From NCBI GenBank assembly GCA_977017645.1, contig OZ360227.1, positions 99,758,001-99,822,000 of the forward strand: a DNA stretch of 64,000 nt, in the 5' to 3' direction. Both the position numbers and the translations under genes were made by a program. Positions within the stretch are counted from its first letter, which is position 1. Every line of letters begins with the position of its first letter. Of this stretch, positions 1 through 64,000 are shown piece after piece. The stretch is from Torpedo marmorata. Its lineage: Eukaryota. The notes beneath the pieces were generated by a model. It saw only the letters and a program-made list of their open reading frames with translations. It did not search any database and was not told where the DNA came from.

Positions 1-918
1 TATTTTTTTATATGAAGGCAATGGTAACAAAGACTTAAAAAAAAGCTACAGTTTTCAAATTCAAGTTCTCGGAAACTCAGTGCAAGCATTTTAAATAAGG
101 TTTGTTTGCACTGAGATTCCTGAATCTTGATCATCAATTTTAAATGTTTTAATATTGGAAGAAGCTGCACTCTTCCAAGAATAAAAATTATTAAATATTG
201 ATCAATAACTATGTTATAACTGAAATGTTATGAATTTAACAGCAGATATTACATTTAAAACGTAAAATATTGTTTTAATTTTATTGTAGCATCTTACTAA
301 CTTATATATAATTCACTTTTAAAACAGTATTTGGCATTTAAAACCAAAATGTAATTTTGCAATGATTTGAAAACATCAGCAAGTTAAGATATTAATAAAG
401 AAAATACACAATTTTTAATATAATTTTTCAAATCTGGCAATCACCATTAGCTTGGAAAGACGATAACAGATTCAATGCAGGGGATCAAATGTGATAAATC
501 TAATTGGTGTTTTGCTGTCAATGTTATTTGATTATATGACTATCATTTAACAAATAATGCTATTTACATTAATTTATTTCAATTTGCATGAGTTTAGTTG
601 CAGGTTCCTGTAATATCACAGAGATTATTATGGCCATTGTTGAACTATGATGTCTGAAGATATACTTAGAGTGATATTGATAGTGTAAATTCCAATTGGT
701 TAGTGTGTAGAATTGTTAGTTAGTGTGTTTGGATTAGAGGGGGTATTTAAAATTGTAGGTAACTAAAATAGGATTTCCTTGCACAAGATACATTTTCAAG
801 ACCAAGAAAATGTTCAAACCATCAAAATTCCCATTTATATTTTAAAGATGCTGATTGAATGGTCAGGCAGCTGTTGAATAATGAAAAAATATAGCTGATT
901 CAATAATTTAAAAAAATA

Positions 919-1052
919 NNNNNNNNNNNNNNNNNNNNNNNNNNNNNNNNNNNNNNNNNNNNNNNNNNNNNNNNNNNNNNNNNNNNNNNNNNNNNNNNNN
1001 NNNNNNNNNNNNNNNNNNNNNNNNNNNNNNNNNNNNNNNNNNNNNNNNNNNN
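919..1052. other. Assembly gap (N run)
   Basis: Run of N. Confidence 0.99.
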
Positions 1053-1135
1053 TCACTATAAAATAGTGCTCAACACGTAATGTGGAGCTAAACAAGCTTG
1101 TCGGGCACATGTGAGTAGTGTGCTTTTCTGTTTAC

Positions 1136-1139
<4 letters not shown>

Positions 1140-1202
<63 letters not shown>
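1140..1202. repeat. (TA)n(TG)n compound microsatellite
   Basis: Perfect TA run followed by a TG run. Confidence 0.97.
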
Positions 1203-1307
1203 AATAAAATATTTGTGATCAGTTTTAATAAATGGTGTGTTATCTGTTCAATAGGAGATAGAATAAAGATGTACATTTAACATTGTGGATGTTAATATAT
1301 ATTTCAG

Positions 1308-1400
1308 GCATTTGTTATTTTCTGTGGCCTTGGTATCAACAATACCATTATGTATGATCAAGTGAAAAAATCCTGGGCTAAGCAATCTGTAGCTCTCGAT
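1308..1400 (+). CDS. PDE11A: Internal coding exon of dual 3',5'-cyclic nucleotide phosphodiesterase 11A (end of GAF-B / linker)
   Basis: 93 bp, phase 0/0, flanked by tttcAG and GTaagt. Translates [31 protein letters not shown], matching vertebrate PDE11A as recalled. Confidence 0.95.
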
Positions 1401-2299
1401 GTAAGTATCAGCTCATCTTTGTACATTGAATTAAAACAGATGTATTGCTTTCATTATCAGGTTAAAGTATAATTAAGTCACATCTGGTCGCCTTTGAAAT
1501 TTAAAAAGATAATAGAGTTGTGAAGGGGCCTGTACAGTCTGTAACATGCTGGACCAGGAAAAATCCTGCAATATATACAAATTCCAGGGCCCTAGCTTGG
1601 TGTTTCCCGATGATGACAGGGAAAATAATGTGCTTGCTGTACCAAGTAAAGCACCTGGCACCTGCTTAATGCAAAAAGTGAATGATGTTAATAATATCCC
1701 TTGTGGCAGGTTGGCAGATGCCAGAGGCAAAAGACCACAGGGCCTCACTGACCTTGATTGCAAAGGCATTTTGTGCTACAGCAGGTTTCATTGCTGGAAG
1801 CAACACAGGTCTCTAAGAATATCTCAAGAGAAATAAAGTTTCCTATGCACTGTTCCTCGGAAAACTGTAGATATGGCCCTCTGGGCCTTGGCAATCTTTT
1901 GGGATTTTTCCCAGTAAGGCTTCTGCTAATTCCGCTTTCTCCGTTTGATCTGTAATTTCTCCTTCCCCCTTTGTTGTTCTTTCCCTCTATCCTGCCAGCA
2001 GAGTTACCCAAAAATTGTGATGGCTGGGCTCTTTAAGAGCAACCATTCCGAAATTGTCAATTACAAAAACATCATAGTTTGCTGACAGCAGAATTTTCAG
2101 AATCGTTATTTATGCAATTCATAATTCTTGGAGAAAAATCACAGAAATGAAAATGGTATTGAGAATCCCCAGAATATCATTATGCCCAGTAACCATGTCA
2201 GTAAACTCGAACCAATCCTGCACAATCTGGAACATGGTCCATCTGAAAATTAGCTCAGGTGCCAGGAAAGAATGCACTTCTATTCTATATTTGTTCGTG

Positions 2300-2605
2300 A
2301 CATAGAAGGAATCCATTTGGCCCATCAAATCCATGCACAATCTTATGATAATCCTTATCATCTATTAGCTTTCACATTAATTCTACCACCCATCCATACC
2401 ATCTATAATTCAGACAATTTACAGCAACCAATTACCCTCTCAACCAGTATGTCTTTGGATGTGGGAGAAAGCTGAAGCACCCAGAGAAAATGCATGCAGT
2501 CGCAGGGAGAATGTACAAGATCCACTGTAATGACACTGTAAATCAGGATTATACACAGGTCACTGGATCTGTGAAATTGTGGGTCCACTAGCTGTGCTTT
2601 CCATG
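2300..2605 (-). mobile_element. Old, degenerate HE1-like V-SINE
   Basis: gtgggagaaagctgaagcacccagagaaaatgcatgcagtcgcagggagaatgtacaa is a diverged version of the V-domain seen in the adjacent younger copy. Confidence 0.65.
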
Positions 2606-2694
2606 TCCTAAATTGGTCCTATAATTTCCCTGCTTTACAGAGTATTGGAGACTCAAAGGTCATTTCAACTGTACCCAGTTTTAATTTTTTTTAA

Positions 2695-2909
2695 AATTTA
2701 GACATACAGCACCCATGCAGCCCAATTACACCCAAGTAACCTACAACCCCAGTACGTTTTGAATGGTGGGAGGAAACCGGAACACCCAGAAGAAACCCAC
2801 GCAGACACGGGGAGAACGTACAAACTCCTTACAGACAGCGCCGGATTCGAACCCGGGTCGCTGGCGCTGTAATAGCGTTGCGCTTGCCGTGCTCTACGCT
2901 AACCATGCC
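2695..2909 (-). mobile_element. tRNA-derived V-SINE (HE1-like)
   Basis: Minus-strand B box GGTTCGAATCC (2843-2853); V-domain gtgggaggaaaccgga...gaaacccacgcagacacggggagaacgtacaaactcc; CR1-like tail. Confidence 0.85.
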
Positions 2910-4490
2910 AGCTTTTTTAAGGCTTTACTTCCACAATGATATCAAGGTCATATTGAATTAGCTATATTGGATTATTTTCAACTATCTAGTGAATGGGGTA
3001 CTTATGAGGATTTTTACTGGAGAAGATCGTTAGAACATACAATAAGCAGCAATGTTAGAAGCACAATCCATAATGACCTTTCAAAATAAAGTGGATAATT
3101 ACCAGAAAAAATATGTAAAATACTGTGTAGTTAAGGCAGGTGAATGAATGCATAGATATCTCTTTTAGAGAGCCAACTCAAACATTATGGCTCAAATAGC
3201 AATGTTCTTACATTTTATGATATTCAGCTGCTCATCAAAGGATGTGTGAACTTTTGTTCTAGCCATTTGGTTAACTTGATTTTGACTTAAACCTTTGCTA
3301 AATAAACTATGACTCACTGATGATGCTTATTTTGAATGACAAGGTTAAAGAGAGAGGCAGAAGGGAATGTGATAAAGGTCATGAAAATGGCTTCAGAATA
3401 AAGAGAAACAAATTAAATGAAATCCAACCTGATGTGGTAAGTTTTAACTAGGAAGCTCAATGGTGTTTCAGGACACTGATTGATCAGTCACCAATTTACT
3501 GGTCAAAATATTTTCCCTAGCTCCAGATAGGGAAAGCCATTGCCCTAATGGGTTAAGTTGATCTGGCTGACCAAGCAATTTTCCTCAACTCAGATATTAA
3601 ATTGCACAGATTTATCAGGTGAAATTCCAGCTGTACCCGAATAAACATCTCAGGCTCTACGAACTTGTGTCTAAGTTTTCAGGAATTGGAACAAATGGGG
3701 ATGCTTCTGTGGCAGACATACGTTGGCTGCTACCTGGCAACTAAGTCCACTTATGTGGACTTCTCAAATGGAATGAGGCCACCAGGAACAAAGGAGTCCC
3801 ATGAATCACAAGTTCAGCAGCATGGGTTTAAAAAGAGGCTGTTATATGGTTTCTGCTATTGTAGAGTAGAGAATATTTCCCAAGAACAGATTACTCTTTT
3901 TAATCGTGTCTCTTGTATGTTCATATCTCATACCGTATGGGTAATTCCATTTTCTGGATAGAGAGTTGTAATTCTCCAATGGATTCCAAAATCTTCTGAT
4001 TTATTTTGATATTTCCTTAATGTTGGAAAATGATTTATTGAAAAAGTATCAGTCCAAATCAGAATGTAGGAATTTGCCAAGTTTTTTATGCAATATGTTT
4101 TCCTTAACAAAATACAAAAGCAGTTTTATCAAATAACATTTCTGCTGATGATGATCATTTGTAAATTTCAAAATACTGTATTTCAGTTTCTCATACATTG
4201 TTGATGGTAATTGTGGTACTGAATGAAAACAGAATCTAAAAATCCCATTAAATTGTCATTATAGCCCTTCAATGTTGAAAGTCGAAGAAAAACTGATTTT
4301 AAATATAAGAACCTCGTTAGCGTATTGCAACGCTAATGTTAAATATGTCAGTAATGTTAAATATTTCTTCTTCAATTCCAACAGCCTAGAGAAACATTTT
4401 TATAAAAATGTGTACTTCTGAGCACATTTTTGTAGAGGATTTTACAAGAGAGTTTAATTCATCATTTAAATTTGTTTAATTCTATTACAG

Positions 4491-4541
4491 GTCCTTTCAT
4501 ATCATGCAACGTGTCTAAAGACTGAGGTGGATAAATTTAAG
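4491..4541 (+). CDS. PDE11A: Next coding exon of PDE11A
   Basis: 51 bp, phase 0/0, ttacAG...GTagga. Translates VLSYHATCLKTEVDKFK, directly continuing ...SVALD of the previous exon as in PDE11A. Confidence 0.95.
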
Positions 4542-5139
4542 GTAGGATGACAGAAGGATAAAACTGAAAATCTACGCTACACCATCTTGCTTGTTCAGCT
4601 TTTTTTTTTGTTATGATATATCATAATGAACCAATCTTGGGAATAATTTATTAAGTGCTTGGCTCCAAGCTAAACTGAAGGAGGATTACAAATGCAGAGA
4701 ATGCAACACAAGATTTGTTTGAACATGATAAAAAGTGTAGGAGCAACTCTTAACATTGATGACATTTCAAACAGTCTGATTATTTGTGACCATTCCCAAA
4801 AGGTTTGGAATCCTATTCTATGACTTCTACATGATCTGAGACAGATTAAAAAAAACTAAATGTACCATTTAAAATTTAGGACAAAATTAGGACATTGGTT
4901 TTAAGTGTATTGTGACAATTTTATGTATGTCAACCCATATGTGATTACATTCAAAGAGAATTAAAATCAGGCAAGTCAAAGGCTGGTGATTTGCGCACAG
5001 AGCAGTCCAATTCAGAACAGGTCAACTATCTTTTTTCATAGAAAAAATTACAACAAGCAATCATAAGATTGTGTTCTTTTTCTAACCACCATAACCAATC
5101 AAAAATGAAGACAGGAGGCAGGAAGTAAACAAAAAGTCA

Positions 5140-5762
5140 CAAGCAAAGGGAAACATTGGAACTGCAGATGCTGGAATCTTGAGCAAGCAAGAAGTTGGAG
5201 GGATTCAACAGGTCAGGCAGCATCCACAGAGAGAAATGGACAGTCAATGTATCTGCTTGGAACCCTTTTTTGAGAGTAAGGTGGGAAGGGAATGTGTCAA
5301 GCATAACTGGGAAAGGGAGGGCTGGGGAGGGGCCAAGAGATAATGGAATACTAGACAAATGAAGATAGAAGTGGAAGGACAGGTAGGGAAGGAGAGGTCT
5401 CAGAGGTTGGGGTAATGGTTGAGAGAAAATCGAGTACGGGAGCAGAAAAAGAACAATTGGAAACATAGGAACTGGGTCTGGTTCCACTTTTTCCTTCTGT
5501 TCTTTACCTACTCCTGTATTCACTTATCTTTCAACACAACCCCCAACCCTCCCCCTCCACCATACTCGCCTATCCCACTTTCATTTGTCCAGTATCATTT
5601 TTACCTCTTGGCCTCTCGTTGTCTTCCCCTTCCTATTTGCTGGGTGTCTCTGTTTTCCACCTTCAACTTGAAAAAGGGTCCTGACGCAAAACTTTGACTG
5701 TCCATTTCTCTTCACAGATGCTGTCTGACCTGTTGAGTCCCGCCAGCTTCTCTTTGTTTGCT
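5140..5762. mobile_element. Inverted pair of Penelope-like pseudo-LTR remnants
   Basis: caacaggtcaggcagcatc...gagaaatggacagtcaa (~5206-5247) is the reverse complement of ttgactgtccatttctc...gatgctgtctgacctgttg (~5694-5735). Resembles the pLTR at 11240-11660. Confidence 0.65.
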
Positions 5763-5763
5763 T

Positions 5764-5855
5764 AAGCCCTGGATGAACAATGGCCCACAGGAAAAAGAAT
5801 CTCAGGGTTGTATGTGATGTCATGTATGTACTCTGACAAAAAATTTGAACTTTGA
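5764..5855 (+). mobile_element. Short 3' tail fragment of Rex1 family B
   Basis: caggaaaaagaatctcagggttgtatgtgatgtcatgtatgtactctgacaa is identical to the tail split by the BEL element (25151-25181 + 36165-36190). Confidence 0.8.
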
Positions 5856-8800
5856 TTTGTGAAGAAACACAAAATCAAACGTACCCGACAGCGTTGATGT
5901 CCAAAGATCGCTGGCAGACCTAGGAATCGGCAAAAACGGCAGTCTCCGTCGGACCGCGGAACCTTTGAACAACTCACGCAAGTACAGCAGCAACACCGCG
6001 GGAGTTTTAAACGGCCAGAGAATGGGCCATTTAAACTTCGCGGGAGTCGCAAACAGCAGGCGCTCGGCACATTTACAAATCGCGCTGGATTTAAAAGGAC
6101 AGCGCACGGACCGTTTAAACACTGCGGGAACTACTGGCAGTGGACCCACGGGCCAGGTAAAGAAATCCCGACCACGTGGACGCAGAGGGGGGCTACAGGT
6201 CAAGCTGAGACGCGGGGACCTGAAGCTTCCTCTCCCTACCATCCTCCTGGCCAACGTACAATCCTTGGAGAACAAACTTGATGAACTCCAAGCCAGACTT
6301 CAACATCAGAGAGTCATCAGGGAGTGCTGCGTGATGTGCTTTACAGAAACGTGGCTAAACGAGGACATTCCGGACACGGCGCTGCAGCCCAAGGGTTACA
6401 CCCTCCATCGCGCTGACCGAACACCGGCGTCTGGAAAAACCAGGGGAGGCGGCGTGTGTGTCATCATCAATTCATCATGGTGCACAGACGTGACGGTCAT
6501 GTCCCAGTCCTGCTCCCCTGACCTGGAACATCTGGCAATCAAGTGTCGCCCATTCTATCTGCTGAGGGAGTTCACCGCCATCATCCTGGTCGCAGTGTAC
6601 ATTCCGCCCCAGACTAACGTCAGGCTGGCACTGGAGGGACTGAGCACTGTGATAAACAGCCATGACAGCACATCCTGATGCCTTCCCGATCATTGTGGGA
6701 GACTTCAATCAGGTCAATCTAAAGAAGTCACTGACAGGGGAACCAACACACTCGACCACTGCTACACCACCGTGAAGAACGCATACCGAGCCATACCACG
6801 ACCGCACTTCGGCAAGTCTGATCACCTGGCTGTACTTCTACTCCCGGCGTACAAGCAGAGACTGAAGACCACAGCAACAGTGGTGAAGACGGCAAAAGTA
6901 TGGTCGAGGGAGGCGGAGGAGCGTCTGCAGGACTGCTTTGAATCGGTGGACTGGAACATATTCAAGCACTCAGCCATAGACCTAAATGAATATGCAACAG
7001 GTGTCACCGACTTCATCAAGACCTGCGTGGATGAGTATGTGCCCACGTGCAAATACCGGGTGTTCCCCAACCAGAAGCCCTGGATGAATCAGAGAATTCG
7101 CAACCTGCTGAGGATGAGAACAAGGGCGTTTAAGGCTGGGGACCGGGATCTTTACAAAAAGTCCAGGCACGACCTGCGGAAGGCCATCTCTGAAGCAAAG
7201 TGGCAATTCCGGAGGAAGCTAGAGACAGAGACAGATACACGCCAGCTATAGCAGGGAGTGCAGGCCATTACAGCCAACAAAGCGAGGGCGAACACTATAG
7301 ACGGCTGTGATGCTTCACTACCCGATGAGCTGAACACCTTCTATGCCCGCTTTGAGAAGAAGAACAAAAGAGTGCCTACTAGAATCCCTGAAAAGGCTGC
7401 GGACCCTGTGATATCTGTCTCTGAGGGCGACGTCAGAACATCATTCAGGAGGGTGAACCCTCGCAAGGCGTCAGGCCCTGATGGCGTACCTGGCAGGGTA
7501 TTGAAAATCTGCGCCAACCAACTAGCCGGAGTGTTCACGGACATTTTCAACTCTCATTGCGGCAGTCATAGGTTCCCACCTGCTTCAAAAGGGCATCAAT
7601 CATCCCGGTACCCAAGAAGAGTAGTGTGGGCTGCCTCAACGACTACCGCCCAGTAGCATTAACTTCTACTGTGATGAAATGCTTTGAGAGGCTGGTCATG
7701 GCCAGAATTAAAACATACCTAAGCAAAGATCTGGACCCACTGCAATTCGCCTATCACCACAATCGCTCCACAGCAGATGCAATATCGCTGGCTCTCCACT
7801 CAGCTCTGGATCACCTCGAAAACAGCAATTCATACATACGGTTGCTCTTCATCGACTACAGCTCGGCCTTCAATACCATTATTCCCTCAGTGCTGGTCAA
7901 GAAGCTACAAACTCTAGGCCTCTGTACCCCCCTCTGCAACTGAATCCTTGACTTTCTCATCGGAAGACCACAGTCAGTACGAATTGGAAACAACGTCTCC
8001 TCCTCACTGATTATCAACACAGGCGCACCCCAAGGATGCGTGCTTAGTCCACTGCTCTACTCGTTATACACCCATGACTGTGTGGCCAGGCACAATTCCA
8101 ATGCCATCTACAAGTTTGCCGATGACACCACAGTTGTCGGCAGAATCACAAACGGCAATGAGGAAGCGTACAGGAGGGAGATAGATCAGCTCGTTGAATG
8201 GTGTAATGGCAACAACCTTGAGCTCAACGTCAGCAAAACCAAGGAGATGATTGTGGACTTCAGGAGGAAGTCAGGGAAACACGACCCAGTCCTCATCGAG
8301 GGCTCAGTCATGGAGAGGGTCAAGAACTTCAAATTCCTGGGTGTCAACATCTCCGAGGATCTGTCCTGGAGCATCCACGTTGATGCAATCACAAAGAAGG
8401 CTCGTCAGCGGCTATACTTTGTGAGGTGTCTGTGGAGATTCGGTATGTTACCAAAGACTCTCGTAAACCTCTACAGGTGTACCGTGGAGAGCATTCTGGC
8501 TGGTTGCATCACTGCCTGGTATGGAGGCGCCAACTCCCAGGACAAGAGTAAACTCCAGAAGGTTGTTAACTCGGCCTGTGACATCACAGGCACCAAACTT
8601 CACTCCATCGAGGACATCTACATGAGGCGGTGTCTTAAAAACGCAGCCTCTATCCTCAAAGACCCCCACCACCCAGGCCATGCCCTCTTCACTCTGCTTC
8701 CATCGGAAAAAAAGGTACAGGAGCCTAAAGACGAGCACTCAACGGCACAACGACAGCTTCTTCCCCGCTGCCATCAGATTCCTGAATAATCAATGAACCA

Positions 8801-8948
8801 AAGACACTGCTTTACTTTTTGTGCACTATTGTTTATAATTTTTTATAGTAATGTCGTAAGATGGTAATAAGATGAATGTTAATTGCACTATGATGCTGCC
8901 GCAAAACACCGAATTTCATGACTTGTTCATGACAATAAATTCTGATAC
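5856..8948 (+). mobile_element. Near full-length Rex1/Babar LINE (family A), inactivated
   Basis: APE (LANVQSLENKLDEL, CFTETWL, SDHLAV), RT ([22 protein letters not shown]), C-terminal DPHHPGH; gacaataaa(ttctga) tail; 10-bp TSD tgaactttga (5846-5855 / 8949-8958); several stops and frameshifts. Confidence 0.92.
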
Positions 8949-10643
8949 TGAACTTTGACTTTAAGTTGATCCATGAATAGATTGACAATTCCTGTTCCCA
9001 AATGACATTTTCCCTGAATATCAATTTTGGAGAACTTCATCTCATCTGAACCTTAAAGATATTATAGATAGCACAGTTACAAATATCTTATTGCAATCTC
9101 ACTTCTTCTGTGCGTGATTCATATGGTGTTGCTCCTTAATTATAACCAGCTGATTCTCTCTCACTGGATTTCCTTTATTTACATTTATCTATTGAAACAA
9201 TACAAATTTGTTCCATTTATTTATAAACCATGAGTAAACTACTTGTTAATTTCAAAAAGTCAACCTAAAAAGCCATGAGAAGCGTGAGCTAGATTAATAA
9301 TTTATCTGATTAATATTTTTCCTTGCATTTTGCAAATTTACTTAAATGCTTGATTGCAAAGGAGTAAAATGTTAAAAGCAAGCATATTGCATTACCAAGC
9401 TGCCTTTTCCTAACAGTACTTAGTTTTTAGTTTAAGAAGACATTCACAGGAATTCAAGTTCTTGCATATTGATTAGGGCTCATCATTTGAAAACTGGAAA
9501 ATGAGTTAGTAGTGAGTGCTTTCCTGTAACCTGTTATTTTATTAGCAATAATTCATGTGCAGTTAAATGTAGAAAATGAGAAGATGTCTTCTGAAACAGT
9601 CTCGACCTCTGTTAGATTCCTGAAAACATCTCACCATTCAAGTATATTAAACAGATCTTATGTACTAAACTTGTGGATGACGAATAATCTAAAAAGGGGT
9701 TATCCTTTCCAGTGCACGTTCTTTTGTATGGGATTAATTCTCAATTACTGCCAAACACCTATGGCACTGAATATTAACTAGTATATCAATCGTCTCTTTC
9801 TTCTAATTTTTAATAATCATGGGAGATTTTTTAAAAATTGAAAATATTATTTTATTTTTTCATTTTGAGTGTGTTATTCCTCTCAATCCAATCTTTCTTT
9901 CCCTCTCTATATTCTGATTCTTATACCAATCTGTCACTGAATTTGTTATTCTGGTATAATCTGATTCATAGTCTGTGCTGCTTATAAATAAATATGCAAT
10001 CTGCCTGATTAATGCTGTTGTTCCTTCTCTGCACATTGGCATCAGTTGTTCTGCAGGGAGCATAGTGATGTTCTGCTAGTTATCTGACTAGAACATAGCA
10101 TGCAAAAGTCTTCTGAAAATTAATCGGATGTGCAAATTTAACAAATGGCAGCATTATTCATTCATTATTCGGAGCAAAAATATGCCCTGAAATATTAGCT
10201 GAATGAATTGGCAAGTTAAGTTACACCACATTCAATTTATTTCCCATTGATTTTAATGGAAAATAAAATTACTTGCAGTGTAATGTGGGTTTCCACATGC
10301 CCCACGATAATACCCTTACTATTCCCACTCAACTTTTTATCAAAGTTCCAGGTACCTGGCATGAACCTCCTGCTTCTACAAAATCTTCTTCGGGTTGCTG
10401 GCTAGCTAGTAGTGAGTGGGTTAATGATGCAATTTGTTCTCTTCCTCTGTCCTCAACCTCAAAACAACCAAGAGCTAAAATGTTCAAATAATATAAGTTT
10501 GAAATGTTTTTTTTGATTTAGTTAAACTTCACATCCATCCCTTATGACCTGCACTCAAAGTAATAGCAATGAAATGACTGTGGGCTACTAAAATAAAGGT
10601 GAGTCTTGGTGAAAGAAGCCAATCGACTGTTTGGCCTCCAGCA

Positions 10644-11285
10644 ACAATTCCCCTTGTCCTCACCTACCATCCCACCAGCCTCCGCATCCAACATATCTTC
10701 CTCCGCCATTTCCACCACCTACTACGTGATCTCACATCTTCCTTTCTCCTCCCCTCTCCACCTTCTACAAGGACCACTCCCTCCACGATTCCCTCGTACC
10801 TTCCCACCAATCGCCTCCTGGGACCTACCCGTGACCGCAGGAGATGCTCCACTTGCGCCCACGCCTCCTCCCTCACCACCATTCGGGCTCCAAACAGTCC
10901 TTCCAAGTGAAGCAACACATCACTTGTGAATCTGCAGGGGTCATCTACTGCATCCGGTGCTCCCGCTGTGGTCTCCTCTACATCGGAGAGACTGGACGCA
11001 GTCCGGGAAATCACTTCATTGAGCACCTCAGTTCTGTCCACCGCAATAATGGGGATCTCCCAGTGGCAACCCATTTCAAACCATTTCAATTTCCCACCCC
11101 ATTCCCTTGCCGAAATGTCTGTCCATGGTCTGATGCACAGCCAGACTGAGACTACCCACAAATTGAGGAACAACACCTCATATTCCATCTGAGCACCTTC
11201 CAATTGGATGTCATTAACATCGACTTCACCGGTTTCCATTAGCGCCCCCCCCCCACCAACTTTCCATATGTCTCCTTTCTTCTAG

Positions 11286-11322
<37 letters not shown>

Positions 11323-11660
11323 CCTCTTTTTCCCTCTGTCTCCTTTCCCCCAGCTCCTCTTCCACAGAGCCAAAAACAACCCCCCTCCCCCAGTCAATTC
11401 TCACGTGCCCTCTCCTATGTCCCATCCATATCCAATTAACATCTTTTGTCTGTTGGTCTGTACTACTCCCCCTGCCCATTCTTCCCTTCTCCCCAGTCTT
11501 TTAATTCAGGTGCCTGCCTGCTTTTTACTCAAAGAAGGGCTTTGGCTTGAAACGTCGTTTATATATCTTGACCTCCTATGGACGTTGCGAAACCTGCTGA
11601 GTTCCTTCAGCATTTATGTGTTTACTACAATCACAGCATCTGCAGACTTTTGTTTTTCAG
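10644..11660 (+). mobile_element. Penelope-like element 3' part: GIY-YIG endonuclease remnant and pseudo-LTR
   Basis: CESAGVIYCIRCSRCGLLYIGETGR...EHL...PVATHF; (CT)n tract; pLTR with degenerate hammerhead core ending GAAACGTC. Confidence 0.88.
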
Positions 11661-11807
11661 CTTGTTCCATACTTCCACCACTCCCTGTGTGAAGTTCCCC
11701 CGAACGTTCCCCCTAAACTTCTCCCTTTCACCCTTAACCCATGTCCTCTGGTTTGCAACTCACCTAACCTCAGTGGAAAAAGCCTACTTGTGGTTACTCT
11801 ATCTATA

Positions 11808-12809
11808 CGCTGCCGGAGCCGCTGTAGCGGCTGCACTTCCGCTGGTGCAGACCCGCGGGGAGCGTGGGAGCGGAGATACAGCGCTCCCACGGGGTCCAGC
11901 CGCCCAGTCGACTGCCGTCGGCTCCGCACGGGATTTGAACGGCACGTTGAGGGAGCCGACGGTGGTTTTATTTGAGATCCCGCAACCGCGGGGTCTGCCC
12001 CCAAGATGGCAGCGCCTTTTAACCGGCAGCAGTGGGGAGGGGAGGGAGGGGAGGGTGAAAATATATCACATGTATTTTGATAATTTTATATTTTATAAAC
12101 ATGTATTATCGTGTGATTTAAAATTTTAAATAAAATATTTTTTTAAAAACCGGCAGCAGCCACGAGGGGCTGCAGACTCCGGAAGAAGCGGAGGACTGGA
12201 GCAGGGCACCAGAGGACGGAAATATCACCACCCCCCCCCCACCCCCGTCTGAGAAGGAGAGGTGGAGGAGACGACCCACGGGACAGTGACCACGGCGGTG
12301 GACCAGTGAGGAGCTCTGAGGTTGAAGGACCAGTGCATGCGGCGGGCTGCTGGCGACTCGAGGCGAGGAAACCGCTAAGGCTGTGGGCTGCTGGAGACTG
12401 CTGTCGGGGGATTCACGCCGGGCTGCAGACTGCTGGAGGCTGCCTCGAACTGGCTGGAGGAGTACCAGGTATCGGAACCGGGATGCGAGGGTTGCCGAGG
12501 GCGCCGAAGGGTTCCTGACCTTGTTGGAGGTTCGGATCTGGAGCTCGGGTTGCCGATGGTCTGGACTGGACTCTGTGTGGCTGCAGAGGCTGCGGAAGCA
12601 CTGGAGGCGAATCTACGGACACTCGGTGACTCTGGGGGGATTCTCTTTTGCTTCTCTTTCTCTGACTGTAAGGAATGTAAGAGGCGCTTAGGCAATTTCT
12701 GCCGGTGGCAAATCTGTTTGCCTTGCAGCAGGCAAAAAGAAATTTAATGGAATATGACACTGTCTTATTACTATGACAATAAATTGAATCTTGAAATTGA
12801 ATCTTGAAT
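11808..12809 (+). mobile_element. Non-autonomous GC-rich retroposon with Rex1-type tail, copy 1
   Basis: Highly similar to 43265-44079; ends gacaataaa(ttgaatc)n; no conserved protein. Confidence 0.85.
12033..12147 (+). mobile_element. 5'-truncated L1 family B 3' tail inserted in copy 1
   Basis: 12-bp TSD aaccggcagcag (12021-12032 / 12148-12159) after TTTT. Sequence matches the reverse complement of the L1 3' ends at 45050-45150 and 48118-48215. Confidence 0.85.
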
Positions 12810-13487
12810 ATTTTGTATATCTCTATCAAATTTCCCCCCATTCTTTACACTCCAGTGAATAAAGTCCTAACATGTTTAACCTTGCCTCAGTTCCTCAAGT
12901 CCAGGAAACATCCTTGTAAATCTCTGCACTCTTTCAATTTTATTGATATCTTTCCTGTATTTATACACTGCCACATACAGTCGCTGATTTATGGAATCTT
13001 ACTGATTTATTCAAACATCCTCAAAGTGTAATTAAGAATGGATATAGCACTGTTGGTAGTGTTGTCAGTAGGGAAGGTAAACCAAATATATCAAAGAGAA
13101 GCTGGAGGTATTCAGATAGGTGTTTTGGGTCAGGTTCCTTTCTCAATACTAAGGTAGGAAGGGGAGATAGTAAGCATAAAAAGGAGTGGGGGGGTGGTGG
13201 TGCTGGGGAGGGCCTAAGATGTAATAGGATACTGAACAAATGAAGGTGGGAGAGATGGAGTGACAGTTCAGGAGGGAGACCAGGGAGGGGGTAAGGGATT
13301 GTGAGAAAAGCAAGTACCTGTACTGGAATGGCCTATCAAAATGGGAACGTAAAGGACTTTACTGTGTCATTGCGAATTATGATAATTTATACTTATGTTG
13401 TTGGTGTGACTCATGTACCTGTGTGGCTGCAACAAGTAAGAATTTTGGTGCATTTGTATATTGTACTTACACATTGTCAAATACATA

Positions 13488-14170
13488 CCGTATATATTCG
13501 TGTAATAGACGACCCCCCCCCCCACTTTTTTGGCCCAAAATCAGGTGTTTTTGTATGACCTGTGCAAAAGTCGACCCTCCCCCCCTATTTTTGGCCCTGA
13601 CCACCCGCCCACCGGAGCTCCCAATGCCCCAACCACCTGGCCACCTGAATTATCGACCGCGGATCCTCACCCTGGCTACCCACCCATCCAAACTCCAACG
13701 CCCTGACCGCCCGCCCATCCGAGCTCCCGACCATGGATCCTCGCCCCGACCGCCCGCCCATCCGAGCTCCAGACGCCCTGACCGTGGACCCTCAACCCGG
13801 CCGCCAACCCATCCAAACTCCCAACACCCCAACCGCCCGCCCATCCAAGCTCCCATCTGCGGATCCTCGCCCCGGCCGCCTGCCCATCCAAACTCCCAAT
13901 GGCCCGGCCGACCGCCCACCGGAGCTCCCGACGCCCTGACCACCCGCCCATCCACGCTCCCGATCACGGATCCTTGCCCCAGCTGCCCGCCCATCCGAGC
14001 TTCCGACGCCACAAACGCGGACGTACCACCCGGTCCCGGCAATCTGAGCTCCCGATGCCTTGAACGACGCAGGTACTTACCGATGTCAAAAGTTTGACCT
14101 GTGTAAAAGTTGATCCTTCCTTTTTTGGCCTGAAAAAGTGGTCCAAAAAATTCAACGATTGCACAAGTAT
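13488..14170. mobile_element. Non-autonomous Tc1/mariner-pogo type DNA element with internal minisatellite
   Basis: TA followed by CCGTATATATTCGTGTAAT terminal repeat; degenerate right end attgcacaagtata; subterminal repeat gacctgtgyaaaagtyga near both ends. Confidence 0.6.
13600..14010. repeat. GC-rich minisatellite, core ccgcccgcccatccgagctccc
   Basis: About a dozen imperfect units alternating with cgccctga / cggatcctcg spacers; explains the Pro-rich ORFs. Confidence 0.9.
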
Positions 14171-14536
14171 AATGTACAATGTACAGATGCACCAAAATAC
14201 TTGCTGCAGCTGCACAGGTACATAAGACTCACCAACAACAAGAGTATAACTTAACATCATAGTATGTCATGATATATGATAAATATAAAAGGATGTAGTA
14301 AATAAAAAAGGATAGATAAATAAACATTCACAGTTGCAATTAGTACAAAAAGAAATGATGTCTCACAAATGCAGACATCTTTTGGTGGTCCTGGAGATGG
14401 AGCTGGATCGGGGTGGGGGTTACTTGAAATTGGAAAATTCATCGTTCATGCCATTGGGTTTTAGGCTTCCCAGGGGAAATATGATTTGTTAGTCCTTAAG
14501 TTTACGTTTCGCCTTGCCCTGGCAAAGCATGAATTA

Positions 14537-15520
14537 GAATCAGAATCAGAATCAGGTTTATTGTCATGAACATATCATGAAATGTGTTGTTTTGCAGCAG
14601 CAATATTGTGCAGAACAAGGTGCAAAAATTACTATAAGTTTTATAAAAATTACTATAAAATCACAATTAGGTAAATACAAGATTTAAATAAATAAACNNN
14701 NNNNNNNNNNNNNNNNNNNNNNNNNNNNNNNNNNNNNNNNNNNNNNNNNNNNNNNNNNNNNNNNNNNNNNNNNNNNNNNNNNNNNNNNNNNNNNNNNNNN
14801 NNNNNNNNNNNNNNNNNNNNNNNNNNAGAGAAAAAGTAAGGTAGTGTCCATAGTTTCATTGTCCATTCAGAAATCGGATGGTGGAGGGGAAGAAGCTGTT
14901 TTTGTAATGCTCGGTGTGTGTTTTCAGGCTCCTGTGCCTACTCCCTGATGGTAGCAATGAGAAAAGGGCCTGGCCTGGGTGGTGAGGTTCCTTGATGGTA
15001 GATGCTGCTTTCTTGAGGCACCACTTCTTAAAGAAGTCATTAATGGAGGGAAGACTAATGCCCATGATGGTGCTGACCGAGTTTACAACCCTCTGTAGCC
15101 TATTCCTGTCCTGTGCCTTGGCACCTCCGTATCAGACAGTGATGCAACCAGTCAGAATGCTCTCCATGGTATACCTGTAGAAATTTGCAAGAGTCTTTGT
15201 TGATATACCAAATCTCCTCAAACTCATCATGAAATATAGCCGCTGACGTGCCTTCGTCATAAATGCATCGACATGATGGTCCCAGAATAGGTCTTCAGAG
15301 ATGTTGATACCTAGGAATCTGAAGTTTCTTACCCTCTCAACTGCTGACCCCTCAATGAGGACTGGTTAATGTTCTCCTGGCTTCCCCTTCCTGAAGTCCA
15401 CAATCAATTCCTTTGTTTTACTGACATTTAGTGCAAGGTTATTATTGTGACACCACTCAACTAGCTGATCTTTCTCACTCCTGTACGCTTCTTCATTGCC
15501 ATCTGTGATTCTGCCAAGGA
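14537..15520 (-). mobile_element. 5'-truncated Rex1 LINE (contains N gap 14698-14826)
   Basis: (agaatc)n tail with tttattgtcatgaac; [17 protein letters not shown]; KEPHHPGQALFSLLPSG. Confidence 0.88.
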
Positions 15521-15794
15521 TGAGGCCAAGGTCTGACCTAAGGTGCAAGCCATCTTCGTTTTCTTCATTATTCCTACACAGAACACTTTGTTCTTGACTT
15601 CATCCATTGCCAGGGTGAGGCCAAATGTAAACTTAGGGAACAATTTACCATATCATTATCTCTCATGCCACATCCCAGTGAATGCCTTCTGAAAATCCAA
15701 ACACACTACGTCGATTGGCTCATCTTTGCTAATCCTGCTAGGTACAACCTAAAAAATATCTAAAAGTTAAAAAATAATTTCCCTTTTATAAAGT

Positions 15795-16405
15795 GAAACA
15801 CAGAAGTCTGCAGATGCTGTGATTGTAGTAAAAATACAAAAATGCTGGAGGAACTCAGCAGATCTTGCAGCGTCCTTAGGAGGTAAAGATGTATAACCGA
15901 TGTTTCGGCCTGAGCTCTTCTTCAAGGTATGAGCAAAAAACAGGCTGGCCTTGGAATAAAAAGGTTGGGGGAGAAGGGAAGAAAGGTCAGGGGGTGGAGC
16001 ACAGGCCAACAGACAAAAGGTGATAATTGGACATGGATAGGACACAGAAGAGAAGACAGGTGAGAATTGACTGGAGGACGGGGGTTGTTTTGGGCTCTGT
16101 GGAAAGAAACAGAGGGAAAGAGAGAGAGACAGAGCTAGAGGAAAGGAGAAATATGATGTGGGAAGGGGAGAGATGGGGGTGGGGGTGGGGGTGGGGGTGG
16201 GGGGGGGCCGCTAACAGAAACCGGAGAAGTCGATGTTAATGCCATCTGGTTGGAGGGTGCCCAGACAGAATATGATGTGTTGTTCCTCCAATTTGAGGGT
16301 GGTCTCAGTTTGGCAGTGCATGAGACCATGGACAGACATGTCGGCATGGGAATGGGACGGGGAATTGAAATGGGTTGCCTCTGTGAGATCCCCGTTCATG
16401 CAACA
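15795..16405 (-). mobile_element. Penelope-like pLTR and GIY-YIG C-terminal remnant
   Basis: ATHFNSPSHSHADMSVHGLMHCQTETTLKLEEQHIIFCLGTLQPDGINIDFSGF; same family as 10644-11660, opposite strand. Confidence 0.88.
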
Positions 16406-16579
16406 AATCCACGTCAACTCTGCCCAATCTCATTATATGACTGCCCATTTTTAAACTCAGATAATTAGATAATAAGTGAGTTTGGGAGAACTCCAATGAA
16501 AAGCATTTATTACCCAAAGGTAAAAAAAAGTATTCTAAGGGACAGGTTTTATGATAATTTAGAAAGGCCAAGACTCATT

Positions 16580-16910
16580 AGGGAGAGTTTGCATGTTTTG
16601 TTCATGTGAAAACTTTTTTGAGGAGGTTACTAAGAAAATTGATGAAGGTAAGGCAATAAATACCATATATATAGACTTTAGCAAGGCTCTTGACAATGTC
16701 CCACATGGTGGGCTGGTCCAGAAAATTGGGACACATGCAGTTCAATGATCCAAAATTGGCTTGGTGTTAGGAGGCAGAGGATCGTGCTGGAGGCTTGTTT
16801 TTCTCAGTGGAAGTCTGTAACTAGTGGTGTACCACAGGGATTGGTGCTGGGACTTTTGTTGTTTGTCTATAAATAAATGACTTAGATGAGAATGTCTGTG
16901 GTCTGATTAG
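16580..16910 (+). mobile_element. Degenerate CR1 RT fragment
   Basis: FFEEVTKKIDEG...IDFSKALDNVPH and SGVPQGLVLG recognisable. Confidence 0.7.
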
Positions 16911-18449
16911 AAGAAGAAGCCAGCAGAGTATGAAATCAGATAGACAACAATGTTTCTTAGAGATAAAGGCTAAATTGCCACAGGATAAGTGGTTCTATGC
17001 TGGATCAAATAGTGTGAAAGGCAGGGATAGAGAGGAGGCAACTTGGTGTTCTTGGTGCGGGGGGGTGGGGGGGCGTGGGGGTGAAGGGGTGGGGAGCTAG
17101 ACGTAAATTCAGAATTCTAAAATGTTGATGTGGGTAGCTGATTCATTGATGACTTGGGCAGAGGCAGAAAGATGAAGAGTGAGAATCATTGCAGACAACA
17201 CAGATTGGGAACGATGAGATGCCATCTCTACAACCATCAAAGGATTCAAAAGCCATTTAAGTAAATTGTGTTTGATATTTTTAGTTATCAATTTATTAAA
17301 TATTAAAATTTAATTTTGAAGACAAGTAGATTAGATGATAGAAAAACTCAATAGATAGTCTCGTTAGTAGATCAAAAGCTGTATTGAGAAGATGTCTGTT
17401 TCAACTCCTGTTTGTCCAACTGCTTGTAAGACTGGCCTGGGGCTGAGCTGTTGGAGGGGGATTAAAGACTATGGATCTTCCTTCAGAAGTGGTCTCATGT
17501 TTATCCCTCACGAGCTGAAACTGATCAGAGCTGCAGGGAAGATCGATATTGACTGTGTTGATTCCAGTCAGTGGACCAGCAGGAACACAGGCAGGCAACT
17601 GACCCTGTTGTTTTACCCACAAAACGAAAACAAAGATGTTATATTTAGTGTGTCTCCACAATGCTCTGAAATACGAGCAGCTCCTCTTCCCCTCCCCCAA
17701 ACCAAACACGACTTTATTACTGCCGAAAGGTCTGGAAAAGAGCTCTAATATCATGAAAGATAAGGAGCAGCTGTACAAACCATTGCTATATCCATGTGGA
17801 GCATTTATTAGTGGATGTAAGGGATTTTAATGACATACTGTCAACCTGGTGTTCAAAGGCAATATATGAGGCATAACTAAACAAAAGATATACTGTAACA
17901 AAAGAAAGAAAAATACAGCATTCAAACCACTGGAATTTTGAAGATTACTATAGGGTGATTGATAGCCAAGCAGAGGGCTTTATGATCAGTATTCTCATCT
18001 GTCAGAAATGCAGAAACAAAGCATTTTGGCTGTAAGATATTGTATCATAACATGAGTGATTCATATCTTGACCAGAGATACCTAGTACAAGAATTCATGC
18101 TCCTCTTTTACTGTTGCATTATTAGTTTGCATCTACTGACTATGCATTTGTAAATAGAATGCAAATGATCTCATCTCTTTTCAGTAGCACTTAAGGTTTC
18201 CTTTGACTCTGAATCCTGACAGCTGGAAGCTCATGCATATCTAAACAATTTAGTTTGTAGCACCAGTATTTGCAATACTTGATCCAGCAAAAGCCTGATA
18301 TTTGTACCAGTTGAGTACAACTAATGTTCAACTATAGGATACGTAGAGTATGCATTTCCGATAATTTTTCAGTTAGCCAACTGAACATGAAGCTTTAAAC
18401 TTTGATCTCAAAAGTTTCACGTTTGAATTTGAACATTGTTAATTAGCTT

Positions 18450-19262
18450 TACTCCAGGAATAATGATTAGTATTCCACACTACCATTCTGAGAGAGAACG
18501 ACAACCTCTCTCTCAAAAAGTATACTGTGTTGGACACTGTTGGGGGAATGACCTCCCAGGGAAAAACAGCAGCACCAACCCAGTTTGTGGCACTGTTTGA
18601 GAGTGTTGCACAGAAAGAGAGGAACAAACTATCACAATGATATGGGAATCTATCATAAGGGGGATGGGTAGGTGTTTTTGTGGCTACAAATGAGGTTCCA
18701 GGTAAGTCTTCTGGTAGGGTCAAGAATGTATTGGAGTGACTGCAGTACATCCTGAAGAGTGAGCTTGAACAGACAGCAGTCGTGCTGCATGTTAGTATCA
18801 ACAATGTAAGTAAGAGAAGGAATGAGGTTCTGCAACAAGATTTTAGGGAACCAAGTACCCATTTAAAGAGCAGGATCTCAAATATAGTCATCTCTAGATT
18901 GCTTCTGGTGCCACGAGCGAGAGCGTATAGGAATAGAAGAATAGATTAGATGAAGGGATGGTACTGAGGGATAGGCTTTAGGTTCCGGGATCATTGGGAC
19001 CATTTCTGGGGAAGATGGGAACTGTGCAAGTGAGAGTCTGTGCAAGGGTTACACCTTATACCAAAAAGGACCAATATCCTTTCGGGGACGTTTGCTCATG
19101 CTGTTGGGGGAGTTTAAACTGGCAGGAGAATGGGCTCAGAGTAGATGATCAGATGGAGAGGTAAAATCATGTGCACAGCAGATGAATTCAAAATTAAATT
19201 GCATCTATGTGAATGTTAGGAATCTAACAAGTAAGATCGATGAACTCAAAGCTGTAATTTAC
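18450..19262 (+). mobile_element. Degenerate CR1 ORF1 (SGNH esterase) and ORF2 start
   Basis: Similar to the reverse complement of 32500-33200; CIYVNVRNLTSKIDEL at ORF2 start. Confidence 0.7.
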
Positions 19263-19269
19263 GTGGCTG

Positions 19270-20640
19270 TATTTTCTGCTTTCTTTAAGCACTATTCCCT
19301 AATCCACTCATCCTTTCCCATCCATCCCTCTCCATTCCTGGCACTTTCTCCTGCAACTGTAGGAGGTGCAACACTTATCCCTGCACCTTCTCCGTCACCA
19401 ACATTCAGGGAACTAAACAGCCTTTCCAGGTGAGGCAGAGATTCGTGTGCACCTCCTCCAATCTAGTTGGTACTTGCAATGTGGCCTCCTCTGCGTTGGC
19501 AAGGCCAATTTCTGGAGCACCTAAGTGCTTTCTACAAAAGCCATTTTGAGCTTCGGGTTGCATATATCATTTCAACTCGCCCTCCCAATCCCACACCAAC
19601 CTGCCCGTCCTTGGCCTTCTCCACTGCCACAGTGAGGCCAACTGTAAACTGGAAGATCAGAAGCTTACTGTATATTACCCTTTGGTTCTCCCGCTTCAGG
19701 TAACCCACTCCCCATGTTCCTTTCCCACTCCCACCAATCCATCCATAGAACCATAGAACACTACAGCACAGGAACAAGCCCTTTGACCCATCTAGTCCAT
19801 GCCGAACTATTATTCTGCCTAGTCCAATTGACCTGCACTCAGACCATAGCCCTCCATACCCCTCCCATAAATGTTACTATCCAAATTTTTCTTATCATCC
19901 AGGGTCTCTCTCTATCCCTTTGATTACCTTTTCCATCTTCCCCCCATCCCCCCACACCACCACCCCCCCCCCCGTATTATCTAGACTGATCACCCTCCCC
20001 ACCTGCTTTCCATCTGCCCGCCTGGCTATCTCCTCTCTTGGTTCACCTTTCCTATCTTTCCCTTCCCCCATCTGGTTCCATCTTCCCATCATCCCTCCCT
20101 TATCTGGTTAAAGGTTAAAAGGTTCCATTATTGTCACATAATACTACATTTAGAATGTAACATACATGAAATTCTTTAATTTTTGTCTACCGTAAGCCAG
20201 ACAGAGAGTCGCTACTTTGTCCAGCGCCCCTCACAGAAACCTACTGCACCTGGTGTTCCTAGGCAGTCTACCCTCCAAGTATTGACCAGTTCTGTGCCTG
20301 CTTAGCTTCCGAGATCAGACTGGTTCTGCTTCTCACTTACCAGGCTTTACTCTTCCCCATCCTACCCTTCTCTACCCTTCCTACCCTTCACCTCTACCCT
20401 TCCCCATCCGCTTCCCCAACTGGATCCAGCTGCCTAAAATATTTGTTTTGTTTTCTTATGTTTCTATCTATCACCAACAAGCCTCTGTCTCACCCCTCCC
20501 TCTCACTGACTAAATACTGATTATCTTCTCTTTACATTCTCAGTCCTGATGCAGATTCACAACTCAAAATGTCGACCATCCCTTTACCTCTACAGGTGCT
20601 GTTTGCTTGCTGAGTTCTTCCAGCCATTTATTTTTCACCA
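19270..20640 (+). mobile_element. Old Penelope-like remnant carrying a CR1-type tail (19740-19895) and a SINE3
   Basis: GIY-YIG remnant (aaacagcctttccaggtgaggcagagattc...); pyrimidine-rich pLTR; degenerate ctgatgcag...aaaatgtcgac. Confidence 0.6.
20110..20319 (-). mobile_element. 5S rRNA-derived SINE (SINE3) with Rex1-type tail, 5'-truncated
   Basis: Minus strand GTCTGATCTCGGAAGCTAAGCAGG...TACTTGGAGGGTAGACTGCCTAGGAACACCAGGTGCAGTAGGTTT matches about the 3' two-thirds of 5S rRNA (20237-20320); then aagaatttcatg...atgtgacaataa and (aaccttt)n; 6-bp TSD ctggtt (20104-20109 / 20320-20325). Confidence 0.88.
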
Positions 20641-22590
20641 GAATGTTTCCTGGGACAGTGTGTTTCAGTAATGAAGAGAGACTTGAAAAGCTATGTCTGT
20701 TCTCCCTGGAGTTCAGGAGGTTAAGAGGGGACATGATTGAGGTATATAAAATTATGAAGGGTATAGGTAAGGCAGACAGCAGAAGACTCTTTTCTCATAT
20801 CAGAGATGGACAAAACAAGAACAAAGTTTTAAGAGCAAGAGAATCAGATGGGATATTGGGATGATCTAAATCACCCAGAGAGTAGCAAATACTTAGAATG
20901 TACAGCCCAATGGAGTATAGAGTCATAGAGATTTACAGCATGGAAACAGGCCTTTCAGCCCAACTGGTCTATGCTGTCCAAGTTGTCTACCTGAACTAGA
21001 CCCATTGCTTGTGTTTTGCCCATACCCCTCGAAGCCTTTCCCATCCATACATCTGTCAAAATGTCTGTTGAACATAACAATTGTCCCTGTCTCTACTACT
21101 TCCTCTGGCAGCCGGTTCCACATCCTACCACCCTCCCTATGTGAAATATGCCCTTCAGTTCCCTTTTAAATCTTCCTCTTTTTACCTTAAATCAATGCCC
21201 TCTAGTTTTCAATCGATGCCCCCAAGAAAAAGACTATTCACCTTATCTATGCCCTTCATGATTTTATATACCTCAGTGAGGTCACTCCTCACCTGCTACA
21301 TTCTAGGGAGAAAAGTCCCAGCCTCTTCTTATGGCTCAAGCCCTCCAGTGCTGGCAATATCCTTGTGAACTGTTTCAGCACCCTTTCCAGCTTAATGACA
21401 TCCTTATAATTGGGCAATAACAATTGCACATAATATGCCAAATGTGGCATCAACAACATCTTGTACAGTGTAACATTATGTCCCAGCTCCTGTACACAAT
21501 GCCCTTACTGATGAAGAAAGGGTGCCAGATGCTCTCTTCTCTGAGTGCTTGAAATGCGATTGCTGACAGTATTTTAAAAAGACTCTCGATGAGCACTTGA
21601 ATTGCTAAGGCATGGAAAAGTATGGGTCAAGTGCTGGGAAATGGGTTTACTGCTGAGGGGTGCCCATGGACTATAAGGATGTGGTGGGTCAAATGGCCTG
21701 ATTCCACCCTGTCTGTCTCTATGACTCTGAATCTATAACATCCCTCTTTTGTCATTAATGTTGCAGCATGATTGAAAAGGACAAATAACATGATCTGGAT
21801 AGCATATGTAATGGAAGATAGCCTTTTCAATACATTTCCAGCTCATGGAAGTTAATGAGCCTTATGAGCTTAGGTGCAAGCAGGTTTTGAAGAAATATTA
21901 TCAATCAAAGAAAACTTGTTGAGCAAAATAAGAGTACATATGAACATAGAAATCTGCAGGGAGAGTGGACTGCTCTGCCATTCTATAGGTCAAGGCTAAT
22001 CTCAAATCCTTGTTCTCTCCAACCCACCTAACCATTTACACCCTCCCGGCCCCACCCCAAAATGAAGAACCTAGTTAATTCTGCCTTAAAAATATTCAAA
22101 GATTCTGTTTTCACTGATTTTTGAGGAAGAGTGTCCCAAAACTCATGATCACAGAAGCATAGAATTGTACACCACCGAAATGGGCCATTTGGCCCACAAC
22201 ATCCATGCCAACCATTTTTGCCATCTACGCTCATGCAATATGCCCATGTTAGGACCAATCCTTTCATGCCTTTCCTATTTAACTGTCTCTTTATATCCCT
22301 CTTAAACATAGTGATTGTATCAGATTCTCCAAGAGAAAAAATATTATCATCACCTATTGCTTTTTTAAATGAGCCTTAGGCTTAAAGAATGGCCATGAGA
22401 TATAGATGTCCTCACAAAGGAAAATATTCCCTGCATAGCCACCATGCCAAGACTCCTCAAGATCTTAAATATTTCAATCAAATCACCTCTCACTCTTTTA
22501 AACTCCAGTGGACACGAGCTTAGCATTTCCTCATAAGGCAGTCTTCCCATTTCAGTCTGGTAAACCTTCTCTGAATTGCATCTGACACAG
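20636..22590. mobile_element. Cluster of CR1 3' fragments in both orientations
   Basis: RRLRGDMIEVYKIMKG (+, 20640-20900); WNRLPEEVVE (-, 20915-21540); RVRGDLIEIFKI (-, ~22370-22590). Confidence 0.75.
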
Positions 22591-22599
22591 TTACAATGT

Positions 22600-22830
22600 T
22601 GAAGACACAAGAAACTCCAAATGCTGGAATAAGCAGAAAAAAACTCCAAACTGCTGGAAGAACTTGGCAGGTCAAGCAGTGGTGAGAAATAGACAGCTGA
22701 CGTTTCGAGTTTCCAGTTTTGAAGCGGGATTTCAACCCAAAATGTTGACTGTCCATTTCCCTTGATTGATGCTGTCTGATCTCCAGCATTTTGTTTTTAC
22801 TCCAGCATCTGCAGTCCCATGTATCTCTCA
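22600..22830. mobile_element. Inverted Penelope pLTR pair (fold-back)
   Basis: atgctggaata...ctgctggaagaact...gacgtttcg followed by cccaaaatgttgactgtcc...tccagcatctgcag. Confidence 0.6.
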
Positions 22831-22971
22831 TATTGTAAATGACCGTGACACCAATCCATGCCATACAGAAAAATCATCTTTGCCTACTCTGTTTTCTGTA
22901 AGCCAGTCTATCCATCATCCATGTTAATATATCTCCTGCACCATGAGCTTTTATCATCTGCAATAACCTTA

Positions 22972-25181
22972 ACCCGACGCACTACAAATCTTAGTCGGAG
23001 ACTTTAACCAGGCCTGTCTCAAGAAAACCATGCCCAACTACCACCAGCATGTGACCTGCTGTAACAGAGGTCCCAGCATTCTCGATCACAGCTACACCAA
23101 GATAAGGAAGGCCTACCGTTCTTTCCCGTGACCGCATTTTGGCAAGTCGGATCATCCGGCTGTGCTCCTTCTACCTTCATACAGACAGTGCCTAAAATGA
23201 AAGGCTCTGGAGATCAGAACAGCTAGAAGGTGGTCGCAGGAGGCTGAAGAACGGTTGCAGGACTTTCTCAATTCAGCAGATTGGGCGGTGTTCAAGGACT
23301 CACCTGAGGATCTGAATAATTACACCAGGGCTGTCACAGACTTTATCAAAACAGCTGTGGACGAGTGTATCCCCGCCAAATCGTTCGAGGTTTTCCCCAA
23401 CCAGAAGCTCTGGATGAACAATGAAATCCGGAACCTGCTGAGAGCCAGATCGCAGGCATTTAAGTCCGGAGATCCAGATCACTACAGAAGGAGCAGGTAT
23501 GACCTGCGGAAAGCCATCTCCCAGACGAAGTGGAGTTTCCGGACAAAAATGGAAACCACGAGGGATACCTGACAGCTGTGGCAGGGCCTAAATGACATAA
23601 CCTTCTACAAAACAAAATCCGGTGCTGTAGGAGACGGCAAAGCTTCACTCCCTGACAAACTCAATCTCTTCTACGCCCGATTCAACCACAAGGACAAGAA
23701 AGAACCACCACTGCGCACCTCCATGTGTCCTGATGATCCCCTCCTGTCCGTATCCGAGGATGACGTGCGGGCTGCCTTCAGGAGAGTGAATCCGAGGAAA
23801 GCATCTGGTCCGGACAGAGTACCCAGAAGAGTGTGGTAACTTGCCTAAATGACTATCGACCAGTGGCACTCACATCAACAGTGATGAAGTGAAAGGCTGG
23901 TATTGAAGCATAGCAGCTCCTGTCTGAGCAGTGACATGGATCCGTTCCAATTCACCTATCATAGCAACAGGTCTACAGCGGATGCCATCTCACTGGCTCT
24001 ACACAAAGCCCTGGAACACCTGGACAGCAAAGATGCATATATCAGGATGCTCTTTATCGACTGCAGTTCAGCATTTAACACCATCATCCCTTCAAAACTG
24101 ATCAGCAAACTCCAAGAGCTGGGATTCAACACCCCACTGTGTAATTGGATCCTTGATTTCCTCACCTCCAGACCACAATCAGTGAGGATTTCTAAAAACA
24201 TCTCCTCCACAATCTCCATCAGTACCGGAGCACCAAAAGACTACGTTCTAAGCCCCCTGTTCTACTCGCTTTGCACCTGTGACTGCGTGGCTCGATACAA
24301 CAACAACACCACCTACAAATTTGCTGACGATACCACGGTAATGAGTTGTATAAAAAGAGGCGATGAGTCAGCATACAGGAGAGAGATTGAAAACTTGGCC
24401 GAATGGTGCACCAATAATAACCTCGCACTCAATGTCACCAAAACCAAGGAGCTGATTGTTGACTTCAGGAAGGGAAAACCTGATGTGCACAATCCAATGA
24501 TTATTGGGGGATCACAGGTGGAGAGGGTGAGCAAATTTAAGTTCTTGGGAGTCACTATCTCGGAGGATCTTTTCTGGAGCCAACACACTAATGGCATTGT
24601 GAAAAAAGCACATCAGTGCCTCAACTTCCTCAGGAGTATGTGGAGGTTTGGTATGACACCAGAAACCCTGGCAAATTTCTACAGATGTGTGGTGGAAAGT
24701 GTGCTGACCGGCTGCATCACGGTCTGGTATGGGGACACCAATAACCCCGAGCATAAAGCCATGCAAAAGCTAGTGGACACAGCCCAGGACATCACAGGCA
24801 AATCCCTTCCCACCATCGAGAACATCTACGGGGAATGCTGCCGTCGGATAGCAGCAGCAATCGTCAAGGATCCACACCACCCAGCACCCGTTCTGTTCAC
24901 GCTGCTACAATCAGGAAAGTGGTATAGGTACCACAAGACTCACACCACCTGGTTCAGGAACAGCTGCTACCCCTCCATGATCAGACTCCTCAACAATAAA
25001 CTCAATCAGGGACTCATTTAAGGACTTTTACTTTTGCACTGTTTTTTTTTCCTCTCTTCAGTTGTGTACATGTTTTTATTTGTTTACATGTGTACATTGT
25101 GTACAGTTTTTTTTTTGCACTACCAACAAGTGGTAATTCTGCGTGGCATGCAGGAAAAAGAATCTCAGGGTTGTATGTGAT
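22972..25181 (+). mobile_element. Rex1/Babar LINE (family B), 5'-truncated; tail resumes at 36165-36207
   Basis: [41 protein letters not shown]; internal deletion near 23825. Confidence 0.9.
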
Positions 25182-25584
25182 TGTAGTGACTACTTTCCTT
25201 TATAGTCGCTTGGAGGATATCAAAATGATGTTGTTGTCTATGACTCGTTCAAACAAATTCATACTAAAGTTAAGTTGAGTTTTCCAAAGTTTATTAAATG
25301 ATATTAAACATTGTTAACATTATTATCAGTTGCTATACGTTGTTACAAGCCGTTAAAACGTTATTAGATGTTCAATAGAAATTGTCCGAACTTTTCTGTT
25401 CCCTCCATTTCGCAGAACAAAAGAACTAAACTGAGCATCTTTATCTCTCTAACATGGCCGAGAAACCAGCCATAACCTTGGCTCAAAGATGTTGCTAGGA
25501 GACAGCATAAAAATATATTAAACAACATCCAGAAAGCCACAAACAGAATTGCTTGCGAGCTTGAAATCCATTTTAACTCTGACA
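25182..25584 (-). repeat. 3' LTR of BEL element
   Basis: Direct repeat of 35778-36164; adjacent PPT. Confidence 0.95.
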
Positions 25585-25875
25585 ATACCGGCCCCTAATT
25601 ATTATGTTTAAAAAATAATAATTACCATCACAAAGAAAAAAATCAAACATAGTACATAGTAGTATATATCGGTTAAATTACAAAAGAAAATAAAAGTCAA
25701 GTATCAAAGCTTTCTGCCTCTTGCAAAAGACAGATTTGTCCAGGAGGAGTATTAACACACCGACAAACAACACATTTCGACATAATTTTTCTGATTGACC
25801 CAGTGGCACCAGGAATCCAATATTTTTGGCGTAGATTGGATAACATATGGTTGCGACCACTAAGCCCACCTCTTC

Positions 25876-27171
25876 TTTTTTTTTAAATATTTTATTTTCA
25901 TTTTTAACAAACAATAAAACAAAATACTTCAAAAACAGATATCACATTATATAGTAATACAATAAAAGTAACATATATAATTTTTAAAAAACAATTACCC
26001 CAAACCTCCCCCCCCCACAAAGAAAAAAACCCAAAACAAAACAAATGGTTGACAATGTTTATATAATTACTAATTTCAAATATATAAAAGAAAGAAAAAC
26101 TCCAAGGCTTCCCGGCAACAGGGCTTATCACGTGAAGGAAACCAAAACAAATTAATAGCAAATCTTCTTTGATTTAATTTATCCTGACCCCAAATAATCT
26201 AAATAAGGTTGCCAAATTTTATAAAAAATAACCTGTTTGTTTTTAATGTTATACGTAATTTTCTCCAATGGAATACAACTATTTATTTCTGAGGTCCATC
26301 TATCAATAGACAATGGGGAATCTGGCTTCCACGTAGTCATTAAACACTTTCTAGCCACACAAAAAGTTATTCCCAAAAATATAATTTGATATCTGGTTAG
26401 GGTGTCCTTAATAGTAGTAAAATTTCCCAAAAAGCATATCTCTGGATCTAAAATTAGAGTAACTCCAATAACTTTAGATGAGATGTCACAGAGATTATGC
26501 CAAAATTGTCTCAACCTACAGCACAACCATGTTGAATGTAAAAAAGAACCAACCTCCGTTCCACATCTCTGATAATTCTGGTTTAAATTTATGTAATTTC
26601 TGTGGAGTCAAATATAATTGATGAAGAAAATTATAGGAGACCAATCTATAACGTACATTTACAGTAATTAACATACTATTCTGACACAATTCTGACCATA
26701 ATTCTTCATCAATTACTATACCTAAGTCTGATTCCCACCTTATCCTGGACTTATTATGTCCCAATTTAGGCTCTTAATCTTGTAACAATAAATACATTCT
26801 CAAAATAAATTTATACGTATTTCCTTCTTGAAGTATTTTTTCCGCATCTGTCAATGAGGGTAGGACCATATCAGGTCCTAAAGTATTTCTAAGGTATGAA
26901 CGTAACTGAAAATAGCAAAAAAAAGTTCTATTAGGTAAATTATACCTCTCTTTCAGTCCTTCAAAAGACATAAGAAGTCTATTTTCATAACAGTCTTCTA
27001 TATATCTAATTCATTTACTATTCCAAATTTCCATTGCTCTATTATTAAGAGTCATAGGTATAAGTTCATTCTTTCTTAAGGATGTTTTAGGTGACACTAT
27101 CTTTTTAATTCCCAAACCTTCATGGGTATCCCCCCAAATCTTAAGCAAATGTTTTAAAATTGGATTATCAG
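25876..27171 (-). mobile_element. 5'-truncated L1-clade LINE (family D) in the BEL integrase region
   Basis: Poly-T end; NVRYRLVSYNFLHQLYLTPQKL, IPLEKITY, KIWQPYL; flanked by a ~51-bp duplication. Confidence 0.88.
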
Positions 27172-29660
27172 TTTGGCGTAGATTGGATAACATGTGGTTG
27201 CAACCACTATAGCCCACCTCTTCATGAATATGCCAAAGAATCAAATCAGAGATGTAAAGATCCTTGGCCAGTATGACAGGATGTTTCATCTCTTCTGGCA
27301 TTGGTGCTCTGCTCAGTCGCCCACCAACTCTTAATACACCATTCTCCATAATGGGGTTGAGTTTACAAATGTGGCTTGTACTTTTAATATTCATTCCCTT
27401 TCTTAGACTTGAAATTTCATGTGCAAATCTCTTCCTCTGGCAAAAGCAGATTATCTCCATCTCAGCATTAATCAATTCTTCAACTGTGAGACCTCTGTTT
27501 TCTTGAGTCTCAAGATTTTTTGTCTCCTTTTGTGGTAGATCTTTTTGATGGATGTTATCCGATTGAAATTGAGCAGGAACATCACTTGTTTGTTTTTCCT
27601 TTCTGCTACGATTCAGAAGCAGTCTTTTAAATCTGAGCATCCATGCTGTTGCCTTTTTCAAACAATTCCAGGATGAGAAGTAATGGATTAAGTGGGTAAC
27701 TGGATCCATTTGTTCAGACATTATCTGAACAGCATTTGCAGTCTTACTCCTGATTTCAGGGTCTTCTGGTAAAATTTATTTTGATTTATCAGGATTTTGA
27801 GGCCACTCCTTCTGAGGCTGTAGAAGAAGTTGAGGCCCGGGCACCCACATTTTTTTCTTTAGAAAAGACTTGACTTTCAAACCTCGGGAAGCCAGATCGG
27901 CAGGATTGTTAACTGCATTAACATATCTCCACTGTATTGGTAGTGAGACTTTATCAATTTCAGTGATGCTCTTAGCCACAAAAGTTCGAAACCTTGTGGT
28001 TTTATTATTGATGTATTTGAGCACAGAGGAGCTATCAGTCCAAAATATGGTGTCTGTTAGTTCTATCTGCAACTCTTTTTTCAACATTGTGTCCATTCTG
28101 CTCGCCATCGTAGCGGCTGTCAACTCCATTCGTGGGATAGTGGTTGGTTTCAATGGAGCCACTCTAGCCTTTCCCATTGCAAATCCACAATGTACCTGAT
28201 CCTGATTATCATGCAGTAATAGGTAACTAACAGTTCCGTAACCGTCTTCACATGCATCAGCAAAATGATGCAATTAAGCAGATGTCACAGTTCCAAAATT
28301 TGTGGGTTTAAAGCATCTGTCAATCTTTAAGTCTTCCAGCACACGTCCATTCTTGTCCAATGGATTCTGGTATCTCATCATCCCAACCAATCCTTTTCGT
28401 ACACAAATCTTGCAGGATCTTCTTGGCAGTCAGGACAACTGGTGCCAATATTCCTAAAGGATCATATATCAAACTGACTGTTGATAGAATCCCCCTTCTT
28501 GTGAGAGGTCGGTCCTTCAAAATAATTTTGAACTTAAAAACGTCACACTAAACACACCATTGTACACCTAACACCCACTCCACAGGAAGGTTGTCATGGT
28601 CTAAGTCCAAATTCTTCATTTCCTTTGCCCTCTCTCTTTCAGGTATGGCTGCCAATACATGACGACTGTTACTTATCCATTTGGTAAGTAGAAAGCCTCC
28701 TTTGGAACAGATCGCTCTCAACTCCTGATAAAGAGCTCTTGCTCTTCTTCTGTAGCTGCAGAAGTGAGACAGTCATCCACATAGAAGTTATTCCTGATGT
28801 TTATAGCTTGAGAGCTAAATTGTTCCATATTGTCCTCAGCACACTTCCTAAGGGCAAAATGCGCTGAACTTGGTGATGAAGTCGCTCCAAATAGATGTCC
28901 TGTCATTCTGTATTCCACCATGTTCTGACTGTAGTCTCCATCAGGCCACCAAAGGAATCGTAACAAGTCACGGTCTTCATTCGGTACTTTCACCTGGTAG
29001 AACATTGCTTCAATGTCTGCAGTGGTGACAACAGGTTCTTTACAGAATCTAGTTAAGACTCCTATCAACATACTGGTCAAATCTGGACCCTGTAAGAGTT
29101 GAGAATTTAGTGAAACTCCGAGAAAGGTTGCTCCACAGTCAAACACCACTTGAAGCTTTTCCTTTTGTGGTTGCAAAACCCCATGGTGTGGTAAGTACCA
29201 TTATTTACCATCACTACGTTCCAAGATATCATCTGGTACTTTCTCTGCATAACCTTTAAATATCATGTCAGACACGCAGAATGAAAGGAAGAATCTTTCT
29301 AGAATCTTCTCTTTAAATTCAGTGTACGTTGTTTGACAACGCTTCTATTATCAAGCATGCTTATTTCCCTTTTCTTTAAAGGTAATCCAATGCAATAATG
29401 GTCATTAACCAGCTTGGCAGATTTTAACACCGAATCCAAGAACTGCTGGTCTTCCCTTGAAGGTTCTTGGTCGTCCTTGAGGCACTCAAGAAAGTCAATC
29501 TTGAACTGCTGCTCCCTCAGCTCATCAAGTTTAACAATCGATATCTTGTTGATACTTATAGCTGTCTGGTTTTGAACCTCATTTTTTCCTCCTAATGGTC
29601 CATTAATCGTCCAACCAAGCATAGTTTTGACAGAGTAAGGTCCATCTCCCACACTCCTTA

Positions 29661-32600
29661 GAACATAAGAAACCGGCCCATCGAGGCTGCTCCACCATTC
29701 AATAAGATCATGGCTGATCTGATCAATGACCTAACTCCACCTACCTGCCCTTTCCCCATATCCCCTAATTCCTTTTTTATGTAAAAATCTATCCAACTGA
29801 ACCTTAAATATGTTCAATGAAGCAGCCTCAACCGCTTCCCCGGGTAGAGAATTCCAAAAACTCACCACTCTTTGGGAAAAACTGTTTATGCTCATCTCTG
29901 TCCTAAATCAACTCCCCCGAATGTTGAGGCTGTGTCCCTTAGTTTTGGTCTCAGCCGCCAGTGAAAAAAACCTTCCTACCTCTATCCTATCCATCCCCTT
30001 CATAATTCTATATGTTTCTATAAGATCTCCTCTCATTCTTCTGAACTCGAGCGAGTATAATCCCAGACGATTTAATCTTTCATCATAAGTCAACCCCTTC
30101 ATCTCAGGGATCAACCTAGTAAACCTCCTCTGGACTGCCTCCAAGGCCTGTATATCCTTCCTCAAATATGGAGACCAGAACTGCACACAGTACTCCAGGT
30201 GCGGTCTCACCAGTACCTTGTACAGTTGCAACATTACCTCCTTGCTCCTGAATTCATTTCCTCTAGCGATGAAGGCCAACATTCCATTTGCCTTCTTAAT
30301 AACCTGCTGCACCTGCAACCCAATTTTTTGCGATTCGTGCACAAGCACTCCCAAGTCCTTCTGCACAACAGCATGCTGCAGTTTTTCACCATTTAAATAA
30401 TACTCTGATCTTTTATTTTTCTTGCCAAAGTGGATAACCTCGCACATACTAACATTGTACTCCATTTGCCAGACCTTTGCCCACTCACCTAACTTAGCTA
30501 TATCCCTCTGCAGCCTCTCCACATCCTCAGTACAATTTGCTCTTTCACTCAATTTAGTATCATCCGCAAACTTGGCTACACCACATTTTGTCCCCTCCTC
30601 CAAATCATCAATGTAAATGATGAACAGTTGTGGGCCCAGCACCGACCCCTGCGGCACCCCACTTACCACTGTCTGCCAATCAGAAAAACACCCATTTATC
30701 CCGACTCTCTGCCTCCTGTCAGACAACCAATCCTCAATCCATGCCAATATACTTCCCTGGACTCCATTCACCTGTAACTTATTGATAAGTCTCTTGTGTG
30801 GCACCTTATCAAACGCTTTCTGGAAATCCAAATATACAACATCAACCTGTTCCCCTCTATCTACCGCACCCATTATGTCCTCAAAGAACTCTAACAAGTT
30901 TGTCAAACAAGATCTGCCCTTCCTAAACCCATGCTGCGTCTACCTGATTGAACCCTTTTGTTCTAAATGTCTCACTATTTCATCCTTAATGACAGCTTCA
31001 AGCATTTTCCCCAACTACAGACGTTAAGCTAATTTCCCGATAGTTCCCAGTCTTCTGCCTACATCCCTTCTTAAAAAGTGGCGTGACATTTGCTGTCTTC
31101 CAATCTGCCGGACCTGCCCAGAATCCAGAGAATTTTGGTATATGACCACCAATGCATCGACTATAACTTTTGCCATTTCCCTCAGAACCCTGGGATGCAT
31201 TTCATCAGGACAAGGAGATTTGTCCGGCTTTAGTCCCATTAGTTTGTTCATCACTATCTCCTTGGTAACAACTATTTTATCAAGGCCTTCACCAACATTC
31301 GCATCCCTATCTCCACTCTTTGGCATGCTGGACGTGTCTTCCACCGTGAAGACTGACACAAAATATTTGTTCAAGGCCTCGGCCATTTCCTCATTTTTCA
31401 ATATCAATTTCCCCTTCTCATCTTCTAAGGGTCCTATGTTAACTCTAGCCACCCTCTTCCGTTTTATATATTTATAAAAAATTTTGCTATCTGTTTTTAT
31501 ATTTTGTGCCAATTTACCTTCATAATCCTTTCTCCCCTTTCTTATTACCCGCTTTGTTATCCCTTGTTGTCTTTTAAAGTTTTCCCAATCTTCCAGTTTT
31601 ACACTACTCTTTGCAACTTTGTACACCTGAGCTTTTAATTTTATACTCTCCTTTATTTCCTTAGTTAACCACGGCTGACTCTTCCCTCTCTTGCTGCCCT
31701 TATTCTTAACTGGAATATATTTTTGTTGAGCATTGTGAAAAATCTCCGTGAAAATCTTCCACTGTTCCTCAACTGTTCTACCAACTAGCCTGTGCTCCCA
31801 GTCCACGCTGACCAATTCCTCCCTCATCCTGTGATAGTCTCCCCTGTTTAAGCATAATATATTAGTTTTAGATCTAACTATTTCCCCCTCCATCTGTATG
31901 AGAAATTCAATCATACTATGATCACTATTTCCAAGAGGGTCCCTAACTATTACATCATTTATTCTATCTATCTCATTGCACAATACTAGATCCAAAATAG
32001 CATTCACTCTTGTTGGTTCTTTAACATGCTTCTCAAGAAAGCTATCACGGATGCATTCTATGAAGTCTTCTTCCAGACTCCCGCGACCAACTTGATTTTC
32101 CCAATCTACGTGGTAGTTAAAATCCCCCACGACAACTGCCGTTCCATTCTTACATGCCTCACTTATCTCTCTGTTTATTGCCTGTGCCACTGTACTATTG
32201 TTATTTGGTGGGCGATAGACAACACCCACCAGTGATTTTTTTCCCTTTGTTATTCTTAATCTCCACCCAGGTGGACTCAACATTATGTTCCTTAGATCTT
32301 ATATCATCTCGCACTATTGCCTTGAACTCATCCTTGATTAAGAGCGCCACACCTCCTCCTTTACCATCCTGACTATCCTTTCGTACTACCTGATACCTTG
32401 AAAGTTTAATTCCCAATCATGGTCATCTTATAGCCATGTTTCTGTGATGGCCACTAAATCATATGCCTGGGTACCGATTTGCGCGTCAAGTTCACTAACC
32501 TTGTTTCTAGTACTGCGGGCATTCAGATAAAATGCCCTTATGCTCATTGACCTTTTAGAATCTAGTGACTTCTGTATCCTTTGTTTTTGATTTTGATTTT

Positions 32601-33208
32601 TCTGCCCTCTATTTCTCTTTGTCTTTTTCCTAACACTTTCTTTGGTCTCTGTACCACCTTCCTCATTTTTTCTGTGTAGGTTCCCATTCCCCTGCCCTAC
32701 TAGTTTAAACCTTCCCAAACAGCATGAGCAAAAGAACTCCCAAGTACATTTATCCCGCCTCTGCCCAGATGTAGACCATCTGGCCTGTATTGGTCCCAAT
32801 GCTTCAAGAAACTGAAACCTTCCCTCCAGCACCACTGTTCAAGCCACATATTCATTCTGACAATTCTGTTATTTGTATTCTCACTAGCTCGTGGTACTGG
32901 TAATAATCCTGAGATTATTACTTTTGAGGTCCTACTCCTTAATCTATTTCCTAGCTCCCTAAATTCAGCTTGTAGGAGCTCATCTCGCATTTTTCCTATA
33001 TCGTTGGTACCAATATGGACCATGACAGCTGGCTGTTCACCCTCCCCTTCCAGAATGTCCTGCAGCCGCTCCGAGACACCCTTGACCCTTGCACCCGGGA
33101 GGCAGCACACCATCCGGGAGTCCTTTTTGCGGCCGCATAAGCTCCTGTCTGTTCCTCTCACCATAGAGTCCCCAAAAACTATTGCTCTACCTGTCTTTTT
33201 CCTTCCCT
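29661..33208 (-). mobile_element. CR1 LINE (ORF1 SGNH esterase + ORF2 APE-RT) inserted in BEL
   Basis: VCCLPGARV, HIGTNDIG, DGLHL; YLNARS, AITETWL, SDHSMI; SGVPQGSVLGP, KFADDT; tcttatgttc tail. The BEL frame reads DMIR|SVGDGPY across the insertion, with ctta repeated. Confidence 0.93.
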
Positions 33209-35777
33209 CTTATCATATCTAGTGGTTCCAGAGCTTTTGGTACATCTGAACCAATCAGCAACTCTATCTCAGAGTTGATTTTGCGTAAACAAACGTTTTT
33301 CAAATGCGTCCACGGTTCAATGTCGTTTTGATGTGGGATGTTTCCTTTATGCACAGGCATAGTTTTCTGAGCATATACGCCTGGGAGTTCACAAAAATCT
33401 TTACTATCCAGTCCAGTGATCTCTAGGCCCAAAACAATGTTGGTTTCAATGATTTTAACTTGACCTATAGTTCTCAATAGAATTTTTGACCTTCTTCCTT
33501 GAAGATTAAGCTTATTCATTAGCCCCACAGTGCAAAATGACGCAGTGCTTCCTGGGTCAAGAAATACATAAGTATGCACTATTGCACTTCCTTTTTTGGC
33601 CTTGACTTGTACAGGCACTATTAAAAGTTTGCAGTTGTTCTCACCGGCCCCAGTAAGTCCATTTGTCTGTACCAAGGCTTCAGCACTGTTTTCATCTGCT
33701 TCTTTTCTTGCTGTTTGTTCCTTTTCCGTATTCTTCTTTTCTTGGAAGATATGTAGCATTTTGGGATGCACACAACTGTGCACACTTTTCCAAAGCATGC
33801 TTATCGTTACAGAACAAACATTTCTTCACAGCAGGCAAACTTTCCTTTTTCCTTTTTCTTAATTTCTTTATCCAGGGAGGTGCCAAATGTACTTTTTTTC
33901 AATTTTGTTTGAGGTGGAATCTTGAAACTTTTCACCTCTTTGCTCACCTTTGGAATATCCTTGATATCTCCAAATCCTGGTACAGTTGCAATCTGCACGT
34001 GCCATTCCAGGAAATCCATAATATCTTCAAAAGTAGAATTTTGTCTACATTTTATCTGAAGTTCGCAAACCCTTGCTCTCCACAAATCCCTCAGCCGGTA
34101 AGGCAACCTCAGTGTGTTGGTTAACATATTACGAAACATGTTAAGCTCACGCATGTTGTCAATATCTTCCATGGCATTACAACATCCTCTTAAAAAGAGA
34201 GCGTATGCTTGTAAAGCCTTTGTGTCATCCGATTTTATTGATGACCATGAAAGAGCCTTCTCTGCATAATCTGTCACAATTCTATGCCTGTTGCCAAAAT
34301 GCTCTTGCAGTAAAGCCCTTGCCTTCAGGAATCCCTTTTCTGGATCCATATGTAGGCAACTCCTTACAAGTTCCTTTGGCTGTCCCTCAGCATACTGTTC
34401 CAGATAATAAAGACGATCTCTGGCATTTTTATTCTTGCTTTCAATATTGTGTTCAAAAGATTTAATGAACGCTTGATACTGAAGTGGGTCTCCATCAAAA
34501 ATTTGAATCTCCTTCTTGAGCAGGGAATAGAGACCTTGTTGCTGAATTAATAAAGCAGTCATTTCATTTTGTTTTCCCATGATTGACAATATATTGCCCT
34601 GTTCATCGTTGCTTTGTCCACCCAGATTTCTGTTACCTGACGGGAGTGGCAAGTATTCTGCATCACTTGGGGTCATTATTGGGGTTTGAGATCTGGCACC
34701 ACCGTGCCTTAACCTGATTTGTTCGGGTCCATACATGTCTCGTAACCGTGCCACTGGCTCTACTTTGGTATTAAATATTTTATTTTTCTGTTGTCCTACC
34801 TCAAAACGTGACTCCAAAACGTTAGACGCTTTAGATAATTTACTTCAAACACCAGATAACACCAGAGCCTTCTAGTACCCTCGCCCTGGCCTGATTAACA
34901 GCAATTTTTGTATCCAGTTGCAGTTGATCCTTTTGCCTTTTTAGCTGCACTAGGCTTCTCCTTATCCACTCCTCCTGCTCTTCTAAGGCCAATTTATTTT
35001 GAAGCAATTCTTTTTCTGCTTCAAGAGCTGCCGCGTCAGTCCGAACCTTTAAATGTGTAGATATAGTACTTGAAATGCTGGAGCTTGCTCTAGAACTCCT
35101 CCTGCTTCCAGTATTTGACGGACTATCACCTGATAGTTTATCATTCTCTATTTCAGATGTCGCCTTAATATCTGACTTTGTCTCCACGCTGGATTGCCCA
35201 TCCTCCACACCACCATCTTGTGGCACACCTTCAAACAATACCAAGTGCTCTTAGATTCTGTTGATGTTTTTTGCAGTAATTCTGTGGGATTTGTATTCCC
35301 AGCAGCTGTAACCTTCTTTCTTTCTATTGCCTCTATCAGTCTTGCTTGAAGAGTAGTTTTGGCTCCACTTGAATCTAATCCCCGCCATTGCAATTCTTCT
35401 TTAAGTTCCTTGACCTTCATCTCCTCGACACGTAGCTTCTCAGGGGCAGCAGCTTCAGTGGCGGCTGCCATATTATCCTTCTCCATCCAGCCGACCTTTG
35501 CACTCAGGCATCAAACATGCACAACAATAACACAAAAACCAAAACAGTCCTCAAAGGACAAGCGGCAGTTTCTCCAAACTGCGTTCTAACTTGCAATAAA
35601 CACACAGAAGGAATCCTTCAGTAAGGCTTATCGCTTCTTCAATGGCCTTGATGATGCTGTTGACAATCGTACCTCCTTGAGTTCGAAATGCTCTAAACAG
35701 AGCCCACTCGATCCAGTCCAAATTCCAAATCAAATTTCCACTTTCTATTGTCTAAATTCCTTTTCTATTGACTTAAT

Positions 35778-36164
35778 TGTAGCGACTACTTTGCTTTATA
35801 GTCGCTTGGAGGATATCAGAAAGTTGTTGTTGTCTATGACTCATTCAAACAAATTCGTACTAAAGTTAAATTGAGTTTTCAAAAGTTTATTAAACGATAT
35901 TAAACATTGTTAACGTTATTATCAGTTGCTATACGTTGCTACAAGCCGTTAAAACGTTGTTAGACGTTCAATAGGAATTGTCGGAACTTTTCCGATCCCT
36001 CCATTTCGCAGAACAAAAGAACTAAAACTGAGCATGGCCGAGAAACCAGCCATAACCTTGGCTCAAAGATGTTGCTAGGAGACAGCATAAAAATATATTA
36101 AACAACATCCAGAAAGCCACTAACAGAACTGCTTGCGAGCTTGAAATCCATTTTAACCCTTACA
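35778..36164 (-). repeat. 5' LTR of BEL element
   Basis: Direct repeat of 25182-25584, roughly 5-6% substitutions by eye plus one ~18-bp indel. Confidence 0.95.
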
Positions 36165-36279
36165 GTGATGTCATGTATGTACTCTGACAATATATCTGAA
36201 TCTGAAATATGGCAACTTATCAAAATGCCTTTGGAATTCTATGTACACTGTGTTCACAAGTTATCCTTTATCTCTGCGA

Positions 36280-39200
36280 CAGTTTATTTCTTCAAGGAGC
36301 ATTGTAAGAAAGGTGGATGAGCTTAGAGTATGGATCGATACCTGGAAATATGATATTGTAGCCATCAGTGAAACTTGGTTGCAGGAGGGGCATGATTGGC
36401 AGCTAAATATTCCTGGATTCCGTTGTTTTAGGCGTGATAGAACAGGGGGGATAAAAGGTGGAGGAGTCACATTGCTTGTTAGAGAAACCATTACAGCGGT
36501 GCTATGGCTGGATAGATTGGAGGGCTCATCCAGTGAGGCTATTTGGGTGGAATTGAGGAATGGGAAAGGCATGAAAACACTAATGGGAGTGTATTATAGA
36601 CCACCGAATGGGCAGAGGGAATTAGAAGAGGAAATTTGTAAGGAGATAGAATATATGTGTAATAAACATAAGGTGGTGATTATAGGTGATTTTAACTCTC
36701 CACATATTGACTGGGACGCCCATACTGTAATAGGGCTGGATGGGTTGGAGTTTGTCAAATGTGTTCAGGAAAGTTTTCTAAATCAATACATAGAAGAACC
36801 GATGAGAGAGGGGGCAGTATTGGATCTCCTATTTGGGAATGAGATAGGTCAGATGACAGAGGTTTGTGTTGGGGAACACTTTGGGTCTAGTGATCATAAT
36901 ACTATTAGTTTTAGGTTGATAATGGAGAAGGATAGGGCTGGGCCTAAGGTTGAGATTCTTGATTGGAATAAGACAAATTTCAAGTAGATGAGGAAGGATT
37001 TAGAGGGTGTGGATTGGGATAATTTATTTTTAGGGAAGGATGTCACAGATAAATGGAGGATATTCAAAGGGGAAATTTTGAGAGTACAGAGTCGGTTCGT
37101 CCCTGTGAGGATTAAAGGAAGAGTTAGAAAATATAGGGAGCCTTGGTTTTCAAAGGATATTGGGAATTTGGTTCGGAGGAAGAGGGATGTGTACAACAGG
37201 TATAGACAGCAGGGAATAGATGAGGTCCTTGAGGAATATAAGGAGTGTAAAAAAAATCTTAAGAAAGAAATTAGAAAGGCTAAAAGGAGATATGAGGCTG
37301 CTTTGGCAGGCAAGGTAAAAATAAATCCAAAGGGTATCTACAGGTACATTAAAAGCAAAAGAATAGTGAGGGATAAAATTGGGCCCATTGAGGATCAGAC
37401 AGGTAGGCTATGTGAGAAGTCAGAGGAGATGGGGGAGATTTTAAATGAATTTTTTTCTTCAGTATTTACAAAGGAAAGGAATATTGAGCCAGGTGAAGTA
37501 AGGAAATCTGGCAGTGAGGTCATGGATAATATAAAGATTAATGAGGAGGTAGTATTGGCTATTTTAAAGAGTATAAAGGTGGATAAATCTCCAGGTCCTG
37601 ACAGGATATTCCCGAGGACCCTGAGGGAGTTTAGTGTACGAATAGTGGGGGCTCTGACAGAAATATATAAAATGTCACTGGCCACGGGGGAGGTGCCGGA
37701 GGATTGGAGGGTAGCTCATGTTGTCCCGCTGTTTAAGAAGGGCTCCAAAAGTAAACCTGGAAATTATAGGCCTGTGAGTCTGACATCGGTGGTAGATAAA
37801 TGAATGGAGAGTGTTCTTAGAGATGGTGTATACAGTTATTTGGAAAGACAAGCATTGATTAGGAGTAGTCAACACGGTTTTGTTCGTGGTAGATCATGTT
37901 TAACAAATCTCATAGTGTTTTTCGATGAGGTTACCAAGAAGGTTGACGAGGGGAAGGCTGTGGATGTTGTCTATATGGACTTTAGTAAGGCATTGACAAG
38001 GTTCCGCATAAGAGGCTAGTTAGGAAGGTTCAAGCATTAGGTATTAACGACAAAGTAGTGAAATGGATTCAACAAATTTGGATAGGAGATGCCAGAGAGT
38101 GGAAAATTGTTTGTCAAATTGGAGGCCAGTGACTAGTGGAGTGCCTCAGGGATCGGTACTGAGTCCATTGTTGTTTGTCATATATATTAATGATCTAGAT
38201 GATAGGGTGGTAAATTGGATTAGTAAGTATGCAGATGATACGAAGAGGGACAGTGAAGAGAGACTGTGTGGCTGTGTGGCCAGGCACAATTCCAATGCCA
38301 TATACAAGTTTTCCGATGATACCACAGTTGTCGCCAGAATCACTAACGGCAATGAGGAAGCGTACAGGAGGGAGATAGATCAGCTCGTTGAATGGTGTAA
38401 TGACAACAACCTTGAGCTCAACGTCAGCAAAACCAAGGAGATGATTGTGGACTTCCGGATGAAGTCAGGGGAACACGACCCAGTCCTCATCGAGGGCTCA
38501 GTCGTGGAGAGGGTCAAGAACTTCAAATTCCTGGGTGTCAACATCTCCGAGGATCTGTCCTGGAGCATCCACGTGGATGCAATCACAAAGAAGGCTCGTC
38601 AGCGGCTATACTTTGTGAGGTGTTTGCGGAGATTCGGTATGTCACCAAAGACTCTTGTAAACTTCTACAGGTGTACCGTGGAGAGTATTCTGGCTGGTTG
38701 CATCACTGCCTGGTATGGTGGCGCCAACTTCCAGGACAAGAGTAAACTCCAGAAGGTTGTTAACTCGACCTGTGACATCACAGGCACCAAACTTCACTCC
38801 ATCGAGGACATCTACATGAGGCAGTGTCTTAAAAAAGCAGCCTCTATCCTCAAGGACCCCCACCACCCAGGCCATGCCCTCTTTACTCTGTTTCCATCGG
38901 GGAAAAGGTACAGGAGCCTAAAGATGAGCACTCAACGGCACAAGGACAGCTTCTTCCCCGCTGCCATCAGATTCCTGAATAATCAATGAACCAAAGACAC
39001 TACCTTACTTTTCGTGCACTATTGTTTATAATTTTGTATAGTAATGTCCTTAGATGGTTAATATGAATGTTACTTGCACTATGATGCTGCCGCAAAACAC
39101 CGAATTTCATGACTTGTTCATGACAATAAATTCTGATTCTGATTCTGATTCTGATTCTGATATCTAAGCTTGCAGGGGGATATAGGACAGTTAGAAGAGT

Positions 39201-40030
39201 GGGCTGAAACATGGCAGATGGAGTTTAATACTGATAAATGTGAGGTGCTACATTTTGGTAGGATTAATCAGCAATGGTCATACATGTTAAATGGAAGACG
39301 ATTGAGAAGTGCAGTAGAACAGAGGGATTTAGGAATTCAGGTACATAATTCCCTGAAAGTTGAGTCACACATAGATAGGGTGGTGAAGAAAGCATTTGGT
39401 ATGTTGGCCTTCATAAATCAGAGTATTGAATATAGGAGTTGGGATGTCATGTTGAAGTTGTATAAGGCATTGGTGAGGCCAAATTTGGAATATTGTGCGC
39501 AGTTTTGGTCGCCGAATTATAGGAAGGATATAAACAGAATAGAGAGAGTGCAGAGAAGATTTACAAGAATGTTGCCTGGGTTTCTGGGTTTGAGTTACAG
39601 GGAAAGGTTGAACAGGCTGGGACTTTATTCCCTGGAGCATAGAAGGTTGAGGGGTGATTTGATAGAGGTATTTAAAATTATGAAGGGGACAGATAGAGTC
39701 AATGTGGACAGGCTTTTTCCATTGAGAGTGGGGAAGATTCAAACAAGAGGGCATGGATTGAGATTGAAGGGGGAAAAGTTTAGAGGAAACATGAGGGGGA
39801 ATTTCTTCACTCAGAGGGTGGTGGGAGGGTGGAACGAGCTTTCGGCCGAAGTGGTAGATGCAGGTTCAATTTTAATGTTTAAGGAAAGGTTGGATAGGTA
39901 TATGGACGAGAGAGGTGTGGAAGGTTATAGGCTGGGTGCGGGGCAGTGGGACTAGGTGGGAGAATGTGTTCGGCATGGACTAGAAGGGCCGAACTGGCCT
40001 GTTTCTGTGCTGTAATTGTTATATGGTTAT
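36280..40030 (+). mobile_element. CR1 LINE ORF2 (APE-RT), split by a Rex1 fragment
   Basis: AISETWL, SDHNTI, SPGPDRI, SGVPQGSVLSP, KYADDT, RRLRGDLIEVFKIMKG; (gttatatg) tail; premature stops. Confidence 0.92.
38264..39160 (+). mobile_element. 5'-truncated Rex1 family A copy
   Basis: Near-identical to 8075-8948; (ttctga)5 tail; the CR1 frame DSEER|YLSLQGD resumes after it. Confidence 0.93.
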
Positions 40031-40479
40031 TATAACAAATTGGATGCAGAACAGTCAGGGCTGTAGTAAATGGGGTGAGACATTTGTGATTAGAAGTTCA
40101 GAAAGTTGAACAGAAAAAACAAAGTGATCGTGAGGATAAAAAAATGGGTAATGATACCCAGACTCTGACAAGTAGGGATGGAGCAAATATCAATGGATAC
40201 CTTGAATTAAAGTTAGAGCAGCACAAATGGCAAGAAGTCAAAATTCAAAACTCCTTATCTGAATACACATTAGGTTCACAACAAGATAGATGAAATAATG
40301 GCACAAATAGAAATAGAAGTAAATGGGGTAGGATCTATTATAGAGATATGATTGCAATGTGACCAAGGTTCCATGATACTTAACGTTCAAAAAAAACTGG
40401 GCAAAATGGAAGAAATGACGAGATAGCCCTGAAGTTCAGGTGGAGCTAAGATGCAGCAAGGGGCAAAAAATATTGATGA

Positions 40480-42535
40480 CATAAGAAATAGGAGCAGGAG
40501 TAGGCAATCTGGTCCATCAAGCCTGCTCTGTCATTTAATAAGATCATGGCTGATCTGGCCATGGACTCATCTCCACCTCCCTGCCTTTTCCCCATAATTC
40601 TCATTTCTCCTTCAGGCAAAAATCTATCGAACTATGTCTTAAATAAGTTTAACAAGGTGGCCTCCACTCTTCCCTGGACACAGAATTCCACAGATTCACC
40701 ACTCTCTGGGAAAAGCAGTTCCTCCTCATCTCTGTTCTGTCTACTCCCCTAAATCTTGAGGCTATGTCCTCTAGATCTCATGCCAACTACCAGTGGAAAT
40801 AACTTTCCTGCCTCTATCTTATATAATCCCTTTCATTATTTTATATGTTTCTGTAAGATCCTCTCTCATTCTTCTGAATTCCAGCGACTAAAGTGCCAGA
40901 TAACTCGATCTCTCCTCATAGGCTAACCCCCTCATCTCTAGAATCAACCTGATGATCCTCCTCTGCACCACTTCCAAAGCCAGAATATCCTTTCTCAAGT
41001 AAGGAGTCCAGAACAGCATACAGTAATCCAGGTGTGGCCTCACCAGTACCCTGTACAGTTGCAGCAGAACCTCCCTGCTGTTAAATTCAATCTCTCGAGC
41101 AATGAAGCCCAACATTCCATTTGCCTCTTGAATACCTGTTGCACTTGCAAACCAACCTTGTGCAATTCATGCATAAGCATTCCCAAGTCCCTCTGCACAA
41201 CAGTATGTTACGAACTTTTACCATTGAAATAATAATCTGGTCTACTATTTTTCCTTTCAAATTAGACGACCTCACATTTACTCCATCTGCCAGACCCTTG
41301 CCCACTCACTTAACCTATCTATATTTTATTTCTCTTTGCATACTCTCTTCACAACGTTGTTTTCCACAATTTAGTGTCACCAGCAAACTTTGATACACTA
41401 CAATCAACTCCCTCTTCGAAATTGTTACTGCATATCATGAACAGCTGTGGGCCTAGCACCAAGCCTTATGACACACTGCTCCCCACTGATTGCCACCCTG
41501 AGAAATATCCATTTATCCCATTCTCTTCCTTCTATTGGTTAACCAGTTCTTTTTCCATGCTAATGCATTTCCCCAACTATGCATTCTTATGAACAAGTCT
41601 TTTATGCGGCACCTTATTGAACGCCTTCTGGAAATCAAAGTACACAATACGCATCTGTTCCCCTGTATCCATGCACTCATTATATTCTCAAAGAACTCCA
41701 GTAAGTTTGTCAAACAGGACCTTCACTTCCTGAATCCATGCTGTGTCTGCCTGATGAAACATTTTTGATCCTGATGTTTTGCTATTTCTTCCTTAATGTT
41801 AGCTTCGAGCATTTTCCTGACTAACTGGCCTATAGTTACTTTCCTTTTGCCTACATCCTTTTTTAAACAGTGGCATGATATTTTCTATCTTCCAATTTGC
41901 CGGGACCTGCCCAGGTCCAGAGAGATTTGGTAAATTATCACATCTGCCATTTCTTTCAGTACTCTGGGATGCATTCCATCAGGACCAGGGAAGTTGTCTG
42001 CCTTTAGACCCACTATAATGATAGTAATTGTATTGAGGTCCTCACCCTGAATTGCATCCTTAATATTGCTGATTGGCATGTTTAGACGTCTTCTACTGTG
42101 AAGACTGGCACAAAATAGTAATTCAAGGCCTTGGTCATTTCTACATTAGCCAATATTAATTTTCTCTTCTCAACTTCCAAGAGACCTGCACTCACTTTAG
42201 CCACCCTTTTCAGATTTATAAATAATAAAAATGTTACCATCTATTTTTATATTTTGTGCAAGTTTCCTTTCATAATCTATCTTTCGTTTCTTTATTGCTT
42301 GCTCAGTGTTTTTTGTTGCTTTTAAAGTTTTCCCACTCTTCCAGTTTCCCACTTCTTCTGGCGACTTTGCATGAGTTTTTAATTTGATGCCTTCCTTTAT
42401 TTCCTTTGTAATCCAAGACTGTCTCTCCCTGACCTTACCATCCTTGCGTTTAACTGGAATATACTTTAGTTGAGCACTGTGAAAAATCTCTTTGAAAGTT
42501 TTCCACTGTTCCGCAACTATCTCACCATATAATCC
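40480..42535 (-). mobile_element. Degenerate CR1 LINE ORF2
   Basis: TNLLEFFENI, PGPDGMHPRVLKEMA, LVRPHLDYC; related to 29661-33208. Confidence 0.85.
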
Positions 42536-42704
42536 CAAATGATAACATTCATGTAGGGCATAGTAGGAATCCGGAAAATGGAGGTTAATAGCATGGATAT
42601 GGTCGGCAGTCAGAATTTTTATCCAAGTTTAAAAATGTCACACACTGGAGGGAATGTATTTAAGGTGAAGTGGAGAGGGTAGGGGTGGGTGGGAGGGGAG
42701 TTTA

Positions 42705-43197
42705 GTCAAGTCAAGTCAAGTTTATTGTCATCTGATTGTACAAGTACAACCTGACAAAACAGCGTTTTCCTGTCCTCGGTGCAAAACATGCAGACACATG
42801 ACCAGACATAACACACATACAGACAAACAATACATTTCCAGGACAAGTATTTCATCTATACAAATAAATAAATATTGTTTTGTACATATGAAAGTCTCGG
42901 ATGGTTAGTGTAAGCAGTTCTTTTGGTCGAACAGCATTCTCATTGCCCGTGGGAAGAAGCTGTTCCTCAGTCTGGTGGTGCTGGCTCTGATACTCCTGTA
43001 TCTCTTCCCTGAGGGGAGCAGCTGAAAGATGCTGTGTGCAAGGTGGAAGGGGTCCTCAATGGTTTTTCGCGCCCTGTTTGGACAACGATACCGGTAGATC
43101 ACGTCGATGGGGGGAGGGAGACTCCAGTGATCTTCTCTGCCATTCTTATTGTCCTGTGGATTGACTTCCGATCCATTTCTCTGCAGCAACCGTACCT
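42705..43197 (-). mobile_element. 5'-truncated Rex1-type LINE with (gactt)n tail
   Basis: EDPFHLAHSIFQLLPSGKRYRSIRASTTRLRNSFFPRA; inserted in an old + strand CR1 3' end (42560-42700, 43198-43264). Confidence 0.85.
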
Positions 43198-43264
43198 TGA
43201 GGCAAGGTTTTACACAAGAGAGTGTGGAAGGTGTCTGGAACAGGCTGCTAGGGGTAGTGATGCG

Positions 43265-44079
43265 TAATGGCGGTGCAGCCGGAGCCGCTGTAGCGGTAGC
43301 GCTGCCACTGGTGCGGACCCGCGGGGAGCGAGGGAGCAGAGATACAGCGCTCCCGCGGGGTCCAGCCGCCCAGTCGACTGTCATCGGTTCCGCACGGGCT
43401 TTGAACGGCCCATTGAGGGAGCCGATGGTGGTTTTATTTAAGATCCCGCGACCACGGGGTCTGCACCCAAGATGGCAGCGCCTTTTAACTGGCAGCAGCC
43501 ACGAAGGGCTGCAGATTCTGGGGAAGCGGAGGACTGGAGCAGGGCACCAGAGGACGGGAAGATCACCCCCCCCCGTCTGAGAAGGAGAAGCGGAGGAGAT
43601 GACCCACGGGACGGTGACCACGGCGGTGGACCAGTGAGGGGCTCTGAGGCTGAAGGACCAGTGCATGAGGTGGGCTGCTAGCGACTCGAGGCGAGGAACC
43701 CGCGGAGGCTGCGGACTGCTGGAGGCTGGCTCGAACTGGCTGGAGGAGTACCAGGTATCGGAACCGGGATGCGAGGGGGTGCCGAGGGCGACCTGACCGT
43801 GTTGGAGGTTCGGATCTGGAGCTCGGGTGGCCGATGGTTTGGACCAGACTCTGTGTGGCTGTGGAGGCTACGGAAGCACTGGAGGCGAATCTATGGACAC
43901 TCGATGACTCTGGGGGGACTCTCTTTTGCTTCTCTTTCTCTGACTGTAAGGAATGTTAGAGGCGCTTAGGCAATTTCTGCCGGTGGCGAATCTGTCTGCC
44001 TTGTAGCAGGCAAAAAGAAATTTCATAGAATATGACACTGTCTTATTACTATGACAATAAATTGAATCTTGAATCTTGA
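43265..44079 (+). mobile_element. Non-autonomous GC-rich retroposon, copy 2 (longest uninterrupted)
   Basis: Starts taatggcgg; hairpin head; caagatggcagc at 43468-43479; gacaataaa(ttgaatc)n tail. Confidence 0.87.
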
Positions 44080-44113
44080 TACACAGGTGCTTGCTTTAAA
44101 TTCTCTTGATGTA

Positions 44114-44456
44114 CAGTACCCTCCATAATGTTCGGGACAAAGACACTTTTTTCCCTTATTTGCCTCTGTGCTCCACAGTTTTAAATTTGTAATCAAACAA
44201 TTCACATGTGATTAAAGTGCACATTCCAGATTTTATTCAAGGTTATTTGGATACATTTTTGTTTAACCATGTTGAAATTACAGAATTTTTTATACATAGT
44301 TCCCCCATTTCAGGGCACCATCATGTTTGGGACATTTGGATTCACGGGTATTTTGGATTACTCAGGTATGTTTAATTGCTTCATTGGTGCAAGTATAAGA
44401 GAGCTAGGCTTGCTTCTAAGCTTTTGATCACCTTTGGAATCTAGTTGCCATTTTTC
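44114..44456 (+). mobile_element. Left end of IR/DR-type Tc1 transposon
   Basis: TA + CAGTACCCTCCATAATGTTCGGGAC, with inner direct repeat cagggcaccatcatgtttgggac near 44311; continues at 63913. Confidence 0.85.
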
Positions 44457-45049
44457 TTTTTCAATATTTTTATTGACATTGAAATTCCACATCGAAAAAT
44501 ACAGAGTACATAAGAATACATGTTAAAAGTCAAAAAATTCATTACACTTAAATCATACAATTTCATCCAAGGTACTCTGCATTCTCAATCAAACAAATTA
44601 TACTATATTAATATTTTATTTTTAAAATAGAAGATCTAAACCCACTACCAAAAACAAAGCTGTTTGGCAAAAAGAGGAAAAAATAATTCCTTATCAGAGT
44701 AATAAATTACCTTATTAGTCAACACCTCTGCATTCATATCCAATCAAAGACTATGAAAATAATTCAAAAAGGGTCCCCACAGTGTTTGAAAATTTGAATT
44801 CAAATTGGAAATTGAGCATCTAATCTTCTCTAAATTTAAACGTGACATGACGTCTCATAGCCATTGAGCATGATTAGGTGGAGCAACATCCTTCCATCTG
44901 AGCAACACTACCCGCCTAGCCATAAGAGAAATAAAAGCTAATACATGCAAATCAGATGTCGTTAAAGTTATGCCACTCTCTCCAACAATCCCAAACAAGG
45001 CAGTTAAAGGATTAGGTTTAAAATTAACTAAAAAGTACAGAAAAAGTTT

Positions 45050-48000
45050 TTTTTAATTAAATATTTTATTTAAAATTTTTAAATCACAAAATACATAAAA
45101 TAAAATATGAAATTATCAAAATATTTGTGATACATTTTCACCCCACCCTCCCAACACCACTAATCTAATAAAAATAAAAATAGAAAATAAAAATAGAAAA
45201 AGAAGGAAAAAAAGAAAGAAAAAGATAGAGTAAGGAGAATGCCAATCTAAAAAAAAACCATACATCTATAAACTAATTCTATTATGGAGGTCAGGTATGC
45301 CAGTAGATCCGATACCCAGAGATCTTCAAATCCTTAAACCAACAACTTTCATACATGGGCTCCAAATTTTTAAGAAGAAATGATATTTGTTACGTAAATT
45401 ATAAGTAATTTTTTCAAGTGGTATACACGAACGAAGTTCTGCATGCCATCTTTCTAATCCTAAATCTAAATCAGATTTCCAAGTAATAGCAATACATTTC
45501 TTTGAAACAGCTAAAGCAATTCGCAAAAATTCTATTTGATACATGTTTAATTTCACCTTAATACTAAATTTTCTAATATCTCCGAACAAAAATATCATAG
45601 GATCCATTGGAAATGTAATCTTAAATACTTTATCTGAAAATTTTTTAACTTTCAACCAAAAATCATAAACTTTTGGACAAAACCATGTAGAATGTACAAA
45701 AGAACCTTCTTCTTTATTACATCTAAAACATAAACCTGATAATGTCAAATTAAATTTCTTTAGTTTTTTAGGTGTTAAATATAATTGATGAAAAAAATTA
45801 TATTGTACTAATCTATATCTAACATTAATAATCTTCGTCATACTTAATTTACATAATTCTTTCCAGTGATTCTCATCTATTGTTACATTCAAATCTAATT
45901 CCCATTTTAATCTTGATTTATGAATTCCTACTTTAGAAATTTTCCTCTGAAACAATTTATACATTTGAGAAATAAATTTATTGACATCTCCTTTAGTAAC
46001 TAATAATTCTAATTCATTCTGTCTTGGTAAAATCAAAGCATAACCTAATTTCTCAATCAGAAAAGCTCTAATTTGATAATAAGCAAAAAGTGTATTATCT
46101 AATATATTAAATTTATCTTTCATTCTTTGAAAAGTAATAAATTTCCCAGCTTCAAAACAATCATTTATTTTCTAAATTCCTTTTTGAAACCAAATTTTAA
46201 ATAATTGATTATTAATAGTAAATGGAATAAGTCAATTTTGATATAAAGGCATCCTTGAAGAAATCAATCCTTTTCCACCTATTTCCTTATCCGTCTTATT
46301 CCATATTTCTAACAAATGTTTAAGAATAGGAGAATTTTTCTTTCTTGTTGATATTAATTTAGAATCCCATTTATAAATAACTTCTTCTTTGGAATCTTCT
46401 CCTATATTATTTAATTCTATTTTAATCCAAGCAGAAGATTTAGTTGAATCAAAAAATTCATTAGCAAATTTTAATTGAGCTGCTTTATAATAATTTTGGA
46501 AATTAGGAAGTTGTAAACCACCCATTTCATAATTCCAAGTTAGTTTTTCCATACCTACTCTTGCTAACTTTCCTTTCCATAAAATTTTTCTAATAATTGA
46601 ATTTAAAACTTTAAAAAAATTTTGAGGAATTTCATAAGGAATTGATTGAAAAAGATATTGAATTCTTGGAAAAACATTCATTTTAATACAATTTACTCTT
46701 CCCATTAAAGTTATAGGTAAATCTTTCCAATTTTCTAAATCTTTTTTTATTTTCACAAATAATGGTAAATAATTTAATTTATATAAATTAGCCAATTTTG
46801 TGTCAACCCTTATTCCCAAATATTTAATTCCTTCCTTTGCCCATTTAAATTGTGTAATTTCTTTACATCCACTATAATCCCCTTGTGATAATGCCATAAT
46901 TTCACTTTTATCAGTATTAATTTTATATCAGGATATTTCCCCATATTCTCTCAATAACACAGACAATTGTACTAAAGATGTAGTAGATTTTGTCATATAT
47001 ATCAATACATCATCTGCAAACAAACTAATTTTATGTTCTTCCATTCCAACTTTAATACCAACTATTTTAGGATCTTTTCTAACTAATTCTGCCAAAGGTT
47101 CTATCGCCAAAATAAATAATGCTGGTGACAAAGGACATCCTTGTCTAGTAGATCGAGTCAAAGGAAATTTTGAAGAAATTTGTCCATTTGTAACTACTTT
47201 AGCAGATGGTTCTTTATATATAGTTTTAATCCAATTCATAAATGTATTTCCAAAACCAAATTTCTCCAATACCTTAAATAAAAAATTCCACTCTAATCTA
47301 TCAAAAGCCTTTTCGGCATCTAAAGTTAAAACTAATGGTAAATCTTCCTTCTTTTTATGTAGATTAATTAAATTAATTAATCTAGCTATATTATCTTTTG
47401 AATATCTATTTTTAATAAAACCAGCTTGATCTACATGAATTAAATCTGGTAAATAATTAGCCATTCTATTTGCTAACATTTTTGCCATTATTTTATAATC
47501 TACATTTAATAATGAAATAGGTCTATATGATTCAGTTTTCAATACATCTCTATCTTTTTTTGGTATAACTATAATTATTGCATTTAAGAAAGTATCTGGT
47601 AATGAGTGGGTTTCCGTAATTTGATTCAATACATCCATATATGGAGGTATTAATAAATCTTTAAACTCTTTGTAAAATTCTGATGGAAATCCATCTTCAC
47701 CTGGAGATTTACCACTCTTTAAAGAAGTAAGAACTTCATTAACTTCCCTCATTGAGAAAGGTAAATCTAAAGATTCTCTACTTCGAGTATTTAATTTAGG
47801 TAATATAATTTTAGATAAAAATCTAGTAATTTTAGAATCATCTTGATCAATCTGAGATTTATATAAATTCAAATAATAATCTTTAAAAGAATCATTTATT
47901 TCTCGAGGTTTATAAGTTATTTCTCTAGAGTTCTTTTTCCTTATATCATTTATAGTTCTAGAAGTTTGATCTTTTTTTAATTGCCATGCCAAAACTTTAT

Positions 48001-51000
48001 GAGCTCTTTCCCCTAACTCAGAGTATCTTTGTTTAGTTCTTTCAATTAATTTTTCCATTTTATATGTTTGTAATAAATTATAATGTAATTTCTTCCCAAT
48101 TAAATTGTTCCTTTTTTTAAAATATTTTATTTAAAATTTTTTAAATCACAAAATACATAAAATAAAATATAAAATTATCAAAGTGTTTGTGATACATTTT
48201 CACCCCCCTCCCCTCCCCAACCCTCCCAACCCCACTAATCTAATAAAAATAAAAATATAAAATAAAAATAGAAATAGAAAAAGAAGAAGAAAATAGAAAA
48301 AAAAGATAGAGTAAGGAGAATGCCAATCTATAAACTAATTCTATTATGGAGGTCAAGTATGCCAATAGATCCGATATCCAGAGATCTTCAAATCCTTAAA
48401 CCAACAACTTTCATACATGGGCTCCAAATTTTTAAGAAGAAATGATATTTGTTACGTAAATTATAAGTAATTTTTTCAAGTGGTATACACGAGCGAAGTT
48501 CTGTCTGCCATCTTTCTAATCCTAAATCTAAATCAGATTTCCAAGTAATAGCAATACATTTCTTTGAAACAGCTAAAGCAATTCTCAAAAATTCTATTTG
48601 ATACATATTTAATTTCATCTTAATACTAAATTTTCTAATATCTCCAAACAAAAATATCATAGGATCCATTGGAAATGTAATCTTAAATACTTTATCTAAA
48701 AAAATGTTAACTTTCAACCAAAAATCATAAACTTTTGGACAAAACCATGTAGAATGTACAAAAGACCCTTCCTCTTTATTACATCTAAAACATAAACTTA
48801 ATAATGTCGGATTAAATTTCTTTAATTTTTTAGGTGTTAAATATAATTGATGAAAAAAATTGTATTGTACTAATCTATATCTAACATTAATAATCTTCGT
48901 CATACTTAATTTACATAATTCTTTCCAATGATTTTCATCTATTCTTACATTCAAATCTAATTCCCATTTTAATCTTGATTTATGAATTCCTACTTTAGGC
49001 ATTTTCCTCTGAAACAATTTATACATTTGAGAAATAAATTTATTGACATCTCCTTTAGTAACTAATAATTCTAATTCATTCTGTCTTGGTAAAATCAAAG
49101 CATAACCTAATTTCTCAATCAGAAAAGCTCTAATTTGATAATAAGCAAAAAGTGTATTATCTAATATATTAAATTTATCTTTCATTCTTTGAAAAGTAAT
49201 AAATTTCCCAGCTTCAAAACAATCATTAATCTTCTTAATTCCTTTTTGAAACCAAATTTTAAATAATTGTTTATTAGTAGTAAATGGAATAAGTCCATTT
49301 TCATATAAAGGCATCCTTGAAGAAATCAATCCTTTTACTCCTATTTCCTTATTCGTCTTATTCCATATTTCTAACAAATGTTTAAAAATAGGCAAATTTT
49401 TCTTTCTTGTTGATATTAATTTAGAATCCCATTTATAAATAACTTCTTCTTTGGAATCTTCTCCTATATTATTTAATTCTATTTTAATCCAAGCAGAAGA
49501 TTTAGTTGAATAAAAAAAATTCATTAACAAATTTTAGTTGAGCTGCTTTATAATAATTTTGGAAATTAGGAAGTTGTAAACCACCCATTTCATAATTCCA
49601 AGTTAGTTTTTCCATACCTACTCTTGCTAACTTTCCTTTCCATAAAAATTTTCTAATAATTGAATTTAAATCTTTAAAAAAATTTTGAGTAATTTCATAA
49701 GGAATTGATTGAAAAAGATATTGAATTCTTGGAAAAACATTCATTTTAATACAATTTACTCTTCCCATTAAAGTTATAGGTAAATCTTTCCAATTTTCTA
49801 AATCTTTTTTTATTTTCACAAATAATGGTAAATAATTTAATTTATATAAATTAGCCAATTTTGTGTCAACCCTTATTCCCAAATATTTAATTCCTTCCTT
49901 TGCCCATTTAAATTGTGTAATTTCTTTACATCTACTATAATTCCTTTGTGATAATGCCATAATTTCACTTTTATCAGAATTAATTTTATATCCAGATATT
50001 TCCCCATATTCTCTCAATAACACAAACAATTGTACTAAGGATGTAGTAGATTTTGTCATATATATCAATACATCATCTGAATACTCAAAGTAGAGAATCT
50101 TTAGATTTACCTTTCTCAATGAGGGAAGTTAATGAAATTCTTACTTCTCTAAAGAGTGGTAAATCTCCAGGTGAAGATGGATTTCCATCAGAATTTTACA
50201 AAGAGTTTAAAGATTTATTGATACCTTTATATATGGATGTATTGAATCAAATTACGGAAACTCACTCATTACCAGATACTTTCTTAAATGCAATAATTAC
50301 AGTTATACCAAAGAAAGATAGAGATGTATTGAAAACTGAATCATATAGACCTATTTCATTATTAAATGTAGATTATAAGATAATGGAAAAATTTTTAGCA
50401 AATAGAATGGCTAATTATTTACCAGATTTAATTCATGTAGATCAAGCTGGTTTTATTAAAAATAGATATTCAAAAGATAATATAGCTAGATTGATTAGTT
50501 TAATTAATTTACATAAAAAGAAGGAAGATTTACCATTAGTTTTAACTTTAGACGCCGAAAAGGCTTTTGATAGATTAGAGTGGAATTTTTTATTTAAGGT
50601 ATTGGAGAAATTTGGTTTTGGAAATACATTTATTAATTGGATTAAAACTATATATAAAGAACCATCTGCTAAAGTAGTTACAAATGGATAAATATCTTCA
50701 AAATTTCCTTTGACTCGATCTACTAGACAAGGATGTCCTTTGTCACCAGCATTATTTATTTTGGCGATATAACCTTTGGAAGAATTAGTTAGAAAAGATC
50801 CTAAAATAGTTGGTATTAAAGTTGGAATGGAAGAACATAAAATTGTTCCTTTTTTGAACTGATCTGTTTTTTTGTAAATCTTTTTCCAAACACTCAATCT
50901 CCTTCTCTAAATTTTGTACTTTCCTAAGATAATCTTTCTTAATTTTTGCTGAATAACTTGTTATTTGACCTCTTAAATATGCTTTTAAAGCTTCCCAAAT

Positions 51001-51035
51001 AATAAATTTATTATCAGTAGAATTAGAATTTATTT
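45050..51035 (-). mobile_element. L1 family B copy 1 (5'-truncated)
   Basis: 16-bp TSD agtacagaaaaagttt (45034-45049 / 51036-51051); RT ISLFADDVL; CCHC-like CFRC...HSTWFC; resumes at 50856 after copy 2. Confidence 0.92.
48118..50839 (-). mobile_element. L1 family B copy 2 with 5' inversion (50080-50843 on + strand)
   Basis: 16-bp TSD aaattgttcctttttt (48102-48117 / 50840-50855); near-identical to copy 1. Confidence 0.92.
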
Positions 51036-52753
51036 AGTACAGAAAAAGTTTGAAATACTTCGTTCCAGTATTTCTCAAGACTCTGGCATGTCCAAAACAT
51101 ATGAATTAATGAAGCATCTCCATTGTTGCATCTATCACAACGAGGAGATACATCCACATTAAAAATGAGATAGGGCTCACATGTCCAAAGTCAAACTATG
51201 AACTACTTCAAATTGTAGGAGGGAGTGGCGGGCACATAAAAATGAGGTATTAACCAACTTGAAAATTACATTCCAATTTTCTTCAGAGGTTAAAAGCTGT
51301 AGGTCCTGTTCCCAGGCTTTTTTAATCTTATCTAAAGGAGCCTCTCTTATTCCCAACAACGTGCCATAAATGTTAGATATTGAACCATTATAAAAAGGTT
51401 GTAAATTAAAAATTACATCTATTAAATTTTCTTCAGTACTCTTAGGAGATGTATGTAATTGAGATCGCAAAAAATCTCTGATCTGTAAATAACGAAAAAA
51501 ATGAGTATTTGGTAATCTATATTTAAACGACAGTTGTTGAAAAGAAGCAAGACTTCCTTCAATAAATAAATCTTTAAAACATTTAATGCCTAATCTATAT
51601 CATTCTTTAAAAGTTACGTCAATCATGGAAGGTTTAAAGAAATAATTAGAAAAAAAGGACTAGAAAGAGAAAATCTTAGTAAACCAAAATGTTTTCTAAA
51701 TTGTATCCAGATCCTCAATGTTTAACCATCGGGTTATCAGTTAATTTATTTAAAGATATAGGAAGTGAGGATCTGAGAAGGGAAATAATAGAAAATTTTG
51801 TAACAGAATTAGATTCCATAGAGACCCATATTGGACAGTCTTCATAGTTAATATAATATGACCAAAACGTGAGAATTCGTATATTGACTGCCCAATAATA
51901 GAACCTAAAGTTTGGTAAGGCTAAACCTCTATTCTTTTTAAGATTTTGTAGATGGACTTTGTTTAGGCAAAGATGTTTATTCTTCCATATATAAGATAAG
52001 ATTGAGTCAAGGGAATCAAAAAAAGACAGGAATAAAAAAAGGCAAAGCCTGAAAAAAGGTATATAAATTTAGGCAATATATTCATTTTAATAGCGTTGAT
52101 TCAACCAACCAATGATAAAGAAAGGGGCAACTAATTTGATAATGCCCCTCTCATGTGTTTTATTAAAGTTAGAAAATTTTCTTTGAATAAGTTTTTATAG
52201 TTTTTAGTAATTGTTACACCCACATAGGTAAATTGATTTCTTACAATTTTAAAAGGAAGGTTAGTATTTATCGGTGCCAAATTATTCAAAGGAAAAAGTT
52301 CACTCTTATGTAGATTTAACTTATAACCTGAAAATTGACTAAAATGAGAAATTAAAGACAGCATTGAAGGCAATGAAGTCTCAAGATTAGAAATAAAGAT
52401 AATCAGCATAAAGCGAAACTTTGTGGCTGTGCCCTTCCTTAAAATGCCAGTAATATCATTAGATTCTCGAAAAGCGATAGCTAAGGGTTCTAAAGCCAGG
52501 TCAAAAAACAATGGACTTGAAGGGCATCCTTGTCTGGTTCCACGCTGAAGTTTAAATGGTTTAGAATTCTGAAAATTAGTAAGAACACAAGCAGAAGGTG
52601 ATAGATGTAGTAACTTAATCCATTGAATAAAGTCAGCCCCAAAATTAAATTTTTCTGAAGTCTTAAATAAATAATTCCATTCTACCCGATCAAAATCCTT
52701 CTCCGCATCCAGAGATATCACACTTTCCGAAACCTCCTTAGAAGGGGAATATA

Positions 52754-55700
52754 GGGGGACGTCACGTGATGCCATAGGGTTAGGACGTAGGAACCTGACC
52801 CTCCTGGGAATCTCAAAAAAAGTATCAAATATACAAAGTTTTAGAAAATTTAAACCTTTTTAAAAAACATCTGAACACTAGAAAAATACTCTAAATGCCT
52901 CCGAAAAAAAGAAAAAACAGCCGCAGCCTTACCTCGAGCCCAACGCAAGGAGAAGACTGGAAAGGGTAAAAGGCCTCAGCAGCAGGGAGCTAGCGTACAA
53001 AACGATCCCGAGATGAGTGGATCGCTGGCAGGGACCTCTGCTGGCGGTGCGCACCTCCGACATCGGAAAGATGATGCTGAGGAAGAACCCGGAAGTGCAA
53101 CGCGCACGCGTGAAACGTCAGGACTCTCAGCTGAGTCTACAACGTCAGGAGAAGAGGAGTCGGGTCTCCCTAGCTCTGACAACGAGGAAGAGGAGGTGGA
53201 AATGGAAGAACAGCAACAACAAGAGGAGGTAATGGAAGAAACTGTGAAAGTAAAAAGCAAAAAAACAAGCAATTCAGACATATTAAAAGAGCTGAAAAAA
53301 AATGAAGGCTGAAATGAAGTTTGAAATGAAAGGGGAGATTAATAGAGTTGTAAATGAAATAAAAGAAATAAAGACAAAACTGGATAAAATGGATGGACAA
53401 ATGAAGAAGGTACAGGATGAGATGGAACATCTTGATGACAGAATGACAAAAGTGGAAAATACTACAGCAAGTTTATCAATGGAAAATCAGAAACTTCAAC
53501 AGAAAGTAGATATACTGGAGAACTTTAGTAGAAGGAATAATATAAAAATTGTGGGTCTTAAAGAAGGAATAGAAGAGCAAGACCCAACTGGTCTTTTTAG
53601 AAAGTGGATACCTGAAGTCTTGGGACCAGAGAATTTTGAACATCCAATTGAGATTGAAAGAGCACATAGAGCTCTAAGAGGGAAACCACTTCAAGATCAG
53701 AACCCACACTCTGTTTTAATTAAATTTCTTCGTTATCAGGATAGAGAGAAGATTCTGAAAGTGGTGATGGATCGAGCAAGAATACACCAAGGCCCTCTTG
53801 AATATGAAGGTGGCAGAATTCTATTCTATCCCGATATAAGTGCTGACTTAATGAAGAGAAGAAGAGAATTTAATCCAGCCAAGAAGATCCTTTGGGAGAA
53901 AGGTTATAGATTTGTATTACGTCACCTGGCGACTTTGAAAATTTTTTTGCCTGAAGAACAAAATAAATTCTTCTCAAGTTATGTACAGGCAGAAGAGTTT
54001 GTTAAAAATCTTACAATAATGCAGAGGGATTGAAGAAGAAAAATTAAAAACTTGGATTGATATAACTAGGTCCTATAAGGATTATATCATTTACAGCAGC
54101 TTGTGAACTTGATTAATCTAGTCAATGGTTTTTTTTTTAAATGGTAAATGTACCAGGGGGGTTGAGGAAGAGGGTTAGGTTCTAACTCCTGCTGGATCAT
54201 GTGTGTTTTTGTGACCTTGGTCGCGACCCATAAAATGGAGGGGGGTAGCGCTGTATACTCAAACAGCGCTAGATGGGGAAAAATTATTTTGTTTTTATAC
54301 TATTGTGAAAGTTGGGAAATGTATTTTTTAATTCTATAGTTATTCTTTTTTCTTTATGTGGATTGCCAGAGGAGACATGTGACAACCCAATGGAGACTGG
54401 GTAATGAAGTTAAAGGGAGGGATTTAGCAGACTGGGGTGGAGGAGGTAACACTAAAAAGAATGAATATGGTTATTCAAAATGAGTAACATAGTGAAATTT
54501 ATGAACTTTAATATCAATGGGATAAATGGACCAGTGAAGAGAAAGAGAGTATTAACATATATTAAAAAATTGGGAATAGATGTGGCTTTTTAACAAGAGA
54601 CACACTTAACTGAAAAAGAACATTTGAAATTAAAAAGAGATTGGGTGGGATATGTAGCAGCTTCTTCATTTAATTCTAAGGCAAGAGGTGTGGCAATTCT
54701 AATGAAAAAGAATCTCAAATTCAAAACGTTGTGATGGATCCTGTAGGGAGATATGTAATGATACATTGCCAGATATATTCGGAGTTTTGGACTTTTTTGA
54801 ATCTATATGCCCCTAATGTGGATGATGATAAATTTATTCAAGAAACTTTTCTTAATATAGCAGAGGCACATGAAAATATTATAATAGGAGGAGACTTCAA
54901 TTTTTGTTTAGATCCAATTTTAGATAGTCTACAAGGGAGTGAAGAGAACTAAAGCAACAAAAGCTGCACTGGTACTAATGAAAGATTTAAATTTAATAGA
55001 TTGTTGGAGGAGAATACATTTTATTCGAATAGACACGATTCTTACTTTAGAATTGATTTATTTTTAACTTCAGGGCAATTGCAAGATAGGATTCTAGAAG
55101 TAGAATATAAAGCAAGGATTTTGTCTGATCACTCACCTTTATTAATGACAATTGCCATGCCTGATAAAGAAAAACTGATATATAGGTGGAGATTAAACCC
55201 ATTATTATTAAAAAGAACAGACCTTTGTGATTTTATAAGGAGACAAATTCAGATATTTTGTGAAACAAATTTAAACTCTGTGAATGATAAGTTTGTAATA
55301 TGGGAAATTCTGAAAGCGTATCTGAGAGGTCAAATTATAAGTTATACCTCAAAAATCAAAAGGGAATATATGAGAGATATAGACCAATTAGAAACAGAAA
55401 TAACGGTTCTAGAAAAGGACTTACAAAAGAGAAGTTCTGAAGATAAACGTAGCCATCTAATTAACAAAAAAAATCAGTATAATGTATTACAGAATGGAGA
55501 AAACTATTATAAGAACTAAACAGAAGTATTATGAATTAGGTGAGCGATCACACAAGGTATTAGCATGGCAATTAAAAACTGAACAGGCCTCAAGAACAAT
55601 CAATGCAATTAAAAGCGACTCTAATGTTATTAGTTATAAACCCCAAAAGATAAATGACTATTTTAAAAATTTATATTCTCTAAATTATATTAAACAGAAT

Positions 55701-58700
55701 CTTTGCAAGATGATAGTAAAATAGACAGATAATTATCGCAGATAAATTTACCAAGATTAAGTATGTAAGAACAGTTAGAATTGAGCACTCAGCTTACACA
55801 GGAAGAAGTGAAAGAAGCAATGAGTTCATTACAAAGTAATAAAGCTCCAGGAGAGGATGGCTTCCCACCTGAGTTTTATAAAGAGTTTAAAGACCTATTA
55901 ATTCCTATCTTTATGGAAACATTAAAACAGGCATCAGTAACTCATACTCTCCCGCAATCTTTTTCAACAGCAATAATTACTGTAATACCAAAGAAAGATA
56001 GAGATCCATTGAAACCCTCGTCCTATAGACTATTTCATTATTAAATGCAGATTACAAAATTGTAGCCAAAATCTTGGTTAATAGAATGACTAAATTGTTA
56101 CCTAAATTAGTAAATATGGATCAGACAGGTTTTATAAAAAAAAGACAAGCGGCTGATAATGTAGCTCAAAAAAGGAAAGTATTAAGTGTTGCAGTGGCTT
56201 TAGATGTGGAAAAAGTGTTTGATAGATTGGAGTGGGACTTTCTGTTTAAAGTGTTGGAGAAATTTGGATTTGGACAGACCTTCATAAACTGGATTAAAGC
56301 ATTATACAATGGTCCAAAAGCTAAAGTAGTGACTAATGGACAAATATTAACTCCGTTCTATTTGACAAGGTCTAGTAGACAAGGATGCCCACTGTCACCA
56401 TCTTTATTTATATTAGGTATAGAACCACTTGCAGAAGCAATTAGAAGAGATTTGGAAATTAAGGGATTTAGGGTTGGCCAAGAAGAACATAAAATTAGTT
56501 TATTCGCGGATGATGTTTTAATATACTTGACAGAACCTGAAATCTCTTTATGAAGATTACATCTTAAATTGGAAGAATATGGAGAGATATCAGGTTATAA
56601 GATAAATTGGGATAAAAGTGAAATTATGCCCCTTATAGAAGGTGATTATACTTTATGTAAAATAAATACTCAGTTTAAATGTCCACATAATGGGATTAAA
56701 ATATCTAGGAATTCAAACAGATATTAATCTAAAAAATCTATATAAATGGAATTATTTACCACTACTTAAAAAGGTTAAAGAAGATTTGGAAAAATTGATG
56801 AGTCTACCCATAACATTGATAGGAAGAGTTAATTGTATTAAAATGAACATATTACCAAGAATACAATATTTATATCAAACCATACCTATTTTATTACCAC
56901 AAGGGTTTTTTCAAGAGTTAAGTAAATGTGTGAGAAAATTTCTTTGGAGAGGTAAAATGTCAAGAGTTTCTATAGAATGCTTAACATGGAAATATGAGCC
57001 AGGAGGCTTGCAGCTCCCTAGTTTTAAGAATTATTACCGAGCGGCTCAAATGAGATTTCTTACTTCTTTTTTTGAAAGGGAGGAAAAACCTGCATGGGTT
57101 AAAATAGAGTTAGGAAAAATAGAAGAGAGAGTAGCAGAAGAATTTATATATAAATTGAACTCAAAATTATTAGTAGGAGTTAAGGAAGCGCCATTATTAA
57201 AACACTTGATTAATGTTTGGAACAAGATTAATGAAAAAATAGGGATAAAAGGGGATATATCACCCAAAATGCCCTTGACTCAGAATAATCTTATACTTTT
57301 TACAAGAGATAATCAATTTTTAAATATATGGTTCCAGAAAGGAATTAAGAAGATAGAAGATTGTTATGAAAGGGGTCAATTGATGTAATTTGCACAGTTA
57401 AGAAATAAATACAGAATAACGAACAATACTCTTTTTTGTTATTTTCAATTAGGAGGATATTTAAGGGAAAAACTAGGATTAGACATGTCGTTACAAAATT
57501 GTAGTGAAGTGGAAACTCTTATTAGAAAAGGAAATACTAAAAAATTTGCTTCTATAATGTACTCTTTGTTACAAAGAGGGACCCTTAAACAAGGAGTTCA
57601 TAAATCTAGACAGAGGTGGGAACAAGATCTGAATGTGATAATTGATGAACAAAGACGGTCAGATTTATGTCGAGATAGCATGACCAACACTATTAATGTA
57701 AGATATAGATTAGTTCAGTATAATGTTTTACATCAGTTATATCTTACACCACAAAAATTGAATAAAATGAAATCAGAATTGTCAAATCAGTGTTTTAGAT
57801 GTGGTGAAGATGTGGGAACTTTCTTGCATTCTACTTGGTTATGCTCTAAGGTAAGACCCTTTTGGGTCAAACTAGGGAATTTGTTAAAACAAATCACAGG
57901 AGTTACACTTCCACAAAACCCCGATTTATTTTTGTTTGGAAATGTGGAAGGAACGCGGCGCTGCCGGAGCCGCTGTAGTGGCAGCGCTGCCGCTGGAGCG
58001 GACCCACGGGGAGTGAGGGAGCAGAGATGCAGTGCTCCCGTGGGGTCCAACCGCCCAGTCGACTGCCATCGGTTCCACACGGGCTTTGAATAGCCCGTTA
58101 AAGGAGCCGACGGTGGTTTTATTTAAGATCCCGTGACCGCGGGGTCTGCACCCAAGATGGCAGCGCCTTTTAACTTGAATCTTGAACTAGACCAAAATTG
58201 AAATTATCAACATATCAATTGAAATTTGTTAAAATTGCTCTAGCGGTAGAGAGGAAGTGTATAGCAGTAACCTGGAAATCAGACATAAATTTAGGTATGG
58301 AAAGATGGAATACAGAGATACAGTGTTGTATTCCCTTGGAAAAAATAACATACAACATGAGAAATAAATATGGGATTTTCTTGCAAATTTGGTGTCCATA
58401 TATCCAGACATTAGGTATAAATATGTAAAGATGTTCTTCCACACCTTAGGCCCTATGCTAACTCCCTCAAAACTAAACTGATAGAAACACTGTGGAAAAT
58501 TTGTGTCAGACTGTGAATCTCCGGGCAATCCACATAATTGTTTTTCATAAGTAATATTATATTACTTTCTTTTTTTATTTTTCCTTCTTTCTTTTTGGTA
58601 GATATTAGGAGGGGGAGGGAAGGTAAGGGGAGGGAGTGGGTTGAGGGTGGGTTTAGAAATATTAAGTAATAATTTTAATTTGAAATGTTGGAAAAGTTGT

Positions 58701-58853
58701 TATAGGGGATTTGGGGGGTTAAGGGAGGGGGTAGATTACACCATGTAATATAATATGAATGTTTTCTTTCTGAAGTTAATAATGTACATTATTTACGTAT
58801 GTAGTACATGTGTGTGAAAATTTAAATTTAAAATAAAATATTCCCCAAAAAAA
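52754..58853 (+). mobile_element. Full-length L1 family C, decayed
   Basis: 7-bp TSD gaatata (52747-52753 / 58854-58860); 5' GGGGGACGTCACGTG; ORF1 (ENFSRRNNIKIVGL, IERAHR); ORF2 (NINGING, SDHSP, QGCPLSP, LFADDVL, CFRC); G-rich 3' UTR; AATAAA and A tail. Confidence 0.93.
57955..58183 (+). mobile_element. Short copy 3 of the GC-rich retroposon (head joined to microsatellite tail)
   Basis: Head matches copies 1 and 2 up to gccttttaac, then ttgaatcttga; TSD gaac; the L1 frame GNVEGT|RPKLK is restored on removal. Confidence 0.88.
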
Positions 58854-60632
58854 GAATATATAATATTTAATAAACGGCGTATATTGAAATGGAAATACCG
58901 ATTTTTAATAAATCCAGTCTGATCATCAGTTATAATAAATGGCAAAATATTTTCAAGTCTATGAGCCAAAATTTCAGGTAGAATTTTAGTGTCAACATTG
59001 AGTAGAGAAATTGGCCTGTATGAGGAGCTGTCGACTGGATTTTTATTCTTTTTAAGAATTAGCGAGTTGGAAGCCTCGTAAAAAGACTGAGGCAACTTGT
59101 CAAGTTTAAAAGAATCAGAAAAAACAGAATATAGATAAGGTGTAAGTACTGAGGAAAAAGTCTTATAAAATTCTCCAGGAAATCCATCAGGACCTGGTGA
59201 CTTCCCAGAATGTAGTGAATGCGAAATAGATTGATCCAAATGCTTTTGATTAGCAGCAGATAGTACAGGAATATTCAATTGATATAAAAAATTATTCATT
59301 ACAATATCATCCTTAGGAGAGTCGGAACTATACAGTTCAGAATAAAATTCCTTAAAGGTGTCATTTATTTCTAAATGATCAGTTGTCATAACACCATTAG
59401 GTTTACAAATTTCTTTGATTTGCCGTTTGGCTACTGAAGCTTTTAATTGATTAGCCAATAGTATACCTGTTTTATCTCCATGGATATAAAATTGACTTTT
59501 ACCTTTTAAAAGTTTGATTTCAATTGGATACATTAAAAGAAGCTCATATTTAGTTTTAATTTCAATAGGCCATATATATAAAGCAGGGTCTGGAGCCAGA
59601 GCATACCTTTGATCTAATTGTTTCAGTTGGTTAGCTAAATCAGTTTTCTCTTTATTAGCTTTTTTTCCTAATGCTTGCAGTATAAGAGATCATTTGTACC
59701 CTAATAAAAGCCTTAAAAGCATCCCAAACAATAAGACTGGAAGTCTCTTCCACAGTATTTTTTTCAAAAAAGAGAGTAATTTGTTCCTCCAAGAACTTTA
59801 AAAATTCCTTATCAGATAGTAGGGTTAAATAAAAGCACCAATGTCTGTTTATTTGGGGAAAACCTGGAAAGTTTAAAGATAGTAACACAGGAGCATGGTC
59901 GGAAATGACTATATTTTTGTATTCACAAGAACGAATTAATGGGATCATTTGACTATCAATAAAAAAAATAGTCAATCCACGAATATGTATAGTGAAAGGA
60001 AGAAAAAAATGAATATTCCCTGTCTTCTGGATGAATAAAAACGCCAGACATCAATAATACCACATTTTAATAAAAAAGATTGAATGAATAAAGCTGATTT
60101 ATTCAAAGTGGATAGTTTAGAAGACGAACGATCTAAAACCGGATCTAGCCAGCAGTTAAAGTCTCCTCCCATCACTAATGAATAAAGACTCAAATCAGGC
60201 AAGAATGAAAAAAAACATTCAAAAAATCCAGGGTCCTCCATATTCGGAGCATAAACATTAGCAAACACCACCAATTTATTATACAGTTTCCCTGTCACAA
60301 TAACAAAGCGACCATTTGTGTCTGAAACAACATTATGTTGAACAAAGCGAATTGTGTGATCTATAAAAATCGATACCTCTCTGGATTTGGCCTGAAATGA
60401 TAAGTGAAACTGCAGCCCGTTCCACAGTCTAAAAAGACGTATGTTATCACTATTACGTATATGCGTTTCTTGCAAAAATATAATTGGGACCTTAAGTTTT
60501 TTGGCATAAGCAAAAATCTTATTTCATTTTGCAGGGTGATTTAACCCTTTAACGTTAAATCTAAGTAACTCGATTACTTGATCCATTTTAACTGTTTTAA
60601 AAATAAGAAGCTAACAAATAGGGAACAAATAG

Positions 60633-61704
60633 ATTCAACACGATCATACCTCAGTAACTGATAGGGAAGTTGAGCGGGCTGGGCCTAAACAACACCCTCT
60701 GTAATTGGATTCTAGACTTCCTGATGGGAAGACCTCAGGCAGTCCGGATTGGAAACAGCACTTCTAAGGTCATTACATTGAGCACGGGGGCTCCCCAGGG
60801 CTGTGCGCTTAGTCTATTGCTGTTCACTCTGCTGACTCATGACTGTGCAGCAAAACACAGCTCGAATCACATCATCAAGTTCGCTGATGATATGACTGTG
60901 GTGGGCCTTATCAGCAAGAACGATGAGTCAGCATACAGAGACGAGGTGCAGTCGCTAATGGAATGGTGCGGAGCGAACAACCTGCATCTGAATGTAAATA
61001 AAACTAAAGAGTTGGTTGTCGACTTCAGGAGGGCCCGGGGGGATCATTCTCCATTGACCATGGACGGCTCTACCGTTGAGGTCGTAAAGAGTACCAAGTT
61101 TCTTGGAGTGCACTTGGCAGAGAGTCTCACCTGGTCCCTTCACCAGTTCCATAGTCAAGAAAGTCCAGCAGCATCTTTACTTCCTGCGAAGGCTGAGGGA
61201 AGTTCATCTACCACCCTCTATCCTTACTACATTCTACAGGGGATGTATTGAGAGTATTCTGAGCAATTGCATCACCGCTTGGTTTGGAAACTGTACCATC
61301 TCGGACCGAAAGACCCTGCAGAGGATAGTGGGGTCAGTGGAGAAAATTATTGGTGTCTCTCTTCCCACCATGATGGACATCTACAACACACGATGCATGA
61401 AGAAGGCTAATAACATTGTGAAGGACTTCTCACCCCCTTTTTGCAAACTTTTTTCACTTTTGCCATCTGGGAGGAGGTACTGAAGCACTCAGGCCCGTAC
61501 GTCCAGATTGTGCAACAGTTTTTTCCCCCAAGCCATCAGGCTCCTCAATTTTTAGATATATATGTGTATTAGCATGTTATAGTTTTTTTTATTGTATTAT
61601 GATATTTATGTACATCTGCCCATGGTCCTGGAGAAACGCTATCTCGTCTTACTGTGTATATGGTAATGAACGACAAATAAAGGTGACTTGACTTGACTTG
61701 ACTT
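60633..61704 (+). mobile_element. 5'-truncated Rex1-type LINE with (gactt)n tail
   Basis: [32 protein letters not shown]. Confidence 0.9.
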
Positions 61705-61984
61705 ATATCATTCATACTTAACAAGCATCGAAAGTAAAGTAGCCGAAAACAGGTGTGATTTTACAAAGCCAAAACAACTTCCAAAGAAATATTAACCCCC
61801 CCTCCTCCCTCCACCCAAAGCAAGAAAGCTGACCAATAGACAGACGACACACAGCTAATTAAATTACCCATCCCCAAAAAATTTACAGCTGGCAAAACTC
61901 CAATAATATAATGAAACCTTGAATGTGTTCCAAACGAGACAAAACAGTTAATGCCAAAAAACAAAAGCTGAGATAACTATTATG

Positions 61985-62675
61985 TTTCCCTGAAGGTGGA
62001 AACTCATGTGAATAGGGTGGTGAAGAAGGCTTTTAGTATGCTGGCCTTCATCAATCAATGCATAGAATATAGGAGTTGGGAAGTGATGTTGAGATTATAT
62101 AAGGCTTTGGTGCGGCCTAATTTAGAGTTCTGTGTGCAGTTCTGGTCGCCAAATTATAGGAAGGATATCAACAAAGTGGAGAGAGTGCAGAGAAGGTTTA
62201 CCAGAATGTTACCTGGGTTTAAGAATTTAGAGTACAAGGAGAGATTGAGCAGATTAGGTCTTTATTCTTTGGAGCGTAGAAGGTTGAGAGGGGATTTGAT
62301 AGAGGTATTTAAAATTATGAAAGGGATAGACAGAGTGGATGTGGATAGACTATTTCCATTAAGAATAGGAGAGATTGAAACAAGAGGACATGAGCTAAGA
62401 GTTAAGGGGCAGAGGTTTAGAGGTAACATGAGGGGGAACTTCTTTACTCAGAGAGTGGTAGCGGTGTGGAATAAGCTTCCGGGAGAAGTAGTGGCGGCAG
62501 AGTCAATTTTAGTATTTAAGAAAAAGTTGGACAAGTATATGGATGAGAGGGAAGTGGAGGGTTATGGGCAAGGTGCAGGTAGGTGGGACTAGATAGGAAT
62601 GTTTGGTTCGGTGCGGACTGGAAGGGCCTAATGGCCTGTTTCCGTGCTGTAATTGTTATATGGTTATATGGTTAT
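61985..62675 (+). mobile_element. CR1 3' fragment
   Basis: LVRPNLEFCVQFWSP, RRLRGDLIEVFKIMKG; (tggttata)n tail; related to 39161-40030. Confidence 0.92.
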
Positions 62676-62752
62676 AATATATTAGCGCACATTACCATTT
62701 AACAACAGAAAAAACCTTGAGGTAAAGAAAACACAACTATTAAAATATTAAT

Positions 62753-62875
62753 TTAAATAGTTAATTCAAAATCAAAGAGCTTAACATTTTATAAGCTAAA
62801 TGATTTATTAATTCAAATAGTTAATTCAAAATCAAAGAACTTAACGTTTTATAAGATAGATTATTTAAATATCAA
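62753..62875. repeat. ~60-bp tandem duplication in the L1-A inter-ORF region
   Basis: aaatagttaattcaaaatcaaagarcttaacrttttataag occurs twice, 60 bp apart. Confidence 0.85.
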
Positions 62876-63912
62876 AAGCAAACTCTGATCAAAATGTATA
62901 AACACTAAGGCATTAACTCATGTAAACCTTATTCTATTAATTAAGCATTAAAAAAAATCAAGAAGTAAATCACTACATAGAATTAGAGAAACAGTTACTC
63001 AGATGGAGAGATAGTAGATGGCAGTTGTGCTTCTAGGCTTGTTCAATGGTGTTAAACAGACGCGCTGGAAAAAGCAGAGCAGGCTTAAAACCTTGATTGT
63101 AGAATTCCGACATAATCTTCTTGTATTTAACATGTTCACTCATAACCTCGGATGAGTAGTCCTCGACGATACCAATCTTCTGACCTTTGTAGTCAATTCT
63201 TCCTCTGCGACGAGCTTCACGTAATAAAAGCTCCTTAGTTTGAAATTCATGAAAGCACACTATAACCGATCGAGGTCTCTGACCGGGAGCTGGTTTAGGA
63301 ATCAACGATCTATGTGCACAATCTATCACAGGGAGAGTCGGCAGAACTCCAGATCCAAATAATTCAGCCAGAAAACTTGCAAAAAATTTAGTAGGCTGGC
63401 CACCTTCAGTTGGCTCTTCCAAGCCCAGAATTCGTAAGTTATTTCTTCTGTTTCTGTTTTCTAAATTAATAATCTTCTGGGTTAATTTTTCATTAGTCTT
63501 TGATAAGTTTTTACAGAGCTTTTGCATATCATCCATTCTTCCATCCAAAGCATTCGCGAATACTTTGTTATCTTGAATACGTTTATCATGTTCTTCTAAG
63601 GTTTTTTGAAAATAATCCAGTTTGGCATCCATCTGCTTAAATTCAATTCTAAATTGTTGTAATTCATCAGAGGATTCTTTTCTATGTTGTTGAAGCAAAT
63701 CCACGATAGACTCAAAGACGCAGGAGGGTCCTCTTCCTTTCTAGTAGCTTTACTCCTTGTAGCCATGTTAAAGATAGTTACAGTCGTTAATCCAGTTAAA
63801 TTCAGTAAACAATGTAAAGTTTAAGAATAAGGTTTTAAAAAGGTTGGAAACAGTAAGGTAAATTGGAGCAACTTCAAAAAGCTGCTACTCCATCAACGAC
63901 CAGCAGGAACTC

Positions 63913-64000
63913 GTCATTTTTCAACACAAGGACCAGAGTTGTGCCTATGAAAGTCAAAGAAGTCATTATGAGGCTAAAAAACAAGAACAAAACAGTAAGA
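63913..64000 (+). pseudogene. Tc1 transposase N-terminus (element continues beyond the window)
   Basis: Reads xRTRVVPMKVKEVIMRLKNKNKTVR, resembling the first helix-turn-helix region of Tc1 transposases; the expected ATG appears as ACA. Confidence 0.7.

What the first reader, a model, noticed from the sequence alone, without database searches (positions are those of the whole stretch)
43265..44079. Non-autonomous retroposon family with a multi-hairpin GC-rich head and Rex1-type tail
Seen: three copies (11808-12809, 43265-44079, 57955-58183). The ~210-nt head has consecutive inverted repeats: ccgct/agcgg; ggacccgcggggagcg...cgctcccgcggggtcc; rtcggytcc...acgggc-tttgaa-gcccrt...ggagccgay; agatcccgcg/crcggggtct. 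A YY1-like CAAGATGGC follows. I see no tRNA, 5S or 7SL homology and no ORF. Copy 3 shows a paired change cccAcggg/cccgTggg, though CpG decay could explain it. Inference: a Pol II-driven bipartite element mobilised by Rex1, or one headed by an unknown structured RNA or ribozyme.
Basis: partly seen in the sequence, partly recalled or inferred. Interest (0 to 1): 0.7.

Follow-up and report, generated by a model that had tools for sequence, protein, structure and literature searches.

The report
Gene-less Rex1-tailed retroposon, hairpin head
This is one copy of a very abundant, 845-base, protein-free jumping element that starts with the same short motif as this genome's Rex1-type retrotransposons and ends in a tail shared with 5S- and tRNA-headed short repeats, so it likely borrows the Rex1 copying enzyme; its predicted head hairpins are conserved, but nothing points to a ribozyme.

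Summary
The family is real: about 845 bp, no conserved ORF, 17,714 exact tail matches, roughly 10^5 copies, three age classes. Of 30 tail-selected copies, 20 reach the fixed 5' start and 10 are 5'-truncated; there is no TSD. The start motif AARATGGCG is also the first sequence of coding Rex1-type LINEs (250 hits, control 0), but the homology stops there. The ~120-nt two-hairpin tail is shared with a 5S-headed and a tRNA-headed SINE and resembles one Rex1 family's tail. No coding LINE carrying this tail was found. Hairpin H3 shows two fixed compensatory changes between subfamilies. Rfam, Pol III boxes and ribozyme cores are negative. Verdict: likely a Pol II-transcribed, Rex1-mobilised non-autonomous retroposon, a new variant of a known kind. 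This scan noted the same family earlier elsewhere in this genome (e1-9536809, e1-8649479) and similar ones in other genomes. Repbase and Dfam could not be checked.

The parts
43265..44079 (+). Copy 2, near full-length member of the youngest subfamily S1
43265..43275 (+). 5'-terminal YY1-like motif (AATGGCG), shared with the first bases of coding Rex1-type LINEs
   Evidence: the YY1 label rests on the GCCAT core in PMC11602158 and recall
43269..43306 (+). Hairpin H1, 13-bp stem invariant in three subfamily masters
43315..43364 (+). Hairpin H2; outer 6-bp stem conserved, inner register shifted by indels between subfamilies
43377..43432 (+). Hairpin H3, the best supported; two fixed compensatory changes between subfamilies
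43431..43441 (+). T-rich linker with a T4 run (longer in the oldest subfamily)
43441..43463 (+). Hairpin H4; weak, not formed in the oldest master
43468..43476 (+). Second YY1-like motif (CAAGATGGC)
43477..43945 (+). Purine/GC-rich body with degenerate ~40-nt internal repeats; no ORF shared by the subfamilies
43946..44061 (+). Tail module: two predicted stem-loops ending at GACAATAAA; shared with 5S- and tRNA-headed SINEs
44062..44079 (+). Terminal tandem repeat (TTGAATC)n
11807..12809 (+). Copy 1, slightly 5'-truncated
12033..12147 (+). Secondary insert in copy 1: 3' fragment of an L1-like LINE with a 12-nt target duplication
   Evidence: (match to 45050-45152)
57955..58187 (+). Copy 3: head plus terminal repeat only, a one-off internal deletion, sitting inside an L1-like ORF2

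Best explanation
[quoted passage not shown] Shown: high copy number, a fixed 5' start, 5' truncation with an intact 3' end, a terminal tandem repeat, no TSD, no conserved ORF, three age classes, a start motif identical to that of coding Rex1-type LINEs, and a tail shared with a 5S SINE and a tRNA SINE. Inferred: Pol II starts at the motif; the RT binds the tail by structure and short motifs (GAATTTCA...TGACAATAA) rather than by exact sequence, primes on the target through the terminal repeat, and often stops early. The head hairpins, H3 above all, were kept in the source copies and likely serve as 5' leader or RNP elements of the element's own RNA, not as a catalyst. The head works like a LINE 5' UTR; whether it descends from one is open.
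For: Copies. Truncation pattern, 20 of 30 full 5' end and 10 of 30 truncated. No TSD in 63 copies against shuffled pairs. Motif followed by a Rex1-type endonuclease motif: 250 hits, control 0; in 30 loci read, the upstream flanks are unrelated except in two pairs; 6 of 20 refetched LINEs ran ~3.1 kb from motif to a normal tail. Tail against the family-B LINE tail, terminal motif excluded: S1 z 8.8 (0/1000), S3 z 3.8, tRNA SINE z 5.6, 5S SINE z 3.3; CR1 and L1 ends z up to 1.5. Tail against the SINE tails: z 8-27; their heads pass Rfam gathering scores for 5S (46.0 and 43.6 bits) and tRNA (44.6 bits). T4+ runs at ~167, 218 and 698 and no B box in the head. Structure: 13 of 41 variable columns fall in 100 paired columns of 203 (p 0.009); fixed double changes A-U to C-G and A-U to G-C in H3.
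Against: No coding LINE family with this tail was found: 14 of 14, 30 of 114 and 30 of 43 pattern hits read were nested or chimeric, apart from one old copy without element sequence, and none appeared among 243 tail hits in 1.9 Mb. The S2 tail is no closer to any LINE tail than chance (z 0.5 or less against five families). Head-to-LINE homology beyond the motif is inconsistent, and the LINE 5' regions are not strongly folded (z +2.1 to -2.2). RNAalifold on 42 copies chose a different, long-range fold that scores as well on the same measures. The structure was derived from these same sequences. Two of four mutation simulations were not significant (40/300 and 38/300). The clade name Rex1 is recalled: the tools gave only RVT_1 + PF09004 and unnamed fish homologues.
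Confidence: 0.7

Rival explanations
1. A strict SIDE: the element is an internally deleted copy of one particular Rex1 LINE, now extinct or rare, whose 5' UTR was the hairpin head and whose 3' UTR was the tail.
For: It has LINE-like ends at both termini. This is how Persaeus and RIME arose (PMC6740152). The parent may have too few copies for the searches used.
Against: Zero hits for the second head motif followed by an endonuclease motif within 400 nt. No consistent homology to 11 LINE 5' regions. No LINE with the tail. The same tail sits behind 5S and tRNA heads, so it moves as a module.
Confidence: 0.3
2. The head is a self-cleaving ribozyme or a captured, unknown small structured RNA that defines the 5' end.
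For: Strong sense-strand folding, two compensatory changes, and a T-run after H3 that could end a ~170-nt RNA.
Against: No Rfam match in copy 2 better than E 6.5 or in the heads of 10 loci. No HDV-like core and no hammerhead core in any master (descriptors recalled). The 5' ends sit at the LINE start motif with variable A runs. The head-plus-repeat form occurs once.
Confidence: 0.07
3. The hairpins are by-products: GC-rich inverted repeats perfected by template switching in quasi-palindromes, with no function as RNA.
For: Only two double changes; H4 is absent in the oldest master and H2 shifts register; an alternative fold fits the copies equally well; mismatches are repaired over time, as palindrome correction would give.
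Against: Sense folds beat antisense in all three masters. Nine stem positions use G-U, which pairs only on the sense strand, against two A-C. H3 has pair probability 0.79-1.0 in all masters and the alternative fold 0.0.
Confidence: 0.3
4. It is mobilised by a LINE of another clade (L2, CR1, L1), or it is a Pol III SINE with a decayed head.
For: No exact Rex1 partner was found, and the S2 tail matches no LINE tail. Bona fide Pol III SINEs carry the same tail.
Against: No similarity to the window's CR1 or L1 ends; no poly(A) and no TSD, whereas the L1-like insert in copy 1 has a 12-nt duplication; internal T4+ runs and no B box in the head.
Confidence: 0.1

Closest known systems
BuceSINE and ManaSINE2, beside ManaSINE1 (tRNA head) and GymnSINE (5S head), on AviRTE (Suh et al. 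2016, PMC4844689; passages and Fig. 1 legend seen)
   Same: A GC-rich head without Pol III origin on a LINE-type tail that also carries tRNA and 5S heads.
   Different: There the tail is a demonstrated bipartite RTE 5'+3' UTR of a known LINE. Here the tail is Rex1-type, no exact partner was found, all three heads coexist in one genome, the element is ~845 nt, and it starts with the LINE's own YY1-like motif.
SIDEs / ORF-less bipartite non-autonomous LINEs: Persaeus (PMC6740152, passages seen); RTE, Ingi, Vingi and R2 derivatives (Kojima 2018, PMC5786205, abstract and passages seen)
   Same: No ORF, no Pol III promoter, LINE-like 5' start and 3' tail, presumed Pol II transcription.
   Different: Those keep 71-98% identity to the partner's 5' UTR (Persaeus); here only ~10 nt are shared. 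The word Rex1 does not occur in either main text.
SINE2-5_NV / Rex1-24_NV of Nematostella (Table 1 of PMC3747384, passage seen)
   Same: A non-autonomous element with a Rex1 tail.
   Different: tRNA head, Pol III. It matches the tRNA-headed sister SINE here, not this element.
YY1-dependent L1 5' UTR promoters (PMC11602158, passages seen)
   Same: YY1 core near the 5' end; two motifs ~200 nt apart recall mouse Tf monomers.
   Different: The two units here are not significantly homologous (28-85 of 500 shuffles reach the score); the element is non-coding and has no poly(A).

Membership tests
Non-autonomous non-LTR retroposon | Interspersed, many copies, fixed ends | tested here: met
Non-autonomous non-LTR retroposon | 5' truncation with intact 3' end and terminal repeat | tested here: met
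   10 of 30 truncated; 29 of 30 reach the terminal repeat
Non-autonomous non-LTR retroposon | No conserved coding frame | tested here: met
   longest sense ATG ORF 178, 55 and 61 aa, in different frames, in the three consensus sequences
SINE (strict: SINE1/2/3) | Head from tRNA, 5S or 7SL with Pol III boxes | tested here: not met
   the sister SINEs do pass
SIDE / bipartite LINE derivative | 5' part homologous to the partner LINE's 5' UTR | tested here: not met
   only the ~10-nt start motif is shared
SIDE / bipartite LINE derivative | 3' part homologous to a partner LINE's 3' end | tested here: inconclusive
   S1 z 8.8, S3 z 3.8, S2 z 0.5 against family B; no exact partner
SIDE / bipartite LINE derivative | Tail module itself a fusion of LINE 5' and 3' ends (lead from e1-8649479) | tested here: inconclusive
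   profile of 12 LINE 5' ends: one 5S SINE copy 0/300 shuffles, S3 5/300, no hit at the tail for S1, S2 or two other SINE copies
SIDE / bipartite LINE derivative | Pol II transcription from an internal promoter | not testable with these tools
   indirect only; no run on record as RNA
Rex1/Babar clade (partner LINEs) | AP endonuclease + RT, conserved 3' UTR, terminal oligonucleotide repeat (PMC6274825) | tested here: met
   single ~3.1-kb unit, RVT_1 + PF09004, homologues with PF03372
Rex1/Babar clade (partner LINEs) | RT phylogeny groups with named Rex1 elements | not tested
   no named reference sequence was on hand; the label is recalled
HDV-like or hammerhead ribozyme | Catalytic core motifs and nested pseudoknot | tested here: not met
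   (descriptors recalled)
HDV-like or hammerhead ribozyme | Self-cleavage in vitro | not testable with these tools
   needs a bench assay

The most novel reading that the evidence does not exclude
Rex1-type LINEs of this lineage all start at a YY1-type initiator, and their RT reads a portable two-hairpin tail by shape. This let one ~120-nt tail, no longer carried by any coding LINE, spread under three kinds of promoter at once (5S, tRNA and a Pol II head). The Pol II version became a 10^5-copy 'Pol II SINE' whose 5' leader is under selection for RNA structure.
Probability: 0.3. Interest if true: 0.65.

Novelty: new variant of a known kind. Interest (0 to 1): 0.42.

Why it matters
ORF-less, Pol II-type LINE passengers are described as rare and, in the two papers read on them, are not listed for Rex1. 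Here one fills on the order of 1.5% of a 6.2-Gb genome. Three heads on one tail in a single genome give a ready test of how promoter type affects retroposon success, and of what a Rex1 RT recognises. The two motifs per full-length copy also scatter well over 10^4 candidate YY1/CpG-island promoters through the genome. The kind of system is known, and repeat databases may already hold an unnamed consensus.

Tried and rejected
Partner search by patterns: the hits were Rex1-type LINEs nested in the element or truncated elements nested in LINE tails; in 11 of 30 loci the element's front part lay on the far side of the LINE. These patterns need one coding motif and a gap of at most 400 nt, so a partner with a different C-terminus would be missed. 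Head upstream of an endonuclease motif: 0 hits. Head as a duplicated promoter monomer: not significant. Head against LINE 5' regions: a few z of 4-4.7 among 198 comparisons, not consistent across subfamilies. The first try at family-B 5' ends found mostly truncated copies and the script failed; one full-length copy was seen. Head-only subfamily: 1 copy. TSDs: none above control. A G three bases before the ATG in 25 of 49 S1 copies could be a reverse-transcribed cap or a templated base; not resolved. Expression: no RNA holder listed; contigs from 5 of the 8 listed runs, 4 coded organisms, cover the element but cannot show strand, start or level. RSg-1 as a Rex1-clade precedent (lead from e1-9556596): one search and passages of PMC3747384 list RSg-1 with OS-SINE1 but showed no clade; unresolved. 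Ten literature searches showed no description of this family; subscription journals, Repbase, Dfam, SINEBase entries and supplements were not seen and may hold it.

Full report
Observation. The three copies are at the stated places. The window lies in a 6.2-Gb assembly rich in CR1-like, L1-like and Rex1-type LINE frames (family labels recalled). The closest named homologues of the Rex1-type RT are fish proteins. Earlier notes of this scan call the host a ray; I did not test that.

Family anatomy. Thirty loci found with the head align over about 845 nt with sharp ends: a start at (A)ATGGCGGCG and an end at GACAATAAA followed by (TTGAATC)n. An exact 31-mer of the tail occurs 17,714 times and an exact 19-mer of the start 10,723 times, reversed controls 0. 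In 760 kb of evenly chosen sequence there were 33 hits; two are one element and eight carry the SINE version of the tail, leaving 24, of which 12 are S1-like. That extrapolates to roughly 1-2 x 10^5 copies, with wide sampling error. Of 30 copies chosen by the tail alone, 20 reach the 5' start (some with small internal deletions) and 10 are 5'-truncated; 29 reach the terminal repeat. In 63 copies with both ends located, TSD lengths match shuffled pairs. Copy 3 interrupts an L1-like frame with at most a 4-nt overlap. The 130 heads collected fall into three age classes: S1 (60 heads, 94.9% to master), S2 (34, 90.8%) and S3 (36, 87.6%); these were gathered by targeted searches, so the counts are not abundances. 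No sense ORF is shared by the three.

The 5' start. A pattern joining AARATGGCGSC to a Rex1-type endonuclease motif 150-400 nt downstream gave 250 hits, control 0. In the 30 loci read, the flank upstream of the motif was unrelated among copies except in two pairs, so the motif is the first sequence of these LINEs, in several families. Six of 20 refetched copies ran about 3.1 kb from motif to a normal tail; the rest were interrupted, rearranged or not resolved. The element starts with the same motif and has a second copy at about nt 205. It contains the reverse complement of the GCCAT core that drives mouse L1 Tf promoters (PMC11602158, passages). Beyond about 10 nt, the head shows no consistent similarity to 11 LINE 5' regions, no head motif precedes an endonuclease motif within 400 nt, and the two motif-led units are not significantly related. 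T4+ runs at about 167, 218 and 698 and the lack of a B box in the head argue against Pol III.

The tail. The last ~120 nt form two predicted stem-loops before GACAATAA. The same module, 72-80% identical to the older subfamilies, follows a 5S rRNA-derived head (46.0 and 43.6 bits, gathering 38) and a tRNA-derived head (44.6 bits, gathering 29); an exact 45-mer of the 5S head occurs 2,985 times. I found this before reading the scan's earlier notes, which report it too. Against coding LINE tails, with the terminal motif excluded, S1 resembles family B (z 8.8, 0/1000), S3 weakly (z 3.8), the SINEs moderately (z 3.3 and 5.6), and S2 not at all; CR1 and L1 ends score at chance. Three pattern searches for a coding LINE ending in this tail gave 14, 114 and 43 hits. 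All 14, then 30 and 30, were read. They are nested or chimeric, apart from one old LINE copy with no element sequence. A profile scan of 1.9 Mb found 243 tails and no LINE family owning one. The partner is therefore inferred, not identified. The idea that the tail's front is a LINE 5' end got weak, mixed support.

The head structure. The masters fold at z -6.1, -8.6 and -5.7 on the sense strand and -4.2, -5.8 and -3.9 on the antisense strand. The conserved elements are a 13-bp 5' stem (H1), the outer stem of H2, a long H3 and a weak H4. Of 150 cells (50 pairs, three masters), 145 pair. Thirteen of 41 variable columns fall in the 100 paired columns of 203 (p 0.009). H3 carries two fixed double changes: A-U in S3 to C-G in S2 and S1 (transversions), and A-U in S3 and S2 to G-C in S1 (a CpG gain in the youngest class). 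Random placement of the same substitutions reached the observed stability in 0/300 and 0/300 trials for two comparisons, but 40/300 and 38/300 for the other two. Against this reading: RNAalifold on 42 copies chose a long-range fold with 94.5% paired cells and covariation 0.220, against 90.5% and 0.185 for the local hairpins; both beat their shuffles, which ignore relatedness. That fold has no fixed double change, and two of its helices had pair probability 0.0 in each master, while H3 had 0.79-1.0; H1 had only 0.38 in S1 and H4 0.04 in S3.

Ribozyme or small RNA. Rfam gave only chance matches on copy 2 and, in 10 loci, one 5S match outside the head. No HDV-like or hammerhead core was found (motifs recalled). 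The head-plus-repeat junction of copy 3 is unique.

Mechanism. Most likely Pol II starts at the first motif, as the LINEs are inferred to do. The ~850-nt RNA is bound at its tail by a Rex1-type RT and copied into new sites, often incompletely and without TSD. Copy number, ends, motif sharing and tail sharing are shown; polymerase, YY1 binding, partner identity and hairpin function are inferred.

Comparison and novelty. It works like a SIDE or like the GC-rich-headed BuceSINE and ManaSINE2 (PMC4844689, passages). It fails strict SINE membership (no Pol III head) and strict SIDE membership (no 5' UTR homology). Kojima 2018 lists RTE, Ingi, Vingi and R2 as sources of ORF-less bipartite elements (PMC5786205, abstract and passages); Wang 2019 adds CR1 (PMC6740152, passages). 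A Rex1-tailed tRNA SINE is known from Nematostella (PMC3747384, table passage). I also saw passages of PMC7245038 and PMC6274825; other papers only as listings. Ten searches showed no description of this family, but Repbase, Dfam, subscription journals and supplements were not seen. This scan has noted the family before in this genome and look-alikes in other genomes; those notes are not independent support. Verdict: real, new variant of a known kind, interest 0.42.

Noticed in passing
L331:7314-7555 (-), L333:23-262, L098:7530-7770, L095:5250-5460 (-), L329:4330-4565: 5S rRNA-headed SINE of ~245 nt sharing the element's tail and ending in an ACCTTT-type repeat; an exact 45-mer occurs 2,985 times.
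   Followed up: partly
L344:566-771 (-); L395: tRNA-headed SINE (anticodon loop reads UGU) with the same tail.
   Followed up: partly
window 5762-8951 (+), 22975-25100 (+), 42700-43197 (-), 60658-61480 (+); L295-L324: Several Rex1-type LINE families with different 3' repeats; the full-length copies seen all start at AARATGGCG.
   Followed up: yes
L131, L133, L142, L146-L172: Rex1-type LINEs nested in the element often join it at short matches to their own terminal repeat, suggesting microhomology-guided priming; the sample is biased by the search pattern.
   Followed up: partly
window 12033-12147: 115-bp 3' fragment of an L1-like LINE inserted in copy 1 with a 12-nt target duplication.
   Followed up: partly
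L208 (upstream of the match): An S3-type copy in which a 42-nt body unit has expanded into a long minisatellite.
   Followed up: no
window ~27000-35500 (-): Broken frames that look like a BEL/Pao-type LTR retrotransposon (label recalled), interrupted by a CR1-like LINE. Observed only.
   Followed up: no
window 45048-50844: Young L1-like LINE in duplicated and inverted pieces, 95-97% identical.
   Followed up: no
window 43431-43470 and S2/S3 masters: The AT-rich linker lies about 25-35 nt before the second YY1-like motif, a TATA-like spacing; none of the 30 tail-selected copies starts at that motif.
   Followed up: partly
L323 / L365: A Rex1-type 5' end (single, internally deleted copy) with mildly raised similarity to the element in most comparisons (z up to 4.3); its tail was not found.
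   Followed up: partly
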